A stretch of 64,000 nt of DNA from a virus (lineage: Duplodnaviria > Caudoviricetes), in IMG/VR virus record IMGVR_UViG_3300020450_001133; one strand, written 5' to 3'. The notes under the pieces were generated by a model. It was not told the origin of the DNA. It made no database searches and saw nothing but the letters and a program-made list of their open reading frames with translations. Of the stretch, positions 1 through 64,000 are shown piece after piece. How positions within the stretch are numbered: position 1 is the stretch's first letter; each line of letters opens with the position of its first letter. A program made the position numbers and the translations under genes.

Positions 1-925
1 CACGAAGTCTATCTGCGTTATCAAGCATGAAGTCGATTACTTCTTTTTCGCCTTCTTTACCGAACTTGTATTCTTCAAGCATACCGTCCCTGACAATTTG
101 CTTGATTCGGATAAATTTATCCTTAATACTGTTCATTGTAAGATCCAAGTAGTGGCACCTAGACATAAGTGCTTCTAAGTGATCCTTAATCTTCTTACTA
201 CGAACGTTTTCAAAATCAACGTTAGTAATAAAGATACAACCACCTTTAAACTCAAACCTATCAGGTATACCTTCTCTACGAAGTGCTTGGGACTCTGACT
301 TCCAAGTAATGTATCTTTTCTTACCTGAATCAAGTGTAGCCTTAAGCATGTTCAAACATACTTCATCAAACAACACACTATCACAGTCATCAAATACTAA
401 TATGTTACCAGGTGCAGAGTTGTTAAACAATGTCTGGAACAAACCAATTGGTGTTACAGAACCTTTTACAACTTCAGTCCTTGCAGGTTTACCAGCAACC
501 TGAGTAAGCATGTCGTATTCTTCAAGAACAGTTTCAACACCAAACGACTTACCAACTCCTGGAGGGCCACTTACAATCATACCCCTTACAGTACCTTCTG
601 CTACTGCATGAGTCATTCTATCAAGAATATCAAATCTTTCTTTGATTCTCTCAATAGCATCTTTTTCACTCTCTTCTTCTTTTGGAGTGTTGTCGATTTT
701 AGCCTGCTCGGCGTATATTGCCGGAGTAACATATTCAAGGTCCTTAGTAGGATCTTCAATTAGCACTCGGATTTTATCGAACTTATCACCAAGAACTTCA
801 CTTCCATTTACAGTAATGAAAGCACCTTTCTTGCCAATGTTTAAAGGTTTCAATACAGGGAAAACCATGTTTTCAATGGTATTCTTTCTGTAAGTACCGT
901 GTTTTATTTTTACAAAGTTAGTCAT
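1..925 (-). CDS. AAA-family P-loop ATPase (runs off the left edge; C-terminus missing)
   Basis: Manual translation from ATG at 925 (SD GGGAG): MTNFVKIKHG...MIVSGPPGVGKSFG (Walker A)...ILVFDDCD (Walker B). Open to the window edge; not in the ORF track. Confidence 0.8.
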   Translation of the reverse strand, partial: MTNFVKIKHGTYRKNTIENMVFPVLKPLNIGKKGAFITVNGSEVLGDKFDKIRVLIEDPTKDLEYVTPAIYAEQAKIDNTPKEEESEKDAIERIKERFDILDRMTHAVAEGTVRGMIVSGPPGVGKSFGVETVLEEYDMLTQVAGKPARTEVVKGSVTPIGLFQTLFNNSAPGNILVFDDCDSVLFDEVCLNMLKATLDSGKKRYITWKSESQALRREGIPDRFEFKGGCIFITNVDFENVRSKKIKDHLEALMSRCHYLDLTMNSIKDKFIRIKQIVRDGMLEEYKFGKEGEKEVIDFMLDNADRLR

Positions 926-958
926 CTTTACTCCCGTTTTGTTTAACTTATACATACT

Positions 959-986
959 ATTATACTTCTTTAGCGAGTAAAGTCAA
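959..986 (-). promoter_or_regulatory. sigma70-type early promoter TTGACT-N16-TATAAT
   Basis: Reverse complement reads TTGACT TTACTCGCTAAAGAAG TATAAT, upstream of the AAA ATPase. Confidence 0.7.
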
Positions 987-1015
987 CCTTTTTGCCACTT
1001 TTTTTGGTAATTTTT

Positions 1016-1555
1016 TTAAGATTTTTTGATATCTAGCATGAAAAAGCAGGTTTGTAAGCATTTTGCCTGCCATTTTGCATCATCTACAGCACTATGTAAG
1101 TCCTCTTGAATGCCTTTTCTGGGGTCAACTTCCATCATACTGAATACAGTTCTACTGTCTCTGATTTGCCAATATGCCCAATTTGTGTGGGTATTAAGCA
1201 TTTTATATAGATTCTCAATAATGACCATATCAAATTGTGGGCCTTGACACCAAATTTGGTCACAACCTACTAGCCACTTATTAAGTGATTTTGTGAATTC
1301 TGTTAGTTTAGTTCTGCCTTCTTCTGCAAAGGCAATTTCCTGAATATGCTTTGGTTGTTTTGCCCACCATTGCATTGTGCCATCATCTATATCCCTAGAC
1401 AATGCTGTTTGCTCATCAATGTCTAATTTCATATCAATGAAGGAATGTGGCTCTTCATTTGTGTAAGGATCGAACTTTACACCACCCACACTCAAGATAA
1501 CTGCTTCAGGCGATGTTGCCAAAGTCTCAATATCTATCATTGCGTGAGTGGTCAT
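1016..1555 (-). CDS. DEDD-family 3'-5' exonuclease (DexA/Rv2179c-like)
   Basis: MIDIET (ExoI), WCQGPQFD (ExoII), RDSRT, HSAVDD (ExoIII) motifs. Confidence 0.8.
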   Translation of the reverse strand: MTTHAMIDIETLATSPEAVILSVGGVKFDPYTNEEPHSFIDMKLDIDEQTALSRDIDDGTMQWWAKQPKHIQEIAFAEEGRTKLTEFTKSLNKWLVGCDQIWCQGPQFDMVIIENLYKMLNTHTNWAYWQIRDSRTVFSMMEVDPRKGIQEDLHSAVDDAKWQAKCLQTCFFMLDIKKS

Positions 1556-1564
1556 AAGTATTCC

Positions 1565-1729
1565 TTAATTTGTTATTGATACGTCATACATACCTGCAAA
1601 AACAAGTTTTGCTTCTTCAAGTGTGTATTGTCTTTCATTCCAAGCAGAACGTTCTCTACAATTCATGTCATACCAGACTGTAAAGTTTTGCTCATAACTT
1701 ATGCTTTCATCGTATTCAAATACTTCCAT
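1565..1729 (-). CDS. small hypothetical protein, 54 aa
   Basis: Manual: AGGAG SD then MEVFEYDESISYEQNFTVWYDMNCRERSAWNERQYTLEEAKLVFAGMYDVSITN*; sits directly behind a consensus promoter. Confidence 0.65.
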   Translation of the reverse strand: MEVFEYDESISYEQNFTVWYDMNCRERSAWNERQYTLEEAKLVFAGMYDVSITN

Positions 1730-1758
1730 ATTTTACTCCTAAATTAAAAAGTAAATAT

Positions 1759-1787
1759 ATTATACCGAAATTTGTGGTGAATGTCAA
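1759..1787 (-). promoter_or_regulatory. sigma70-type early promoter TTGACA-N17-TATAAT
   Basis: Perfect consensus hexamers with a 17-nt spacer. Confidence 0.8.
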
Positions 1788-1792
1788 CCTAA

Positions 1793-2374
1793 TTATGCAT
1801 TAAGTTTTTCGAAGTATTTTTCGTAAAGACGTTTTTCCCAATAATATGCTTCACGTTCCCAAGGTTGTTTACTGTATGGAACTTTAGTATAATCACCTTT
1901 TTTCCATCTTGCAGTAGTTGGAGATAATTCACCTGAAATAAATTGTTTAGCATGTATCAATTCATGTGTTAGATTTATAAGCATTTCTTCTCTAGTAAAT
2001 TTTATACCTTCACTAGTTCTGGCAATTTCAATATCAATTGTATCTCTATCTCCCCAACAAAATCCACCTGCTTGTTCCTCTAAAACATTGTGTATCCACA
2101 CATCAATATTTACAGGTCTACGGATATTTGTAGGCAGTATATTCTCTACCAAAAGTTCAGATATATTTTCTACTAATTTTTTATTTTTGAATTGCCCATA
2201 AAGATTAACATGGACCATATCTTGGCTCCTACACCAGTTTTCAATATCGCTTATATTAGCATCATTAGACGTATTGTCAACCTTTTTGTAAGTGCTTGAT
2301 TTGGAAGAAGTTAATCTATTACTATGTCTTCCATTCCGGCTGTTCTTAGCCTTGTGATGTGTCCTATTTGCCAT
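1793..2374 (-). CDS. HEXXH zinc metallopeptidase-like protein (true start uncertain)
   Basis: LTHELIHAKQ motif followed by PWEREAY, typical of phage SprT-like/zincin proteins. Confidence 0.6.
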   Translation of the reverse strand: MANRTHHKAKNSRNGRHSNRLTSSKSSTYKKVDNTSNDANISDIENWCRSQDMVHVNLYGQFKNKKLVENISELLVENILPTNIRRPVNIDVWIHNVLEEQAGGFCWGDRDTIDIEIARTSEGIKFTREEMLINLTHELIHAKQFISGELSPTTARWKKGDYTKVPYSKQPWEREAYYWEKRLYEKYFEKLNA

Positions 2375-2772
2375 TGCTTTGTATCTAAGCCTTTCATAAT
2401 GCCCAAATACTTGTTTCTAAGTAGAGCATATTGGTTGCAAAGATGTGTTAGGTTGATAACACTATCTTCACTGTCAACGAATTTTTCTGCGTCTCTACTA
2501 CTTAACTGTCTGTTATAGGATTCGAGATATTTTCTGAACGTTGTACTTCTCTCCTTACGAAGTTCAATATTCAGATGTTCTAGTATTGCTTCAATCTCTT
2601 GAAGTTGATTGAAACGATGTTCTGTTATGCCAGGTAGGGCGGCACTGGATTTCTCCAGGCTACCCTTTATACTGCATTCGTATTTGGCTTGTTGTAGTTC
2701 ATTTTCGTAATGCTCAATAGATTGAACTATCTTACTTAAATCTTCTACAACTGAATTATACCAACCTGCCAT
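2311..2772 (-). CDS. uvsY: UvsY-like recombination mediator
   Basis: KYLESYNRQLSSRDAEKFVD...LRNKYLGIMKGLDTKQWQ helical pattern, in the UvsX/gp32 operon. Start MAGW at 2772 overlaps the upstream stop (TAATG). Confidence 0.7.
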   Translation of the reverse strand: MAGWYNSVVEDLSKIVQSIEHYENELQQAKYECSIKGSLEKSSAALPGITEHRFNQLQEIEAILEHLNIELRKERSTTFRKYLESYNRQLSSRDAEKFVDSEDSVINLTHLCNQYALLRNKYLGIMKGLDTKQWQIGHITRLRTAGMEDIVID

Positions 2773-3005
2773 TAGTAATCCCAATCATCGTCTTCTTCAT
2801 CTTCCTCGCCAAAACCATAGTGACCAATCACTGCGGCTTTTAAGGCAGAATCAAAAGTATGTGCTTCATCTTCCACTCCGGCCATATCACATTCTTCATC
2901 AAATACGCGAACTAAATGTTCTGCGGCTTCGACTCTGTCTTTCTTAGCGATGTAGTTTTTCAGAGTGTCCCAAGTACTAATAAGTAATTGTAAATCAGGG
3001 TTCAT
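2772..3005 (-). CDS. hypothetical protein with acidic C-terminus
   Basis: 77-aa ORF tightly packed between uvsX and uvsY. Confidence 0.7.
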   Translation of the reverse strand: MNPDLQLLISTWDTLKNYIAKKDRVEAAEHLVRVFDEECDMAGVEDEAHTFDSALKAAVIGHYGFGEEDEEDDDWDY

Positions 3006-3007
3006 TA

Positions 3008-4105
3008 CTAAACCTCCTCCATTTCATCTGTTGAATCGATGTCAGATGCGTTTTCATAATCAGCATTTACATCAGCATTTGGATTTTGTCCAAATTCATT
3101 GATAATTACCTGAAGTTTATCTCCGGTCCAGCCTTTTCTGAACTCTTTGATTTCTTCACCTGTAATTGGCGATACATATGAAAGTTTATTTCCAACTTTT
3201 TCTACAATACCTTTGGATTCAAACATCTCTAGGAGCCCACTATATGGGTCCATACCTGTTTCGTATGGGATCTTTACTTGAACACTTTCAAAAGGTTTAC
3301 TGTATCTAGTTTTCATAACTTTACATGCCGCCCTAATGCCTTGTACTGTAGACACTTTGTTGCCTGCCTCATCTTCCTTAAGTTTAAGTTTTCTAAGTGC
3401 GACAACAATACTACTAGCATATATAAAACCTTGTCCGCCTGATATTTTATCATCAGGATCAAACATGTCTTGCGATGCATAAGTATGATTAGTTGCAACA
3501 AGTCCGATAGGATGCGGTGCTAATTGATTAACCGTGTTTCTAACTAAAGCAGTTAGAGCCTTAGGTTTTCTACCTAAATCGCCTTTTAAGTCACCTTTAT
3601 TAAATTGGTCAACGTCAGTAGGCGATAGTAACATACCTAAACTATCTATTACAAATAGCACTTTAGGTTGTTCTTCATAAGGTAGGTCACCATAGTTATC
3701 TTTATAGTCACTAATAAATGTGCTTAATGTTTTTGCTACATCATCAATCATAGACACACCAAATTTTAATAATTTATCGGGGTCGGTGCTAACATTTAAT
3801 GCGTGTAGCCATTCTTCATCAAGAGCATTCTCAGAGTCAAATATAATAACTTGACAGCCTTGTTCTTGTGCGTTTCTTACTAAGTTTCCAGCACAGATAA
3901 AACTCTTACCTGAGCCAGACTCACCGGCAAATACACTAACTTTACCCAGTGGAATACCTTTATTAAAGTCTCCACTAATAAGATAATTTAATGTATGATT
4001 ACCAGTTGATATCCAGTCCTGCGGATCATGGAAGCCAGCACTGATGCCAGTAATAGATTTACTGATACCAGTTCTGAACTTTGTTAAGTCAAATGGTTTC
4101 TGCAT
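3008..4105 (-). CDS. uvsX: UvsX/RecA-like recombinase
   Basis: FAGESGSGKS Walker A, FVIDSLG Walker B, LVATNHTY, ISGGQGFIYASS. Confidence 0.92.
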   Translation of the reverse strand: MQKPFDLTKFRTGISKSITGISAGFHDPQDWISTGNHTLNYLISGDFNKGIPLGKVSVFAGESGSGKSFICAGNLVRNAQEQGCQVIIFDSENALDEEWLHALNVSTDPDKLLKFGVSMIDDVAKTLSTFISDYKDNYGDLPYEEQPKVLFVIDSLGMLLSPTDVDQFNKGDLKGDLGRKPKALTALVRNTVNQLAPHPIGLVATNHTYASQDMFDPDDKISGGQGFIYASSIVVALRKLKLKEDEAGNKVSTVQGIRAACKVMKTRYSKPFESVQVKIPYETGMDPYSGLLEMFESKGIVEKVGNKLSYVSPITGEEIKEFRKGWTGDKLQVIINEFGQNPNADVNADYENASDIDSTDEMEEV

Positions 4106-4116
4106 GATGTATCTCC

Positions 4117-5106
4117 TTATGACCTGTTACGGATCATGTTTAAAATATCATCTGCACTAGGTTTTTCACCACTTGCTTGTTGTTCTACAGGAGCACTTTC
4201 TTCTGCTTTTGCTTCAGGCTCAGCAGGTGCTGGTGCAGGCTCTTTTACTTCTGCAACAGGTTCAGTTGTTACTGTTGGAGCAGGTTGAGCCGCTGGTGTA
4301 GTTGATTGAGTTTTAGGAACATCTACGCCATATGGCTTGTAGAAGTTGCCCCATCTCTCAACATCGTATAATTCACCATCAACCGATGCTTGGAACATTT
4401 CAGCGATTGCTTGTAGTTCTTCTGCGCCAGGCTTTTTAGGTAAAAAGTCATTTAAGTTATACAAACCATTAGAATCAATAGCCGCTAATTCTTCTTCATT
4501 TAAGCCACGTTCTTTACGAGCCCATTTTGAAGTAGAGTAGTCTGCATACTGTCCTTTGGTTGTTTTTGTTACCCTAAAGTCTGTACCATTTACATAATCA
4601 GTAGGAATGTTTTCCATGTCTGGGTCCATCAATGCTGATTTGATAATGTTAAAGATTTGTGGGGAAATGACAAAACGTCTGATTGGATTTTCAGGTGTTT
4701 CTTCATTTAACGGATTTTCAGTTACAAATCCTTGGAAAATGTAACTTCTTTTTTTCCAGTACTTACGACCCATGTCTTCTAGACTTGCGTCTTTAAACCA
4801 AGGACGAACCTCAGTTAATACTGGACAAGTTTCGCCGTACATTTCGTTACACGGAACTTGTACTGTAACAGGTTTTGCGTCACCGCCTTTCACACCTGGA
4901 AATGATAACCTAATCATTTGTCTTTCTACCCAGAAAAACGTGTTGTTAGGATCTTCATCAGGAAGGAATCTAAGTGTACAACTTGTACCTTCGTCGATGT
5001 TCCAATGTGGGAAAATGGCGTTGTCTCCGCCTGTTGATGATTGGCTAGAACTCTTGTTGTTCTCCATGCTTGCCAATTTAGCCCTTATTTCTGCCAAAGA
5101 TGCCAT
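4117..5106 (-). CDS. gp32-like single-stranded DNA-binding protein
   Basis: LRFLPD, VPCNEMYGETCPV, YWKKRSY, DYSTSKW motifs; Pro/Ala/Glu-rich tail ending ADDILNMIRNRS. Confidence 0.88.
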   Translation of the reverse strand: MASLAEIRAKLASMENNKSSSQSSTGGDNAIFPHWNIDEGTSCTLRFLPDEDPNNTFFWVERQMIRLSFPGVKGGDAKPVTVQVPCNEMYGETCPVLTEVRPWFKDASLEDMGRKYWKKRSYIFQGFVTENPLNEETPENPIRRFVISPQIFNIIKSALMDPDMENIPTDYVNGTDFRVTKTTKGQYADYSTSKWARKERGLNEEELAAIDSNGLYNLNDFLPKKPGAEELQAIAEMFQASVDGELYDVERWGNFYKPYGVDVPKTQSTTPAAQPAPTVTTEPVAEVKEPAPAPAEPEAKAEESAPVEQQASGEKPSADDILNMIRNRS

Positions 5107-5163
5107 AATAATATCTCCTATGTATGTGCCATGTTTGTAATCTGTGATTACTGTATGTGCCTA

Positions 5164-5192
5164 AGTTTACTTTCTTTGTGCCATGTTGTCAA
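5164..5192 (-). promoter_or_regulatory. sigma70-type promoter TTGACA-N17-TAAACT for the gp32-uvsX operon
   Basis: Hexamers and spacing read directly from the sequence. Confidence 0.65.
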
Positions 5193-5239
5193 CCTTTTTT
5201 TGTCTTTCGACAATAACCGTTGTCTTGTTATAATAGTAT

Positions 5240-6913
5240 TTATATTTCTATATCGAAACTCTCTATGAATAATTGGTATTCTCTGCTTTCTGCAAGGGAC
5301 ATTTCAGTTGCCATTACATTTTGCTGTGGTCTTTGTGCTGATAATAAAGAAGCCTTAACTGCTCTATATTCCATTGCATCTAATTGACCGCCTGTTGATA
5401 GTTTATTTCCAATTCCGCCTAAGTAGTTTGCTAACTTACTGTCTTTAACACAACCACTTAATTGTCCAACTTGATAACCTAATCTTTGATGTGCATTTTC
5501 AAACTCAATCGGTTCTTCTTGTATAAGTTCTTTTGCGTTTGCAAAATTTTCATTTTCAATAGCATTCATTATATATTGTTCAAATGCATTTTTTCTGTTT
5601 ACAAGTTTTGATAATGTTTCATGTGCATTACCAACTTTGTCATCAAAGTGTGTTTCTGTAAAGTGGTCTTCCAAGTTTACTTCTGTTACGATATCTATAT
5701 TCGACTCATCTGTTATACTTTCTACTGCTTTACTGTATGTTTTTACTCCAGCAACTCTTTTAAATGATGTTCTTATGTTATCCATTTGTTGTCTTGCAAG
5801 TGTTACATACTCTTGGTTATCTTCATTTATTAAACCTTTTTTATTGACGTAACGAATAAATTCTTTAAGTGTGCCAAAGTCTTTACACATTTGCACAATG
5901 CTTTCTCCAATTGAGTCATGCATTACACCACCATTGTATATGTGTCTTGCCATTGCTCTTGCACCTTGTAAATTTTTACTAGGGAAATAAAAACGTTCTT
6001 CATTTGCTTGAATAAAAATTTTGCTGATGTTTCTACTTCTAGCACCGCGTATTTCTTCGTTTACAGGTTTAGAATGTTTTACAATTAGTTTTACATTATC
6101 CAATGGTTGATAACTTGTTTTTAGTGAACCATGTACAGCACCTAAAGTTGCTTCTTTAATTGATTCACCTTGCATTACGTTTACACCTGGAAGTTCACCG
6201 GCTTCGTATTCTTCTTTTATATCTTCTTTCTTTATCATATCAATTATATCTTCTAATCCTGTTTCACCTTCAGAACCGTATTTTTTAAAAAAGTCATCTG
6301 GTAAATCTGCAAATACTTTTTCTGCCTTAGGATCATTTGTTTCTATTCCTTTAGGATCATATCCACCTGCTTTTCCACCAGTTACCCTGGAATCATAATA
6401 AATTCTAAAGTACTTGCCGTCTCCATAAAACACTTTTAAGTATTGACTGTAATCCTGGTCATCAGCCTTTGCTCTATATTTGTGTCCGTCTTTTGTGGAG
6501 CCTTTAAAAGAATCTATATCATCTTTTTCTTCTAAAGGAAGTCCTGCTAGTTTTCTCAATTCATTTGTTTCTTTCATGTTGGTCTCTTTTGCTACGTCTG
6601 TTGATTCACTGCTTGGTTTTAATGTTCTCCCAAATACTCTAAAATCTAAATTCATCAAATAGTCTTTACTTAGATTTTCTAATTGTTTTCTTAGTTTATC
6701 AGTTTCTTCAGTATTTTTACTAATACTTAATCTTATTTCTTCATCAGGTACATTAAGAGTAACTAACAAATTTGGATCTTCTACAAAAAATCTAATTGCA
6801 TCTGCAGGATCGCCAACTACCTCTCCTACTTTATTAAAAGTATCAATTTGGTATCCATAACCTTTTAAAAGATTATATGTTTTGTCTGCTACTGTTTTTA
6901 TACTGATTGCCAT
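5240..6913 (-). CDS. large hypothetical protein, probably virion/head-associated
   Basis: 557-aa ORF after terminase with its own GATAAATA motif; internal ELRKLAGL segment. Confidence 0.6.
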   Translation of the reverse strand: MAISIKTVADKTYNLLKGYGYQIDTFNKVGEVVGDPADAIRFFVEDPNLLVTLNVPDEEIRLSISKNTEETDKLRKQLENLSKDYLMNLDFRVFGRTLKPSSESTDVAKETNMKETNELRKLAGLPLEEKDDIDSFKGSTKDGHKYRAKADDQDYSQYLKVFYGDGKYFRIYYDSRVTGGKAGGYDPKGIETNDPKAEKVFADLPDDFFKKYGSEGETGLEDIIDMIKKEDIKEEYEAGELPGVNVMQGESIKEATLGAVHGSLKTSYQPLDNVKLIVKHSKPVNEEIRGARSRNISKIFIQANEERFYFPSKNLQGARAMARHIYNGGVMHDSIGESIVQMCKDFGTLKEFIRYVNKKGLINEDNQEYVTLARQQMDNIRTSFKRVAGVKTYSKAVESITDESNIDIVTEVNLEDHFTETHFDDKVGNAHETLSKLVNRKNAFEQYIMNAIENENFANAKELIQEEPIEFENAHQRLGYQVGQLSGCVKDSKLANYLGGIGNKLSTGGQLDAMEYRAVKASLLSAQRPQQNVMATEMSLAESREYQLFIESFDIEI

Positions 6914-6925
6914 ACTTGTATTTAT

Positions 6926-8521
6926 CTAAAGTAGTCCAATTGGCATAGGTTCGTCATACTCGTCTATAGGCTTGTCATCATCATAATTGTTGTCTCCGCC
7001 TATGTTTTGATTTACAACTTCAAAGATATCATCTTCAAAACTTGCAATATATGTAATCATTCTACAACAAATAATCAAACTCATTACCAAGTCATCAGTT
7101 TCGCCTGGTTGTGCTGAAAAACTATTTCCTCTAGCAACAAAAGTTTTTAATTCTCTAATACATGCATCAGAGAATAGTTTAATTTTGTCTTGTTCTATAA
7201 ATCTTTTTAATGTAATACAGCCGTCCAATTTACTTTTTGAACTTGTATGAAAACCTTTCCTTCCTCTTTTCCCTTGTACTTTAATAGGATCATGTAAAAA
7301 GTTTCCTGGAAAATTTTCTTCTCCTGTATCTCTAATTACAACAAGGGCGGCTTCACCTATGCTATTGTTTTCAACTGTCCAATATATTTCTTTTGCTCCG
7401 TATTGGTCAATCTCTTTTAAAATTTCTCTCATTACTCTTATTTGACCTTCTACTGGAGTCTTATTGTGACACCATTCTGCAACCTGTGTCATTGAAGGTA
7501 ACTCAATTACTTGTATTGCGGCATTATCTCCGCCTGTTCCAGCCGCTGGGTCAAGTGCTAACACATACGTTTTGTCTGCTGTGGGCCTTTTATACCAACG
7601 AACTTCTCCTTGCCTATACAAGACGTCTGTGTACTTTAGAGTAGCCAATTTTAAGGAGTCTATAAGTGTTTCATTGTATATGATAAATTCGCATTCATGC
7701 TCACGTCTAAAACGTTCTTCTCCTATTCTGCCTTGTTCTTCATCTTTCCACTCTTGGTCTCTGTCTGGATGTTGGTCCCATTTTGCCAAATATCCTTTGA
7801 ATCCATTTACACCTACATCAGATGTATTACCATATTCATCTACTGTTTTTACTGCTTGGTGCCAAATTTGTGCAAAGGTATCATCATCGCTGTTTGGAGT
7901 GCTAGTAACAATACATTTACCACCTGTTGCTAATGTTGGTGATAAAGATGTCCAAAATTCTTTGGCTATTCTGGGTGGTACGAATGCAAACTCATCTAAG
8001 TAAACTAAAGTTAGTGACATACCTCTACCAGTATTTTCTGTTGTTGTACTTGCTACTATTCTACTGCCGTTATCAAAACTAATACTCATCTTATTATATT
8101 CAACAACACCTGCTCTTATATGATTAGGAATACTTTCATAAGCATATCTAATACGTTGCATAATTTCTTGTGAGCCAGCCGCCTTATGAGCCGCAACTAA
8201 TATGGTACTGTCTGGTTTAAACATAGCAAACCATAACAAATATCCTGCCGCCACAGTAGTTTTACCCATCTGTCTGCCCAGCATATTAATACTGTACCTG
8301 TTTTCGTTGTAATTTACAATTAAATCTTCTTGATAATCGTATGGTTCAAAAGGAATGCCACCTCTTGTAGGGTGTTGTATGTTCACATACTTTTTCATAA
8401 AGAACATTGGCCCGTCATTTGGATCACAACATTGTTGAAACTCTAATAACATATCAGAGTCGTATTGAACTTTAGTATATGCTTGTTTTACTAACTCAGT
8501 ATTAACTGTTCCTTTAGGCAT
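6926..8521 (-). CDS. terminase large subunit (T4 gp17-like)
   Basis: GRQMGKTT Walker A, LVYLDEFAF Walker B, LALDPAAG and TDDLVM RNase H-like nuclease acids. Confidence 0.95.
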   Translation of the reverse strand: MPKGTVNTELVKQAYTKVQYDSDMLLEFQQCCDPNDGPMFFMKKYVNIQHPTRGGIPFEPYDYQEDLIVNYNENRYSINMLGRQMGKTTVAAGYLLWFAMFKPDSTILVAAHKAAGSQEIMQRIRYAYESIPNHIRAGVVEYNKMSISFDNGSRIVASTTTENTGRGMSLTLVYLDEFAFVPPRIAKEFWTSLSPTLATGGKCIVTSTPNSDDDTFAQIWHQAVKTVDEYGNTSDVGVNGFKGYLAKWDQHPDRDQEWKDEEQGRIGEERFRREHECEFIIYNETLIDSLKLATLKYTDVLYRQGEVRWYKRPTADKTYVLALDPAAGTGGDNAAIQVIELPSMTQVAEWCHNKTPVEGQIRVMREILKEIDQYGAKEIYWTVENNSIGEAALVVIRDTGEENFPGNFLHDPIKVQGKRGRKGFHTSSKSKLDGCITLKRFIEQDKIKLFSDACIRELKTFVARGNSFSAQPGETDDLVMSLIICCRMITYIASFEDDIFEVVNQNIGGDNNYDDDKPIDEYDEPMPIGLL

Positions 8522-8558
8522 AACACTATTTATTAAGTTTTAGAGGGGAAATAAAGTA

Positions 8559-9344
8559 TTATTTGCCGTTACGCAAATAATCTTTTAGTCTATCTTTGAG
8601 GATATTTGTTAAAACTTCTTTGGAATCTGGGTCTACTGCTGTTTTTGGGAAGTCCATAGTTGGTTTATCACCGTCCATTTCTGGTTCCGGACTTAATGAT
8701 ACAATTTTCATAGGTCCTTTATCATCATGGTCATCATCATGGTCATCATCGCCATGTGGTTCGCCACTTGGTAAAGTAATTCCAACTTTTCTTAACAATA
8801 CTTTAAGTTCGTCTATTGAATCTGCACTAGCCTCGACTGATACAGAGCCTGTTTCAGTAGAATGATGTTTTTCATATTTGTGACTTTCTTGTTCTTCTGG
8901 TTCTGGTGGTCCCATATCTTCTGGATCTCCACCGCATGTAGGACATGAATCATCACCACAACCTTCGTTGATATCTTCTTCCATTTCTGGTTCTTCGCCT
9001 TTGTTTATTTTAGCAATATCGTCTGAAGTTGCAGGTCTGTCATCAACTTTGTCCCTAGCACGGTCATCTGGTTTTGGAATCATTAATGCAACTGCTTTGT
9101 CAAACAGTTCATGTGCATCATCTTCATTTTCAAAACCATATTCGTCAGCAAAATCTACTGAACTAGAAGCAAATAAATCATCTAAGTCTAAATCGTTAAT
9201 GCCTTTTAATTTTTCAGCAACTTCTTCTGGAGTTTTACCCAATTCAATGTTTTCATCATTGATAAAAAGTGTAAGTCCGCCATCTTCTGCACCTAAGACA
9301 CCTCTGGATTCAACAATTTTTAAATACTTCTTAATGTCTTCCAT
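8559..9344 (-). CDS. acidic hypothetical protein, possible internal head protein
   Basis: Very D/E-rich; N-terminus MEDIKKYLKIVE; contains CPTC and HGDDDHDDDHDD. Confidence 0.55.
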   Translation of the reverse strand: MEDIKKYLKIVESRGVLGAEDGGLTLFINDENIELGKTPEEVAEKLKGINDLDLDDLFASSSVDFADEYGFENEDDAHELFDKAVALMIPKPDDRARDKVDDRPATSDDIAKINKGEEPEMEEDINEGCGDDSCPTCGGDPEDMGPPEPEEQESHKYEKHHSTETGSVSVEASADSIDELKVLLRKVGITLPSGEPHGDDDHDDDHDDKGPMKIVSLSPEPEMDGDKPTMDFPKTAVDPDSKEVLTNILKDRLKDYLRNGK

Positions 9345-10054
9345 TAGTTTCTTCTTGAACTTTGTGATACAACATCAACATGTTTTGGCTCTGGAGCCTG
9401 TCCACCATGTGCTGTACCTGTGATTTCATCATATTTAGATTTAAGATTGTCTCCCATTAGTTCATCCTTTGTAGGATAACCGTTTAGGAAGTTAGTAAAG
9501 TAATCTTCACCTTTTTCATTCTTAATTTTTTGGAGTTCTGCTAGGAATTTTTCATTGTATGCTTCACCGAAAAGTGCCTCTTGACTAGCATCGACATCAA
9601 CATGCTCGTTATTATAATGGCTCATATCTTCGTTATTTAATACTGCTTCTTCCTGGTCAAACTGTCTGTCGTTATTTCTAACGTTTCTTTCTTGTGCTAA
9701 ATCACTTTCTAGTTTTCTAGGATCTTTAACACCATATGCAAGTACTCTTTCATGGTCCATACCTAAATTTACTGCAAGATATACTTCAAGTACTCTTGAA
9801 TTAACTGGGTATTTCAACACAACGTCTGTGCTACATACTTCAGATGTAAAGTTTGCACCTTTCATTCTTTGAAACTCCATTGGATTTTCTTGAATAGGTG
9901 TACGTTTCCAAGGTGTTGCACTTACAAGGTTGTACTTTTGTAATGCACCTTCTAATTTTGACAAATCTTCCGCGGAGCAATCGGATGCTATTTTAACTCT
10001 ATAGCCATACTCTTTGCTGAAAGATTCGTTAATGATGTCTTTTAATTCTTTCAT
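9344..10054 (-). CDS. hypothetical protein, probably virion-associated
   Basis: 236-aa ORF with AGGAG SD and GATAAATA upstream; N-terminus MKELKDIINES. Confidence 0.6.
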   Translation of the reverse strand: MKELKDIINESFSKEYGYRVKIASDCSAEDLSKLEGALQKYNLVSATPWKRTPIQENPMEFQRMKGANFTSEVCSTDVVLKYPVNSRVLEVYLAVNLGMDHERVLAYGVKDPRKLESDLAQERNVRNNDRQFDQEEAVLNNEDMSHYNNEHVDVDASQEALFGEAYNEKFLAELQKIKNEKGEDYFTNFLNGYPTKDELMGDNLKSKYDEITGTAHGGQAPEPKHVDVVSQSSRRN

Positions 10055-10099
10055 AGTCTAAAACTCCTGTTACACTTATTTATCATAAATAGTAAAAGT

Positions 10100-10735
10100 A
10101 TGCAGTTTAAAAGAAGTGATAATAAATTCAATACTCAAGGAACTTGGGGTGTAGCCTTAGAAAATCATGTATGCCCACGTCCAGAATTACTAGATAGATT
10201 TGACCAAAGTGGTTATGACCTGTGTGAATTAGAGCAACAATACGCAAAATGTAACTTAGGTGAGCCACAATACATGCGTTATAAAAGATGTGTTAAGCAA
10301 GAGTGGTATTTGCCTTGTAATAACACAACAGGTCCTCATATTAATCATTCAGACTTGTATGAAAGAAAAGGATACCATGGATATGCACTAGAACAACTGT
10401 ATGGTTGGGCACCAGGAAACAATCTTTTATACAAAATGATTAGATTACAACCTAAGTGGGGCATAGATATCAGTATAGATTATGTAGATGACGACAGAAA
10501 TGTTATGGAATTGTTTCATTATGAATGGGACGACCATAATTTAGACTTAGTTTTAGAGAAAAAAGAAATTATAGAAGACATTATAGACAATAATGACTGG
10601 AATGATATTGCAAAAACTAAATTAAGTAGAAAAGATGAATGGCAACATTTAGATTTTGTAGGTCAAAGTGCTTGGACAACAGAATTTTTACAAATACCTG
10701 AAGAACGTTTTAAATTAGTACCTTGGAAAAGTTAA
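10100..10735 (+). CDS. hypothetical phage protein
   Basis: 211-aa ORF with CATAAATA 8 nt upstream; no recognised domain. Confidence 0.65.
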   Translation: MQFKRSDNKFNTQGTWGVALENHVCPRPELLDRFDQSGYDLCELEQQYAKCNLGEPQYMRYKRCVKQEWYLPCNNTTGPHINHSDLYERKGYHGYALEQLYGWAPGNNLLYKMIRLQPKWGIDISIDYVDDDRNVMELFHYEWDDHNLDLVLEKKEIIEDIIDNNDWNDIAKTKLSRKDEWQHLDFVGQSAWTTEFLQIPEERFKLVPWKS

Positions 10736-11232
10736 TTATCTTTATTATTGATAATTCTTAAGAGTTCGTTTCTATCTAAAGATGTACTGCCAGATGATGA
10801 ACCAGCATCTCCGCTGTTTCCATCAAGCCTTGCTTTTTTAACCATTAAATCTATTTGTTTAAGTTTAGCATTTACTTTACTTTCTTTGGCTTCAAGAGCA
10901 GTTTTTAACATCTTTGATGCACTATCGAATATATGTCCTGCTTCTCTATCTCCAACATTCATACCTAAGTTCATTAATTGTTGGTAACTGTCCATTGCTT
11001 GTTTGCCAATATCATCCATTTCAACATCATGGTCGTCTAAACCTTTAACATTTTGTAATGCTTGGTCTATTTTTTCTGCGTTGCTTAATGCTTTTTCAAC
11101 ATCCTGTACTTCTATAATCTCTGTTGAAGGCTCAGTAGGGTCTTCATACGATGGTGGATCGTAAGAACTTTTCTTTTTCTTTGCTTCTTCAATAGGTGGC
11201 AAGTTGAATTCTTCTTCTAGTTTCTTGGTCAT
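10732..11232 (-). CDS. probable terminase small subunit (gp16-like)
   Basis: Size, helical core (AGHIFDSASKMLKTALEAK...LKQIDLMVKK), C-terminal DRNELL, and proximity to gp17. Assignment is by resemblance only. Confidence 0.45.
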   Translation of the reverse strand: MTKKLEEEFNLPPIEEAKKKKSSYDPPSYEDPTEPSTEIIEVQDVEKALSNAEKIDQALQNVKGLDDHDVEMDDIGKQAMDSYQQLMNLGMNVGDREAGHIFDSASKMLKTALEAKESKVNAKLKQIDLMVKKARLDGNSGDAGSSSGSTSLDRNELLRIINNKDN

Positions 11233-11240
11233 GCTACTAT

Positions 11241-11390
11241 TTATTTCTTAGACTTTCGTTTTTTCTTTAATTTGCGTGTAGGATGTCCAAACATTTGGTC
11301 AAATCTGTGATTTCTAGCATCAATATAGTCCTGTGGTTTGTCATAAACCTTTTTAGGAGTCTTAAATTCTATGATATCACTTATTTTCAT
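11241..11390 (-). CDS. small basic protein, 49 aa (possible internal head/DNA-binding protein)
   Basis: Manual: MKISDIIEFKTPKKVYDKPQDYIDARNHRFDQMFGHPTRKLKKKRKSKK*; ATGA overlap with the upstream stop. Confidence 0.6.
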   Translation of the reverse strand: MKISDIIEFKTPKKVYDKPQDYIDARNHRFDQMFGHPTRKLKKKRKSKK

Positions 11391-12457
11391 TTCAATGGTT
11401 TACTTAATTCTTCCCAACTTGTTTCATAATCACTATCGCCGTCAGCATATCCCATAACACCTAGTTTTTCATACTCTGGTACTAGTTCATCATGCAACAA
11501 TCCTATTTTTTTAAGGTTAGGCATTATCCTACTAAACAATACATCTTGAAATTGTGTTTGAAAAATGTTTTCTTTTTGGTATTCGTCAGTATAATCTAAA
11601 TCCATGCCATACTTTTCCCAAACATCATATGCTCTTAGTCTATTTCTACTCACAGTACAGGCTTCTAAGGCAAATTGTGCCCTATCCAACTTATCTTCTT
11701 CACTTAAAGTAGTTACAAACTCCGTAAGATAGTTAATACCAAACGTAACATGCCTTGCTTCGTCTCTTATAATGTATTCTAGCATTTGTTTATACACAGG
11801 ATCATTAGTTGCTTCTTTGGCGGCGTTAAAGGCGGCTAATGCCAAGCCTTCAATCACTACTTGCATACCAATAAACTTCAAATCCCAACGAGGATCTGTT
11901 AATATTTTGTCTAACAAACCTTTTAATGCTCTACCTATGGGCCAACTGCGTTTTAATCTTTGTTGTAAGTATTTGTTGAATGCTTCAACGTGCCTTGCTT
12001 CGTCAAATGTTTGACTTGCGGCATATAGTTTTGCATTATATGTTGGCGCACAACTGGCTAACTGTGATGCAACCAATAATGCTCCTTGCTCTCCATGTAA
12101 AAATTGACTTGTTGCCCAACTGTTAAGGTCTTTGAAGAATTCTAATCTTGTTTTTTTGTCAAAAGTTTTAAAAACTTTATGGTTGTCCCATTGATTGTTT
12201 TCAAAATCAAATTCTTCATCACTGATACCTACAAAGTTAGGTGTCCAATCTACATCAACCTCTACATTCCAATTTAATTGTTTGCCTAATTCATATAATT
12301 TTTTTATTCTGTTGTCTTGTACTGTATAGTCCCAATTAAATGAACCAGTTAAAGGTGTTTGAAAAATCTCTACAACATCGGTAGGATCTAAATTAGCCGG
12401 AACATCATCGTCAAACTCGATTACGTCCCTTGGAGTTTTTGTATATTCTATTTTCAT
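11387..12457 (-). CDS. ferritin-like di-iron carboxylate protein (AurF/CmlI-like oxygenase family)
   Basis: Paired ligand sets HGEQGAL...DEARH and IEGLAL...DEARH. Confidence 0.8.
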   Translation of the reverse strand: MKIEYTKTPRDVIEFDDDVPANLDPTDVVEIFQTPLTGSFNWDYTVQDNRIKKLYELGKQLNWNVEVDVDWTPNFVGISDEEFDFENNQWDNHKVFKTFDKKTRLEFFKDLNSWATSQFLHGEQGALLVASQLASCAPTYNAKLYAASQTFDEARHVEAFNKYLQQRLKRSWPIGRALKGLLDKILTDPRWDLKFIGMQVVIEGLALAAFNAAKEATNDPVYKQMLEYIIRDEARHVTFGINYLTEFVTTLSEEDKLDRAQFALEACTVSRNRLRAYDVWEKYGMDLDYTDEYQKENIFQTQFQDVLFSRIMPNLKKIGLLHDELVPEYEKLGVMGYADGDSDYETSWEELSKPLK

Positions 12458-12469
12458 TTTTTATATTTA

Positions 12470-12922
12470 TTATGACCTTTTTGTCTTTCTGCCTGTTTGC
12501 TTTCGGAAAATCTGATCCTCTGTAATAACTTTAAAATGTAAACCTTTTGCCTTGCACCAGGCTTGAGCGGCTTCCCACTTTACAGCATTTACTTGTATGG
12601 ATGCTTTATCATATTTGTCTCTTGCTTTTTCTTGTAGTGTTTGTGCTTTGGGTTTGATTTCAATTAAATCAACTCGTGTCTTTCCTGTTTTATCTGTGTA
12701 TTGTACCATAAAGTCAGGAACATAGTTTGTAATTTTTCCTGTAAACGGATGTCTATAAGGTATTTTTACATTTTCACTTGCCCATTTAGTAATGTTAGGA
12801 TGACTATCACAGAATCTCATGAATGCCATTTCCCAACTGCTACGAGCAAATGGTTGTTTTTGTCCTACGAATTTTTCTGGATTTTGGACGGAGTAGTTGC
12901 CTTGTGAATATCTACTAGACAT
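12470..12922 (-). CDS. head completion nuclease (T4 gp4-like, TnsA N-terminal fold)
   Basis: RSSWEMAFMRFCD, WASE, YVPDF, LIEIKP, KWEAAQAWC. Confidence 0.85.
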   Translation of the reverse strand: MSSRYSQGNYSVQNPEKFVGQKQPFARSSWEMAFMRFCDSHPNITKWASENVKIPYRHPFTGKITNYVPDFMVQYTDKTGKTRVDLIEIKPKAQTLQEKARDKYDKASIQVNAVKWEAAQAWCKAKGLHFKVITEDQIFRKQTGRKTKRS

Positions 12923-12931
12923 CTGTGGCTC

Positions 12932-13366
12932 CTACGGTCTAATTTTGTTTGCTATTTTAGATTTATTGTTTTTTGTAGAAATTTTAAGACCTATTTTATT
13001 TCCAGTAGGTCTTAATTCATTAATTGCTTTGTAAGTATTCTCTGCAAGTAGTATTGAATCCTCATTTATTTCAAAATATGATATAGGATGTACTCCTTGT
13101 GTTTCTGCTACTCTAATTAATGCTACTGCTAATGCTCTTGCATTAGATTTTGCAAACCCTATGCTTGTTAATCTGTTAAAAACTATGTCTAACTTGTCAG
13201 AAGATATACCTCTGTCATCAACATTTATCATGTTGACTAATATTTCTAAACTTGCTTCAGGTAAAGGAAAGTTAATTGTATTGTTTTCTAAAAACTTAAC
13301 AAGTTTGTCTCTACGGATTTCGTAACTTATTTCATTACCAAAGGTTGTGTATAAACTTTCACTCAT
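12932..13366 (-). CDS. hypothetical protein (tail/baseplate block)
   Basis: 144-aa ORF coupled to the upstream gene. Confidence 0.6.
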   Translation of the reverse strand: MSESLYTTFGNEISYEIRRDKLVKFLENNTINFPLPEASLEILVNMINVDDRGISSDKLDIVFNRLTSIGFAKSNARALAVALIRVAETQGVHPISYFEINEDSILLAENTYKAINELRPTGNKIGLKISTKNNKSKIANKIRP

Positions 13367-14544
13367 TAAATTGCTCTACCTATAAGGTCACGTTGTCCAT
13401 CTTTGCCTTGTGGTTGTGAATCGTCTTGTTCTTTACTAGTATCTTTCTTTTCACTTTCTTCTTTAGCATTTTCTTTGCCACCAGTTTCACCTGCTGTACT
13501 ATTATTCACAAAGTTACCGAGCCAATCATTTTGTTTGCCTCTATTAACACCTTGTGTAAACGTTTCACCTCTTGCATCTAATCTTAAAGGTCTGCTGTTT
13601 GCTCTGCTACCACCTGGTATTTCATCTGTGTTAGGATCACCATCTCTTAATCTACTCCAGTGTCCTCTATTGAAGTCTGAAAATCTTTGCAAATCTCCTT
13701 CACTGATAAATTCATTTATAACAGGTTGCATAGCAAAGTTTTCATAAGTTATATCTATTGTAATTAAATTTGCTTCACTTGAACTGTGGTCTATACCATC
13801 TATTTCAAAACCTGTAATCATTGGTCTGAACAAAGTGTACTTAATACATTTTTGTCCGTGATATTGTACTATGTCAATGCTGTCTATAAAGTTTCTAAGT
13901 GCTTGTGGTTGTAACCTTAGTCCCATAAAGTTACTGTCAAAGCCTTCATTAAAAGACGCAAATCCATTTCCATCTCCACTTGGTACTTCTCCAGGCACTA
14001 TGTCGTGTGGAGTTGGTACAGGCAACATTGGATCGCCTGCCTGAGAACCAGGTTGAAATTTTCCTGATGGATTCATAAACAGATGTTGATAGGCTTGCAT
14101 CAATACACTTACCCACATAGAATCAACTGTGTCATACGCAACCATTTGTATTGGTTTAAATTCTGTATGAGTTACAGTTATTCTCTTTCTGTTATATTGG
14201 TTCTTTACGTCCGTTTGAATTTCAGCACTTGGAATTCCAGACTGCCTAATTAAACTACTTAATGTAAGTTGGTCGTCTAAGCCATTTTCTATAACGGTCG
14301 GTAAGTCAACTTCCGGATTGAAGTGGAAGTTGACATAACCGTTAAACTTTTGACGAACTGGTGTGTTCTTTGGCTTGAACCGTTCTGCGTTTTTAAAGTC
14401 TCGCATGTAATGGTTTTTAATTGGTTCACCATTAGTACCATGTGAGTCTTCTACCCTTTGGCCATTGAACATATCAAAGCCGCCGGCTCGCATCAGAAAG
14501 TATCTACCATAACCTCTTATTTTATTTTTGTCTAAAAAAGCCAT
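13366..14544 (-). CDS. tail-tube-like protein (gp19/gp54-like tube initiator)
   Basis: KNQYNRKRI, YDT, LDHSS-like DGIDHSS and ITIDITYE resemble tube-fold proteins; directly follows the tail tube gene. Confidence 0.55.
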   Translation of the reverse strand: MAFLDKNKIRGYGRYFLMRAGGFDMFNGQRVEDSHGTNGEPIKNHYMRDFKNAERFKPKNTPVRQKFNGYVNFHFNPEVDLPTVIENGLDDQLTLSSLIRQSGIPSAEIQTDVKNQYNRKRITVTHTEFKPIQMVAYDTVDSMWVSVLMQAYQHLFMNPSGKFQPGSQAGDPMLPVPTPHDIVPGEVPSGDGNGFASFNEGFDSNFMGLRLQPQALRNFIDSIDIVQYHGQKCIKYTLFRPMITGFEIDGIDHSSSEANLITIDITYENFAMQPVINEFISEGDLQRFSDFNRGHWSRLRDGDPNTDEIPGGSRANSRPLRLDARGETFTQGVNRGKQNDWLGNFVNNSTAGETGGKENAKEESEKKDTSKEQDDSQPQGKDGQRDLIGRAI

Positions 14545-14581
14545 TGTTTATACTCTCTTAAATCTGATAATCTTAAAAAGA

Positions 14582-15220
14582 TTATGCAGATTCGTTGTCA
14601 GTTGTGCCAGGTACTATTGAACTATCAAATGGGTTACCTGCTTCAACATTAGAAACAATACCACTAGGTCCTTGACTGTGTATAGCATTGTCATATCTAA
14701 TTGTTAGAGAAACAGTAACAGGTTCATTTGTAGCATAGTCTGAGTCACTGTAATCAACGTTAGTTAAGAAACATCCTTCTAAGTTCCAAACTTCCATTGC
14801 GTCTGCAGTACTACCATCTAACACCTCAATTTGCATGTTAAATTTGTAATCTTCACCAGCAATTGGAGAAGTTTGTTCAAAGTGGTTTAATTGTCTTTGA
14901 TTCTGAGCACCAACAAGTCTTGCAACACTATTAGAAATATCATCACGTAATTGTACTGTGATTGGATCCCAAGCATGTTTACCTTGTACATACACTTTTG
15001 AATTGTAAGAATCAATTACAACCTCTTCATAATTAACTTTAGGACGAGTAACGTTCATAACATTTTGTGTGAACCTTCTAGTGGATTGGTCTCCACCAAA
15101 ACCGTCAAGCATACTAACCCTAAATCTGAATTTCAGTTTAGGCATCAAAATACCTTGTTCACCAGCGACTACTGGAACACCAAATTTGTTCTTTGTTTTA
15201 TCAACTGTTGGACTTGCCAT
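14582..15220 (-). CDS. tail tube protein (gp19-like)
   Basis: LMPKLKFRFRV, VTRPKV, GKHAWDPITV, WNLEGCF, LTIRYD; directly after the sheath gene. Confidence 0.85.
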   Translation of the reverse strand: MASPTVDKTKNKFGVPVVAGEQGILMPKLKFRFRVSMLDGFGGDQSTRRFTQNVMNVTRPKVNYEEVVIDSYNSKVYVQGKHAWDPITVQLRDDISNSVARLVGAQNQRQLNHFEQTSPIAGEDYKFNMQIEVLDGSTADAMEVWNLEGCFLTNVDYSDSDYATNEPVTVSLTIRYDNAIHSQGPSGIVSNVEAGNPFDSSIVPGTTDNESA

Positions 15221-15331
15221 TTCATTATCTCCTAATACCCATAAACCCCTTGATATTGTTTATGGGTTTATCGTTACAGTTATTTATCAATTATTGGCTA
15301 AAAATATTAACTACTGTTTTAATCAGACAAT

Positions 15332-15360
15332 AAAAAAGGGGCCTAAAAAGACCCCTTTTT
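15332..15360 (-). terminator. intrinsic terminator after the tail sheath gene
   Basis: AAAAAAGGGG-loop-CCCCTTTTT hairpin with T-run. Confidence 0.6.
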
Positions 15361-15378
15361 ATGTTAAATTTAATTAAC

Positions 15379-18171
15379 TTATGATGTTGAACCCAAAGTG
15401 TTTTGAATTCTAATCGGTATGTAAATAAACTCAACTGCTTTGACTGGCTGTATCGCTATGTCAATGTAAAGTTCATTTCTATCAATTCGAGCCGCTGTAT
15501 TGTTTGTTGCGTCACAAACAGTTACAAAGTCGAATAGACCTCTTTGAATAACTAACTGACTTAAGAATCCATCAACAACGGATTTTGCATTTGCTCTTGT
15601 CAACTCATCGTTTGGTTCAAACAAGAAAGGCTTAACTGCATCGTCAAGTTGCTCTCTTATGTAAACTAACAATCTTGCAACATTAACTCTATCTAATGCA
15701 CTTGAATTTGGATTCAATGTTTTTTGTCCAAATACTGCAAGTCCTCTTCCTGGGAATTGGGCAATAGGGTTAATTTTGTTTGAGTACAATGTGTCTCTCT
15801 GACCTTCGTTTAATGTAACTGCGTTAAATTCGCCGTCGGCCGGATTAACAAATCCTACTGATGTTGCGTTCTGTACAAGACCTCTTTGGAATCCTGCTGG
15901 TGCAAACCAAGGGAAAGCAACCTGGTCATTAAATGCAAATGTTCTTAAAGCAACATGACTTGGCGGAACAACTACGTTAGTTCCATCTAAGTTTGTTGTT
16001 AAAGCACTTGGATAGTAAACTGCGGCATATGGAGAACTTGAAATTAGTCCGTCTTCACCGTTTTCACTAGCATTGTTGGCGTTTGTTGCCCAGTTTTTAG
16101 TGCTTGTTGCGTCTGCTTTAAGTCTAAATGGTGTATCAGCAATAACAAAAGCAGTATTTCTTCTGTCTGTGCTTAATGCTACCATTTCATCTAGCATTTC
16201 AGGGAAACCAGGAGCGGCTATTAAGTTGAATGAATTAGTTTCTGCTCTAATGTCATCATTAGAAACAATAGCGGCTTGCATCTTAGTTTTTACTAAGTTG
16301 TGAACTGCTTTTCTTAATCCAAACATTTTACCGTCCGTTTTGTTACCACTTGCGTCTACCCAAACATTACCAATGTTTGTTGATGCAGGAGTATAGTTAA
16401 TCTTATACTCTTTGACGTTACCTGCTGAAGCACGTTTGTTCCATCCAAGCATACCTGCTGGGTAGGCTGTTTGTGCAGGAGCATCAGCATCTAAACTTGA
16501 AGTTTTAGACTGTCTGAAGTCTGCATAAATGATACCTTCTGAAGTAACTTGGTCTGTACCATCAACTTTAACCCATGCAGTACCACTCCACTTGTAAAGA
16601 CAAGGGAAGTTTTCAGTATCGTCTGAGTCTAACCAAACATCACCTGCCACTAGAGCAGTTCCGTCTGATTGTGTTGTTGGAGCAGAAGCAGATACGTTTA
16701 AGTCTTTAGACAATGTCTGCCATCCTGCTGATGCGTCATTTTCTAAGATGTCTACGTTTGCTTTTGCTACTGTGGCATTAAACCAGTAAGTTCCTTCTGC
16801 AAGAGTACCTGTTATGGAAGTTTTACTTGCTTCGTAACTTAAATCTGCAAAGTTAGAGAATGTAATGTTAGCAGTTGCGGCACCTGAACCAAAACCAATT
16901 GTACTTGGTCCGAAGTCTGAGTGTAAACTATTAACTTGAATATCTCTACCGTCGCTTGATGTTAATACGATGTTATCGCTAGAACCTAGGCTTGCTGAGA
17001 CTTTAGTGATTGAAGCACCTGCTAGTGCTTGGTTAAAGTCAAATACAGCATCTTCCGCCGTTGAGTTAGTTGCGTTACCACTAATAGTGTTACTAAATGG
17101 AACTGTTACTGATGTGCCACCGTACACGATTTGTACGTTTGCGTTACCAGAAACATTAACACCAGCAGAAATATTACTACCTTCTGCTACTACTGTTGAA
17201 TTTCCATTATGTCTTTTTAACACAACTGTTGCTTCTTCTGGATCTACATTATCAAACAATCCTACTAAGTTACCAACACTTACATTTGCAGTACCAATTG
17301 CGGAATAAGCCGCATCAGTATTTGCGTAGAATGGTGCGGCAACTGTTGAGAATGCCTTAGTTGCTGAACTGAAAAGTTTAACTTTAAAGTCTGCACCTTG
17401 GTTAGGTGTGCTTGTTTGAATGAAAATATCTCCAGCGGATAGTGAACTAACACCATCGCTCTTAAGTGCTGGTACTGTTGTATGGCTTGCCCATTGGAAG
17501 TCTCCGCTTGTAGCAGATGCCCAACTTGTGCTACCAATTAGGTACCAGTCGTCACTGAATTTTTCGTAATACTTAACATTTGCGGCTGTTCCACCTGCAT
17601 TTGTATTTGCCACAACGGCATAATCGCCGTTAAGACCAAATGCTCTCTTAGGTCCGCCTGTGCCAGCATCTATATTGATTGCGTCTACAACGGATACGTC
17701 TTTCTTAACCCATGCTGATCCACTATACTCTCTTAGTCCGTAAACTGAAGATGTAAGGTCTAACCAGTAACTTCCATTAGCAATAGCACCTGTTGGTGCG
17801 GCTGAGGAAGCCTCTAATTGACCTAGGTCAATGTCTGCTCTTAGAACAAATGCTCTATTTGCCAGACCTAAGAATGAGTGGGCCGCTAGTAAGCCGTATT
17901 CATTGAGATCATAACCATGCAACTGATTACTACCTGATTTGTAAAATAAAGGATTACCAAACTGTTGTAGTAATTCACGTTGACTTGTAATTAGTTGTAA
18001 TTTTCCTGCGTTAGCCTTAGAAGTAAAAGCCGCCGTGCCTGAACCGTCTGGACTACTCTTATCCTGAGCAGTTGCGACGATTAGTAACGGAACTGTACCA
18101 GCACCAGCCGAGGCGTAAAACGATTCGTCTGATACACTAATACTAACTCCAGGTGATACTAATGTTGCCAT
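15379..18171 (-). CDS. contractile tail sheath protein (gp18-like, 930 aa)
   Basis: MATLVSPGVSI N-terminus, WFAPAGFQRG, LYSNKINPI, FGQKTL, DRVNVARL, KAVEFIYI. Confidence 0.93.
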   Translation of the reverse strand: MATLVSPGVSISVSDESFYASAGAGTVPLLIVATAQDKSSPDGSGTAAFTSKANAGKLQLITSQRELLQQFGNPLFYKSGSNQLHGYDLNEYGLLAAHSFLGLANRAFVLRADIDLGQLEASSAAPTGAIANGSYWLDLTSSVYGLREYSGSAWVKKDVSVVDAINIDAGTGGPKRAFGLNGDYAVVANTNAGGTAANVKYYEKFSDDWYLIGSTSWASATSGDFQWASHTTVPALKSDGVSSLSAGDIFIQTSTPNQGADFKVKLFSSATKAFSTVAAPFYANTDAAYSAIGTANVSVGNLVGLFDNVDPEEATVVLKRHNGNSTVVAEGSNISAGVNVSGNANVQIVYGGTSVTVPFSNTISGNATNSTAEDAVFDFNQALAGASITKVSASLGSSDNIVLTSSDGRDIQVNSLHSDFGPSTIGFGSGAATANITFSNFADLSYEASKTSITGTLAEGTYWFNATVAKANVDILENDASAGWQTLSKDLNVSASAPTTQSDGTALVAGDVWLDSDDTENFPCLYKWSGTAWVKVDGTDQVTSEGIIYADFRQSKTSSLDADAPAQTAYPAGMLGWNKRASAGNVKEYKINYTPASTNIGNVWVDASGNKTDGKMFGLRKAVHNLVKTKMQAAIVSNDDIRAETNSFNLIAAPGFPEMLDEMVALSTDRRNTAFVIADTPFRLKADATSTKNWATNANNASENGEDGLISSSPYAAVYYPSALTTNLDGTNVVVPPSHVALRTFAFNDQVAFPWFAPAGFQRGLVQNATSVGFVNPADGEFNAVTLNEGQRDTLYSNKINPIAQFPGRGLAVFGQKTLNPNSSALDRVNVARLLVYIREQLDDAVKPFLFEPNDELTRANAKSVVDGFLSQLVIQRGLFDFVTVCDATNNTAARIDRNELYIDIAIQPVKAVEFIYIPIRIQNTLGSTS

Positions 18172-18308
18172 AATTAATCTCCTTTGAATTATTATACGAA
18201 TATTTATCTAAAATACTAGAAAATAGGTATTATACAAACCGGGGGTACAGTGGTTTTTTAGGTTTTGGATAAATATAGAAATTTTTTAATATTTAAGGGG
18301 ATTTGGTA

Positions 18309-19013
18309 TTATTTGTCTCTGTCAACAATATTTACCACATTGTCGTCATTAAGTGCGTATTTTAATTTAGACTTTCTGTTTTTCATATCTGCATACACTG
18401 AATCTACTTCTGCTTGTAATTCTTCTAGTGTACCTGAGTTTTGAATTACAAAATCAAAATCATAACCTACCCATTTCCATTCACTAGCATGTACTTTTGC
18501 AAAACGTGTTTCCATAGTGTGCTTTGCAGGGACACTTCCCTTGTTTGCATGGACGGCAGTTTCATACCATTCAGGTAATTCATCTCTAATAACATGTATT
18601 ACAATACCATTAAGTTTTTTAATTAAGTCTAGTTCATTTTTAAATCTACAATCACTAACAACAACCATTGTGTCTTGTTGTTCATTTTTTCTTATACGAT
18701 ATTCTAAACTGTCTAACCAAATGTCTTGATTGAAATGAGTACGCATTATTTCAGTTCCAAGTAACTGTAATGCAAGTCTAGGAGTAAATTGGTCAATGCC
18801 TAACTTTCTAGTCCAGTACATGTCTGGTGTTTCTCTAAAGTCTCTGCTTTCGATTGTGTCACCTTGTAACATATCTCTGGGCCAGCCAAAAACACTTGCA
18901 CATAAATCTTTTAATGGTGATGCAAAACTGTCTTGTACTGCACCTTTTTCAACTAGCATTTTTGCTACTGTATCTTTGCCACTGCCTATAAATCCTGTTA
19001 TGCCTACTATCAT
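18309..19013 (-). CDS. deoxynucleoside monophosphate kinase (T4 gp1-like)
   Basis: MIVGITGFIGSGKDTVA, SFASPLKD, TPRLALQLLGTE, SDCRF, HASE. Confidence 0.9.
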   Translation of the reverse strand: MIVGITGFIGSGKDTVAKMLVEKGAVQDSFASPLKDLCASVFGWPRDMLQGDTIESRDFRETPDMYWTRKLGIDQFTPRLALQLLGTEIMRTHFNQDIWLDSLEYRIRKNEQQDTMVVVSDCRFKNELDLIKKLNGIVIHVIRDELPEWYETAVHANKGSVPAKHTMETRFAKVHASEWKWVGYDFDFVIQNSGTLEELQAEVDSVYADMKNRKSKLKYALNDDNVVNIVDRDK

Positions 19014-19021
19014 TGTTATCC

Positions 19022-19840
19022 TTATCTATATATAAACGGGTCTTCTTCTCTTATTTGATTTATTCTTTCTTTTAATAATCTTTCATCTCTTAAATGATTT
19101 TTATAAACTTCAGTCTTGTCTATTAAAAAGTAAATGAATCCACTTGTAAAACTTTTTTTGTTTAGTTTTTTACGAACATTGTCGCTTGTACTATCTGTAC
19201 TTATACTCGAGGTTACCAGTTGTACATTTTTTTCTGCACATATATCTTTTACTTGTTCTAGTGTAACTGTTTGTTCAAACGGATTATAAAACTGGTCCTT
19301 GAACCAACTTTCCCTTTGTTTTTCATCTTTAATATATTGTGTCATGCCTGTAAATATATCATACCAAGTATGTGTTGGAAATTGGTCAAACCATTCAAAC
19401 ATTGTATCTCTACTTTCTTTGTGATACAATCCTATAAAAGAATATTTGTTTGCACAATCAATTGCTTTACTGATTGTTTGTTTCATTGTGAAATCTGGTA
19501 TGTGATGTAATGCACCAATGCTAACAGTTAAATCTGCTGTTCTATCATTTGTCATTATATCTTGTTCAAAAAAATCTGCTGTAAAAACTTCATCAGAAGT
19601 TTGTTTTGCATAGTCTATATTTCCAGGTACAATGTCTAAACCTGTTACAGATAAACTAGGATAATTTTGTGCAATTCTGTTACTTAACCACCCGTTACCA
19701 CAACCAAGTTCTAAAACATTAGAAATGTCTTTGGTATCTAAAAGTGTTTCTAAAATGGGTAAAGGTAACTCTTCTGAGTTTACTTTTTCTTGGGGAGTGT
19801 TAAATTGTATTTCCGAATAGTATTGTTTTACAAGATCCAT
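19022..19840 (-). CDS. class I SAM-dependent methyltransferase
   Basis: VLELGCGNG motif I, VTGLDI, IGALHH. Confidence 0.85.
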   Translation of the reverse strand: MDLVKQYYSEIQFNTPQEKVNSEELPLPILETLLDTKDISNVLELGCGNGWLSNRIAQNYPSLSVTGLDIVPGNIDYAKQTSDEVFTADFFEQDIMTNDRTADLTVSIGALHHIPDFTMKQTISKAIDCANKYSFIGLYHKESRDTMFEWFDQFPTHTWYDIFTGMTQYIKDEKQRESWFKDQFYNPFEQTVTLEQVKDICAEKNVQLVTSSISTDSTSDNVRKKLNKKSFTSGFIYFLIDKTEVYKNHLRDERLLKERINQIREEDPFIYR

Positions 19841-19845
19841 AATGT

Positions 19846-19874
19846 AATGTACTATAAATTAATTTGTTTGTCAA
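19846..19874 (-). promoter_or_regulatory. sigma70-like promoter TTGACA-N17-TACATT, 5 nt before the methyltransferase ATG
   Basis: Read directly from the sequence. Confidence 0.55.
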
Positions 19875-19880
19875 TCAAAA

Positions 19881-20648
19881 TTAACCAATAATGAATCCTA
19901 AAGGTGCATTGCCTTCTTCCATATTGTGTAAACCTGCAATCAATTGTTCCATTTCAGTTAATGCTTCTGATTTGAGAGCATCACCGTTCAATGTTGTAGC
20001 ACCGCCAGGCCCAGGAAGTCCTCCAGGGAATTTGCTTCTTGCTTCACCTAACATCATTTTACTTTGTGCTAGTGCGTATGCACTTAACCATTCAGCGGCA
20101 TAAACATCTTTTATTAAAACACTTTCTGGAATAAAGTTATTAACACCTATTGCAATATCTTCTTCATGATTAACATTTCTTAAAATAGTTAGTTCTTTTG
20201 TATTTCTATTAAATGTAAAGTTGTATTCACTACCAAATATACGACCAATAGTTTCTTTGTATTGTGCAAATGCATCAAATACTGCAAGTCCACCAATTTG
20301 TCCTGCTTGTAGCATATACATATTATTGAATGCAACATCAAATGGATCAAAATTAGTACCGCCACCACTGTTGGTACCAATACCACGTCTATATAATCTT
20401 CTAACGTCTATAACTTCATCAGGTAAAGTATATTTTGTTACACCTGCTTGAGTTTGTATGAATATAACTGCTTCTTCAACACTTCCTGAACTCAACTGCC
20501 TATACTTTTGTATAGATTTATTGATTGCAATATCGTAATGGTCTCTGTCTAATTCAACATCTACCATGCCATCAGCAAGACGTAATTGAATCTCTTCAAT
20601 TATTTCGTTTCTACTGCCATATCCTATCTGGTCTATCTTAGTTGCCAT
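19881..20648 (-). CDS. neck protein (gp13-like)
   Basis: LADGMVDVEL, LGEARSKF...PGPGGATTLNGDAL. Start moved to ATG 20648 behind GATAAATA. Confidence 0.85.
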   Translation of the reverse strand: MATKIDQIGYGSRNEIIEEIQLRLADGMVDVELDRDHYDIAINKSIQKYRQLSSGSVEEAVIFIQTQAGVTKYTLPDEVIDVRRLYRRGIGTNSGGGTNFDPFDVAFNNMYMLQAGQIGGLAVFDAFAQYKETIGRIFGSEYNFTFNRNTKELTILRNVNHEEDIAIGVNNFIPESVLIKDVYAAEWLSAYALAQSKMMLGEARSKFPGGLPGPGGATTLNGDALKSEALTEMEQLIAGLHNMEEGNAPLGFIIG

Positions 20649-20705
20649 ACTACTATTTATCACTTTTTGGGTTTTAACCAAAAAATATATGTATGGTTTG
20701 AAGGT

Positions 20706-21866
20706 TTAAAATACTTGTAAAAGTATGATTGAATCGTTAATTCTGCCTGTTAATTTAGTAGGCGTTGTTTTTACTTCGTCAAATGCTTTTGCAAATTTTG
20801 TTTTTGCTCTGCCAGTCCAGTTGTTTATTTGTTCTGCAGGCTTTCTTAAAGTTTTTTGCACACTAGTTTCTTCGTTAAAGTCTTGTATAGTAGTTCCTTT
20901 AACCATTAGACCTGCACCTTGTCTTTGTAATCCACGTGGGTCTTTGTCTTTTGCGTGGTAAACTCCTACTTTACGGGTCTTTGTATTGTACACCCATAGT
21001 TCATTGGCGTAGACGACGTCTGTGGGCGATATAGATGCTATTCCTAATGCTCCATCATTAAGTTGAAACTTTAACTTTTTGATAATTACATCTTTACTTC
21101 TTGCTCTCGGTTTACGTTGTTTTCTACTTGCTTTACCTGTAAGTATAATTGCATCACAGGCGGCATTTATTTTTTCAAAGAAAGCAACATAGTCTTTCTT
21201 CATTTTCTTATCCATAAAACTGTATGCTTCTTTTAATTGCTCACATGTTCCTGCTAAATTTTCTAATGCTTCTGCATGTATGCCTTCGTATTGTTCTTTT
21301 ACTATTTTAGCATGTGCAGGTTTTATAAGTCCACCACCATAAACTTTCATATCTTTTTCTGGATCAAACTTTTTAAGGTCAAACTTTTCTTTCTCAATAA
21401 ATTTATCTAGCATGTCGTCCCAATCACCACAAAGTTCTGTTACTTGTTCTAGCATTCTTTCTTGAATAGAAATTTTTGGTTTTGCATCTTTTTTCTTTTC
21501 TTGTTGTACTTCAACAACTTCTTTTCCAGTTTCTAAAAGAGCCTCTTTTCTACTGTCATAAAACTTTGCAAAACATTCTGGCATGTATCCTAACTTATCC
21601 CAACACCAAGCATACTTGGCACTACTGCTAAATCGCCAATCAGGATTTTTCAATATTATTTTTATTTCTTCTTTATCCCAACCACTTGCATCTTTTACCC
21701 ACTTACGATATTTGGCTACTGCATCTTTTGTTGAGATTTCAGAATGCACAAAATAGTCAACTGACCTGAATGCTTTCTCTTGTTGCTCAGGATCAGTTAT
21801 ACCCCTGTACTGTTTCCAGTCAGGTTCTTTTGTTACATATACTGTTCTTTGTTTTCGTTTTGCCAT
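20706..21866 (-). CDS. conserved-looking phage hypothetical protein, Lys-rich
   Basis: 386-aa ORF under its own sigma70-type promoter; no function recognised. Confidence 0.7.
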   Translation of the reverse strand: MAKRKQRTVYVTKEPDWKQYRGITDPEQQEKAFRSVDYFVHSEISTKDAVAKYRKWVKDASGWDKEEIKIILKNPDWRFSSSAKYAWCWDKLGYMPECFAKFYDSRKEALLETGKEVVEVQQEKKKDAKPKISIQERMLEQVTELCGDWDDMLDKFIEKEKFDLKKFDPEKDMKVYGGGLIKPAHAKIVKEQYEGIHAEALENLAGTCEQLKEAYSFMDKKMKKDYVAFFEKINAACDAIILTGKASRKQRKPRARSKDVIIKKLKFQLNDGALGIASISPTDVVYANELWVYNTKTRKVGVYHAKDKDPRGLQRQGAGLMVKGTTIQDFNEETSVQKTLRKPAEQINNWTGRAKTKFAKAFDEVKTTPTKLTGRINDSIILLQVF

Positions 21867-21898
21867 CTTTTGTTTTTCACCAAAATATAGTGCTAGTT

Positions 21899-21927
21899 AG
21901 TATAACTTCAAAAAATTTTTATGTCAA
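21899..21927 (-). promoter_or_regulatory. sigma70-type promoter TTGACA-N17-TATACT
   Basis: Read directly from the sequence. Confidence 0.7.
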
Positions 21928-21957
21928 TTGGTAAATTTTGAACTAAAAGGAAGGTTT

Positions 21958-22380
21958 TTACAGTTTTTTGGCTGTTAAACCAATTGTTGCAGATGCTACA
22001 CGATTTTCGCCATCAAATACTTTGCAGTCATAAAAAATATGATTTAATTTACGTCTGGTAAGTTTGGCTTCAAGTCTTAATCTTGTTCCAGGGAATACAG
22101 GAAATCTAAATTTACATTTGTCTACACTTGTTACAAAAGTGACATAGTCCTCATGTTTGAGTTCGCCTTGTTCCTTTCCTGCTAAATGAAGTGCATGGAG
22201 ACCAGCACATTGATTCATACCTTCTATTATGTAAACACCGGGCCAAATTTTTACATGTGGGAAGTGTCCTTCTAATACTGGATGTGCATTATGTACCATA
22301 TATGTTGCTTCAATTTCTTCATCGCTAATAATACGGTGTTCGTCAATTAATGCTATCGGATGTCTGTGTGGTAGTTCCAT
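21958..22380 (-). CDS. fabZ: FabZ/FabA-like hotdog-fold 3-hydroxyacyl-ACP dehydratase
   Basis: LPHRHPIALID, EGHFP..WPGVYIIEGMNQ, KFRFPVFPG match FabZ motifs. Confidence 0.8.
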   Translation of the reverse strand: MELPHRHPIALIDEHRIISDEEIEATYMVHNAHPVLEGHFPHVKIWPGVYIIEGMNQCAGLHALHLAGKEQGELKHEDYVTFVTSVDKCKFRFPVFPGTRLRLEAKLTRRKLNHIFYDCKVFDGENRVASATIGLTAKKL

Positions 22381-22405
22381 ATATGCTATTTACTTTGCTA
22401 TGGAT

Positions 22406-24217
22406 TTATTTTGTTAAAAGTTTGGTTATGTACCAATTTATTTTTTGTATTTCTATATTGTTAATCTCATCAATAGTTTTTGGATTGTATTCATCAAAGT
22501 CTTCTCGTTTGATGCCATTCATTGTATAAGGCATGCCAAAAGATTTATTAAGCAAATTGTGTGTTAATTTTCCAAATTTTAAAAGTCTATTATTTAAGTT
22601 GCCTGAATATTTCATTGCATCTAGAAGTCCAACACCATTTCTGTTTTTGTATATAAACTCATTTGAAAAAATATCTTTAACTTGTTGAGGTATAGGTTGT
22701 CCATTCATGTAATGGTCTGTAGGCTCATACCCATAGTCTTTCCAATTCCTTTGAAACTCACTGTCTGTTCTTGCATCGTATCCTTCTGGTCTAATACCTA
22801 ATGCTCTCATGTTAGTTCCTATCATTGGGTTTTGGTCTGATACTAAAAAGTTAGCCATTTCTTTTAAACTTTCTTTTGTGTCGCTTGGTAGTCCTGCAAT
22901 AAAGCCACTAGCCATATCAACATCTTTCCAAACATCTGCTTTTAGTTCTCTCATATATTCGAACTGCAACATAGGATTCAAGCCTTTACCTATATCTTTT
23001 GCACTATCAGGATTTGTTGTTTCTACTCCAAACTGAACATGGACTATCCCAGCATCTGCAATCACTTGTGCTTGACTTGGTGTTTTGTTTCTATTTGCAT
23101 ACAATAAATCTAATCTAATATAACAAGCAAACTTTAATTTAAAAGGTAATGATTTAGACATCTCCATAAAGTCAACCATTTTTTGATGGTCATCATTAAA
23201 TGTGTCATCAACAATCCAATAACATTCAACACCAAATTTTTCATAATTATGAATTAACTCTTGTTTAATTAAATCCATATCTCTTATTGCTTCACCTTTT
23301 TCTTTTCCGTTTAAAGCAAAAGAACAAAATTTACATTTAAAAATACAACCTCTACTAACTTCTATAGATAATACTTCGCCTGGATATACTAAGTCATCAT
23401 CATGCCATTTCATTGTTGAATGTTTTACATCTTGTCTGCTTAATACATCTTCTTTGTATGGCATGCCTTCAAAATTTACAGGTAAATCTAAAGGATCTCC
23501 ACCTTTTAGTTCGTTTAAAATTTCAGGTGCTGTTTCTTCTCCGTATCCTATATTAACAATGTCTACGTTTCTATATTTAGAACCTCTATTTGTAAATGCT
23601 CCACCCTTAATAAATTTAACATTAGAATTTTTTTGTTTTACATAATCAACAAACAAATCGTCTATCTCTTCACCGTGCGGTAGAAAGCCTTGATAAAAAT
23701 CTTCTTTAAAAGCATTTTCATCTATGTAATGTTTATTTTTGATTTCAGCACCATAAAACGGATCTAGATTCCAACTAGACGGCTTAATGTTCATTCTATT
23801 TGGAATTTTAAGTAGGAAAGTGTTACTAATACCAACTGCTAAAGTATTGTCTCCTATATATTTGTCTACAATAAGTCTTAATGTTGCTATGTCCAATTGT
23901 GTAACAAAGTCAACTACTTGAACTGTAAATCCACTTTCTCTACATTCGTGGGCAAGTTTATAGGCACCTAATGCTCTATTGCCTACAAAAGAAAATTTAT
24001 CAAACCAACCACGTTGCCATAAATGTTGATTCATTTTAACAGGATCATCTTTTATGTCTTTAAAATGTGAAGAAAGACTTGCCCTGTTATCTAATAGGTA
24101 TGTGCCATAACCTGCGTGTTCATGCATACCCCAAAAAACGTTATCTGTAAATATAACGAATTCAACAGGAGTATGTTCCACTTCAATAAATCTGTGGGGG
24201 TTAATGATACCTTTCAT
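22406..24217 (-). CDS. radical SAM protein with probable N-terminal B12-binding-like domain
   Basis: EVSRGCIFKCKFCSF (CxxxCxxC), VDDTFN, QFGVET, FIAGLP. Confidence 0.85.
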   Translation of the reverse strand: MKGIINPHRFIEVEHTPVEFVIFTDNVFWGMHEHAGYGTYLLDNRASLSSHFKDIKDDPVKMNQHLWQRGWFDKFSFVGNRALGAYKLAHECRESGFTVQVVDFVTQLDIATLRLIVDKYIGDNTLAVGISNTFLLKIPNRMNIKPSSWNLDPFYGAEIKNKHYIDENAFKEDFYQGFLPHGEEIDDLFVDYVKQKNSNVKFIKGGAFTNRGSKYRNVDIVNIGYGEETAPEILNELKGGDPLDLPVNFEGMPYKEDVLSRQDVKHSTMKWHDDDLVYPGEVLSIEVSRGCIFKCKFCSFALNGKEKGEAIRDMDLIKQELIHNYEKFGVECYWIVDDTFNDDHQKMVDFMEMSKSLPFKLKFACYIRLDLLYANRNKTPSQAQVIADAGIVHVQFGVETTNPDSAKDIGKGLNPMLQFEYMRELKADVWKDVDMASGFIAGLPSDTKESLKEMANFLVSDQNPMIGTNMRALGIRPEGYDARTDSEFQRNWKDYGYEPTDHYMNGQPIPQQVKDIFSNEFIYKNRNGVGLLDAMKYSGNLNNRLLKFGKLTHNLLNKSFGMPYTMNGIKREDFDEYNPKTIDEINNIEIQKINWYITKLLTK

Positions 24218-24236
24218 AATGTAGTATTTATTAATT

Positions 24237-24313
24237 TGGTCCGCCCGGCAGGACTCGAACCTGCAACCTACGGTTTAGAAGACCGTTGTTCTATCCAGTT
24301 GAACTACGGGCGG
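24237..24313 (-). tRNA. tRNA-Arg(TCT)
   Basis: Cloverleaf: acceptor CCGCCCG/CGGGCGG, anticodon arm ACGGT-CTTCTAA-ACCGT, GTTCGAG T-loop, A20, encoded CCA. Confidence 0.95.
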
Positions 24314-24319
24314 TAAATT

Positions 24320-25036
24320 TTAATCTACAAATGCCCTTTCTAGAACAAAGTCTCCTGGTTCACCCAAGTTTCCTTCTTGGAAACCTAAGTTTTCAAAATA
24401 GTCCCTGCACTCATAATTCATGTCTGGACCTCCACACACCATAACTCTGTCAGTTTCTTTGTTAAAGCCACCGTTAGTAAAGTTATCAATGTGTTCCCAA
24501 AAACGACCTTTACGCACATAATCTTCCTGTGTGCAAGTGTCGTAATATGTTAAAGGAAATGTATTGCACATTTCTTGTATAACATCTGTGTAAGTGTGTT
24601 CTGCATGTGTTCTTGTGGTATGACAAAGTATAACACTTTTAAACTTTTCGTATGTTGCTGGGTCTCTTATAATACTCATAAAAGGTGCTATACCTGTTCC
24701 TGTTGACAGCAAATATAAATTATCTGCTTGAGTTACGTTATCAATCGTTAAAGTGCCTGTACACTTAGGGTTTACTAAAACTTCGTCTCCAACTTTTAAA
24801 TGCTGTAAACGACTTGTAAGAGGTCCGTCTGGTACCTTTATGCTTAAGAACTCTAACTCATCTTCATAGTTTGCACTAGCAATACTGTATGCTCTTAATA
24901 AAGGTTTGTCATTTACCTTTAATCCAATCATAGCAAACTCTCCGTTTGCAAAACGAAAAGATTGATTTCTTGTGGTTTTAAAACTGAATGTTTTATCTGT
25001 CCAGTGATGAACCCATGTAACTGTTTCTATGTTCAA
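24320..25036 (-). CDS. fpr: ferredoxin/flavodoxin-NADP+ reductase
   Basis: LRAYSIAS, DGPLTSRL, STGTGIAPF, MVCGGP, C-terminal ERAFVD. Confidence 0.93.
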   Translation of the reverse strand: MNIETVTWVHHWTDKTFSFKTTRNQSFRFANGEFAMIGLKVNDKPLLRAYSIASANYEDELEFLSIKVPDGPLTSRLQHLKVGDEVLVNPKCTGTLTIDNVTQADNLYLLSTGTGIAPFMSIIRDPATYEKFKSVILCHTTRTHAEHTYTDVIQEMCNTFPLTYYDTCTQEDYVRKGRFWEHIDNFTNGGFNKETDRVMVCGGPDMNYECRDYFENLGFQEGNLGEPGDFVLERAFVD

Positions 25037-25290
25037 TGTTTAGTCGCCTTAAATGATTCAATCATAGCATTTCGAACTTCTGGATCTTTAAGTTTTTCTA
25101 TAAACTCTTTGTTTATTTCAAAAGTTATACCTTTTTCCATCTGCGATAACAAACTTAAATCATCAACGCCTAGCATAACACACACTTCTTCAAATGTCAA
25201 TAAGTTTAAGCCTTTTTCTTTTGCTTCTAATAACAATTCGAAGATTGCATCTGTTATTAAATCTTCTAAATCTTTATACTTCTCAGTCAT
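25033..25290 (-). CDS. hypothetical protein
   Basis: 85-aa ORF beginning 12 nt after the tRNA-Ala 3' end; coupled to fpr. Confidence 0.6.
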   Translation of the reverse strand: MTEKYKDLEDLITDAIFELLLEAKEKGLNLLTFEEVCVMLGVDDLSLLSQMEKGITFEINKEFIEKLKDPEVRNAMIESFKATKH

Positions 25291-25301
25291 TTCTCACCAC
25301 A

Positions 25302-25377
25302 TGGTGGAGCGGACAGGGGTCGAACCTGCGACCTTCTGGATGCAAACCAGACGCTCTCCCAACTGAGCTACCGCCCC
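25302..25377 (-). tRNA. tRNA-Ala(TGC)
   Basis: GGGGCGG/CCGCTCC acceptor with G3:U70, TCTGG-TTTGCAT-CCAGA anticodon arm, encoded CCA. Confidence 0.95.
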
Positions 25378-25403
25378 TAGTGTTCATATTTACCAGAAAA
25401 ATC

Positions 25404-25493
25404 TGGCGGAGAGGGAGAGATTCGAACTCTCGGTACAGTTACCCGTACTCTTCCTTAGCAGGGAAGTGCTTTAAGCCACTCAGCCACCTCTCC
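25404..25493 (-). tRNA. tRNA-Ser(GCT)
   Basis: CTTCC-CTGCTAA-GGAAG anticodon arm, long variable arm, GTTCGAAT T-loop, G73, encoded CCA. Confidence 0.95.
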
Positions 25494-25503
25494 AATTTAT
25501 TGT

Positions 25504-25531
25504 ATTATACTTTATTTAAAGGGAATGTCAA
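25504..25531 (-). promoter_or_regulatory. sigma70-type promoter TTGACA-N16-TATAAT for the tRNA/fpr unit
   Basis: Hexamers ~10 nt upstream of tRNA-Ser. Confidence 0.75.
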
Positions 25532-26162
25532 GTCTAATTGTAAGACCTAATTTAGATTCACAGGTCATTTTGCCTGTTGCATGTATGCTTTTAGCATCGA
25601 ACTTTAACAAACTTCCAGGTTTAAATGGATATGCAGTACCACTTAAACTAAACCATGCTTCTTTGGGTTGATGGCTTAAATGCTCATAAAGATTTTCATC
25701 TATATCTTTTTCAGTTGCATTTAAAATATCATAATCACATGGTCTGCCTAATAATTCTTTGTTTGCTTGAAATCTTGCTGATTTGTTATTAAAAGTCCAT
25801 GTATTGCCACTACTATTCCAGTACTGGTCAAATATTACTAAGTGTGGTTTTGAATCATCTGCTACTTCAAGTGGCATAACAATATTTGTTATTTCTTTAT
25901 CATGATAGTCTGTGTGAGGATATAAAGGTTCTGTGTGTTTGTAAAAATGTGCTGTTGTAATATTTTCAACAGCCACATCTATTAAATTAGCAATAAACTC
26001 AAGATGCTCTGGCAATCTTATACTAATCATATTATTAGGAAGTTTTGCTTTGCTAAAAGGTTCTTTATAAAAGATACTTTTTAAATATTCTATACTGTCT
26101 TTGTCTATTGCGTTTTCTAAGTACACAGGTTCTAGTGTTGTCATGCATATATTTATAATCAC
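25512..26162 (-). CDS. putative 2OG-Fe(II) oxygenase-like (DSBH) protein
   Basis: PHTD (HxD), NIVMPL, and distal KFDAKSIHAT; start could be MTTLEP at 26144. Confidence 0.5.
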   Translation of the reverse strand: MIINICMTTLEPVYLENAIDKDSIEYLKSIFYKEPFSKAKLPNNMISIRLPEHLEFIANLIDVAVENITTAHFYKHTEPLYPHTDYHDKEITNIVMPLEVADDSKPHLVIFDQYWNSSGNTWTFNNKSARFQANKELLGRPCDYDILNATEKDIDENLYEHLSHQPKEAWFSLSGTAYPFKPGSLLKFDAKSIHATGKMTCESKLGLTIRLDIPFK

Positions 26163-26203
26163 TACCTGTTGCCCGAATATCCAAAAGTGATAAATACTAC
26201 ATT

Positions 26204-27232
26204 ATGCCAAGATTACAACTGTGGAACAAGTTCAAAAAGAATGACTATGACTTCATAGACAGAATAACTGCCGAATTTATTAATGCAGGTGGTACAGGTG
26301 TTTTTGTTCACAAATACATTGGGACATATCAAGATGATACCACTGCTAGTATAGGGTCAGATGAACTTTATATACAAGATGTGCTGTTTTTAGAAAACAG
26401 AGATAGAAAGTATGATACTGATATTTACGAATTAAGGGGTTCATATACACCTGCAGATCCAGATTTTGATTTAACACAATTTGGTTTATTTGTAAACAAT
26501 GATAATATTTTTATGACTTTCCACATGAATACATGTGCAAGTTTACTTGGCAGACGTTTAATGGCAGGTGATGTTGTTGAATTGCCACATCTAAGAGATG
26601 ATTTATTATTAGGTGGTGGTGATGCTGTAAACAGATTCTTTGTTGTAAGTGATTCAGGCAGACCAGCAGAAGGATATGATCCTAGATGGTGGCCTCACTT
26701 ATGGAGAGTCAAACTTACAAACATTACTGATAGTCCAGAATACAGAGATATATTAGGAACAGGCGATACTGCTACTGACCTTAGAAATACATTAAGTACT
26801 TACAGTACTGAACTTGCTATTTCAGATAAGGTTATGGAACTTGCCAATGCTGATGTAAAATATGACACAGGTTACTTTGAAGGTGGACATTTATACATAG
26901 ATGAAAACAGTCAAGATAAACCAGGTGTACATTTTTCAGGCGATGGTACTCCTCCAAATGGTATAAGTATTGTTGGCAGTGGTACAAGTTTCCCTGCAAG
27001 TTGTGAAAACGGAGATTATTTCTTGAGAACAGATTTTGAACCAAACAGATTATTTAAAAAGAACGGATCTAGATGGAGTAAAGTAAGTGACGATACCACT
27101 AGAAAATGGTCAGCCGCAAACAAACTGCTTACAACATTTGTTAATAATAGTAACATTACCACAAACAGTGATGGTACTACACAGGCAGAAAAAACTAATT
27201 TAAGTAAAGCGGTAAAACCAAAGGCAGATTAA
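26204..27232 (+). CDS. neck/head-closure protein (gp14-like)
   Basis: IQDVLFLENRDRKYD, LTQFGLF, MAGDVVELPH, WWPHLWRVK; precedes gp15. Confidence 0.8.
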   Translation: MPRLQLWNKFKKNDYDFIDRITAEFINAGGTGVFVHKYIGTYQDDTTASIGSDELYIQDVLFLENRDRKYDTDIYELRGSYTPADPDFDLTQFGLFVNNDNIFMTFHMNTCASLLGRRLMAGDVVELPHLRDDLLLGGGDAVNRFFVVSDSGRPAEGYDPRWWPHLWRVKLTNITDSPEYRDILGTGDTATDLRNTLSTYSTELAISDKVMELANADVKYDTGYFEGGHLYIDENSQDKPGVHFSGDGTPPNGISIVGSGTSFPASCENGDYFLRTDFEPNRLFKKNGSRWSKVSDDTTRKWSAANKLLTTFVNNSNITTNSDGTTQAEKTNLSKAVKPKAD

Positions 27233-27233
27233 T

Positions 27234-28649
27234 ATGAGTAGCAATATGGATTACTGGTATGATGCTCAAATACGAAGATATTTGACACAGTTCATGCGAA
27301 TTTTTAGTGGCTTTAAAGTTAATGAAGGTGTGCGTGATGGCGCAACATACTTTAATAGAGTGCCTGTAAGATATGCAGATATGCAAAGAATGGTGGCTCA
27401 CATACTAAAGAAAGGTAGTGAGAATATGGTAAACAGTACACCGTTTATTGCATGTAGTATTGGAAGTTTGCTTATTGCTAGAGACAGAGTACATGAGCCT
27501 ATGCTAGTTGATAAATTACAAATTGCTGAAAGACAATTTGATTCTAGTGCTAATGCATACTCATCAAGCGGTAATGCAAGTACAAGACCAGGTAACTTAT
27601 ACAGTACGGATAGATATATGCCTGTGCCATATAATTTAACTATGCAAGTTGATATATGGAGTGGTAATACAGACCAAAAATTACAACTATTAGAACAAAT
27701 TTTAATCTTGTTTAATCCAAGTATTCAGTTACAACAAAACACTAACCCATTAGATTGGACTAGTGTATTTGAAGTTGAACTTACTGATATGCAATGGAGT
27801 AACAGAAGTATTCCTGCTGGTGTTGATGAAACTATAGATGTTTCTACATTAACATTTACTTTGCCTATTTGGTTAAGTCCTCCAGCAAAAGTTAAAAGAC
27901 AAAAAATTATTAATAATATTGTAAACAACATTTATGATACTAGTAGTATTAGTAATTTAGGATATGATGAAGACATATATGACTTCTTTAGAACATTAGA
28001 TGATGAATTTGAATTACACACAATTATTCCTAATAACTATGAAGTTAAAATAGAAGGCACAGATGCACAACTTTTAAAAGATGGATCTAGTTTAGCAAAT
28101 TGGAATGACCTATTAGAAATATTGTCACCACAAGGAAGCCAAGGTAGTCTAGCAAATTCAAGTGTGTCTATTGCAGATATTCCTTTAACAACAGGAAGTA
28201 CATTACAACTTAATATATCAAACGATGTTGATGCTTCAACTAATTTAATCTCAGGATATGTAACTAGAAATAGTTTAGATCCTTCTAAATTAGTTTTTAC
28301 ATTAGATGCTGATACATTGCCTAGCACTACATTAACAGACGTGACAAGAATTGTTGATGCTAGTGTAAACTATCCAGGAGATGGAACATTAGATGCGGCG
28401 GCAGTAGGACAACGATATTTGCTTACAGGTGAAATACAAGGAAACCAATGGGGCATAACTGCTGATGCAAACGACATTATAGAATATAGCGGTAGTGCAT
28501 GGAGTAAAGTTTTTGATGCCAGCACAATTACAGCAGTTCACTATGTTAAGAATTTATACACAAACAAACAGTTCAAATGGGAAAACAATATATGGACAAG
28601 CACTTACGAAGGTCAGTACAATCCAGGGTTTTGGAGACTCAACATATAA
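27234..28649 (+). CDS. tail terminator/sheath stabiliser (gp15-like) with C-terminal extension
   Basis: YWYDAQIRRY, MPVPYNL, QKLQLLEQILILFNP, FTLPIWLSPP. Confidence 0.85.
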   Translation: MSSNMDYWYDAQIRRYLTQFMRIFSGFKVNEGVRDGATYFNRVPVRYADMQRMVAHILKKGSENMVNSTPFIACSIGSLLIARDRVHEPMLVDKLQIAERQFDSSANAYSSSGNASTRPGNLYSTDRYMPVPYNLTMQVDIWSGNTDQKLQLLEQILILFNPSIQLQQNTNPLDWTSVFEVELTDMQWSNRSIPAGVDETIDVSTLTFTLPIWLSPPAKVKRQKIINNIVNNIYDTSSISNLGYDEDIYDFFRTLDDEFELHTIIPNNYEVKIEGTDAQLLKDGSSLANWNDLLEILSPQGSQGSLANSSVSIADIPLTTGSTLQLNISNDVDASTNLISGYVTRNSLDPSKLVFTLDADTLPSTTLTDVTRIVDASVNYPGDGTLDAAAVGQRYLLTGEIQGNQWGITADANDIIEYSGSAWSKVFDASTITAVHYVKNLYTNKQFKWENNIWTSTYEGQYNPGFWRLNI

Positions 28650-29122
28650 GTATTTTAGATAAAATAAATCCTTTAACAAATCTAAGAAAGCACAAAGGCG
28701 TTACCGGTGCAGGTGTATTATTTTTAGCACTAGACACAGGCAGATGCTTATTCCAATTAAGAAACAGTGATAAACGTCATAAAAACACTTGGGGTTTTTG
28801 GGGAGGCATGTTAGAAGGTAACGAAACTCCATATGAATGTATTCAACGTGAACTAGATGAAGAAATAGGTTTTGTACCAGAACTTAAAAAATTAAATCCA
28901 ATAGACACATACCAAAGTAAAGATAAAAACTTTATGTATTACAGTTTTGTGTATGTAATAGACAAAGAATTTATTCCAAAACTTAACGGAGAAACTTGTG
29001 GTTATGCTTGGGTAGACATAGGCAAGTGGCCCAAACCATTGCATGACGGAGCAAGAAGCACATTAGGAAGAAATAAAGGTGTAGGTAAACTGCACACTAT
29101 TTTACAAATCAATTCTAAATAA
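28577..29122 (+). CDS. Nudix hydrolase (start uncertain)
   Basis: GGMLEGNETPYECIQRELDEEIG Nudix box. Confidence 0.88.
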   Translation: MGKQYMDKHLRRSVQSRVLETQHISILDKINPLTNLRKHKGVTGAGVLFLALDTGRCLFQLRNSDKRHKNTWGFWGGMLEGNETPYECIQRELDEEIGFVPELKKLNPIDTYQSKDKNFMYYSFVYVIDKEFIPKLNGETCGYAWVDIGKWPKPLHDGARSTLGRNKGVGKLHTILQINSK

Positions 29123-29130
29123 ATACTAGC

Positions 29131-29760
29131 ATGTCAAAAGATATTATAAATTTTGATGCTATTCGTTTGACGACTGAACTAAACAAATATCAGCGACATA
29201 AGGAAATACCTAATAGTTTTTTAGACGGCACATTCACAATACTAGATGTAAAAGAAATTTTACCCACACTAAACAGAAAACACCAAATTATTGCTAACAA
29301 ACTTATTAAACAATATGACGTAGATGTCAAACAAAGTAAAGATGGTTTACTTAAAGTTTTCTTAAACGAATACAGGTCATTCTTAAACAACCAACAAACA
29401 AGAAATGAACGTTGGGTGTTTCCTAACGTCATGAAAAAATATCGTTACAATATTAATCCTGTTAGAGCATTAACATATGATGTTAGAGAAATGGCTTACT
29501 CATTTAATCCAGATAATGACCATCATATTTGGCTACAAGAATTAGTAACAGATCCAAATTTCTATCACAGAATAATTCAAGACATAATTAAAGATAGAAA
29601 AAAAGTTGATAAAATTATTAACTATTATGTTCCTTTATTTAATACTGCTAATATTAATTTTGAAGAGCCACTAGAAATGAAACATCTAAGGACTTTAAGA
29701 ACAGATTTATTAGAGTATGCAAACTTGTTTACACAATTCAGAAAATACTACCCAGAGTAA
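29131..29760 (+). CDS. hypothetical protein
   Basis: 209-aa ORF with AATAAATA 5 nt upstream. Confidence 0.6.
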   Translation: MSKDIINFDAIRLTTELNKYQRHKEIPNSFLDGTFTILDVKEILPTLNRKHQIIANKLIKQYDVDVKQSKDGLLKVFLNEYRSFLNNQQTRNERWVFPNVMKKYRYNINPVRALTYDVREMAYSFNPDNDHHIWLQELVTDPNFYHRIIQDIIKDRKKVDKIINYYVPLFNTANINFEEPLEMKHLRTLRTDLLEYANLFTQFRKYYPE

Positions 29761-29812
29761 AAGTTATAAACAAATAACTTGAATATAACTTTTTTGTATA
29801 TAAATATCTTTC

Positions 29813-30046
29813 ATGACACAACCAAAACATGTAAAAGAATATTACAACAATATAACATATCCTGAATATACCGAAGAAGATAAAAAACGTGGTATGAACA
29901 ACAAAGACTTAGATTTCATGACTGACGGAAACAACGGCATGTACTATTCTGTTTTCCTTCCATCGTTAATGGCAATTGGTATGGGTATTCTTCCTTTTAT
30001 AGTGATGTTTATATTTTTTGAAAAGCCAGAGTTTTTAAAACCGTAA
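29813..30046 (+). CDS. small membrane protein
   Basis: 77 aa with one C-terminal hydrophobic span; TATAAATA 6 nt upstream. Confidence 0.65.
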   Translation: MTQPKHVKEYYNNITYPEYTEEDKKRGMNNKDLDFMTDGNNGMYYSVFLPSLMAIGMGILPFIVMFIFFEKPEFLKP

Positions 30047-31924
30047 TTACTTGTAAAGTAATCTTTTAGCAGATTCGCCGTTTATTAATGGTGCATATAT
30101 TTTAATTGGATCTTCTTTTCCTTTAACAGTTACCGAGCCTAAGTTTTCATAAACTTGTCCAGTATCTCTAAAACTGTTTAAAGTAAATTCACTATACAAT
30201 ATAGGAGTGTCTTGTTTTCTAGTTTCTGCTTCTAATCTAGCCGCTAAATTTACAGCATCGCCTATAACACTATAATCTAATCTACTTTCACTGCCCATAT
30301 TACCAACAATGCATGTGCCTGTGTTTATTCCTGTGCCAAATTTTACTCTAGGTAGTCCTAGTTTTTCCATTTCTTTTTCTAGTTCATCACCTAACAATTC
30401 AATTTCTATTGCACTTTTAAGAGCCATGTCAGCATGATTATCACAAGGTATTGGAGCATTCCAAAATGCCATTATACAGTCGCCCATATACTTGTCGATT
30501 GTTCCACCATTGGCAAGTATAATTTTTGTCATTCTATCTAAGAAACTGTTAATTAATTCTACTAGTCCTTCGGGGTCATCTTGCTTCATGAACTTTTCTG
30601 ATATAGGTGTAAAGCCTACAATGTCTGCAAATAGGAAACTCATTTCTCTTCTTTCGCCACCTAACTTCATTAAACTTGGATCTTTTACTAACATATCAAC
30701 ATAGTCTGGTGATATGTACTTGCTAAATTGTCCTTTTATTTGCTGTCTTAGTCTATATTGCTTGTAAAAATTGTTAAATGCACTATGAGTAAACACCAAA
30801 AATCCACTCAAAACTGGAAAAGTTGCATCAATTAACATCAATTTATTGGTGTAAAACCACACACTTGCATAGGCTTCTGTACCCAAAATCAGCATGGAAA
30901 TTGGTGCTGTCCACACTAAAGGTAACTTATAAACAGCAAAACCTATCAAAACCATGCCCATAAAAGCAACTAGAAGCTCTATAAAGGGCGATAATTCATT
31001 TCGTGTTATGTTACTACCATCTACAAAGTTTTGTAGCATATGGCCCTGTATTTGCTGTGGATACATATTGCCTTTTGGAGTAGGAACAGGATTTTGTATG
31101 CCTTCTGCACTAACTCCTACTATAACAAATTTACCTTTTAGGTCTGGTAGGCTGTTTATGTCCACATATTCTACTTCTTCAAATGTATTATTAAATCTTA
31201 TAAATGCTGTTCCATCAGTTTGTGTAACAATAGGTTCAAAAGGTGGAACTGCAAATTCTTGTATTCCTAGTTCAGATGTTTTTAACATATAACTTGGCTT
31301 TTGTGTATATGTTCTAAGAAGTTCAATAGCAAGACTTGGGTAAATTTTACCCTCAACTCCTATTGCTAATGGATAAGTTCTTGTGACTAAATCAGGTTGT
31401 GGTGCTGATGCAAGTACACCTATGCCTTCTGCATGTTCTTCAAGTGTCGGAATGTTTGTTACTAGGTTGGGCCAACTTAATAGGAAGTCCTGTGCTGGTA
31501 AAGGGCCTATCGTCCCTGTGCCAATGTGCGGACCTGTACTCCTTACTCCTTTGGTACTTGGGGTCTGGGATAAAATCACTCCGTTCCCTTTTATCCAACT
31601 CGCTAGGACTTCGTCCCCTCCGAAACGATCCGCCTCCGGAAACATCACGGTCAATCCAATCATACCACCATTGTTCTGTCTGATATCGTGGATTAGTTGT
31701 GCAAAATTCTGTCTGGGCCATGGCCATTGTCCCCATTGTTGTAAACTTTTTTCACCTATGTTTATTATTACAACTTCATCACTTTGTTTTACTTCATCTA
31801 AGTTTTGTAATGCATCAAAGGTTTGTAATCTTAAACTTTGTAGTGGCGTTGGGTCAAATATTTTTATTGTTGTTAGTAAACATATTGTTACCACAACTGC
31901 CCATCCACTGTAAAACCATTTCAT
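30047..31924 (-). CDS. CHASE2-domain class III adenylate cyclase
   Basis: N-terminal TM, extracytoplasmic CHASE2-like region (QWGQWPWPR), three TMs, then FLFADIVGFT, DKYMGDCIMAFW, GINTG, DYSVIGDAVNLAARLE. Confidence 0.92.
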   Translation of the reverse strand: MKWFYSGWAVVVTICLLTTIKIFDPTPLQSLRLQTFDALQNLDEVKQSDEVVIINIGEKSLQQWGQWPWPRQNFAQLIHDIRQNNGGMIGLTVMFPEADRFGGDEVLASWIKGNGVILSQTPSTKGVRSTGPHIGTGTIGPLPAQDFLLSWPNLVTNIPTLEEHAEGIGVLASAPQPDLVTRTYPLAIGVEGKIYPSLAIELLRTYTQKPSYMLKTSELGIQEFAVPPFEPIVTQTDGTAFIRFNNTFEEVEYVDINSLPDLKGKFVIVGVSAEGIQNPVPTPKGNMYPQQIQGHMLQNFVDGSNITRNELSPFIELLVAFMGMVLIGFAVYKLPLVWTAPISMLILGTEAYASVWFYTNKLMLIDATFPVLSGFLVFTHSAFNNFYKQYRLRQQIKGQFSKYISPDYVDMLVKDPSLMKLGGERREMSFLFADIVGFTPISEKFMKQDDPEGLVELINSFLDRMTKIILANGGTIDKYMGDCIMAFWNAPIPCDNHADMALKSAIEIELLGDELEKEMEKLGLPRVKFGTGINTGTCIVGNMGSESRLDYSVIGDAVNLAARLEAETRKQDTPILYSEFTLNSFRDTGQVYENLGSVTVKGKEDPIKIYAPLINGESAKRLLYK

Positions 31925-31947
31925 GTATGTATTTATTTGCTAAGAGT

Positions 31948-32883
31948 CTAGTCTTGAGTTATTGTGATTGAACAACCACCAGCAGTTTGACATGTTTGAT
32001 TGAGATTATAAGTTTGTGCTGTACCACTATTTTGTGTTAAATTTAATGTAGTTGGTTGTGTTCCATATAAAGTTATAGTGGCATTGTGAGCACCATTACC
32101 TTTCTGTACTCCGCTTATTTGACTGCCATCTTGATAACTTTTATAGTTTACAGTTTTATTTCCGTCATTAATTTGTTTCCACCATATATCATTGTTATCA
32201 GCATATATCCATATATTTGCAGTATGACTACCTGGTGTATTAGTATTACCATTTGTTTGATATCCTGCAATAACATTATTGTCTCCATGATAGTCTAAAA
32301 TAACTTTGTGACCGCCATGTTCAGCACCATCACCTTCATTAAATGTTGTGTCATTGATATTGTTAAGTCCAACACCTTGACCCCATCTCATAAGATTGTT
32401 GTCTCCCCAAACGTGAAAACCTGCTTCTGAATATACACAATTATTATCTTCTGTACATTTTTGTTTTATGTAAATGTCATTGTCAACACCATCTACGTCA
32501 CCACAAAATGTTGCGTTTGGACAATTCACTTTACCCCATGTGCTAGTAAATCCAGCAAAATTCTTTTGTCCTTCTTGTGAAATTTTAACTAAATTACCAT
32601 CACCTGACACGGAAAATTCTACATCATTGTCTTCACCTAACTGCCCAATCCACATTGTTAAATTATCAACATTACCATATGTTAATCCTAAATCTAAATC
32701 AATGTGTTGTCCTTTACCATCTTGTAAAATAGTTAATTCTAAGTTGTCACCTACTTGGTCAATATGAACGTGATTGTGTTCTTCTCCTCCCCAAGCATCG
32801 TTGGCAATTAGTAGGCCCATACCTAAAAGTAAACCGCCTATTAACCAGTTACCAATCCTATTATTTAATTTTGACTCTTTCAT
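31948..32883 (-). CDS. secreted curlin-like repeat protein
   Basis: Signal peptide; repeated Q-x-G-x-x-N / GDNN units; C-terminal CQTAGGCSITITQD. Start at 32883 overlaps the FecR stop. Confidence 0.65.
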   Translation of the reverse strand: MKESKLNNRIGNWLIGGLLLGMGLLIANDAWGGEEHNHVHIDQVGDNLELTILQDGKGQHIDLDLGLTYGNVDNLTMWIGQLGEDNDVEFSVSGDGNLVKISQEGQKNFAGFTSTWGKVNCPNATFCGDVDGVDNDIYIKQKCTEDNNCVYSEAGFHVWGDNNLMRWGQGVGLNNINDTTFNEGDGAEHGGHKVILDYHGDNNVIAGYQTNGNTNTPGSHTANIWIYADNNDIWWKQINDGNKTVNYKSYQDGSQISGVQKGNGAHNATITLYGTQPTTLNLTQNSGTAQTYNLNQTCQTAGGCSITITQD

Positions 32884-34085
32884 TAATCTACCTGTATAAT
32901 TGTAATAAATGTACCTTCGCAATCATTTAAACATATTGTGGCATCTTTTAAATTACTATCTTCTACAAATATTTGGGCACTATTACCTGAATTAATTCTA
33001 ACACTTACTGTATTTGTTACCTGTCTAAAAAAGAATAATTTACCATCTTCTAAGACTGTGTTAAATTGTGTTTCAGGGTCAAACCCTATTGCAGTACCTG
33101 TAATTTTATCTGCGGCTAATCTACCTTCAGATTCGCTACCACTTTCTGCTTTATCTTCTCCTACACTTACTTCTTCTATTTCTTCAAGTAAGTCTTGTAA
33201 AAAATCAACATCTAGAAAATTTATATCTAGTGTTGTAAATTCTAAATCTTCTGTTGTGTCTGCTAACACATCTGCTTCAATGGCATTAGCATCTAATCCA
33301 TCAAAGTCTAAAAGTCCAGCATCACCTTTTGCTTCTTCTTGTTGTTCCTCAACTGCTTCTTTAATTTCAGTTGGTTCACTTACAATAAACATGTTATCAA
33401 TCATGTCTAAATTCAAGTCCGCAAGTAAAACAGGATTTGTTGGAGCCTGTTCTAATGTACTAACCATAACAGCCTGAAAGGCTTCAGTTAATACTTGTTG
33501 ACCACCATCATTTGTAATTGTTATACTACCTGACGGTCTGCAACCTTCTTCTAACTTTACTGTATCTGTACAGCCTGAGTCTGGTAATAATATTACTAGA
33601 CTTCTTCCTAACTCATCAACAGTAGTTGTAAAGTCAGTACCCCTGATACCAATTGTGGCTGTAGGAGTTTGTACGACTATATTTTCCTTAGGTACCAATC
33701 CTAATCCACCAGTGGCAAAACGTGCCGTTCCTTGCACAAAATCTAATGCCATCCTGCTTTTACTTGGATCAGGATCGTACACATATTCATTAATAACCAT
33801 ATATGTGTGTTCAGTTAAACTTACCTGTGTATCATCGACAAATTTTAATTTTAAACGACCATTAATCGTTTCAACTTCGTCCATGCTCTGTATGTCTGTG
33901 TCTAGTTCTGCAATCAATTTTTCACCAGACGTTCTATTAATACTACCGGGTGAGCCAACTTGCTCAAATACTCCGCCGATACTTTCAATGGCACCGGCGG
34001 AAATACTATATGTTGCACTAAACAACAAAAATGCATATAAACAAACTTTAGTCAGTCTGTCTAATTGAAACTGAAGCATTTTCAC
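32883..34085 (-). CDS. FecR-domain periplasmic protein
   Basis: Signal peptide; DEVET..GRLKLKFVDDTQVSL, LDFVQGTARFATG, VQTPTATIGIRGTDF are FecR-domain hallmarks. Confidence 0.85.
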   Translation of the reverse strand: MKMLQFQLDRLTKVCLYAFLLFSATYSISAGAIESIGGVFEQVGSPGSINRTSGEKLIAELDTDIQSMDEVETINGRLKLKFVDDTQVSLTEHTYMVINEYVYDPDPSKSRMALDFVQGTARFATGGLGLVPKENIVVQTPTATIGIRGTDFTTTVDELGRSLVILLPDSGCTDTVKLEEGCRPSGSITITNDGGQQVLTEAFQAVMVSTLEQAPTNPVLLADLNLDMIDNMFIVSEPTEIKEAVEEQQEEAKGDAGLLDFDGLDANAIEADVLADTTEDLEFTTLDINFLDVDFLQDLLEEIEEVSVGEDKAESGSESEGRLAADKITGTAIGFDPETQFNTVLEDGKLFFFRQVTNTVSVRINSGNSAQIFVEDSNLKDATICLNDCEGTFITIIQVD

Positions 34086-34866
34086 TGTCTAAATCAACGT
34101 CTATTTTACCAGTACAGGCAGGAGTACACGATGCCGCATTACTTTGTAGGAATTGGAAATCACCATCTGAACCTACTAAAACAAATTTTAAGTAATGGTT
34201 AGAGTTACCTGTTTGGTTAGATGTGATAGCATTATCATCACCTGTGATATTCATTTCCCAAGTTGCGGAACCGGCGTCAACTTTTATACCACTTTGTGAA
34301 AAAGCGGATGTATTGTTCCAGTCAGAACCAGGAGTACCACTCCATGCTTTTGAGTTGGAAACAGCACTTCTAAAGTCGTTCCTGTCACCTAGTATTGTCA
34401 AATCCATATTAAGGTTGTCTGCGGCATAGTTACCACCAATATCTACATCAAAAATGTTAGTATCACCTTGAACATTCCAAAGCATATCAACATTATCTGC
34501 ACTACCAGTTGCACCTATGTTTAAATCTAATGAATTAGAATCTCCTAAAAAGTAGAAATCCCATACTGTTGATCCAGAACCGTCTCCAGTCCATGCACCA
34601 AATATTTCATTAGCATCACCGTCTTGAATGATATCAATAATCAAGTTAGATCCTGTAATAACTAAATCGCTACCATCAGAAGCATCACCTGATATTTTGT
34701 TACCAGCACCAGCCTGTAATATGGTCAAAGTTAAATTGTCCCCTTGTTGGTCTAATAAAACTTCGTTGTCGTCAGCACCTAAGGCAGGAGCAAATAATCC
34801 TACTGTTAGGCCCATAACTGCGAAGACATTGATTGCAAAATTCTTAAACAAATTTTTAGTCTTCAT
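34048..34866 (-). CDS. secreted curlin-like repeat protein (paralogue of 31948-32883)
   Basis: Signal peptide ending ALG-A; DNEVLLDQQGDNLTLTILQAG matches NHVHIDQVGDNLELTILQDG of the paralogue; G(D)xN repeats; CTPAC near the C-terminus. Confidence 0.65.
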   Translation of the reverse strand: MKTKNLFKNFAINVFAVMGLTVGLFAPALGADDNEVLLDQQGDNLTLTILQAGAGNKISGDASDGSDLVITGSNLIIDIIQDGDANEIFGAWTGDGSGSTVWDFYFLGDSNSLDLNIGATGSADNVDMLWNVQGDTNIFDVDIGGNYAADNLNMDLTILGDRNDFRSAVSNSKAWSGTPGSDWNNTSAFSQSGIKVDAGSATWEMNITGDDNAITSNQTGNSNHYLKFVLVGSDGDFQFLQSNAASCTPACTGKIDVDLDSENASVSIRQTD

Positions 34867-35836
34867 CCTTATCTCCATTATTCTTTAGGAGCATTTTCTC
34901 CCAAAGTTTCTTATCGGCTTTAAGATCCTTTTCGTCAATGTCAACTTGCATCCATGTTGCGTTTTCACCTTCAACTAATTCTTGAACGTCCCAACCCTCA
35001 GGATATACAATTTTCCAATAACCTCTCTCATCGCCTTGTTGTATTAATGCCAATACTGCGGCTTCAATAGCCGAACGTACTGCCCATGTAACACTTTCGT
35101 TCTCTGTCATACCACTTTCTAACTCTAGAAGTTTTGTGTCCATATCTAAAAATCTAAACACATCGCCTCCAATACCTGTACTCAAAATGGTTTTGTATGT
35201 CTGTACGTTGAGTAACACTTCGCCAGTGAGTGTGCTTACGGCTCTCAGTGATACAACAACACTATCTCTTCGATATTGGTTTGTTGTCCCAATACCTAGA
35301 TATCTTGCACCATTACCTCCAGTTTCAACATTAGTGTCGTATCCAATGATACCACCTTCTAATATCATACCTGCAAACAATAGTGGTTGGACTCCTTCTG
35401 CTGGTTTTTCTTCAGTGGCAAACTGTTCACGAGTACTTCGAACAATTTGTCTTTCCCTCACAAGGTTGTCTAGTCCTAAACCTCTTTCTACAACTCTAAA
35501 CCACGTGCCTTTAGGATCATCCTTGGCACCTGCGGCTTTTAATGAGTCAATTAATAAATCTTTTGCACCCTGCGTAACTGCGGTGCTGAAACTTGCAACT
35601 CCGTCTGAACTCACTCTTTGTCCAGTTAAGTCATCAAATTTATAAACTGCAACCACTGGCATAACTTCTGCCGGTGGCAAATTTCTTAGTTTCTTATATG
35701 TTGGTAATTCTACGAATTTAGGCTCTTCGATACATTCCAATAATGATGTATTGCAGACTTTGTCGCCAGGTATGGAAATGCTGGCGCATCCGCTAATTAG
35801 CAAAGCAAATAATACTGCTATTATTCCATTTTTCAA
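34856..35836 (-). CDS. csgG: curli secretion channel lipoprotein CsgG
   Basis: Lipobox LISGC; VAVYKFDDLTGQR, STAVTQG, WFRVVER.GLDNLVRERQIVRSTR, LLFAGMILEGGIIGYDTN, YRRDSVVVSLRAVS. Confidence 0.93.
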   Translation of the reverse strand: MKNGIIAVLFALLISGCASISIPGDKVCNTSLLECIEEPKFVELPTYKKLRNLPPAEVMPVVAVYKFDDLTGQRVSSDGVASFSTAVTQGAKDLLIDSLKAAGAKDDPKGTWFRVVERGLGLDNLVRERQIVRSTREQFATEEKPAEGVQPLLFAGMILEGGIIGYDTNVETGGNGARYLGIGTTNQYRRDSVVVSLRAVSTLTGEVLLNVQTYKTILSTGIGGDVFRFLDMDTKLLELESGMTENESVTWAVRSAIEAAVLALIQQGDERGYWKIVYPEGWDVQELVEGENATWMQVDIDEKDLKADKKLWEKMLLKNNGDKDED

Positions 35837-35839
35837 CTT

Positions 35840-36340
35840 TTACCCGCCTAATGTTCCAATTCCGATAGGTATTTCTATTTCTGTTACTGTTCCATCTGCG
35901 TCTATAATAGTTAATTGAATATACTCAATTCCATCTATTGTAATTACCTGGTATGAGACGTTACTGTCTTCAATAGTAAATGCACCTTCGGTAGAATTGG
36001 TACAAGTTGGTACTTCTGCAGGATTACAAAACATACTATCTACTAATCCTTTAGAAATCTGACTGTAAATTCTGCTTTCCAAATTTCTAATAAACTTATT
36101 AATAGTGCTGTTTGATTCTGCTCTTTCAGCCGCTCTTAAAGCCGCTTCTATATCATCTCTAATTTTATCTTTTCTGCTCTTTTCTTGATTTTCAATTGTC
36201 AAATAATGAGCACCGGTTCCTATTCCACTAAAACTTGGGTTCTTAAACTTATGTGTTAGTTTGTCAGCGAAAACCGTTTGTGATGCAAAAAATGCCAACA
36301 TTACGCCAATTCCTAAAATTCTTCCTGTAATTTTATTCAT
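35840..36340 (-). CDS. csgF: curli assembly protein CsgF
   Basis: Signal peptide, then LTHKFKNPSFSG...YLTIENQ; FIRNLESRIYSQIS; C-terminal TIIDADGTVTEIEIP; adjacent to csgG. Confidence 0.85.
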   Translation of the reverse strand: MNKITGRILGIGVMLAFFASQTVFADKLTHKFKNPSFSGIGTGAHYLTIENQEKSRKDKIRDDIEAALRAAERAESNSTINKFIRNLESRIYSQISKGLVDSMFCNPAEVPTCTNSTEGAFTIEDSNVSYQVITIDGIEYIQLTIIDADGTVTEIEIPIGIGTLGG

Positions 36341-36639
36341 TTTTTCTTTTTTATAGCCTCTTCTTTTTCAGCAAGGGCCTCCTTTTCCTCCGCGTCTTGG
36401 AGGACTTCTTGTCGTGCTCTATATTCTAGCACAACATCTACTTTTTGTTGCAAACGAATCAAGTCTTGATCCAACATTCTTGTTTGGTCTATGACTCTTA
36501 TAAGAGCCATATGCATTTTGCCTAATGCAGGTTTTATTTCTGTGTTAATGTATTTCCATACATAAAAAATGAAATATCCTAACCCTACACAGGCTACAAC
36601 TGGAAAGCCATATTGGGAAACTAATGCCGCAACGTCCAT
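36337..36639 (-). CDS. small single-TM membrane protein (YvrJ/holin-like N-terminus)
   Basis: VSQYGFPVVACVGLGYFIFYVW followed by a coiled coil. Confidence 0.55.
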   Translation of the reverse strand: MDVAALVSQYGFPVVACVGLGYFIFYVWKYINTEIKPALGKMHMALIRVIDQTRMLDQDLIRLQQKVDVVLEYRARQEVLQDAEEKEALAEKEEAIKKKK

Positions 36640-36941
36640 TAATCTCTCCTAACGTCGAGTTTACCATCCTCAATAAAGTTTTCCGCTCTGGCAACTCGTT
36701 CTATATCAGGTCTTAATTCCAACGCACTACTGACTAACATATCGATTTTAATCATCTCGTTACTCATAGTTCTTGCTCTATTTTCTAAGGATTCGCAAAA
36801 CTTTGTCAAAGTTTGTACCTGACCGACGACGCCAGCCATTAGTTGTTTAATAATAATAAAGATAAATGCTCCCATTACCAATGCTCCGGCAATAGGGAAT
36901 CCTACCTCTGCTATTAATTGAAATACTTCGTTCATCTGCAC
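36639..36941 (-). CDS. small single-TM membrane protein, same architecture as 36337-36639
   Basis: IAEVGFPIAGALVMGAFIFIII followed by a coiled coil; ATG probably at 36935. Confidence 0.55.
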   Translation of the reverse strand: MQMNEVFQLIAEVGFPIAGALVMGAFIFIIIKQLMAGVVGQVQTLTKFCESLENRARTMSNEMIKIDMLVSSALELRPDIERVARAENFIEDGKLDVRRD

Positions 36942-37081
36942 ACTCTGTCTTTTTATCTTTCATTTGTAGTGTGTACTTTTTGTGTTACTTCCTACAAATA
37001 GGATCTACAGTCCTACGCAGTTATTTATCACTTTTCTTGGCAAAGATTTTGATATAGACTAATCTATTTGATAAATAAATG

Positions 37082-37101
37082 CTGTAACATGATTGTAACA
37101 T
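37082..37101. promoter_or_regulatory. 11-bp-period direct repeat TGTAACAT (OmpR/PhoB-type box candidate)
   Basis: CTGTAAC-ATGA-TTGTAAC between divergent GATAAATA motifs at 37022-37029 (-) and 37070-37077 (+). Confidence 0.4.
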
Positions 37102-37190
37102 AACGTTGCAGAACATTTTTGTAGACCCCAATAGGGCTGATACAATAACAACGTATATGGGAAAATCGGTTACTTCAATCGGAGAAAAAA

Positions 37191-37313
37191 ATGGCGAAAT
37201 CCTTAGGAATAGTAGCCAATGCAACTCAACGTTTTGCTTTGGACTACTTTAAAAAATTTGATACGATGATGAAAGCCGGCTCTATAGATAGAGTTATTGC
37301 TGAATCATTTTAG
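37191..37313 (+). CDS. small protein, 40 aa
   Basis: Manual: GGAG SD, MAKSLGIVANATQRFALDYFKKFDTMMKAGSIDRVIAESF*, followed directly by a terminator. Confidence 0.6.
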   Translation: MAKSLGIVANATQRFALDYFKKFDTMMKAGSIDRVIAESF

Positions 37314-37318
37314 CAGTC

Positions 37319-37348
37319 AAAAAAAAGCACCCGGAAGGGTGCTTTTTT
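37319..37348. terminator. bidirectional intrinsic terminator
   Basis: AAAAAAAAGCACCC-GGAA-GGGTGCTTTTTT between convergent genes. Confidence 0.85.
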
Positions 37349-37361
37349 AAATTTGTTTTTA

Positions 37362-40300
37362 TTACATCATATTTACTAATACTTCAATAACACCTTCGCC
37401 ACTGTCTATCTCACCAATTGCTTTACCAATTATTCTTCCTGGACCTGCGTTATTGTCTGCTTTAGCATGACCTTTAACACTAGAAGCAACCATTAAGTCA
37501 CCCTTAGCAACTGGACCAACTACTTTACAAGGAACCCTTCCTGTTAAAGCAACATATTGTCCTTCTGCGTCTGCGTTCATCATGTATGCTGGATCTGTAC
37601 TAACAACTCCTGCGACTCTGTGGTCTAATTCTTCTTCACATGCTGTAACTTCTGCTTCGCCGCCAAATACAAGAACTGTACCTGCTTCGTATTCTGCATC
37701 ACTTTCGTATTTCTCAGCCAAATCCGCATATCTTGCCGCTGTTGCTGTACCTACAAAGAATGAAGCATGTACGTTAGCACTTGTTGTAACATTACCTGTC
37801 ATGTTTACCATTGAACCAGTGTATGCTGTTATTCTTGCATCTGCTCTACCATTTGTGTAATATAAGTTACTTGAACCTTCTGATAAGTTATCAGTGTCAA
37901 ATGCACCCATATTTACAGCAACGTCATCAGCATTTACAGTAATACCTGTACCTGCTCCAATGTTTAATGTAACTGCACCTGAAGTGCCGCCACCTGTTAA
38001 ACCTGATCCTGCTGTAACACCTTCAATGTCACCTGCGTCATTTGTGAAACTAATTACACCAGTTGAACTGTTATAACTTAGGTCTCCACTGGCACTAATT
38101 GCCGCTCTTGCTCTTGCAGTTGTGTGGAATAAGTTTGTTGATCCTTCAGTAATATCATCTGAATCTCCACTTAGTTCACTAAGTGCATCTGCTGTGTCAA
38201 CTTGTGCATCAACGTATGCTTTTACTGATTGCTGTGAAGGAACATGAGTTGCACTATTAGATGCCATATTATCTTCATCTTTAATAGCCGCTTGTACTCT
38301 TGCATCTGCTCTAGCATTTGTGTAGTATAAGTTACTTCCTTCTGAAAGGTCACCTGTATCTGCCGCCGCTAGTTTTGTATCAAATCTACCATCTGCTCTT
38401 GCGTTAGTAAAGTAAAGTGCATCGCCTTCATCTATATCAGTTGTTGTTAGTGCTTCTGAAATAACTATTGTGCCTGCACCGTCATTATAAGTTACACTTA
38501 AATTACCTGTAGCAGACATAATAGCACCAACTCTATCGTCTACTCTTTCGTTTGTAAAGTATAAGTTACTTGAACCTTCTGTAATTTCGTCTGTATTGTC
38601 TTTTGTTGCAAGTTGAGCCGCCACAAAAGCCTTAACTGATTGCTGTGATGGTACATGTGTAGCACTATCACTTGTCATATCATCTTCGTCTTTAATTGCG
38701 TTTGCAATTCTGGCATCTGCTCTTGCGTTAGTAAAGTAAAGGTTAGTTGAACCTTCTGCTAAATCATCTGTATCAGTTGCTAGTGGATAATATGTTGATC
38801 CATCGTTTGTGAATTGCCATACATCTGAAGTTTCGTTCCATTGTAAAAATACATCTGAACTACTTCCTCTGTTTACTTGTAAACCTGCATTCTCACTTGG
38901 AGTACCACTGGCATCTCTGTTCAATTCAATAATATTGTCTGCCAAACTTGCTGTTGTTGTATTAATAATGGTTTGTGTACCATTAACTGTTAAATTTCCT
39001 GTAACGACAACGTCATTACTAAATGTTTTATCTCCGCCAACAGTTTGTGCTCCTGAAGTTACAACAACTGTACTGTCTACAGAAAGTGCTCCACTTGATG
39101 CACTTAAACCAGTACCAGCAAATGCTGTTGCCAAGTCTGCTATGCTTTCTTTTTTGGAACTGTTGTCACTAGCATCAATAATTGCTATGCTGTCTGCACT
39201 TACATCTACTGTCGCGGCTGATAATTCGTTAAGGTCTAGTGCTAATGAAACTGCACCACTTGAACCACCACCTGAAAGTCCATCGCCGGCTGTAACACTT
39301 TCTATGTCACCTGCGTCATTTGTAAATGATATTACACCAGTTGATGAATTATAACTTAAATCTCCACCGGCACTAATTGCCGCTCTGGCTCTTGCAGTTG
39401 TGTGGAATAAGTTTGTTGAGCCTTCTGTGATATCATCTGAATCACCACTTAATTCGCTTAATGCATCTTTTGTGGCTACTTGGGCATCAACGTATGCCTT
39501 TGATGCCGCATCTTGTGCCGCAACTGGATCTGTTACGTTGTTAATATGATTACTGTTCAAGTTGATGTTTGACCCCATTGTCAAACCACCTGTACCTGTT
39601 AATACTTGTCCACTATCTACTGTAATACCTGATTGTAAATTAATTACACCAGTACCACTTGCGTTTAATTCTATGTCACCTGAACCTGAAGTAACAATTC
39701 CTACGTTTTGGTTTGCGTTTGCACTAAATTGGATAGTACCTGAACTGTCACTTAATACTTGTTGTCCATTAACGTATAATGATCCTGGACCAATATATAC
39801 GTCTTTCCATACACTTGTTGCACTACCTAGTGAATGTGTATTGTTAGCCGCTGGTTCTAAGTTTGCTCCGAAACCTGTTCCACCTGCTGTTTTATCAAAA
39901 AATGCATCGTTTACTGCTAAACTAACTGCACCTGAACTACCACCGCCGGATAAACCATTACCTGCTGTAACGGCACTAATGTCACCTGTTTCTGAAATGC
40001 TTAATTGTCCTGAACTTGCTGATAAACCTGATCCTGCTATTGCACTTACAAAGTCTGCAATAGACTCTTTCTTACTTGAATTATCTCCTGCATCGATAAT
40101 TGCTATGCTGTCTGCATCTACGGCTACTGTTGCCGCTGTTAATTCGTTTAAGTCTAAGGCTAAACTAACTGCTCCAGAAGTACCTCCGCCGGATAGTCCA
40201 TCACCTGCTGTTACACCTGTAATGTCTCCTGCTTCTAATTCTGAAAATTTCGCTAGCCTGTGTCCACCTGCTGTTGAACCATCGTGGACTCTTATGGTAT

Positions 40301-40394
40301 CTAAATCTGTATCAACGGTAATCTCACCTACTAGTCCTGTGAATGAACTGTGTTGGCTAGTTGTACCTCTTCTCCATTGGATTGCTGTTGCCAT
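37362..40394 (-). CDS. tail fibre/appendage protein, 1010 aa
   Basis: N-terminal IQWRRGTT...GEITVDTD...IRVHDGST (Mtd_N-like); EGSxNLYxT and VTAGxGLxGGG repeats; C-terminal YADLAEKY...VALTGRVPCKV chaperone-like domain. Confidence 0.8.
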   Translation of the reverse strand: MATAIQWRRGTTSQHSSFTGLVGEITVDTDLDTIRVHDGSTAGGHRLAKFSELEAGDITGVTAGDGLSGGGTSGAVSLALDLNELTAATVAVDADSIAIIDAGDNSSKKESIADFVSAIAGSGLSASSGQLSISETGDISAVTAGNGLSGGGSSGAVSLAVNDAFFDKTAGGTGFGANLEPAANNTHSLGSATSVWKDVYIGPGSLYVNGQQVLSDSSGTIQFSANANQNVGIVTSGSGDIELNASGTGVINLQSGITVDSGQVLTGTGGLTMGSNINLNSNHINNVTDPVAAQDAASKAYVDAQVATKDALSELSGDSDDITEGSTNLFHTTARARAAISAGGDLSYNSSTGVISFTNDAGDIESVTAGDGLSGGGSSGAVSLALDLNELSAATVDVSADSIAIIDASDNSSKKESIADLATAFAGTGLSASSGALSVDSTVVVTSGAQTVGGDKTFSNDVVVTGNLTVNGTQTIINTTTASLADNIIELNRDASGTPSENAGLQVNRGSSSDVFLQWNETSDVWQFTNDGSTYYPLATDTDDLAEGSTNLYFTNARADARIANAIKDEDDMTSDSATHVPSQQSVKAFVAAQLATKDNTDEITEGSSNLYFTNERVDDRVGAIMSATGNLSVTYNDGAGTIVISEALTTTDIDEGDALYFTNARADGRFDTKLAAADTGDLSEGSNLYYTNARADARVQAAIKDEDNMASNSATHVPSQQSVKAYVDAQVDTADALSELSGDSDDITEGSTNLFHTTARARAAISASGDLSYNSSTGVISFTNDAGDIEGVTAGSGLTGGGTSGAVTLNIGAGTGITVNADDVAVNMGAFDTDNLSEGSSNLYYTNGRADARITAYTGSMVNMTGNVTTSANVHASFFVGTATAARYADLAEKYESDAEYEAGTVLVFGGEAEVTACEEELDHRVAGVVSTDPAYMMNADAEGQYVALTGRVPCKVVGPVAKGDLMVASSVKGHAKADNNAGPGRIIGKAIGEIDSGEGVIEVLVNMM

Positions 40395-40497
40395 TGTTGT
40401 CTCTTCCTATATAGTTTGTCTACATTTATTGTAGTCTATACTCACGTCTGAGCATAGTCAAAAGGATTACCTTTTATATAAGAGTATTTATCTAGAT

Positions 40498-43400
40498 TTA
40501 CTTAATTAAGGCTTCTACAACACCGGAACTGGTTGTTAGGTTTTCGCTTATTGCTACACCTATTGCACTTGCACCAGCATGGTATCCATTGAATGGAGCC
40601 GCTTGAGCATGTCCTGGAGTATTACTTGCAATCAGTACATCACCTTTTCTAACAGCACCTACAACTTTAACAGGAACACGACCTTTAAGTGCAACTGCTA
40701 CTACATTGTCGCCTTCTAATGCTGAGTTCATTAAGTGTGCTGGTTCTGTACTAACAACACCTGCTATTGCTGGACTGTTTTGTTTTGTTACTTCTGTAAC
40801 TTCAGCACTTCCGCCTATAACAAGAACTGTACCAGGCTCATAAGGTTTGTCTGCCAAATAGTTCTCAGCCAAGTCAGCATATTGAGCCGATGTTGCTGTT
40901 GCTGTTATAACATTTGCCGCAAAGTTACCTGAGCCATCTCTAACTACGGCTCTGTTTGCAAAGTTACCAGTTGTAAATATTGTTGTGTCTGATAAGTCAA
41001 CTGCTACATCATCTGCGTTAGCAGTAATACCATCGCCACCTATAACATTTAGTGTAACTGCTCCTGAATTTCCACCACCTGTCATACCTGAACCAGCAGT
41101 AACACTTTCTATATCACCTGCATCGTTAGTGAAACTAATTACACCTGTTGAACTGTTATAACTTATGTCGCCACTTGCACTAAACAATCCACGTATTTGT
41201 GCATCGGATCTTTCTGTAAAGGATAATACACCTGTTCCACTATTATAAGAAAGGTCACCACTTGTACTAATTAATCCTCTAACATCTGAATTTGCAAGTT
41301 CTATATCGTTTGCATTTACAGTAATACCATATCCGCCTACTGCATTAAGAGTAACTGCACCTGAAGAACCACCTCCAGTTAAACCTGCTCCTGCAGTAAC
41401 ACTTTCTATATCACCTGCATCATTTGTAAAAGATATAACACCTGTTGAACTATTATAACTTAGGTCTCCACTTACACTAATTGCACTTCTGGCTCTAGCA
41501 TTTGTGAAGTATTGATTTGTACCTTCTGCTAAATCGCTTGTGCTTGTTGGTACTGGGAAATATGTACTTCCATCATTTGTGAACTGCCATATATCTGAAC
41601 CTTCATTGTATCTAAATAATACATTTGTAGATGTTCCTCTTTCAACTTCGATACCTGCGTTTTGTGATGGTGTACCTGATTCATTATTGTTAAGAATAAT
41701 TATATTATCATCTACTGTTAAAGTTTCAGTATTTAAAATTGTTTGTGTTCCGTTTACAGTAATATTACCAGAGAATATTGCGTCATCACTAAATGTTTTA
41801 CCACCTGCAATAGTTTGTGCGCCAGTTGTTCTTACAACTGTATTGTCTACATCAATAGTACCACTACTAAAGTCTATACCATCACCGCCTGAAATGTATG
41901 ACTCTACTCTGGCATTTGTAAAGTATAAGTTATCGCCTTCTGTAATATCTGTTGTGGTTAATGCTTCGCTAACTGTGATAGTGTCTGCGGCATCATCATA
42001 TGTTACACTAATGTTACCTGAACCAGACATAATTGAACCAATTTTATCTGCCGCTCTTTCATCTGTATAATATAAATTTGTGCCTTCTGCTAAATCACTT
42101 GTTGTTTTACTTGCTAATGATAGGTTACCTGCTGTAACTCCAAGTAATTCTGAATCAACGTATGCTTTAATACTTTGTTGAGTTGCGGCATGAGTCGCAC
42201 TATCTGACGCCATGTTGTCTTCATCTTTGAAGTCTATTGCAATATCATTTGCATTAACTGTCATACCTGTACCAGCAACAACATTTAGTGTTACATCGCC
42301 TGATGTACCACCACCTGTTAGACCAGCACCTGAAACAACACCAGTTACATCACCTGTTAAGTCATTGTCAATTACAAATGTTCCTGCGGCATCATCATAT
42401 GTTACAGTTATGTTTGAACCACCTGATACTAATACATTTACTCTATCATCTACTGCTTCAGCAAAGTCGCTAACCTGAGATGCTGTAATGTTTATTGAAG
42501 TGTTTGCCGCACCAGTTATTTGTCCTTGTGCGTTAATAGTTAATGCAGGAACTTTATTAGCATCGCCATATACACCTGCTGTAACACCTGTGTTAGTGAT
42601 TGCTATGTCATTTGCGTTAGCAGTGATACCTGTTCCGCCAACTACATCTAAAGTAACGTCTCCTGAAGAACCGCCTCCAGTTAAACCTGCTCCTGCAGTT
42701 ACACCTGTAACGTCACCTATATTATCTGCATCAATTGTGAGTGTGCCAGCCGCATCGTTATAAGTTGCGGTTATGTTTGCGCCTCCTACTATTAATGCAC
42801 CTACTCTATCATCTACACGTTCGTCTGTGTAGAATAAATTTGTTCCTTCTGTAATATGATCCGATGTACTCGGAACACTAATTACACCTGTACCGCTGTT
42901 GTATCCTTGGCTTCCTGCACTTACACTAAACAGACCTCTAATGTCTGCGTTACTTGTTTCTATTACTGCTACATTGGCAGTTGTGTTAGCAATTCTGCTA
43001 ACTGTAATTCCGTAATTACCTTTTAATCCTGCTGGGAAGAAAGTACTTCCTGCTTGAGTCATTAAGTTGGCATCTGATCCAACGTCTGCACTACCTAAAT
43101 CGATTGTGTTTACTGTTGCGTCAACTAATGTTTTAACAACACCTGCTTCAACACCTTTAAATTGATTTGAAGCAACATCATAAAAAATTGTTCCGTTTGC
43201 GTGGAATGTATCACTTGCTTTATTACCTATTGTGATAGCACCATCAACTGTTAATCTTTCAATTAAGGCATCACCTGCCGAAGTTGATGTACTTGTTACA
43301 GTGAAAACATCTGCACCTGCATTAGAAGTAACAGTTTGTCCACTGATATATGTTGCAATATCTCCACCTACAAATAGTACTGAATCTTCAAATGTTACCC

Positions 43401-45609
43401 TACTTGCTCTAGGTTCTGCAATCGTAATTGTGTTTGCACTTACTAATGCGTTTACAGTTCCATTAAAACTGTCTGCATTTCTAGTTGATACATCACTGCT
43501 GTGAGCAAACATAAACAAGTTTGCACTTGCAATACCAAATCCTGAACCTGTACCACCAAAGAATGTTGGTGTGTCTGGAGTGCCTTTATGGAATACAGTT
43601 GTTACAGCCGAACTCCATAACTGTCCTGCACCTACGTTTGCATCTGGTAAGAAAGAAACATTACTAAAGAAGTTTACGTCACCTGAACCTAATCTTGAAC
43701 CTTGCTGATTTGTGTGTACACTATCACCGGCTTCATTTGCTCTTCTACCTTGACTGAAACTGGTAGTACCTGTAAATGTGATGTTACCATCTCTCTTCTG
43801 GAAGTCTCCTGTTGGGTTAGGATCAGTAAAGTTGTTCAAAGAAGCATTTGCAGTTGTTGTTGTACCATTAAATGAACTAGGTACTGTAAAAGTATTGTTG
43901 TCTACTTTTGTTACTGTAAATGTTCCATGTGCATTTGAATCACCCATATTGCTAATGGTGACTGTGTCTCCATCAATTAATCTGTGACCAGTTGCTGTGA
44001 CTGTTGATGTACTACCATTACCAACCATGTTGCCAGTAATTTTACCACTGACTTGTTGTTGTCCTTGAAGTAATACTGCAAATCCATCATCATCATATGT
44101 TTGAGTTTGCAAATAAATGTTTGCAAGTCCTTGATGTTGGAAAGATATAACTTGTGAATTTGAACTAGCATTACCACCTAATGATGATGAATTACTATCT
44201 ACAACAGAACCGTTTGCTAATTTAACACGTGGTAAAATACTACCATCTGTTTCTATTGTGAATGTTTTATCTACTTTATTGTTATCTGTATAACTTTTTA
44301 AATTAGTATTAGCAGTTACAATATTGGCTTCCGCCGCGGCAACTGATGCCACTAAAGTATTTGCAACTGTTGTATTGTTGTTTAATGAATCTGTTATTTC
44401 TCTTAAAGTATCTAACTGCGATGGTGCACCGCCAATTAAATCTGTTAATTCTGTTTGCACATAAGCCGTTGTAGCAATCTTTGTACTATTATCATTTGCG
44501 GATTGTGTTTTTGCGACAGCATCTATTCCTGTCATATCAACATTACCTGAGAACACATAATCTGCAGTTAGTGTATCATTTCTATCTGTTGTAACAACAT
44601 CGGCTGTTACATCTATAACACCATTTGCTTCTGTAACGTATGTGCCACTTGTAATATATGTGCTTATGTTTGCATTAAAGTCTGAAACTTGGTCAGATGT
44701 AATTACAATTTGAACTGTGTTAGCATCTGTTAATTGACCTTGTTGATTTACAACAAATGAACTTACCTTACTTGCATTACCACCATAAGCACCTGCTGTA
44801 ACGGCTGTATCATCTATATCGATTGTTCCGCTTGTTTCTGTTAATCCTGTTCCGCCTGTTATATAAGAACTAATGGCGGCATTAAAGTCTGTAACTTGCG
44901 AGTGGGGTATAGCAATCATTACAGAGTTTGCATCTATTAATCTACCTTTTGAGTCTACATTGTATGTTGCAACTGCTGTGGCATTTCCTTGAGCACCAGC
45001 ACTTACAGTAGTATCTACTAAATCTATTGTAATGTCTGAACCGTCATCTGTTCCTTGACTTGCAACAATAATGTTACTGTTGCTTAAACCTTGTGCTGAT
45101 TTAACGTATGCACCTTGTGTATGATAATCTAATATTACTGCATTTGCATTTATGTTTGCCGCAAAACTGTCAGTAAAAGGACCTTCAAAACTTACACTAC
45201 CTGTAAGGTCTCCGTCTAATGTTAAGTTTACATTGCCTGTGAATTTTTGTGCTGAAGTGGCAATACCTACAAAGTAAGGACCAGTAACATTTCCTGTTGT
45301 TGTTAATGTTCCTTCAATATTTGAGTTTGCATTTAATAAAATATTATTGGTATTTGTTGCATCACCAATAGTCAAGTTTGCACTATTATAACTTATTCTT
45401 GCGTTGCTTGTCTGTGAGTTTAATTGTAGATAAGAACTATCAACATCGCTGTCACTATTAATCACATAGCCGTCAGCATCATTAACTGTGACTGTGTCGT
45501 TTAAAAATGTAGTGGTACCATATCCTAGAATATTACCACGGACCGTTAAATTTCCTTGTATGTCAAGGTTTCCGTCTGGTCTGAAATTCGATTTGTTGTT
45601 TGTTGCCAT
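40498..45609 (-). CDS. long tail fibre/appendage protein, 1703 aa
   Basis: Thr/Ser/Gly/Asn-rich; same repeat units and homologous C-terminal YADLAENY...VALKGRVPVKV domain. Confidence 0.8.
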   Translation of the reverse strand: MATNNKSNFRPDGNLDIQGNLTVRGNILGYGTTTFLNDTVTVNDADGYVINSDSDVDSSYLQLNSQTSNARISYNSANLTIGDATNTNNILLNANSNIEGTLTTTGNVTGPYFVGIATSAQKFTGNVNLTLDGDLTGSVSFEGPFTDSFAANINANAVILDYHTQGAYVKSAQGLSNSNIIVASQGTDDGSDITIDLVDTTVSAGAQGNATAVATYNVDSKGRLIDANSVMIAIPHSQVTDFNAAISSYITGGTGLTETSGTIDIDDTAVTAGAYGGNASKVSSFVVNQQGQLTDANTVQIVITSDQVSDFNANISTYITSGTYVTEANGVIDVTADVVTTDRNDTLTADYVFSGNVDMTGIDAVAKTQSANDNSTKIATTAYVQTELTDLIGGAPSQLDTLREITDSLNNNTTVANTLVASVAAAEANIVTANTNLKSYTDNNKVDKTFTIETDGSILPRVKLANGSVVDSNSSSLGGNASSNSQVISFQHQGLANIYLQTQTYDDDGFAVLLQGQQQVSGKITGNMVGNGSTSTVTATGHRLIDGDTVTISNMGDSNAHGTFTVTKVDNNTFTVPSSFNGTTTTANASLNNFTDPNPTGDFQKRDGNITFTGTTSFSQGRRANEAGDSVHTNQQGSRLGSGDVNFFSNVSFLPDANVGAGQLWSSAVTTVFHKGTPDTPTFFGGTGSGFGIASANLFMFAHSSDVSTRNADSFNGTVNALVSANTITIAEPRASRVTFEDSVLFVGGDIATYISGQTVTSNAGADVFTVTSTSTSAGDALIERLTVDGAITIGNKASDTFHANGTIFYDVASNQFKGVEAGVVKTLVDATVNTIDLGSADVGSDANLMTQAGSTFFPAGLKGNYGITVSRIANTTANVAVIETSNADIRGLFSVSAGSQGYNSGTGVISVPSTSDHITEGTNLFYTDERVDDRVGALIVGGANITATYNDAAGTLTIDADNIGDVTGVTAGAGLTGGGSSGDVTLDVVGGTGITANANDIAITNTGVTAGVYGDANKVPALTINAQGQITGAANTSINITASQVSDFAEAVDDRVNVLVSGGSNITVTYDDAAGTFVIDNDLTGDVTGVVSGAGLTGGGTSGDVTLNVVAGTGMTVNANDIAIDFKDEDNMASDSATHAATQQSIKAYVDSELLGVTAGNLSLASKTTSDLAEGTNLYYTDERAADKIGSIMSGSGNISVTYDDAADTITVSEALTTTDITEGDNLYFTNARVESYISGGDGIDFSSGTIDVDNTVVRTTGAQTIAGGKTFSDDAIFSGNITVNGTQTILNTETLTVDDNIIILNNNESGTPSQNAGIEVERGTSTNVLFRYNEGSDIWQFTNDGSTYFPVPTSTSDLAEGTNQYFTNARARSAISVSGDLSYNSSTGVISFTNDAGDIESVTAGAGLTGGGSSGAVTLNAVGGYGITVNANDIELANSDVRGLISTSGDLSYNSGTGVLSFTERSDAQIRGLFSASGDISYNSSTGVISFTNDAGDIESVTAGSGMTGGGNSGAVTLNVIGGDGITANADDVAVDLSDTTIFTTGNFANRAVVRDGSGNFAANVITATATSAQYADLAENYLADKPYEPGTVLVIGGSAEVTEVTKQNSPAIAGVVSTEPAHLMNSALEGDNVVAVALKGRVPVKVVGAVRKGDVLIASNTPGHAQAAPFNGYHAGASAIGVAISENLTTSSGVVEALIK

Positions 45610-45665
45610 CTATTATCTCACATTAGCATTGTATTAGTTGTATTTATCTTTTTGATGCAAAAGTC

Positions 45666-45698
45666 AAAAAAAAGCACCTCCCGAAGGAAGTGCTTTTT
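45666..45698 (-). terminator. intrinsic terminator after the major capsid gene
   Basis: AAAAAAAAGCACCTCC-CGAA-GGAAGTGCTTTTT. Confidence 0.85.
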
Positions 45699-45737
45699 AA
45701 AGTTATTTGCGTTCGCAAATAAGAATTAAATTAATTC

Positions 45738-46877
45738 TTACTGGAATGCTACGTTTGACAATGTTATTGCGTCAACGTAGTCAGCCGCGTTACCCAATGA
45801 ACTTGCAGTATTTGTAAGTTCGATGTAACCATATCTTGTCATAAATGACACGACAGGTTCAAATGTAGCAGGGTCCATAACTGGGCCTGTGCTCATTAGT
45901 GGGATATACGGACAGTAGAACGCAGGTGCGTCAGTTTCGCTTGAACCTTTGTATCCAACTAAAACTTTTGTTCCGTCAGCCGCATAACTGTCAACAAATA
46001 CTTTGATAGATCCGTTAAGGACACCAGCAAGTTTTGTGTTAGTAGGTGCTTCGAAAGAACCTTCTGTTGTTCTAGCGAATGTTGAAGTTGATGCACTTTG
46101 TAATATTGTCAATGCTTCTGGAGAAACAACGATGTAGTTACCTGCACCTCTTCTTGTTCTAGCCGCGATTCTGTTCGCCGCTCTGTTAATTTCAATAGCC
46201 AATACCGCGTGTCTGTCACCAACGTATGTTTGTGTACCAGATACTGCGTTAAAGTCTAAAGTTGTACCAGAACCTGCAAGACTTCTTAGTGAACCGATAA
46301 TTTCTTGGTCGATTTCAACTACGATTTCTTGTGCAAGTGCCTGCATAATTTCTGCTTCAACATCAAGACCATGCATAGATTCGGCATCTTGAGCTGACTC
46401 AAATGTCCATCTAGCACTTAAACGTCTTGTTTTTGCTTCAACAGTTTGCTTTAAGATTTGGATGCTTAGTTTCTTACCAGCAGTTCCTTCTGAAGCCGCT
46501 GTGGCGTCAGGTGAACCTGCGTAAGATGTAGCAATCTTAAATGGTGAAAGTGCTTCATCACCAGGATTAACTCCTGTTGCACTCTCGGCATACCTTGTTC
46601 TCAAAGTATGTATTTGTCCTACTGGACCAGTCATTGGCTGAACACCAACTAATTCGTTAGCAATAACTGAAGGCATAACCCTTCTAATTAAAGGTAACAT
46701 TACTTTGTTTAATGTAGCAACGTTGCCAGCCTGAGTTGCACCACTAGATGCTGATTCTTGAAGATGTCTTTTAGTATTTTCAAGAACAACGTCTAATGAA
46801 CTTTTTCTTGAACCGTTAAGTCCTTCTAAAAGTGCGTCCTTGGTTGCTGACCAATTGCTTTCAAATAATTCTGCCAT
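45738..46877 (-). CDS. major capsid protein (gp23-like)
   Basis: LIRRVMPSVIANELVGVQPMTGPVG, VEAKTRRLSARWT, AFYCPYIPL, FMTRYG. Confidence 0.96.
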   Translation of the reverse strand: MAELFESNWSATKDALLEGLNGSRKSSLDVVLENTKRHLQESASSGATQAGNVATLNKVMLPLIRRVMPSVIANELVGVQPMTGPVGQIHTLRTRYAESATGVNPGDEALSPFKIATSYAGSPDATAASEGTAGKKLSIQILKQTVEAKTRRLSARWTFESAQDAESMHGLDVEAEIMQALAQEIVVEIDQEIIGSLRSLAGSGTTLDFNAVSGTQTYVGDRHAVLAIEINRAANRIAARTRRGAGNYIVVSPEALTILQSASTSTFARTTEGSFEAPTNTKLAGVLNGSIKVFVDSYAADGTKVLVGYKGSSETDAPAFYCPYIPLMSTGPVMDPATFEPVVSFMTRYGYIELTNTASSLGNAADYVDAITLSNVAFQ

Positions 46878-46887
46878 TTCTTATCTC

Positions 46888-47994
46888 CTAATTTGAAAGT
46901 CCGGCTAATTTACGGATAGCATCAATTTCGACGATATCCTGTCCATCTTCAGTTGAAGGCTGAACATCTTTGTCACCAGTGTGTTCTGATGTCACTGATT
47001 CCGTTAATGGTTTACGATCCTCTTTAGGTGCTTCGCCGTCTAAAACACTTGGCAAGTATTTGTTAAATTGCTTTTCAAGGTTTTCTGTTTTAACACTTTC
47101 AAGAAGGTCAACCATAATTTCTTTTTTGCCTTTTGCTAAAGGTTTTAGCAATTCGTCAAGTTGTTCTTTACGAGCATACTTGTCTTCTGCTATTCTCAAC
47201 TTGCTTTCTGTAAGTTTAGTTGCTTCTGCTTTTGCTTCTGCATCTGCTTTACTTTCTGCAAGTTCCCTTTTAACATCGGCGATTGTTTTTTCTAGTTCTT
47301 TAACATCTGAACTCTCGTTTAAGTAACTTGAACGATATTCATTTGCAAAAGATTCGAATATTCTTCGACCAAAGTCATTTTCTCTGGCGGCTGTGATGTC
47401 ATCTTTAAACTGTTGTACGTTGTCAGACACAACTCTATTAACAACAGCCTCGACTTTGTCAGCGGCACGTTTAATGAAGTCTGCTTTAGATTCAGCAAGT
47501 TGTTTCTTACCTTCTCTAACCATTTTCACTTTTTGCTCAACTAATGCTGTTTTGTCCTCGTGGAATTCTTTAATTTCTCCAGCAAGTGACTCAACAACAA
47601 AGTTATCAAGTTTTTCTACGTGTGCTTGAACATTTGCACGTTCTCCACGTAACTCTTTAACTTCTTTAGCAAGTTGTTCAGCAATGAAACTTTCCAATTT
47701 CTTCGCATGTTCACTAACAGCTCTTTTGTAAGCAACTCTTTCTTCAGCGACTTTTTGTTTATCTTCAGCAAGTTCTTGCATTTCTGCTTCGATTCTTTCT
47801 TTGATAAACCCATCAACTGCTTCAACAATAAGACCTTTGTCATGCTCATATCTTTGAGCAAACTCTTCTCTTAATTCTGCTGTAAGTTCCTCACGGGCTT
47901 CGGATAGACGACTTTCCCAGGCCTCAACGATTTGACCTTGTGTTTCTTCGGTCAATTCGGTAGACTTGATTAGGTCTTCAAATTTTTCTGCCAT
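46888..47994 (-). CDS. prohead scaffold protein (gp22-like)
   Basis: Glu/Lys-rich coiled coil between protease and capsid genes; ends IDAIRKLAGLSN. Confidence 0.85.
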   Translation of the reverse strand: MAEKFEDLIKSTELTEETQGQIVEAWESRLSEAREELTAELREEFAQRYEHDKGLIVEAVDGFIKERIEAEMQELAEDKQKVAEERVAYKRAVSEHAKKLESFIAEQLAKEVKELRGERANVQAHVEKLDNFVVESLAGEIKEFHEDKTALVEQKVKMVREGKKQLAESKADFIKRAADKVEAVVNRVVSDNVQQFKDDITAARENDFGRRIFESFANEYRSSYLNESSDVKELEKTIADVKRELAESKADAEAKAEATKLTESKLRIAEDKYARKEQLDELLKPLAKGKKEIMVDLLESVKTENLEKQFNKYLPSVLDGEAPKEDRKPLTESVTSEHTGDKDVQPSTEDGQDIVEIDAIRKLAGLSN

Positions 47995-48003
47995 AGTAGT
48001 CTC

Positions 48004-48633
48004 CTACCTCAATTTTAATTCATTGATAAAATCAATGATACTTTTATCCAGATGCTTTTTTGCACCTGAGGTTTTATCGTGTGTATAGTCTTTGGCAATA
48101 TCATGTATCATGCTACCGCCTCTCATGTTAAACAAAGACTCATAAATGGTCTTTGGATAGGCATCTGGGGCCGAAGGTTGTGCAACAATATCTACAGTAA
48201 CAATATCAAAATCAGACACACGACCTGATTCATTTACGTTACCACTTCCTCTACTGCTGACACCTAATTTTGCTCCTGCTTTTAATAATGCTCTTGCAAT
48301 ATTCCCCATTGGTGTGTCTATAACTTTTAATTTACCCATTCCGTTTGCGTCATTACACATCATTTCTGTTATGATATGACTCACACGGTCTAAGTTAATT
48401 TGAAGTTCTTCTGGATGGTCTAATTCGCCCATCACAGTTTCACCGTTGTTTAGTCTGGAAGTTACATTCTCAACGGCACGTTTAATCTCATCCTTTGGAT
48501 ATACTCGTCCATTTTGGTTCTTTACATCACCTTGAATGAATAATCCTTGCATGTATAAGTCTTTTCCATCGTTAGATTCCATTAACTGGATCTGACTTTG
48601 TTCTGGACTCATGTATTCATATAACTTACGCAC
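48004..48633 (-). CDS. prohead protease (gp21-like)
   Basis: NQNGRVY, GELDHP (catalytic His), LGVSSRGSG (catalytic Ser), DIVAQPSAP. Confidence 0.95.
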   Translation of the reverse strand: MRKLYEYMSPEQSQIQLMESNDGKDLYMQGLFIQGDVKNQNGRVYPKDEIKRAVENVTSRLNNGETVMGELDHPEELQINLDRVSHIITEMMCNDANGMGKLKVIDTPMGNIARALLKAGAKLGVSSRGSGNVNESGRVSDFDIVTVDIVAQPSAPDAYPKTIYESLFNMRGGSMIHDIAKDYTHDKTSGAKKHLDKSIIDFINELKLR

Positions 48634-48664
48634 CGCTTCTCCTGTAAAATCTTAACTTCAAGCC

Positions 48665-49585
48665 TTACTTAATCTCGTCTGGATTATTTACTGCTTGAGG
48701 TTTTACGTTAAGATTGTCTGAACCGCCACTGTCTTTTGGTGAGTTAGGGTTACCTTTCTCACTTGCGTTTCCGTCTCCACCATCGTGGGTTTTAACAGGC
48801 TCGCCTTGTCCATGTGGGCTAGTTACACCTTTTTGACTGTTTTTTGCATTACCTGAATCAACATTATCAGCATCTTCGCCTTCATGTTTTAATTCTTTTC
48901 CGACGTTGTCAGATAATTTAGTTGCTTCTTCAACAACTTCATCATCTTCTTCAACTTCTTCGTCTAGGTCATACTCAACGGATTCTTCTTCCATTTCTGC
49001 GTCCATGTCCATGTCGTCTCCGCCCATGTCCATCATATCTGCGTCCATTTCCGCTTCTTCTCCGTCATCGCCTTCTTCGTCATCATCTTTATCAAGAAGT
49101 TTTTCGAATTCAGCTCTTAAGTCTTCAAGTTCAGATTCAAGTTCATCAACTTTATCTTCAATCTCTCCGTCTTCCATTTCCTCGCCAATCTCATCTGCTT
49201 CGATGTCATCATCCGCTTCTTCAACGTCTGAGACAAAGTCTGCTTCTGGATCTGCTTGGTTAATTTCTTCTTCTACTGCTTCATCTTCAGAATCAACCGA
49301 TTCGTCCATGTCCTTTTCAGCATCGAGTTTTTCTTTCTCTTTTTTTGCTTTCATTTCAGCATCAAGTTTTTCCTTTTTGCTTTTAGGTTTCATTTCTTCT
49401 TCGATTTCTTCTTCAACTGCTTCTTCAACAGATTCTGTTGAAACTTCAGCATCATCTAAGATACGTTCGTATTCCTTACGAGCAGTTTCAACAACGTATT
49501 CGTGAAGCAACTCTTCGGCACGTTCGTTATCTTCAGCAAGTAAGAATTCTAGTACTTGTTCTAGTTTACTTTTGCTTTCTGACAT
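48665..49585 (-). CDS. highly acidic prohead core protein (gp67/68-position)
   Basis: Extreme D/E content; lies between portal and protease. Confidence 0.6.
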   Translation of the reverse strand: MSESKSKLEQVLEFLLAEDNERAEELLHEYVVETARKEYERILDDAEVSTESVEEAVEEEIEEEMKPKSKKEKLDAEMKAKKEKEKLDAEKDMDESVDSEDEAVEEEINQADPEADFVSDVEEADDDIEADEIGEEMEDGEIEDKVDELESELEDLRAEFEKLLDKDDDEEGDDGEEAEMDADMMDMGGDDMDMDAEMEEESVEYDLDEEVEEDDEVVEEATKLSDNVGKELKHEGEDADNVDSGNAKNSQKGVTSPHGQGEPVKTHDGGDGNASEKGNPNSPKDSGGSDNLNVKPQAVNNPDEIK

Positions 49586-49812
49586 ATTGTGCTCCTATAA
49601 ATTGATATAATTCATAATTATAAACTACCCTCCGCGATTGTGGATTGTAGTTATGTCGTATTTGTACTTATTAATAATGTGTTTTTATAGACAAAAAGGG
49701 CCTATTTTGATGTCTTTTTTGTCAAAATAGTGTAAGATGCGTGTTTTTGGTATCTGTCTGTACCATTGTATGCAAATATTTATCAGACGTGGATAAGAAT
49801 TTATAACACTAC

Positions 49813-50019
49813 TTAAAGTGCAGGTGCTTCATCGCCACCTGATTTTGAATACATTAAACTTGCTAATTTTTTACGTTCCATGTCTTCAGACTTTTTAAGT
49901 TCTCTGTATTTTCTTAATTTGTTGAGAGCCTCTAATGTTAGTTTAGACTTACGAGTGTCGTCCATTTTACGAGTGGCTTGTCTATCTTTTTCCGGATTGT
50001 AAAATTCGTCTAGTCTCAT
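49813..50019 (-). CDS. small basic head-associated protein
   Basis: 68 aa coupled to the portal stop; MRLDEF N-terminus. Confidence 0.65.
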   Translation of the reverse strand: MRLDEFYNPEKDRQATRKMDDTRKSKLTLEALNKLRKYRELKKSEDMERKKLASLMYSKSGGDEAPAL

Positions 50020-51725
50020 TATAATTGCTCTCCTGTATCAGTACCTGGTCCTATTGGCGTAACATCTGGTGCTTGAACATCATCTGTTGGCTCAATGGGT
50101 ATATCATCTACTGGTGCATCTATATCTAAGTCTGCACTTGGTCCAGGTCTAATTCCTACATTTCTTAAACCAATGTCTCCGGAATTTCCAGAAACAGTAT
50201 CTTCGTTGTATTTATTCTCTTCTTTCCAATATTCTTCGTTCTCTTTCATTTCTTCTTGTGTTAAACCCAAATACTTTTGCATTTTAAATTGTTGCGACAA
50301 GTAAGGTACTGCTTCTAACGAAGTAAACAATGTTGCTCTTTGAGTGTTTAAATCTAAATCTCTGTAACTGCTGAAGTTTTGTGGTGGAGCAAATTCTACT
50401 CTAAATGAACTGTTATCAATTTCAACGCCTTTATAATTCAAATACATTTTAAACTCTCTGTCCAAGTTTCTAATGATTTGTCTTTGCAGTCTTTCACAAT
50501 ACTTTGCAAATTGGAATTCTTGTATAAAAGCAACTCCCACTTTACCATCATTGTATTGTGCTGTTCCATCGTCTGGTCCTGTTGGCAAATAAGAACTAGG
50601 AACTCTTAAACCTCTTAACAGTTTGTTGTTAAAGTATTTAAGGTCATCTATTTGTCCTAAGTTTTCGCCACCTGGTAGTGTATCAACTTTTGAACCTCTA
50701 CCATCAGCCGTTTGAGCAAAGAAGTAATCTTCTAACATACTCATTGGATTGTAAGCCGCATCGGCTACATTACCACCATCTTTGTTTTTGTTTGGTACAC
50801 GTTTTTGTTGCACTTCATATTTTACTCTTTCCAAGTATTGTTGTGCTTTGTGTGGTGGCATATTACCAACATCAATAAAGAACACACGTCTTTCAGGTGC
50901 TCTGTGGACTCTATAAATGATTATAGAATCTTCTAATAATTCTTTTTGTTTGAAAACTTTGAATATAGGTTCTAATATACTGATACCAAAGGGCCAGTTA
51001 TGATCCATGCCTTCAGTTAAACTTAAATGTACAACATGTTGTGCATCTACAGGAGTACCATAATTAGTTCCTTGGTCTCCTAAATTTTGTGTACTATAAT
51101 TACTAACACTTGTTCCAACATTTCTGCCTGTCATCATACCTGCACCAGCACCATAGGGTCTACTATGTAATGCTGAGGCACTAGTTGCCGCAAGTTGTTC
51201 AAAGTTTGCTTCTAAGTTTTTAATAAAGTAAGTTTCAATTTTCTTACCTTCACTTTCATTTACAACAACCTTTTCAACATTAGCAGGATCAGTCCAATAC
51301 AGTTTGTAAGTTTCTGGATCTCTAATAAAAAATTGGTCTCCATACTTTAATGTGCTTCTTATCATTTTAAACACACGTCTGTTTAGGTCATTTAATGCAC
51401 ACCACTGTTCCATAGACTTGTTAAGTATTTTCATCTCTGTTGGACTAGGGTCGGAATTAAATTTGAATACGAACGGTTGTTCGGAAGAATCATCTTCTTG
51501 TGAACAGAATTCTGCTAAAATATCTAATGCGGCATTAATTTCCAAATCGTTGTCCATTTGGTCATATTGAATATATCGCATTAACCTGTTTGGTGAACCA
51601 GCATATACTTCTGGTAACCAACTACTAAATCTAGCATTGGCAAAGTTTCCAGTAGACTGGTCTCCAGTAACATTACTAGGTAGCCCTGCGTTGCTATTAT
51701 TAAAGTATTTTCTCCAAGTTGCCAT
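50019..51725 (-). CDS. portal protein (gp20-like)
   Basis: IIIYRVHRAPERRVFFIDVGNMP, MLEDYFF, GRGSKVDTLPGGENLGQIDDLKYF. Confidence 0.96.
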   Translation of the reverse strand: MATWRKYFNNSNAGLPSNVTGDQSTGNFANARFSSWLPEVYAGSPNRLMRYIQYDQMDNDLEINAALDILAEFCSQEDDSSEQPFVFKFNSDPSPTEMKILNKSMEQWCALNDLNRRVFKMIRSTLKYGDQFFIRDPETYKLYWTDPANVEKVVVNESEGKKIETYFIKNLEANFEQLAATSASALHSRPYGAGAGMMTGRNVGTSVSNYSTQNLGDQGTNYGTPVDAQHVVHLSLTEGMDHNWPFGISILEPIFKVFKQKELLEDSIIIYRVHRAPERRVFFIDVGNMPPHKAQQYLERVKYEVQQKRVPNKNKDGGNVADAAYNPMSMLEDYFFAQTADGRGSKVDTLPGGENLGQIDDLKYFNNKLLRGLRVPSSYLPTGPDDGTAQYNDGKVGVAFIQEFQFAKYCERLQRQIIRNLDREFKMYLNYKGVEIDNSSFRVEFAPPQNFSSYRDLDLNTQRATLFTSLEAVPYLSQQFKMQKYLGLTQEEMKENEEYWKEENKYNEDTVSGNSGDIGLRNVGIRPGPSADLDIDAPVDDIPIEPTDDVQAPDVTPIGPGTDTGEQL

Positions 51726-51791
51726 AAAATCTCTCTTTATATGCGTATATTTATCACTTTTCGGATATTACGTCAAGAAATTATTGGACGT

Positions 51792-54700
51792 TTAGAAATC
51801 TATATCTTCAGTTGCTGATATTTGCTTCTTGGAAAGTTTGTTGTTTTCTGCTTGTAGTCTTACTAATTCTGCTAACAGAGCCGCGGTATCATTTTCTGGA
51901 GTGTCTGGTTTTTTGGCACCAGGATCAGTAGGCATTGTGTTGTTGCCTGTAAGGTCATCTATGATTTCATCATCATCACCATATTGAACTCCCATTGATG
52001 GAACTGCGGTTTGGTCAACTTGCGTTTTAGCAGTAGGCATACTTGCTTGACTTCCTACATTAGGTTTAACTTCTGATTGTCCTGCACCGCTACCAAAGAA
52101 GTCTTTTACTTGACTGGCAACATCTTTAATTTTGTCAAAGAATGTTGTTTCTGCTGGAACACCTTTTTCTAATCTTGCCAATGCGGCAGTTAGTGTGTCT
52201 ATGCTTGAAGCAAATTTTATAACACTATCTGCTGTACCGTCTAAGCCGTCAAACATATCTATAGCACTCTTAGATTCTGATAGTCCTTTAAATGCTTCTC
52301 CTAATATGAATATGCCCATCATATCCACGCCTTGTAATCCTTTAGCAAAGTCTATAACTTTTTCCATTGGAGATTTAGCACCAAACAGTTTTCCAATTCC
52401 GTCCATTAAACCTGATAGTAAAGAACCACCGGACATAACTGCCAAGCCGGCACCTATTGCCGCCAATCCTGCACCAACTAAGATTAAGTTTTTGCCATCT
52501 ACCATACTCATTAACACAATGTTTGGTACAAACATTTCAAATGCTTTTGCGGCTATCATTGCCGCCACTGCGAACGGAATAAGTGCGGCACCCAATACAC
52601 CAATTGCTAATGCACCTGCCATCACAAATCCTACAATAGGTGGCATACCAATAATACCAGCCGCAACTGCCAGGGCGGCAATCGCCGTTGCTAACACACC
52701 TATTGTTTTAAATCCTACATCTTTCATAAGGTTAAGTCCGAATGCCAATGGAACCATTGCAGTACTAAGTGCTAATACTCCAACTGCACCCTTAACCATA
52801 CTAGTTGATGATTTTTCTAATAGTTTGGATAGTCCTATCATACCACCCATTGCAAGTAAGCCTTTACCCATTGAGGCAAAGTCCACTTCATTAAATTGTT
52901 TTAGTCCTACAGCCAACAATGCAACTGCGGCACCCATCATTACCATACTTGCGGCACCTTTAACTACTTTGTTGTCTCCAAACTTCTTAACTGCATTTGC
53001 TATATTACTTAAGAAGCCTCCACTCTTACCGCCTTTGGTCATAGCACCTGTTATGCCGTCTGCTTTATCACTTGCACCACCTAACACCTTAGCCGCAACA
53101 GAACCTCCACTGCCAACTCCGGAACTAGCCGCGCCGGCAACTGTACTGCCTCCGCCACCCATTATGCCACTAATTAATTTAGAACCACCTTTCTTAATCA
53201 GACCTCCTAAGAATCCTAAAGCCTGTTTACTGGCACTATAGGCAAACACAGCCAGGAATAGATATTTTAGTCCACTCATTAATGCATCTATTAATGGTTG
53301 TTTTATTCTGTCTATTACATCAGTAAACATAGCACCAAAATCTATGCCGCCATCATCAGTTCTAAATCCATCTATATATTTTTTAAGAGACTTGAATGCT
53401 CCAACTACTGCTTCTATACCAGTTTTTAACATTGGTAAAAACTTCTTAGCCATTTCTTTACCCATGTCAGCCATGCCTTGTGCACCGCCACTCATGTCAT
53501 CTGAAGCAAATCCAAATATGCCCATTATTTCTTTCAAGCCGTCTTCTAATGCTTTTGTGATTTCCGGGTCTGCAAATAAACTGTAAAATGCACTACTAAA
53601 TCCTGATGTTGCCTGTGCAACTATCTTGTTAAAGTTATTTGTGCCTTTTTGTACAGTATCCATATTAAATCCTGTACCAAGCATTTCATTAACTTCCTTC
53701 ATTTTGGATTCACTTTGTTCGAATTGTGTGATTGCTTGTGCCATTTGTTTTGCACTTTCGTCACCAACCCTAGCCAACATAAAGATCCTGTCTTTTTCTT
53801 CTTTGCTTACATTTCCTAAATCCTTAACAAGTCCTTGCACCATTTCATCTGCTTGACTTTGTGTAAGTGTACCTGCTTGTACGGCATCTCTAAATTCGTT
53901 CATTGGGCCTGCTAATCTTGGCAATGCTTGAACCATACCAATAGCGGCATCACTCAATCCAATAGCACCCATTGTTGCTTGTTCTGTGAATGCTTCTGCT
54001 AATGCTTGTCCACCTTGTCCTCCAAGTGCGGCAAGTCCACTAGCAAATACTTCAACACCAGCAACTAAATCACTTCTTACTGTGTCTCCAAATCTTAGGA
54101 AACTTGCAGTAAGCATTCCGTTGTTTGCAATTAATCCATCAACAAATGCCTGTATCTCTTCTGTACTTTCACCAAGTGCAGTAGCATAAGCAGTTTGGAA
54201 TCTAGTTGTTGTTTGGATTTGTTTGTTTAATCTTCCTTGGTCAACACTACCAACGTTTAATAATCTTTGACGTCTTTGTAGTGATTCACCAAATGTGTTC
54301 ATGCTGTCTTCAAAACTCATACCAAGTTCTTCTGAAGTATCAGCGGCAAATTTCATTGTGTTTTCAAATCGTTTTAGACCTGCTGTTGCAACAACTCTTG
54401 AATTGGCGGCAATAAGTTGTGCGGCTCCTTCAAAGCCTAAACCTAAAGCACCCAGTCTAGCAATACCTTGTGTAGCACTTGTATCCAAGCCACCTAGTGT
54501 ACTGTTAAAACCTACACCAACTTTGGTCAGTTTGTTAAGTTCGTCTCCAACACCTAATGCCTTAGTGGCTACAAAAGATAAACCACCAGCAACTATACCT
54601 GTAAGAGCAGTACCTACACCTAATGCAACATCACCAAGTTTGCCCACAAAACCTAAAAGTTCTTCACCATCTGATTCTAGTTGTCTGCCAAACTTAACAA

Positions 54701-55055
54701 TACCAGCACCAGCCGAGTCTAGGAAACCTCTACCTTTTGCATTGTCGGCTCGTGTTTTGCCCTGTTCTTCTTTTATGGTTTTGCTATTGTCTTTAAAACC
54801 TTTTTCGATTGCTTTCTTTTGTTCTTCAGTGGCTTCTAACTGTTCTTCATTTGATTTTTCTTCTTTTTTGTTAGCCTTCTGAGTTGCTTTAAGCATGTCC
54901 TCATTTGATTTTTTGAGTTCTGCTAATGCTTTACCACTTACGCCATTAGCCTTTGCAATTTCCGTAAGAATATCCACCATTTGCTTAGAAGTGGATTCAC
55001 TTGCCCAGTCTGGGAAACTGTAACTTTGTCCTTCAATGTTAAATGAAACTGCCAT
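51792..55055 (-). CDS. tape-measure-like protein
   Basis: ~1087-aa Ala/Gly-rich helical protein with hydrophobic stretches, divergent from the gp26-like gene; start moved to ATG 55055. Confidence 0.7.
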   Translation of the reverse strand: MAVSFNIEGQSYSFPDWASESTSKQMVDILTEIAKANGVSGKALAELKKSNEDMLKATQKANKKEEKSNEEQLEATEEQKKAIEKGFKDNSKTIKEEQGKTRADNAKGRGFLDSAGAGIVKFGRQLESDGEELLGFVGKLGDVALGVGTALTGIVAGGLSFVATKALGVGDELNKLTKVGVGFNSTLGGLDTSATQGIARLGALGLGFEGAAQLIAANSRVVATAGLKRFENTMKFAADTSEELGMSFEDSMNTFGESLQRRQRLLNVGSVDQGRLNKQIQTTTRFQTAYATALGESTEEIQAFVDGLIANNGMLTASFLRFGDTVRSDLVAGVEVFASGLAALGGQGGQALAEAFTEQATMGAIGLSDAAIGMVQALPRLAGPMNEFRDAVQAGTLTQSQADEMVQGLVKDLGNVSKEEKDRIFMLARVGDESAKQMAQAITQFEQSESKMKEVNEMLGTGFNMDTVQKGTNNFNKIVAQATSGFSSAFYSLFADPEITKALEDGLKEIMGIFGFASDDMSGGAQGMADMGKEMAKKFLPMLKTGIEAVVGAFKSLKKYIDGFRTDDGGIDFGAMFTDVIDRIKQPLIDALMSGLKYLFLAVFAYSASKQALGFLGGLIKKGGSKLISGIMGGGGSTVAGAASSGVGSGGSVAAKVLGGASDKADGITGAMTKGGKSGGFLSNIANAVKKFGDNKVVKGAASMVMMGAAVALLAVGLKQFNEVDFASMGKGLLAMGGMIGLSKLLEKSSTSMVKGAVGVLALSTAMVPLAFGLNLMKDVGFKTIGVLATAIAALAVAAGIIGMPPIVGFVMAGALAIGVLGAALIPFAVAAMIAAKAFEMFVPNIVLMSMVDGKNLILVGAGLAAIGAGLAVMSGGSLLSGLMDGIGKLFGAKSPMEKVIDFAKGLQGVDMMGIFILGEAFKGLSESKSAIDMFDGLDGTADSVIKFASSIDTLTAALARLEKGVPAETTFFDKIKDVASQVKDFFGSGAGQSEVKPNVGSQASMPTAKTQVDQTAVPSMGVQYGDDDEIIDDLTGNNTMPTDPGAKKPDTPENDTAALLAELVRLQAENNKLSKKQISATEDIDF

Positions 55056-55076
55056 ACCAATATTTATCATAAAGTA

Positions 55077-55128
55077 TTAAAACACGTTTTAATAGGTTTT
55101 TTACACAAAAAATTAAAACTAGTTTTAA
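55077..55128. promoter_or_regulatory. two copies of palindrome TTAAAAC-NN-GTTTTAA
   Basis: 55077-55092 (TTAAAACACGTTTTAA) and 55113-55128 (TTAAAACTAGTTTTAA), between divergent GATAAATA motifs. Confidence 0.55.
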
Positions 55129-55180
55129 AGATGATAAATAAATACAGTTTTAATTCATACTAGAAAAATCAGGAGATTAA

Positions 55181-56062
55181 ATGGCAGAGAACATACAAAG
55201 TCAAAATCCGTTAAGTGCTTACTTTAGAGCACCTAAACTTTACACCACTATTCCTAGTGGCGGTAGGTTTTATAGCGAAAACGTAATGACTGTTCCAGAG
55301 AATGGCGAATTGGCTATTTTCCCAATGACTACAAAAGACGAACTAATGCTTAAAAATCCAGATGCATTGTTAAATGGAGAAGCAGTAGCAAGTTTAATTA
55401 AGTCATGTGTACCAGACGTCCTAGACCCTAAAAAAATGTTTAGTGCTGACGTCGATGCATTGTTAATTGCAATCAGAGGTGCAAGTGGAGGAGATGATGT
55501 TGAAGTTCAAGCAACATGTCCAGAATGTGAAACAATTACAGATGTAACAATCAGTGTTGAAGCATCATTACAAGGCATGGAAGAACTTGACTCAGAATAC
55601 GAACTAACATTGACTAATGGTCTTGTTGTAAAAGGTTTACCGTTTACATACTTTAGCACAATTAGAGCAGGTGTTGCCAGTTTCCAAAGCACAAGAAGTA
55701 TGCAAAGTATTTCAGAAATGACTGACGATATGGAACGTTTAAGTGCGTTCAACGAAAGTTTTGTTAAACTTGCAGATTTAAACTTTGAACTATTAGTGGA
55801 CAGTATAAAGAGTATAGTTTATCAAAATGAAGAAGGCAAAGATGTTATTATTAACGACAGTCAAATCATTAGAGAGTTTTTAGAGAACACGGATAATACT
55901 ACAGGAAAAGAAATTGAAACTTTTGTTAATTCTATTAACGACAAAGGAGTTAAAAACGAAGTATTGGTTAAGTGCGAAAATGAAGATTGCCCAGTAGAAG
56001 GCGGCAACGAATTTACTGCACCTATCAACTTTGATCCTGTAAATTTTTTCACGGGTTCCTAG
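55181..56062 (+). CDS. gp26-like baseplate hub / tail assembly chaperone
   Basis: NPLSAYFRAPKLY..IPSGG, MTTKDELMLKNPDALLNG, DVDALLIAIR, CPEC and C..EDC; ends FDPVNFFTGS. Confidence 0.8.
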   Translation: MAENIQSQNPLSAYFRAPKLYTTIPSGGRFYSENVMTVPENGELAIFPMTTKDELMLKNPDALLNGEAVASLIKSCVPDVLDPKKMFSADVDALLIAIRGASGGDDVEVQATCPECETITDVTISVEASLQGMEELDSEYELTLTNGLVVKGLPFTYFSTIRAGVASFQSTRSMQSISEMTDDMERLSAFNESFVKLADLNFELLVDSIKSIVYQNEEGKDVIINDSQIIREFLENTDNTTGKEIETFVNSINDKGVKNEVLVKCENEDCPVEGGNEFTAPINFDPVNFFTGS

Positions 56063-56280
56063 GGACAGCCGAGCCTGAAGAAATTTCAGGCTACTTAGGT
56101 AAACTCGACAAAGACCAAAAAAGCATTCTTAAGCAAGTAGCAGAGTTGGCTATATTCAGTGAAGGTGCCGTGTCATATACAGAAGCATGGCAACTGTCTC
56201 CTATTGAAAGAGAAACACTCATCAAAACTGTGAACCGTTATAATAAATTAAAGAGCGGTGATAAATCAGAAAGTTTATAA
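56035..56280 (+). CDS. start-less -1-frame ORF, gp51-like / tail chaperone C-terminal extension
   Basis: Open from 56035 (after TGA at 56032) to TAA 56278 with no ATG; overlaps A_AAT_TTT_TTC; encodes ...GAVSYTEAWQLSPIERETLIK... Confidence 0.6.
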   Translation, partial: SCKFFHGFLGTAEPEEISGYLGKLDKDQKSILKQVAELAIFSEGAVSYTEAWQLSPIERETLIKTVNRYNKLKSGDKSESL

Positions 56281-58680
56281 AGATAAACTAATACCAAACT
56301 GTACATTATCATTAATAGTATCTGCTTTTAAATAAGCAGTTACATTATTAAAAGCATGACTAATAGTTGCTCTAAATACAGTTTCGTTGCTTTTAAATTC
56401 ACTTTTAAGACCGTTAAATTGTATGTTAGTATTGGATAAAGAGTTAATATTACTAACACCCAAAGATATAAAAGTAGTGCCTTTAGACGTATTAAAACGT
56501 GCAGTAAGGTCTGAATAAAGTTCAATATCATTTAAACTAAACTTGTTTATTTCTGCATTAAAGTTACTATTTTGCTCTGTAAAACTGTCTACAGTTGTGT
56601 TATACAACGATACACCTGTTTGTAGATACCAATTGTTATTAATAGCAAACAAACGTTCTGCAAACAAATTAATTGTGTCTACATCTAACTTTGCATTACC
56701 TGTTCCATAATATTTGCCTGGATTATCAACATACATATCACTTTTCATGTATCCTAATCCAACATGATATTTGTCAATTTGTGTATCAAAAAATACAACT
56801 CCGCCACCTTCTGTTTTACCAAACAATAGTCCGTACTCACCAAAGTTTTTACTGTATCCTAAAATGCTGTCATAGTTGTTATCAGCATAAAACACTTTGC
56901 TATCATATAATGTGATGTTTTTGATATCATTAAAAAGACTTTTGTTTTCAAAAACTGTTTGGGCATATTGAGTTGGTTTGTTAGCAATTTCATTTGCCAT
57001 TTGTTCTAACACATTCACAGGATCCATCATTAACCAAAAAGTATTATCACTATCTGTGTCGCTTACTGTTACAGTTGATCCTACAAAATCATACCAATCT
57101 TTACCATCTATTTCTACAGGAAATAAACCTGTTAAATGACCACTATCAAAACTTGGAAAGTCATCATACAATTCAAATACGCCATTATTGTTTAATAATA
57201 CATAACTGTTTACACCTGTTGAAACAATATCCAAATCACCGTCTTTATCAAAATCTACTTTTGTGAGAAAAACTTGTCCATTCCATACTTCAGGATTATG
57301 TGGGTTTCCGTCTGCATATTTTGTATTAGGATTTGCAGTAGATGTAATGTCAGTCCAAGTTCTATTAGCACCATTCTTAAAAACTTGTATCATGTTACCA
57401 ACATAATAATTAGAATCATCACTAGTAGGTGTAACACTCATAACAATGTCTATAAAGCCGTCTCCATCTATATCAAAGGCTTCCATATCTATAGCACCAC
57501 CTATGGCACCAAAGTAATTCGCAGGTAGAGCCACTACATCATTACGCCAGTCATTGTTACCATTATTATAATATACTGCACCAGCACTATTTGTAGGACC
57601 ACCAGGTATATTGTTATGCGAATTACCAGCATACTGCCAACCTACTGCAACATCGCCGTATCCGTCATTGTCGAAATCAGCAACTGTGGCTGTGGTTGCC
57701 CAAGTAGAGTTTTGATGATTGTAAGTAGGAAAGTTTCTATTTGCAACAAAGTTACCTGTTCCGTCATTTATTAACATGGCCCATGGTTCAAAATTATTTG
57801 TGGTATATCCATCTCCCCAATCGGTGCCTGTGTTTCTAGCAAATAAAGGAACAAATATGTCTTGGTCTCCATCGCCATCTGCATCACCATTGGCAACATC
57901 ATGTGCAAATGGTCCCATGTTTCCACCTACTTCATCATTAAACCAGATACTTGCAGGTAGTGTAGAACTTTTATCTTCCAGTTTGCCGTTGTTACTTAAT
58001 AGTAATGTGCTACCACCAAAAAAGTCATCTATGCCATCTCCATTTAAGTCAGCAACTAATCCACTTGTAGGTGATGTGTTGTTATTGCAATTTGTACCCA
58101 TAAAACAAAATGATTCATCTTGTAATGTAAAGTGTCCGTTGCCATCATTAATAAATGTAAAAATTTTACTGTCTGGATTGTATGCTTGTTGGCTAGTGTT
58201 ATATCCTCCAACAAAAGAAATAACATAAAAGTCCATGTGTTCATCACCATTTAAATCTGCTTCAAACACTCGTGTGGATTGATTGTAAGGACCTTGGTCT
58301 TGTATTTCTTGTCCGTTTGCAAAACCTGGATGTGTGCCTAATACATTTATATTAAGAAATCCATAATCTTCAATGTAATATTTTTCTGTTGGTGCAGGTA
58401 ATCCTGTTGCAGTATAGTCCAACATACTATATGTTACAACTATGTTTTCAGAATAGCCTGATGCATTAGGATTATATTCACTTGTAAAAGTTTCAAAACT
58501 GTGACGTTTGTCATTGGATGGACTGTTTTGTGCAGGTGGTGTATATGATTGTTGTTCAGGCAATGGCAAACTGCTACCGCCTCCACTACTTGCACAAGAC
58601 GTGAGTGCTAATATAACAAGACCTACGAATAGTAGGTCCATTAGTTTGTAAAAATATTTACGAACAGTATTCTTTGACAT
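56275..58680 (-). CDS. lipoprotein with FG-GAP repeats and a probable C-terminal outer-membrane beta-barrel
   Basis: Lipobox LALTSC; six Dx(D/N)xDG repeats; alternating amphipathic strands over the last ~200 aa. Confidence 0.75.
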   Translation of the reverse strand: MSKNTVRKYFYKLMDLLFVGLVILALTSCASSGGGSSLPLPEQQSYTPPAQNSPSNDKRHSFETFTSEYNPNASGYSENIVVTYSMLDYTATGLPAPTEKYYIEDYGFLNINVLGTHPGFANGQEIQDQGPYNQSTRVFEADLNGDEHMDFYVISFVGGYNTSQQAYNPDSKIFTFINDGNGHFTLQDESFCFMGTNCNNNTSPTSGLVADLNGDGIDDFFGGSTLLLSNNGKLEDKSSTLPASIWFNDEVGGNMGPFAHDVANGDADGDGDQDIFVPLFARNTGTDWGDGYTTNNFEPWAMLINDGTGNFVANRNFPTYNHQNSTWATTATVADFDNDGYGDVAVGWQYAGNSHNNIPGGPTNSAGAVYYNNGNNDWRNDVVALPANYFGAIGGAIDMEAFDIDGDGFIDIVMSVTPTSDDSNYYVGNMIQVFKNGANRTWTDITSTANPNTKYADGNPHNPEVWNGQVFLTKVDFDKDGDLDIVSTGVNSYVLLNNNGVFELYDDFPSFDSGHLTGLFPVEIDGKDWYDFVGSTVTVSDTDSDNTFWLMMDPVNVLEQMANEIANKPTQYAQTVFENKSLFNDIKNITLYDSKVFYADNNYDSILGYSKNFGEYGLLFGKTEGGGVVFFDTQIDKYHVGLGYMKSDMYVDNPGKYYGTGNAKLDVDTINLFAERLFAINNNWYLQTGVSLYNTTVDSFTEQNSNFNAEINKFSLNDIELYSDLTARFNTSKGTTFISLGVSNINSLSNTNIQFNGLKSEFKSNETVFRATISHAFNNVTAYLKADTINDNVQFGISLSL

Positions 58681-64000: not shown

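Follow-up and report, generated by a model that had tools for sequence, protein, structure and literature searches.

A published phage curli module with a FecR protein and a predicted CHASE2 adenylate cyclase, carried by a marine jumbo phage related to PA5oct

An eight-gene block on the minus strand at positions 30047-36941 of the window (the whole stretch of 64,000 nucleotides of viral DNA analysed here, IMG/VR record IMGVR_UViG_3300020450_001133) is, almost beyond doubt, a copy of the published phage curli (type VIII secretion, T8SS) module. We consider it reasonably probable that this module, here found in a jumbo phage, combines the export of fibres with cAMP sensing by a FecR protein and a CHASE2 domain, a functional chain that we infer. 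The operon itself is already known from ocean phages and is not new; new are the jumbo-phage carrier, the chimeric make-up of the module from two parts, the curlin-like end of its FecR protein and the lack of support for the 'histidine kinase' label given to its small membrane proteins. The first-pass annotation of this DNA had presented the module as a novelty, a claim that fails because the same gene order occurs in HTVC008M and Melnitz and the full module has been described (PMC9599517); the survey of its conservation brought up identical operons that were already well described.

All eight open reading frames were confirmed at their coordinates (Table 1), and the genes form, as first described, a contiguous operon with overlapping or near-abutting junctions, none of which is wider than 23 nt. 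TM1 and TM2 have 1 nt in common and TM2 and csgF 4 nt, csgF and csgG are separated by 3 nt, the csgG/CurA and CurA/FecR junctions overlap, and 23 nt lie between CurB and the cyclase gene. The longest reading frame of CurB begins at 32922, the likely true start being the ATG at 32883, which overlaps the FecR stop by 1 nt. The identities initially given to all eight products were borne out by Pfam domains and by the paralogy of CurA with CurB and of TM1 with TM2, as was the statement that CsgE and CsgD are unrecognisable, since neither was found among the eight operon proteins. Purifying selection acts on all eight genes, with dN/dS values of 0.05-0.18 against the closest relatives.

Table 1. 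Coordinates of the module genes and of the elements upstream of them
Feature	Position	Strand	Description
Hairpin terminator	37321..37348		Strong; 12-bp stem then T run; after the upstream tail-fibre gene
GATAAATA, T4-type late-promoter-like motif	37022..37029	-	About 80 nt upstream of TM1; putative promoter
TM1	36639..36941	-	First operon gene; 100 aa, single-pass membrane protein; GFP motif, one TM helix, helical tail
TM2	36337..36639	-	100 aa, TM1 paralog
CsgF homolog	35840..36340	-	Signal peptide and N-terminal F-x-N-P-x-F-x-G peptide
CsgG homolog	34856..35836	-	Outer-membrane lipoprotein channel family
CurA	34048..34878	-	Secreted curlin-like subunit, 276 aa
FecR-domain protein	32883..34085	-	Signal peptide, PupR-like FecR domain, linker, beta-rich C-terminal domain
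CurB	31948..32883	-	Secreted curlin-like subunit, 311 aa counted from the ATG at 32883
CHASE2 class III adenylate cyclase	30047..31924	-	Predicted from Pfam, topology and catalytic residues

The terminator that follows the tail-fibre gene sets the operon apart as a separate transcription unit, and at many related loci the module is likewise preceded by a hairpin of this kind. The motif GATAAATA was present in 20 of 30 upstream regions of related loci, HTVC008M and Melnitz included, the remaining regions carrying TATAAATA or CATAAATA. The operon is read from these signals as a single late transcription unit with a putative late promoter. Contigs from marine RNA libraries covered csgF, csgG, CurA and the 5' end of the FecR gene at an identity of at least 99%; in the three runs matching at this level, no RNA contig fell on the cyclase gene.

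The CsgG homolog scored 160 bits with Pfam CsgG (gathering cut-offs) and aligned over the entire domain with E. coli CsgG (3x2r, E 4e-44), retaining the FSTAV constriction loop; its lipobox is LISGC. The CsgF homolog scored 45.5 bits with Pfam CsgF (cut-off 25.8) and also matched phrog_35372, and its F-x-N-P-x-F-x-G motif aligns to the N-terminus of E. coli CsgF in 6l7a, with a different residue at the constriction. Signal peptides are predicted on CsgF, CurA, the FecR protein and CurB. The module has a predicted CsgG lipoprotein channel and a CsgF whose N-terminal peptide would insert into the barrel, both features of type VIII (curli) secretion.

Regarding the curlin-like proteins, CurB exceeded the Pfam Curlin_rpt cut-off of 20.7 bits (24.9 bits) and CurA remained under it (18.1 bits). 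The two are clear paralogs (profile-profile E 4e-61) and contain 5 (CurA; 0.8 expected) and 10 (CurB; 1.3 expected) copies of the motif h-x-h-x-Q, and CurA stands where alphaproteobacterial operons have their first curlin gene. The AF2 model of CurB (pTM 0.75) is all-beta with paired strands, and its best PDB match is the curli subunit CsgA (8c50; Z 19.5, 231 residues, 22% identity), in agreement with the beta-solenoid proposed earlier for these proteins. Both are predicted to be secreted curlin-repeat subunits with a CsgA-type beta-solenoid, CurB by its model and CurA by paralogy.

The FecR protein matched Pfam FecR with 38.7 bits, and the AF2 model of its N-domain superimposed on the periplasmic domain of PupR (6ovm; Z 15.1, 137 residues, rmsd 2.5), so that the periplasmic FecR domain fold is present according to the model. 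It continues with a disordered, acidic linker, in which the alignment reveals an invariant LDINFLDVDFLxDLL motif, and ends with a small, beta-rich C-terminal domain whose last residues are I-x-I-x-Q. This terminal h-x-h-x-Q was found in 41/41 phage FecR proteins and 4/4 bacterial curlins and in none of 70 bacterial FecR proteins, the background being 0.6-2%. Because the phage FecR protein has the same C-terminal strand motif as the curlins, it is probably physically coupled to the curlin/CsgG pathway, beyond mere co-transcription. For the rest of the C-terminal domain, apart from that last strand, a curlin-like character could not be demonstrated (hhalign probability 2-14%, no Pfam Curlin_rpt), its fold matches being weak beta-sandwiches only. 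It should be noted that an anti-sigma regulator of the FecR/PupR (iron-citrate) type was rejected, since the cytoplasmic anti-sigma domain is absent from the N-terminus of the protein, which begins with a cleavable signal peptide, and since Pfam searches detected neither a sigma factor nor a TonB-dependent receptor in the operon.

The cyclase contains a CHASE2 domain (Pfam, 140 bits, residues 17-328) and a Guanylate_cyc domain (64.5 bits). Hydropathy predicts a TM helix, a periplasmic CHASE2 domain (residues ~25-310), three TM helices and a cytoplasmic catalytic domain, the architecture expected of a CHASE2 sensor. The first reading had assigned ATP-type residues to this enzyme, and the Lys, Asn and Arg set indeed aligns with that of CyaB (3r5g), a bona fide adenylate cyclase: the metal-binding Asp residues D434 and D482, the substrate-specifying K478 of IDKYMGD and Asp D550, and the transition-state residues N559 and R563. 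Among 42 homologs, D434 is invariant and K478, D482 and R563 are each at least 90% conserved, whereas the natural guanylate cyclase Cya2 (2w01) has a Glu at the position of K478. With all catalytic residues of an ATP-type enzyme in place, the protein is predicted to be a class III adenylate cyclase. A complete relative of 344 kb encodes no effector that binds cNMP.

TM1 and TM2 match the same family, phrog_18771 (E 2e-25 and 4e-26, respectively), and are paralogous with an hhalign probability of 98.5%. The pair always accompanies the module in related loci, sometimes on the opposite strand. In the Atlas, TM1 matches viral hypothetical clusters only; for the pair, the nearest named cluster is YvrJ at 0.87, a lead only. 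The operon contains no endolysin gene. The published 'histidine kinase' label is unsupported: neither protein had a Pfam match to HisKA or HATPase_c at E up to 0.1, both are only 100 aa long, and as to a phospho-accepting His, TM1 has no conserved His and that of TM2 is 73% conserved.

Wittmers et al. 2022 described the viral T8SS module with FecR and cyclase, its conservation and its expression, and already raised aggregation and shielding from superinfection as functions (PMC9599517). Its reported carriers are pelagiphages and methylophages: HTVC008M, Melnitz, pelagimyophage MAGs and HTVC023P-type podophages (PMC9599517, PMC7029224, PMC9004378). HTVC008M and Melnitz carry annotated curlin, FecR and cyclase genes in the order seen here, and the identical eight-gene order was found in these two phages and in 41 IMG/VR loci, some related loci being without CurB or without the cyclase. 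The published module and the present one are alike in gene content and order (two small membrane proteins, CsgF, CsgG, curlin, FecR, curlin, cyclase); the proteins encoded here have 26-51% identity with their HTVC008M and Melnitz counterparts, both modules are without CsgC, CsgD and CsgE, and both are expressed in marine metatranscriptomes. By contrast, the genomic site differs, being here between a tail-fibre gene and NUDIX/sheath-stabiliser genes, and the carrier is a PA5oct-like jumbo phage rather than a Kyanoviridae or HTVC023P-type phage of Pelagibacter or OM43. Its major capsid protein and portal are 70% and 53% identical, respectively, to those of Pseudomonas phage PA5oct, the portal being ~28% identical to Kyanoviridae, and its relatives are 344 kb long or contigs that CheckV rates as 10-15% complete. 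By these proteins, the carrier is placed as an uncultivated marine jumbo phage related to PA5oct and not as a pelagimyophage. The papers on the viral T8SS differ from the present reading in that CHASE2 is not named, FecR is taken as an iron regulator and the small proteins are called histidine kinases (PMC9599517, PMC7029224, PMC9004378).

Gene order and homology identify the phage module as a chimera of an alphaproteobacterial csgF-csgG-curlin-curlin operon and a bacterial pair of a FecR gene followed by a CHASE2 cyclase gene. The alphaproteobacterial curli operon (Dueholm et al. 2012, as cited in PMC7029224), represented here by loci L044 and L045 (Sphingomonas), has the same csgF-csgG-curlin-curlin order, is likewise without CsgE, CsgC and CsgD, encodes a CsgG 43-49% identical to that of the phage and has curlins that also end in h-x-h-x-Q. 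Neither a cyclase nor TM1/TM2 belongs to it, and its two curlin genes are not separated by a FecR gene; the phage curlins match Pfam Curlin_rpt only weakly. E. coli curli (csgBAC, csgDEFG) resembles the phage module in the CsgG nonameric channel family, in a CsgF whose N-terminus carries a plug peptide and in beta-solenoid subunits built from Q/N-rich strand-turn-strand repeats. The phage module, however, is devoid of the CsgE gate, the CsgC chaperone and the CsgD regulator, its subunits are 2-3 times longer than CsgA and contain Cys pairs, and it is under a putative phage late-type promoter.

As for the second part, FecR and CHASE2 had been put forward as a known bacterial pairing, and a FecR gene does lie directly upstream of a CHASE2 cyclase gene in at least 11 of 37 bacterial FecR-anchored loci (L054-L090) and in 12 of 80 cyclase-anchored loci; such pairs occur without curli genes. 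In these proteobacterial pairs, a secreted FecR protein is likewise encoded with a TM-CHASE2-3TM sensor bearing a cytoplasmic output domain, and the phage cyclase is 28-35% identical to alphaproteobacterial CHASE2 cyclases. Unlike the bacterial FecR gene, that of the phage stands between the two curlin genes, with the two small paralogous membrane proteins in front of the module. The C-terminal parts of the bacterial FecR partners are of other kinds (LysM, long extensions, other tails) and in no case (0/70) include the curlin-like terminal strand, and these partners are not encoded beside curli genes. Comparable systems include the Burkholderia 'BiofilmReg' operon, with a LysM-FecR protein and a CHASE2 histidine kinase (PMC5192318), and the S. 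meliloti CHASE2 cyclases CyaD1, CyaD2 and CyaK, which work with the outer-membrane protein NsrA (PMC13001267). The cited papers report no direct FecR-CHASE2 binding in any of these systems.

In the working that we propose, CsgG and CsgF would form an outer-membrane channel late in infection, through which the Sec-exported beta-solenoid subunits CurA and CurB would exit and polymerise on the cell surface, and the FecR protein in the periplasm would pair with CHASE2 as an envelope sensor that sets cytoplasmic cAMP synthesis. Counting against this reading are the lack of CsgE, the Melnitz-infected cells that did not clump, the FecR C-terminal domain outside its last strand, the want of a cNMP-binding effector in the 344-kb relative, the related loci without CurB or the cyclase, and the cyclase gene on which no RNA contig fell in the three runs. 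The module, abundant in ocean viromes, is predicted to provide infected cells with a secretion system that their hosts may lack; its presence in a populous jumbo-phage lineage, the fusion of two modules and the curlin-like FecR end should sharpen functional experiments.

It is possible, though unlikely, that the FecR protein and the cyclase are an independent host-manipulation module, which would convert an envelope or external cue into cAMP and so reprogramme host metabolism, and which is merely co-located and co-transcribed with the fibre-export genes and receives no information from the fibres. The pair stands alone in many bacteria without curli genes, in one phage clade the cyclase gene directly follows FecR as in bacteria, and the T8SS part occurs without the cyclase in some loci (also PMC9599517). 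Against this, FecR lies inside the curlin gene pair, with stop and start codons that overlap; among FecR proteins, the curlin-type terminal strand is confined to those of phages; and the linkage is conserved across three phage lineages.

Rather doubtful is the more specific proposal that the phage has rewired a bacterial FecR-CHASE2 sensor to read its own fibre export: the FecR terminal strand would dock on, or be templated by, CurA/CurB or engage CsgG, and fibre flux or assembly state would pass from the FecR domain through CHASE2 to cAMP. That the assembly state is reported to cAMP is something we purely infer; if true, the virus would have built an outside-in signalling circuit into the infected cell.

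It is quite improbable that the CsgG-CsgF pore is itself the functional product, a gated outer-membrane channel for lysis timing or uptake working with holin-like TM1/TM2, the curlin-like proteins not being fibre subunits. Such a role was proposed for Melnitz, in whose cultures the infected cells were not seen to clump or aggregate (Buchholz et al. 2022, PMC9004378); the CsgE gate is absent, and TM1 and TM2 have weak matches to holin phrog_4898 (E 2e-4 and 7e-4). However, that work took csgA and csgB as missing, yet two curlin paralogs are present, under purifying selection and with a CsgA-like fold in the CurB model, and CsgF, a requirement for anchoring fibres and not for the pore, is conserved along with its CsgG-binding peptide.

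Just as little probability attaches to the FecR protein being a structural secretion accessory instead of the signalling partner of CHASE2, whether as a periplasmic adaptor in the manner of CsgE or as a CsgG substrate that the fibre displays. The absence of CsgE fits such a role, as do the signal peptide of the protein, its invariant acidic amphipathic linker motif and its curlin-like terminal strand. Its FecR domain, however, is what it has in common with the proteins that bacteria encode immediately upstream of CHASE2 cyclases, which argues for a conserved FecR-CHASE2 function.

The contiguous minus-strand operon of curli, FecR and cyclase genes proposed in the first-pass annotation was confirmed by ORF calls, Pfam searches, targeting signals and substitution rates. 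The eight co-directional ORFs have overlapping or abutting ends, and all eight genes are under purifying selection, with dN/dS values of 0.05-0.18 against the related loci L003, L005 and L028. CsgG carries a lipobox and signal peptides are found on CsgF, CurA, the FecR protein and CurB, while the cyclase is organized as a TM helix, the CHASE2 domain, three TM helices and the catalytic domain. The two curlin-like proteins CurA and CurB are clear paralogs (profile-profile E 4e-61), as are TM1 and TM2, the 100-aa membrane proteins heading the operon (98.5%). The ATG of CurB that overlaps the FecR stop is likely its true start. Between the operon and the tail-fibre gene upstream of it stands a strong terminator, and a convergent gene adjoins the 3' end of the operon. 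CurB and the cyclase gene are spaced by only 23 nt in the window; in seven other loci (L004, L007, L008, L011, L014, L019 and L025) they are separated by 1-3 kb of extra genes, including further curlin paralogs of about 370 aa.

Features of the module and its surroundings (Curlin_rpt cut-off, 20.7 bits)
Feature	Position	Strand	Length	Evidence or remark
Eight-gene module	30047-36941	-		
Cyclase		-	625 aa	Pfam CHASE2 140 bits, Guanylate_cyc 64.5 bits
CurB		-	324 aa (longest ORF)	Pfam Curlin_rpt 24.9 bits, above cut-off
CurB start codon (ATG)	32883	-		1-base overlap with FecR stop
FecR protein		-	400 aa	Pfam FecR 38.7 bits
FecR linker motif	33186-33230			residues 286-300
CurA		-	276 aa	Pfam Curlin_rpt 18.1 bits, below cut-off
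CsgG		-		Pfam CsgG 160 bits
CsgF		-		Pfam CsgF 45.5 bits
Late-promoter-like motif	37022-37029			upstream of TM1
Strong terminator	37321-37348			between operon and tail-fibre gene
Major capsid gene	45738-46877			closest: PA5oct, Erwinia and Sinorhizobium jumbo phages
Portal gene	50019-51725			closest: PA5oct, Erwinia and Sinorhizobium jumbo phages

The operon had been presented as new, a claim that did not survive comparison with published phages. The same gene order was found by tblastn and annotation look-ups in Pelagibacter phage HTVC008M and Methylophilales phage Melnitz, and the GenBank entry of the latter already lists CsgF, CsgG, two curlin-repeat proteins, one with a FecR domain and the cyclase. 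The cluster was reported from pelagimyophages by Zaragoza-Solas et al. 2020 (PMC7029224) and discussed for Melnitz by Buchholz et al. 2022 (PMC9004378). Wittmers et al. 2022 (PMC9599517) described the whole module ('HK', CsgF, CsgG, CsgA/B, FecR, a second CsgA/B and adenylate cyclase), reported that it is conserved among myo- and podophages and expressed in metatranscriptomes, ascribed an alphaproteobacterial origin to it and put forward aggregation and superinfection hypotheses. The operon is thus already known, which the first-pass annotation had itself listed as a ground for refutation, and our additions are incremental refinements to a published module: the jumbo-phage carrier, the two-module chimera, the CHASE2 assignment, the FecR tail and the revision of the labels 'HK' and 'iron regulator'.

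A scan of IMG/VR yielded 41 loci, in which the order TM1-TM2-CsgF-CsgG-CurA-FecR-CurB-cyclase was kept wherever the contig was long enough; in a more distant clade CurB is missing, so that the cyclase directly follows FecR. In this CurB-less clade TM1 and TM2 can be found beyond the cyclase and on the other strand (L037, L039 and L041), still adjoining the module, which argues for the functional membership of the pair. Eight full-length matches (L046-L053) stem from MAGs binned as bacteria of unrelated phyla (Rhodobacterales, Saprospirales, Sphingobacteriales, Planctomycetaceae TMED10, Pelagibacter TMED203 and Flavobacteriaceae). They hold the whole phage module and are best interpreted as phage DNA that was wrongly binned; one of them, L048, is a contig of 142 kb whose thyX context resembles that of Melnitz.

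The major capsid protein and portal of the window are 70% and 53% identical, respectively, to those of the Pseudomonas jumbo phage PA5oct, whereas the portal is only about 28% identical to that of Kyanoviridae, to which HTVC008M and Melnitz belong. The surroundings of the module in the window, a tail fibre on the upstream side and a 209-aa protein, NUDIX and sheath stabiliser on the downstream side, recur in about 30 IMG/VR loci, none of which has the gp32/tape-measure context of HTVC008M. Related contigs of 36-54 kb are rated at 10-15% completeness; one relative has a complete genome of 344 kb, bounded by terminal repeats. Judged from its genes, the window is part of a marine PA5oct-like jumbo phage, and the capsid and portal identities together with the shared context indicate that the module belongs to a marine jumbo-phage lineage with many members, in which it has a conserved site of its own. 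PA5oct itself lacks the module.

The cellular relatives show that two cellular modules are joined in the phage one. Where the cellular CsgG is closest, in two alphaproteobacterial loci, the genes are csgF-csgG-curlin-curlin and nothing else. In genuine Proteobacteria the gene immediately ahead of a CHASE2 cyclase can code for a secreted FecR-domain protein, an arrangement seen in at least 11 of the 37 loci found through FecR (L054-L090) and in 12 of the 80 found through the cyclase. Of these 80, 33 have a FecR gene within 9 kb; no curli genes were found beside the pair in these 125 cellular loci. Since the curli operon occurs without FecR and cyclase, and the FecR-cyclase pair without curli, the phage module is a fusion of the two. 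The rhizobial CHASE2 cyclase/FecR modules mentioned in the first-pass annotation were roughly right, as S. meliloti CHASE2 cyclases act with the outer-membrane protein NsrA (PMC13001267) and a Burkholderia LysM-FecR protein is paired with a CHASE2 histidine kinase (PMC5192318); NsrA, however, is not described in these papers as having a FecR domain, and the FecR-domain protein of this literature, SMc02177, is a Clr target (PMC5498481).

Regarding the curli half, CsgG aligns with E. coli CsgG across the whole domain (E 4e-44) and retains the constriction-loop Phe, and CsgF retains F-x-N-P-x-F-x-G, the peptide that plugs into the CsgG barrel. The model of CurB (pLDDT 74, pTM 0.75) is made up entirely of beta structure, with about 20 short strands that pair up. 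Foldseek returned no significant match to it among PDB and Swiss-Prot models; in an exhaustive VIA structural search, the first rank went to the curli subunit CsgA of Pontibacter korlensis (8c50; Z 19.5 over 231 residues, 22% identity, rmsd 8.9), with generic beta-helices four Z units below. The beta-solenoid, curlin-like subunit suspected earlier is thus borne out for CurB at the level of a predicted structure. The strand motif h-x-h-x-Q occurs 5 times in CurA (0.8 expected) and 10 times in CurB (1.3 expected), an enrichment not seen in the other proteins.

The same strand ends the FecR protein. When [ILVF]-x-[ILVF]-x-Q was sought within four residues of the C-terminus, it was found in 34/34 phage FecR proteins and in 7/7 from MAG-binned phage contigs, as in CurA (32/36), CurB (20/22) and bona fide alphaproteobacterial curlins (4/4), against a background of 0.6-2% in unrelated ORFs and none in the FecR proteins that accompany CHASE2 proteins in bacteria (0/36 and 0/34). 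I394, I396 and Q398 do not vary in the FecR alignment, unlike the remainder of the C-terminal domain. Only this terminal strand is common to both families; a curlin repeat spanning the entire domain was rejected, as hhalign against curlins gave probabilities of 2-14% (E 0.002-0.02, controls 0.04-0.17), Pfam found no Curlin_rpt in 17 FecR tails, and fold matches were weak beta-sandwiches (Z about 3) with no solenoid in the model. The N-terminal 'IGGVFEQxG' resembles a curlin first repeat, a likeness that was likewise discarded: going by alignment A3 and the Pfam family, this is the strand with which FecR domains normally begin. In the linker, LDINFLDVDFLxDLL is an invariant motif, acidic and amphipathic, that is predicted to be helical in otherwise disordered surroundings; its conservation reaches from the clade of the window as far as the most distant one among the phages. 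In the window's clade a Cys pair (C-x3-C or C-x5-C) lies just ahead of the terminal strand in CurA, FecR and CurB, the last of which has two additional Cys pairs; FecR of more distant clades is without it. These pairs may form disulfide-locked turns.

The best-supported reading is that, late in infection, fibres would be exported via CsgG/CsgF and that FecR and CHASE2 would act as a sensor pair controlling cAMP. Gene identities, folds, catalytic residues, conservation, chimeric origin and presence in RNA libraries are established here; fibre formation, FecR-CHASE2 contact, the direction of signalling and the cAMP effector are inferred. The initial observation is confirmed and its interpretation partly supported. 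The main rival is an independent cAMP module, merely co-transcribed with the fibre genes; against it stands the curlin-like FecR end, the only hint, at the level of sequence, that the two halves might communicate.

The ATP-type residue set noted at first in the cyclase was recovered in full by residue-by-residue alignment with P. aeruginosa CyaB: both metal Asp, the Asn/Arg pair and the Lys/Asp pair of ATP-specific enzymes are present. Across 42 homologs D434 never varies, and conservation is at least 90% at K478, D482 and R563. No cNMP-binding effector is encoded in five related records (four fragments and one complete 344-kb genome). The published 'histidine kinase' label of TM1/TM2 is unsupported, as Pfam found neither HisKA nor HATPase_c in either protein and TM1 has no conserved His. 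A holin-like nature of TM1/TM2 is a weak lead, and a second rival gives the module a pore-only or lysis-timing function, set against the retained curlin-like subunits. The last rival makes the FecR protein a CsgE-like adaptor. In the model, the N-terminal domain of this protein resembles the periplasmic part of PupR, an anti-sigma regulator (Z 15.1). The 'iron regulator' label was also corrected, because a signal peptide replaces the cytoplasmic anti-sigma part and the protein is therefore no iron-citrate regulator of the FecR kind. Complex prediction for the periplasmic CHASE2 domain (23-313) and the FecR domain (34-235) scored 0.13 (mark 0.32), which weighs neither way on binding.

Expression of the module late in infection would agree with (G/T/C)ATAAATA, the T4-type late-promoter consensus, which most loci, HTVC008M and Melnitz included, have at 20-110 nt ahead of TM1; GATAAATA by itself is present in 20/30 upstream regions. 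Within the window the T4 late octamer in its exact form, TATAAATA, shows no enrichment (4 observed, 7.7 expected). Over csgF, csgG, CurA and the FecR 5' end, three marine RNA libraries from a single study yielded contigs that match at 99% or more, and one of 1.8 kb spans three genes. None from these libraries matched the adjacent plus-strand genes, which fits transcription, DNA carry-over being a possible source of such contigs. Within 27000-41000, contigs of the metatranscriptome runs X1-X3 were absent from the plus-strand genes at 28868-30046 and from the cyclase; those with the top word depth over these 14 kb, which is no measure of expression level because the X1-X3 sequences are contigs, lay on CurA and csgG.
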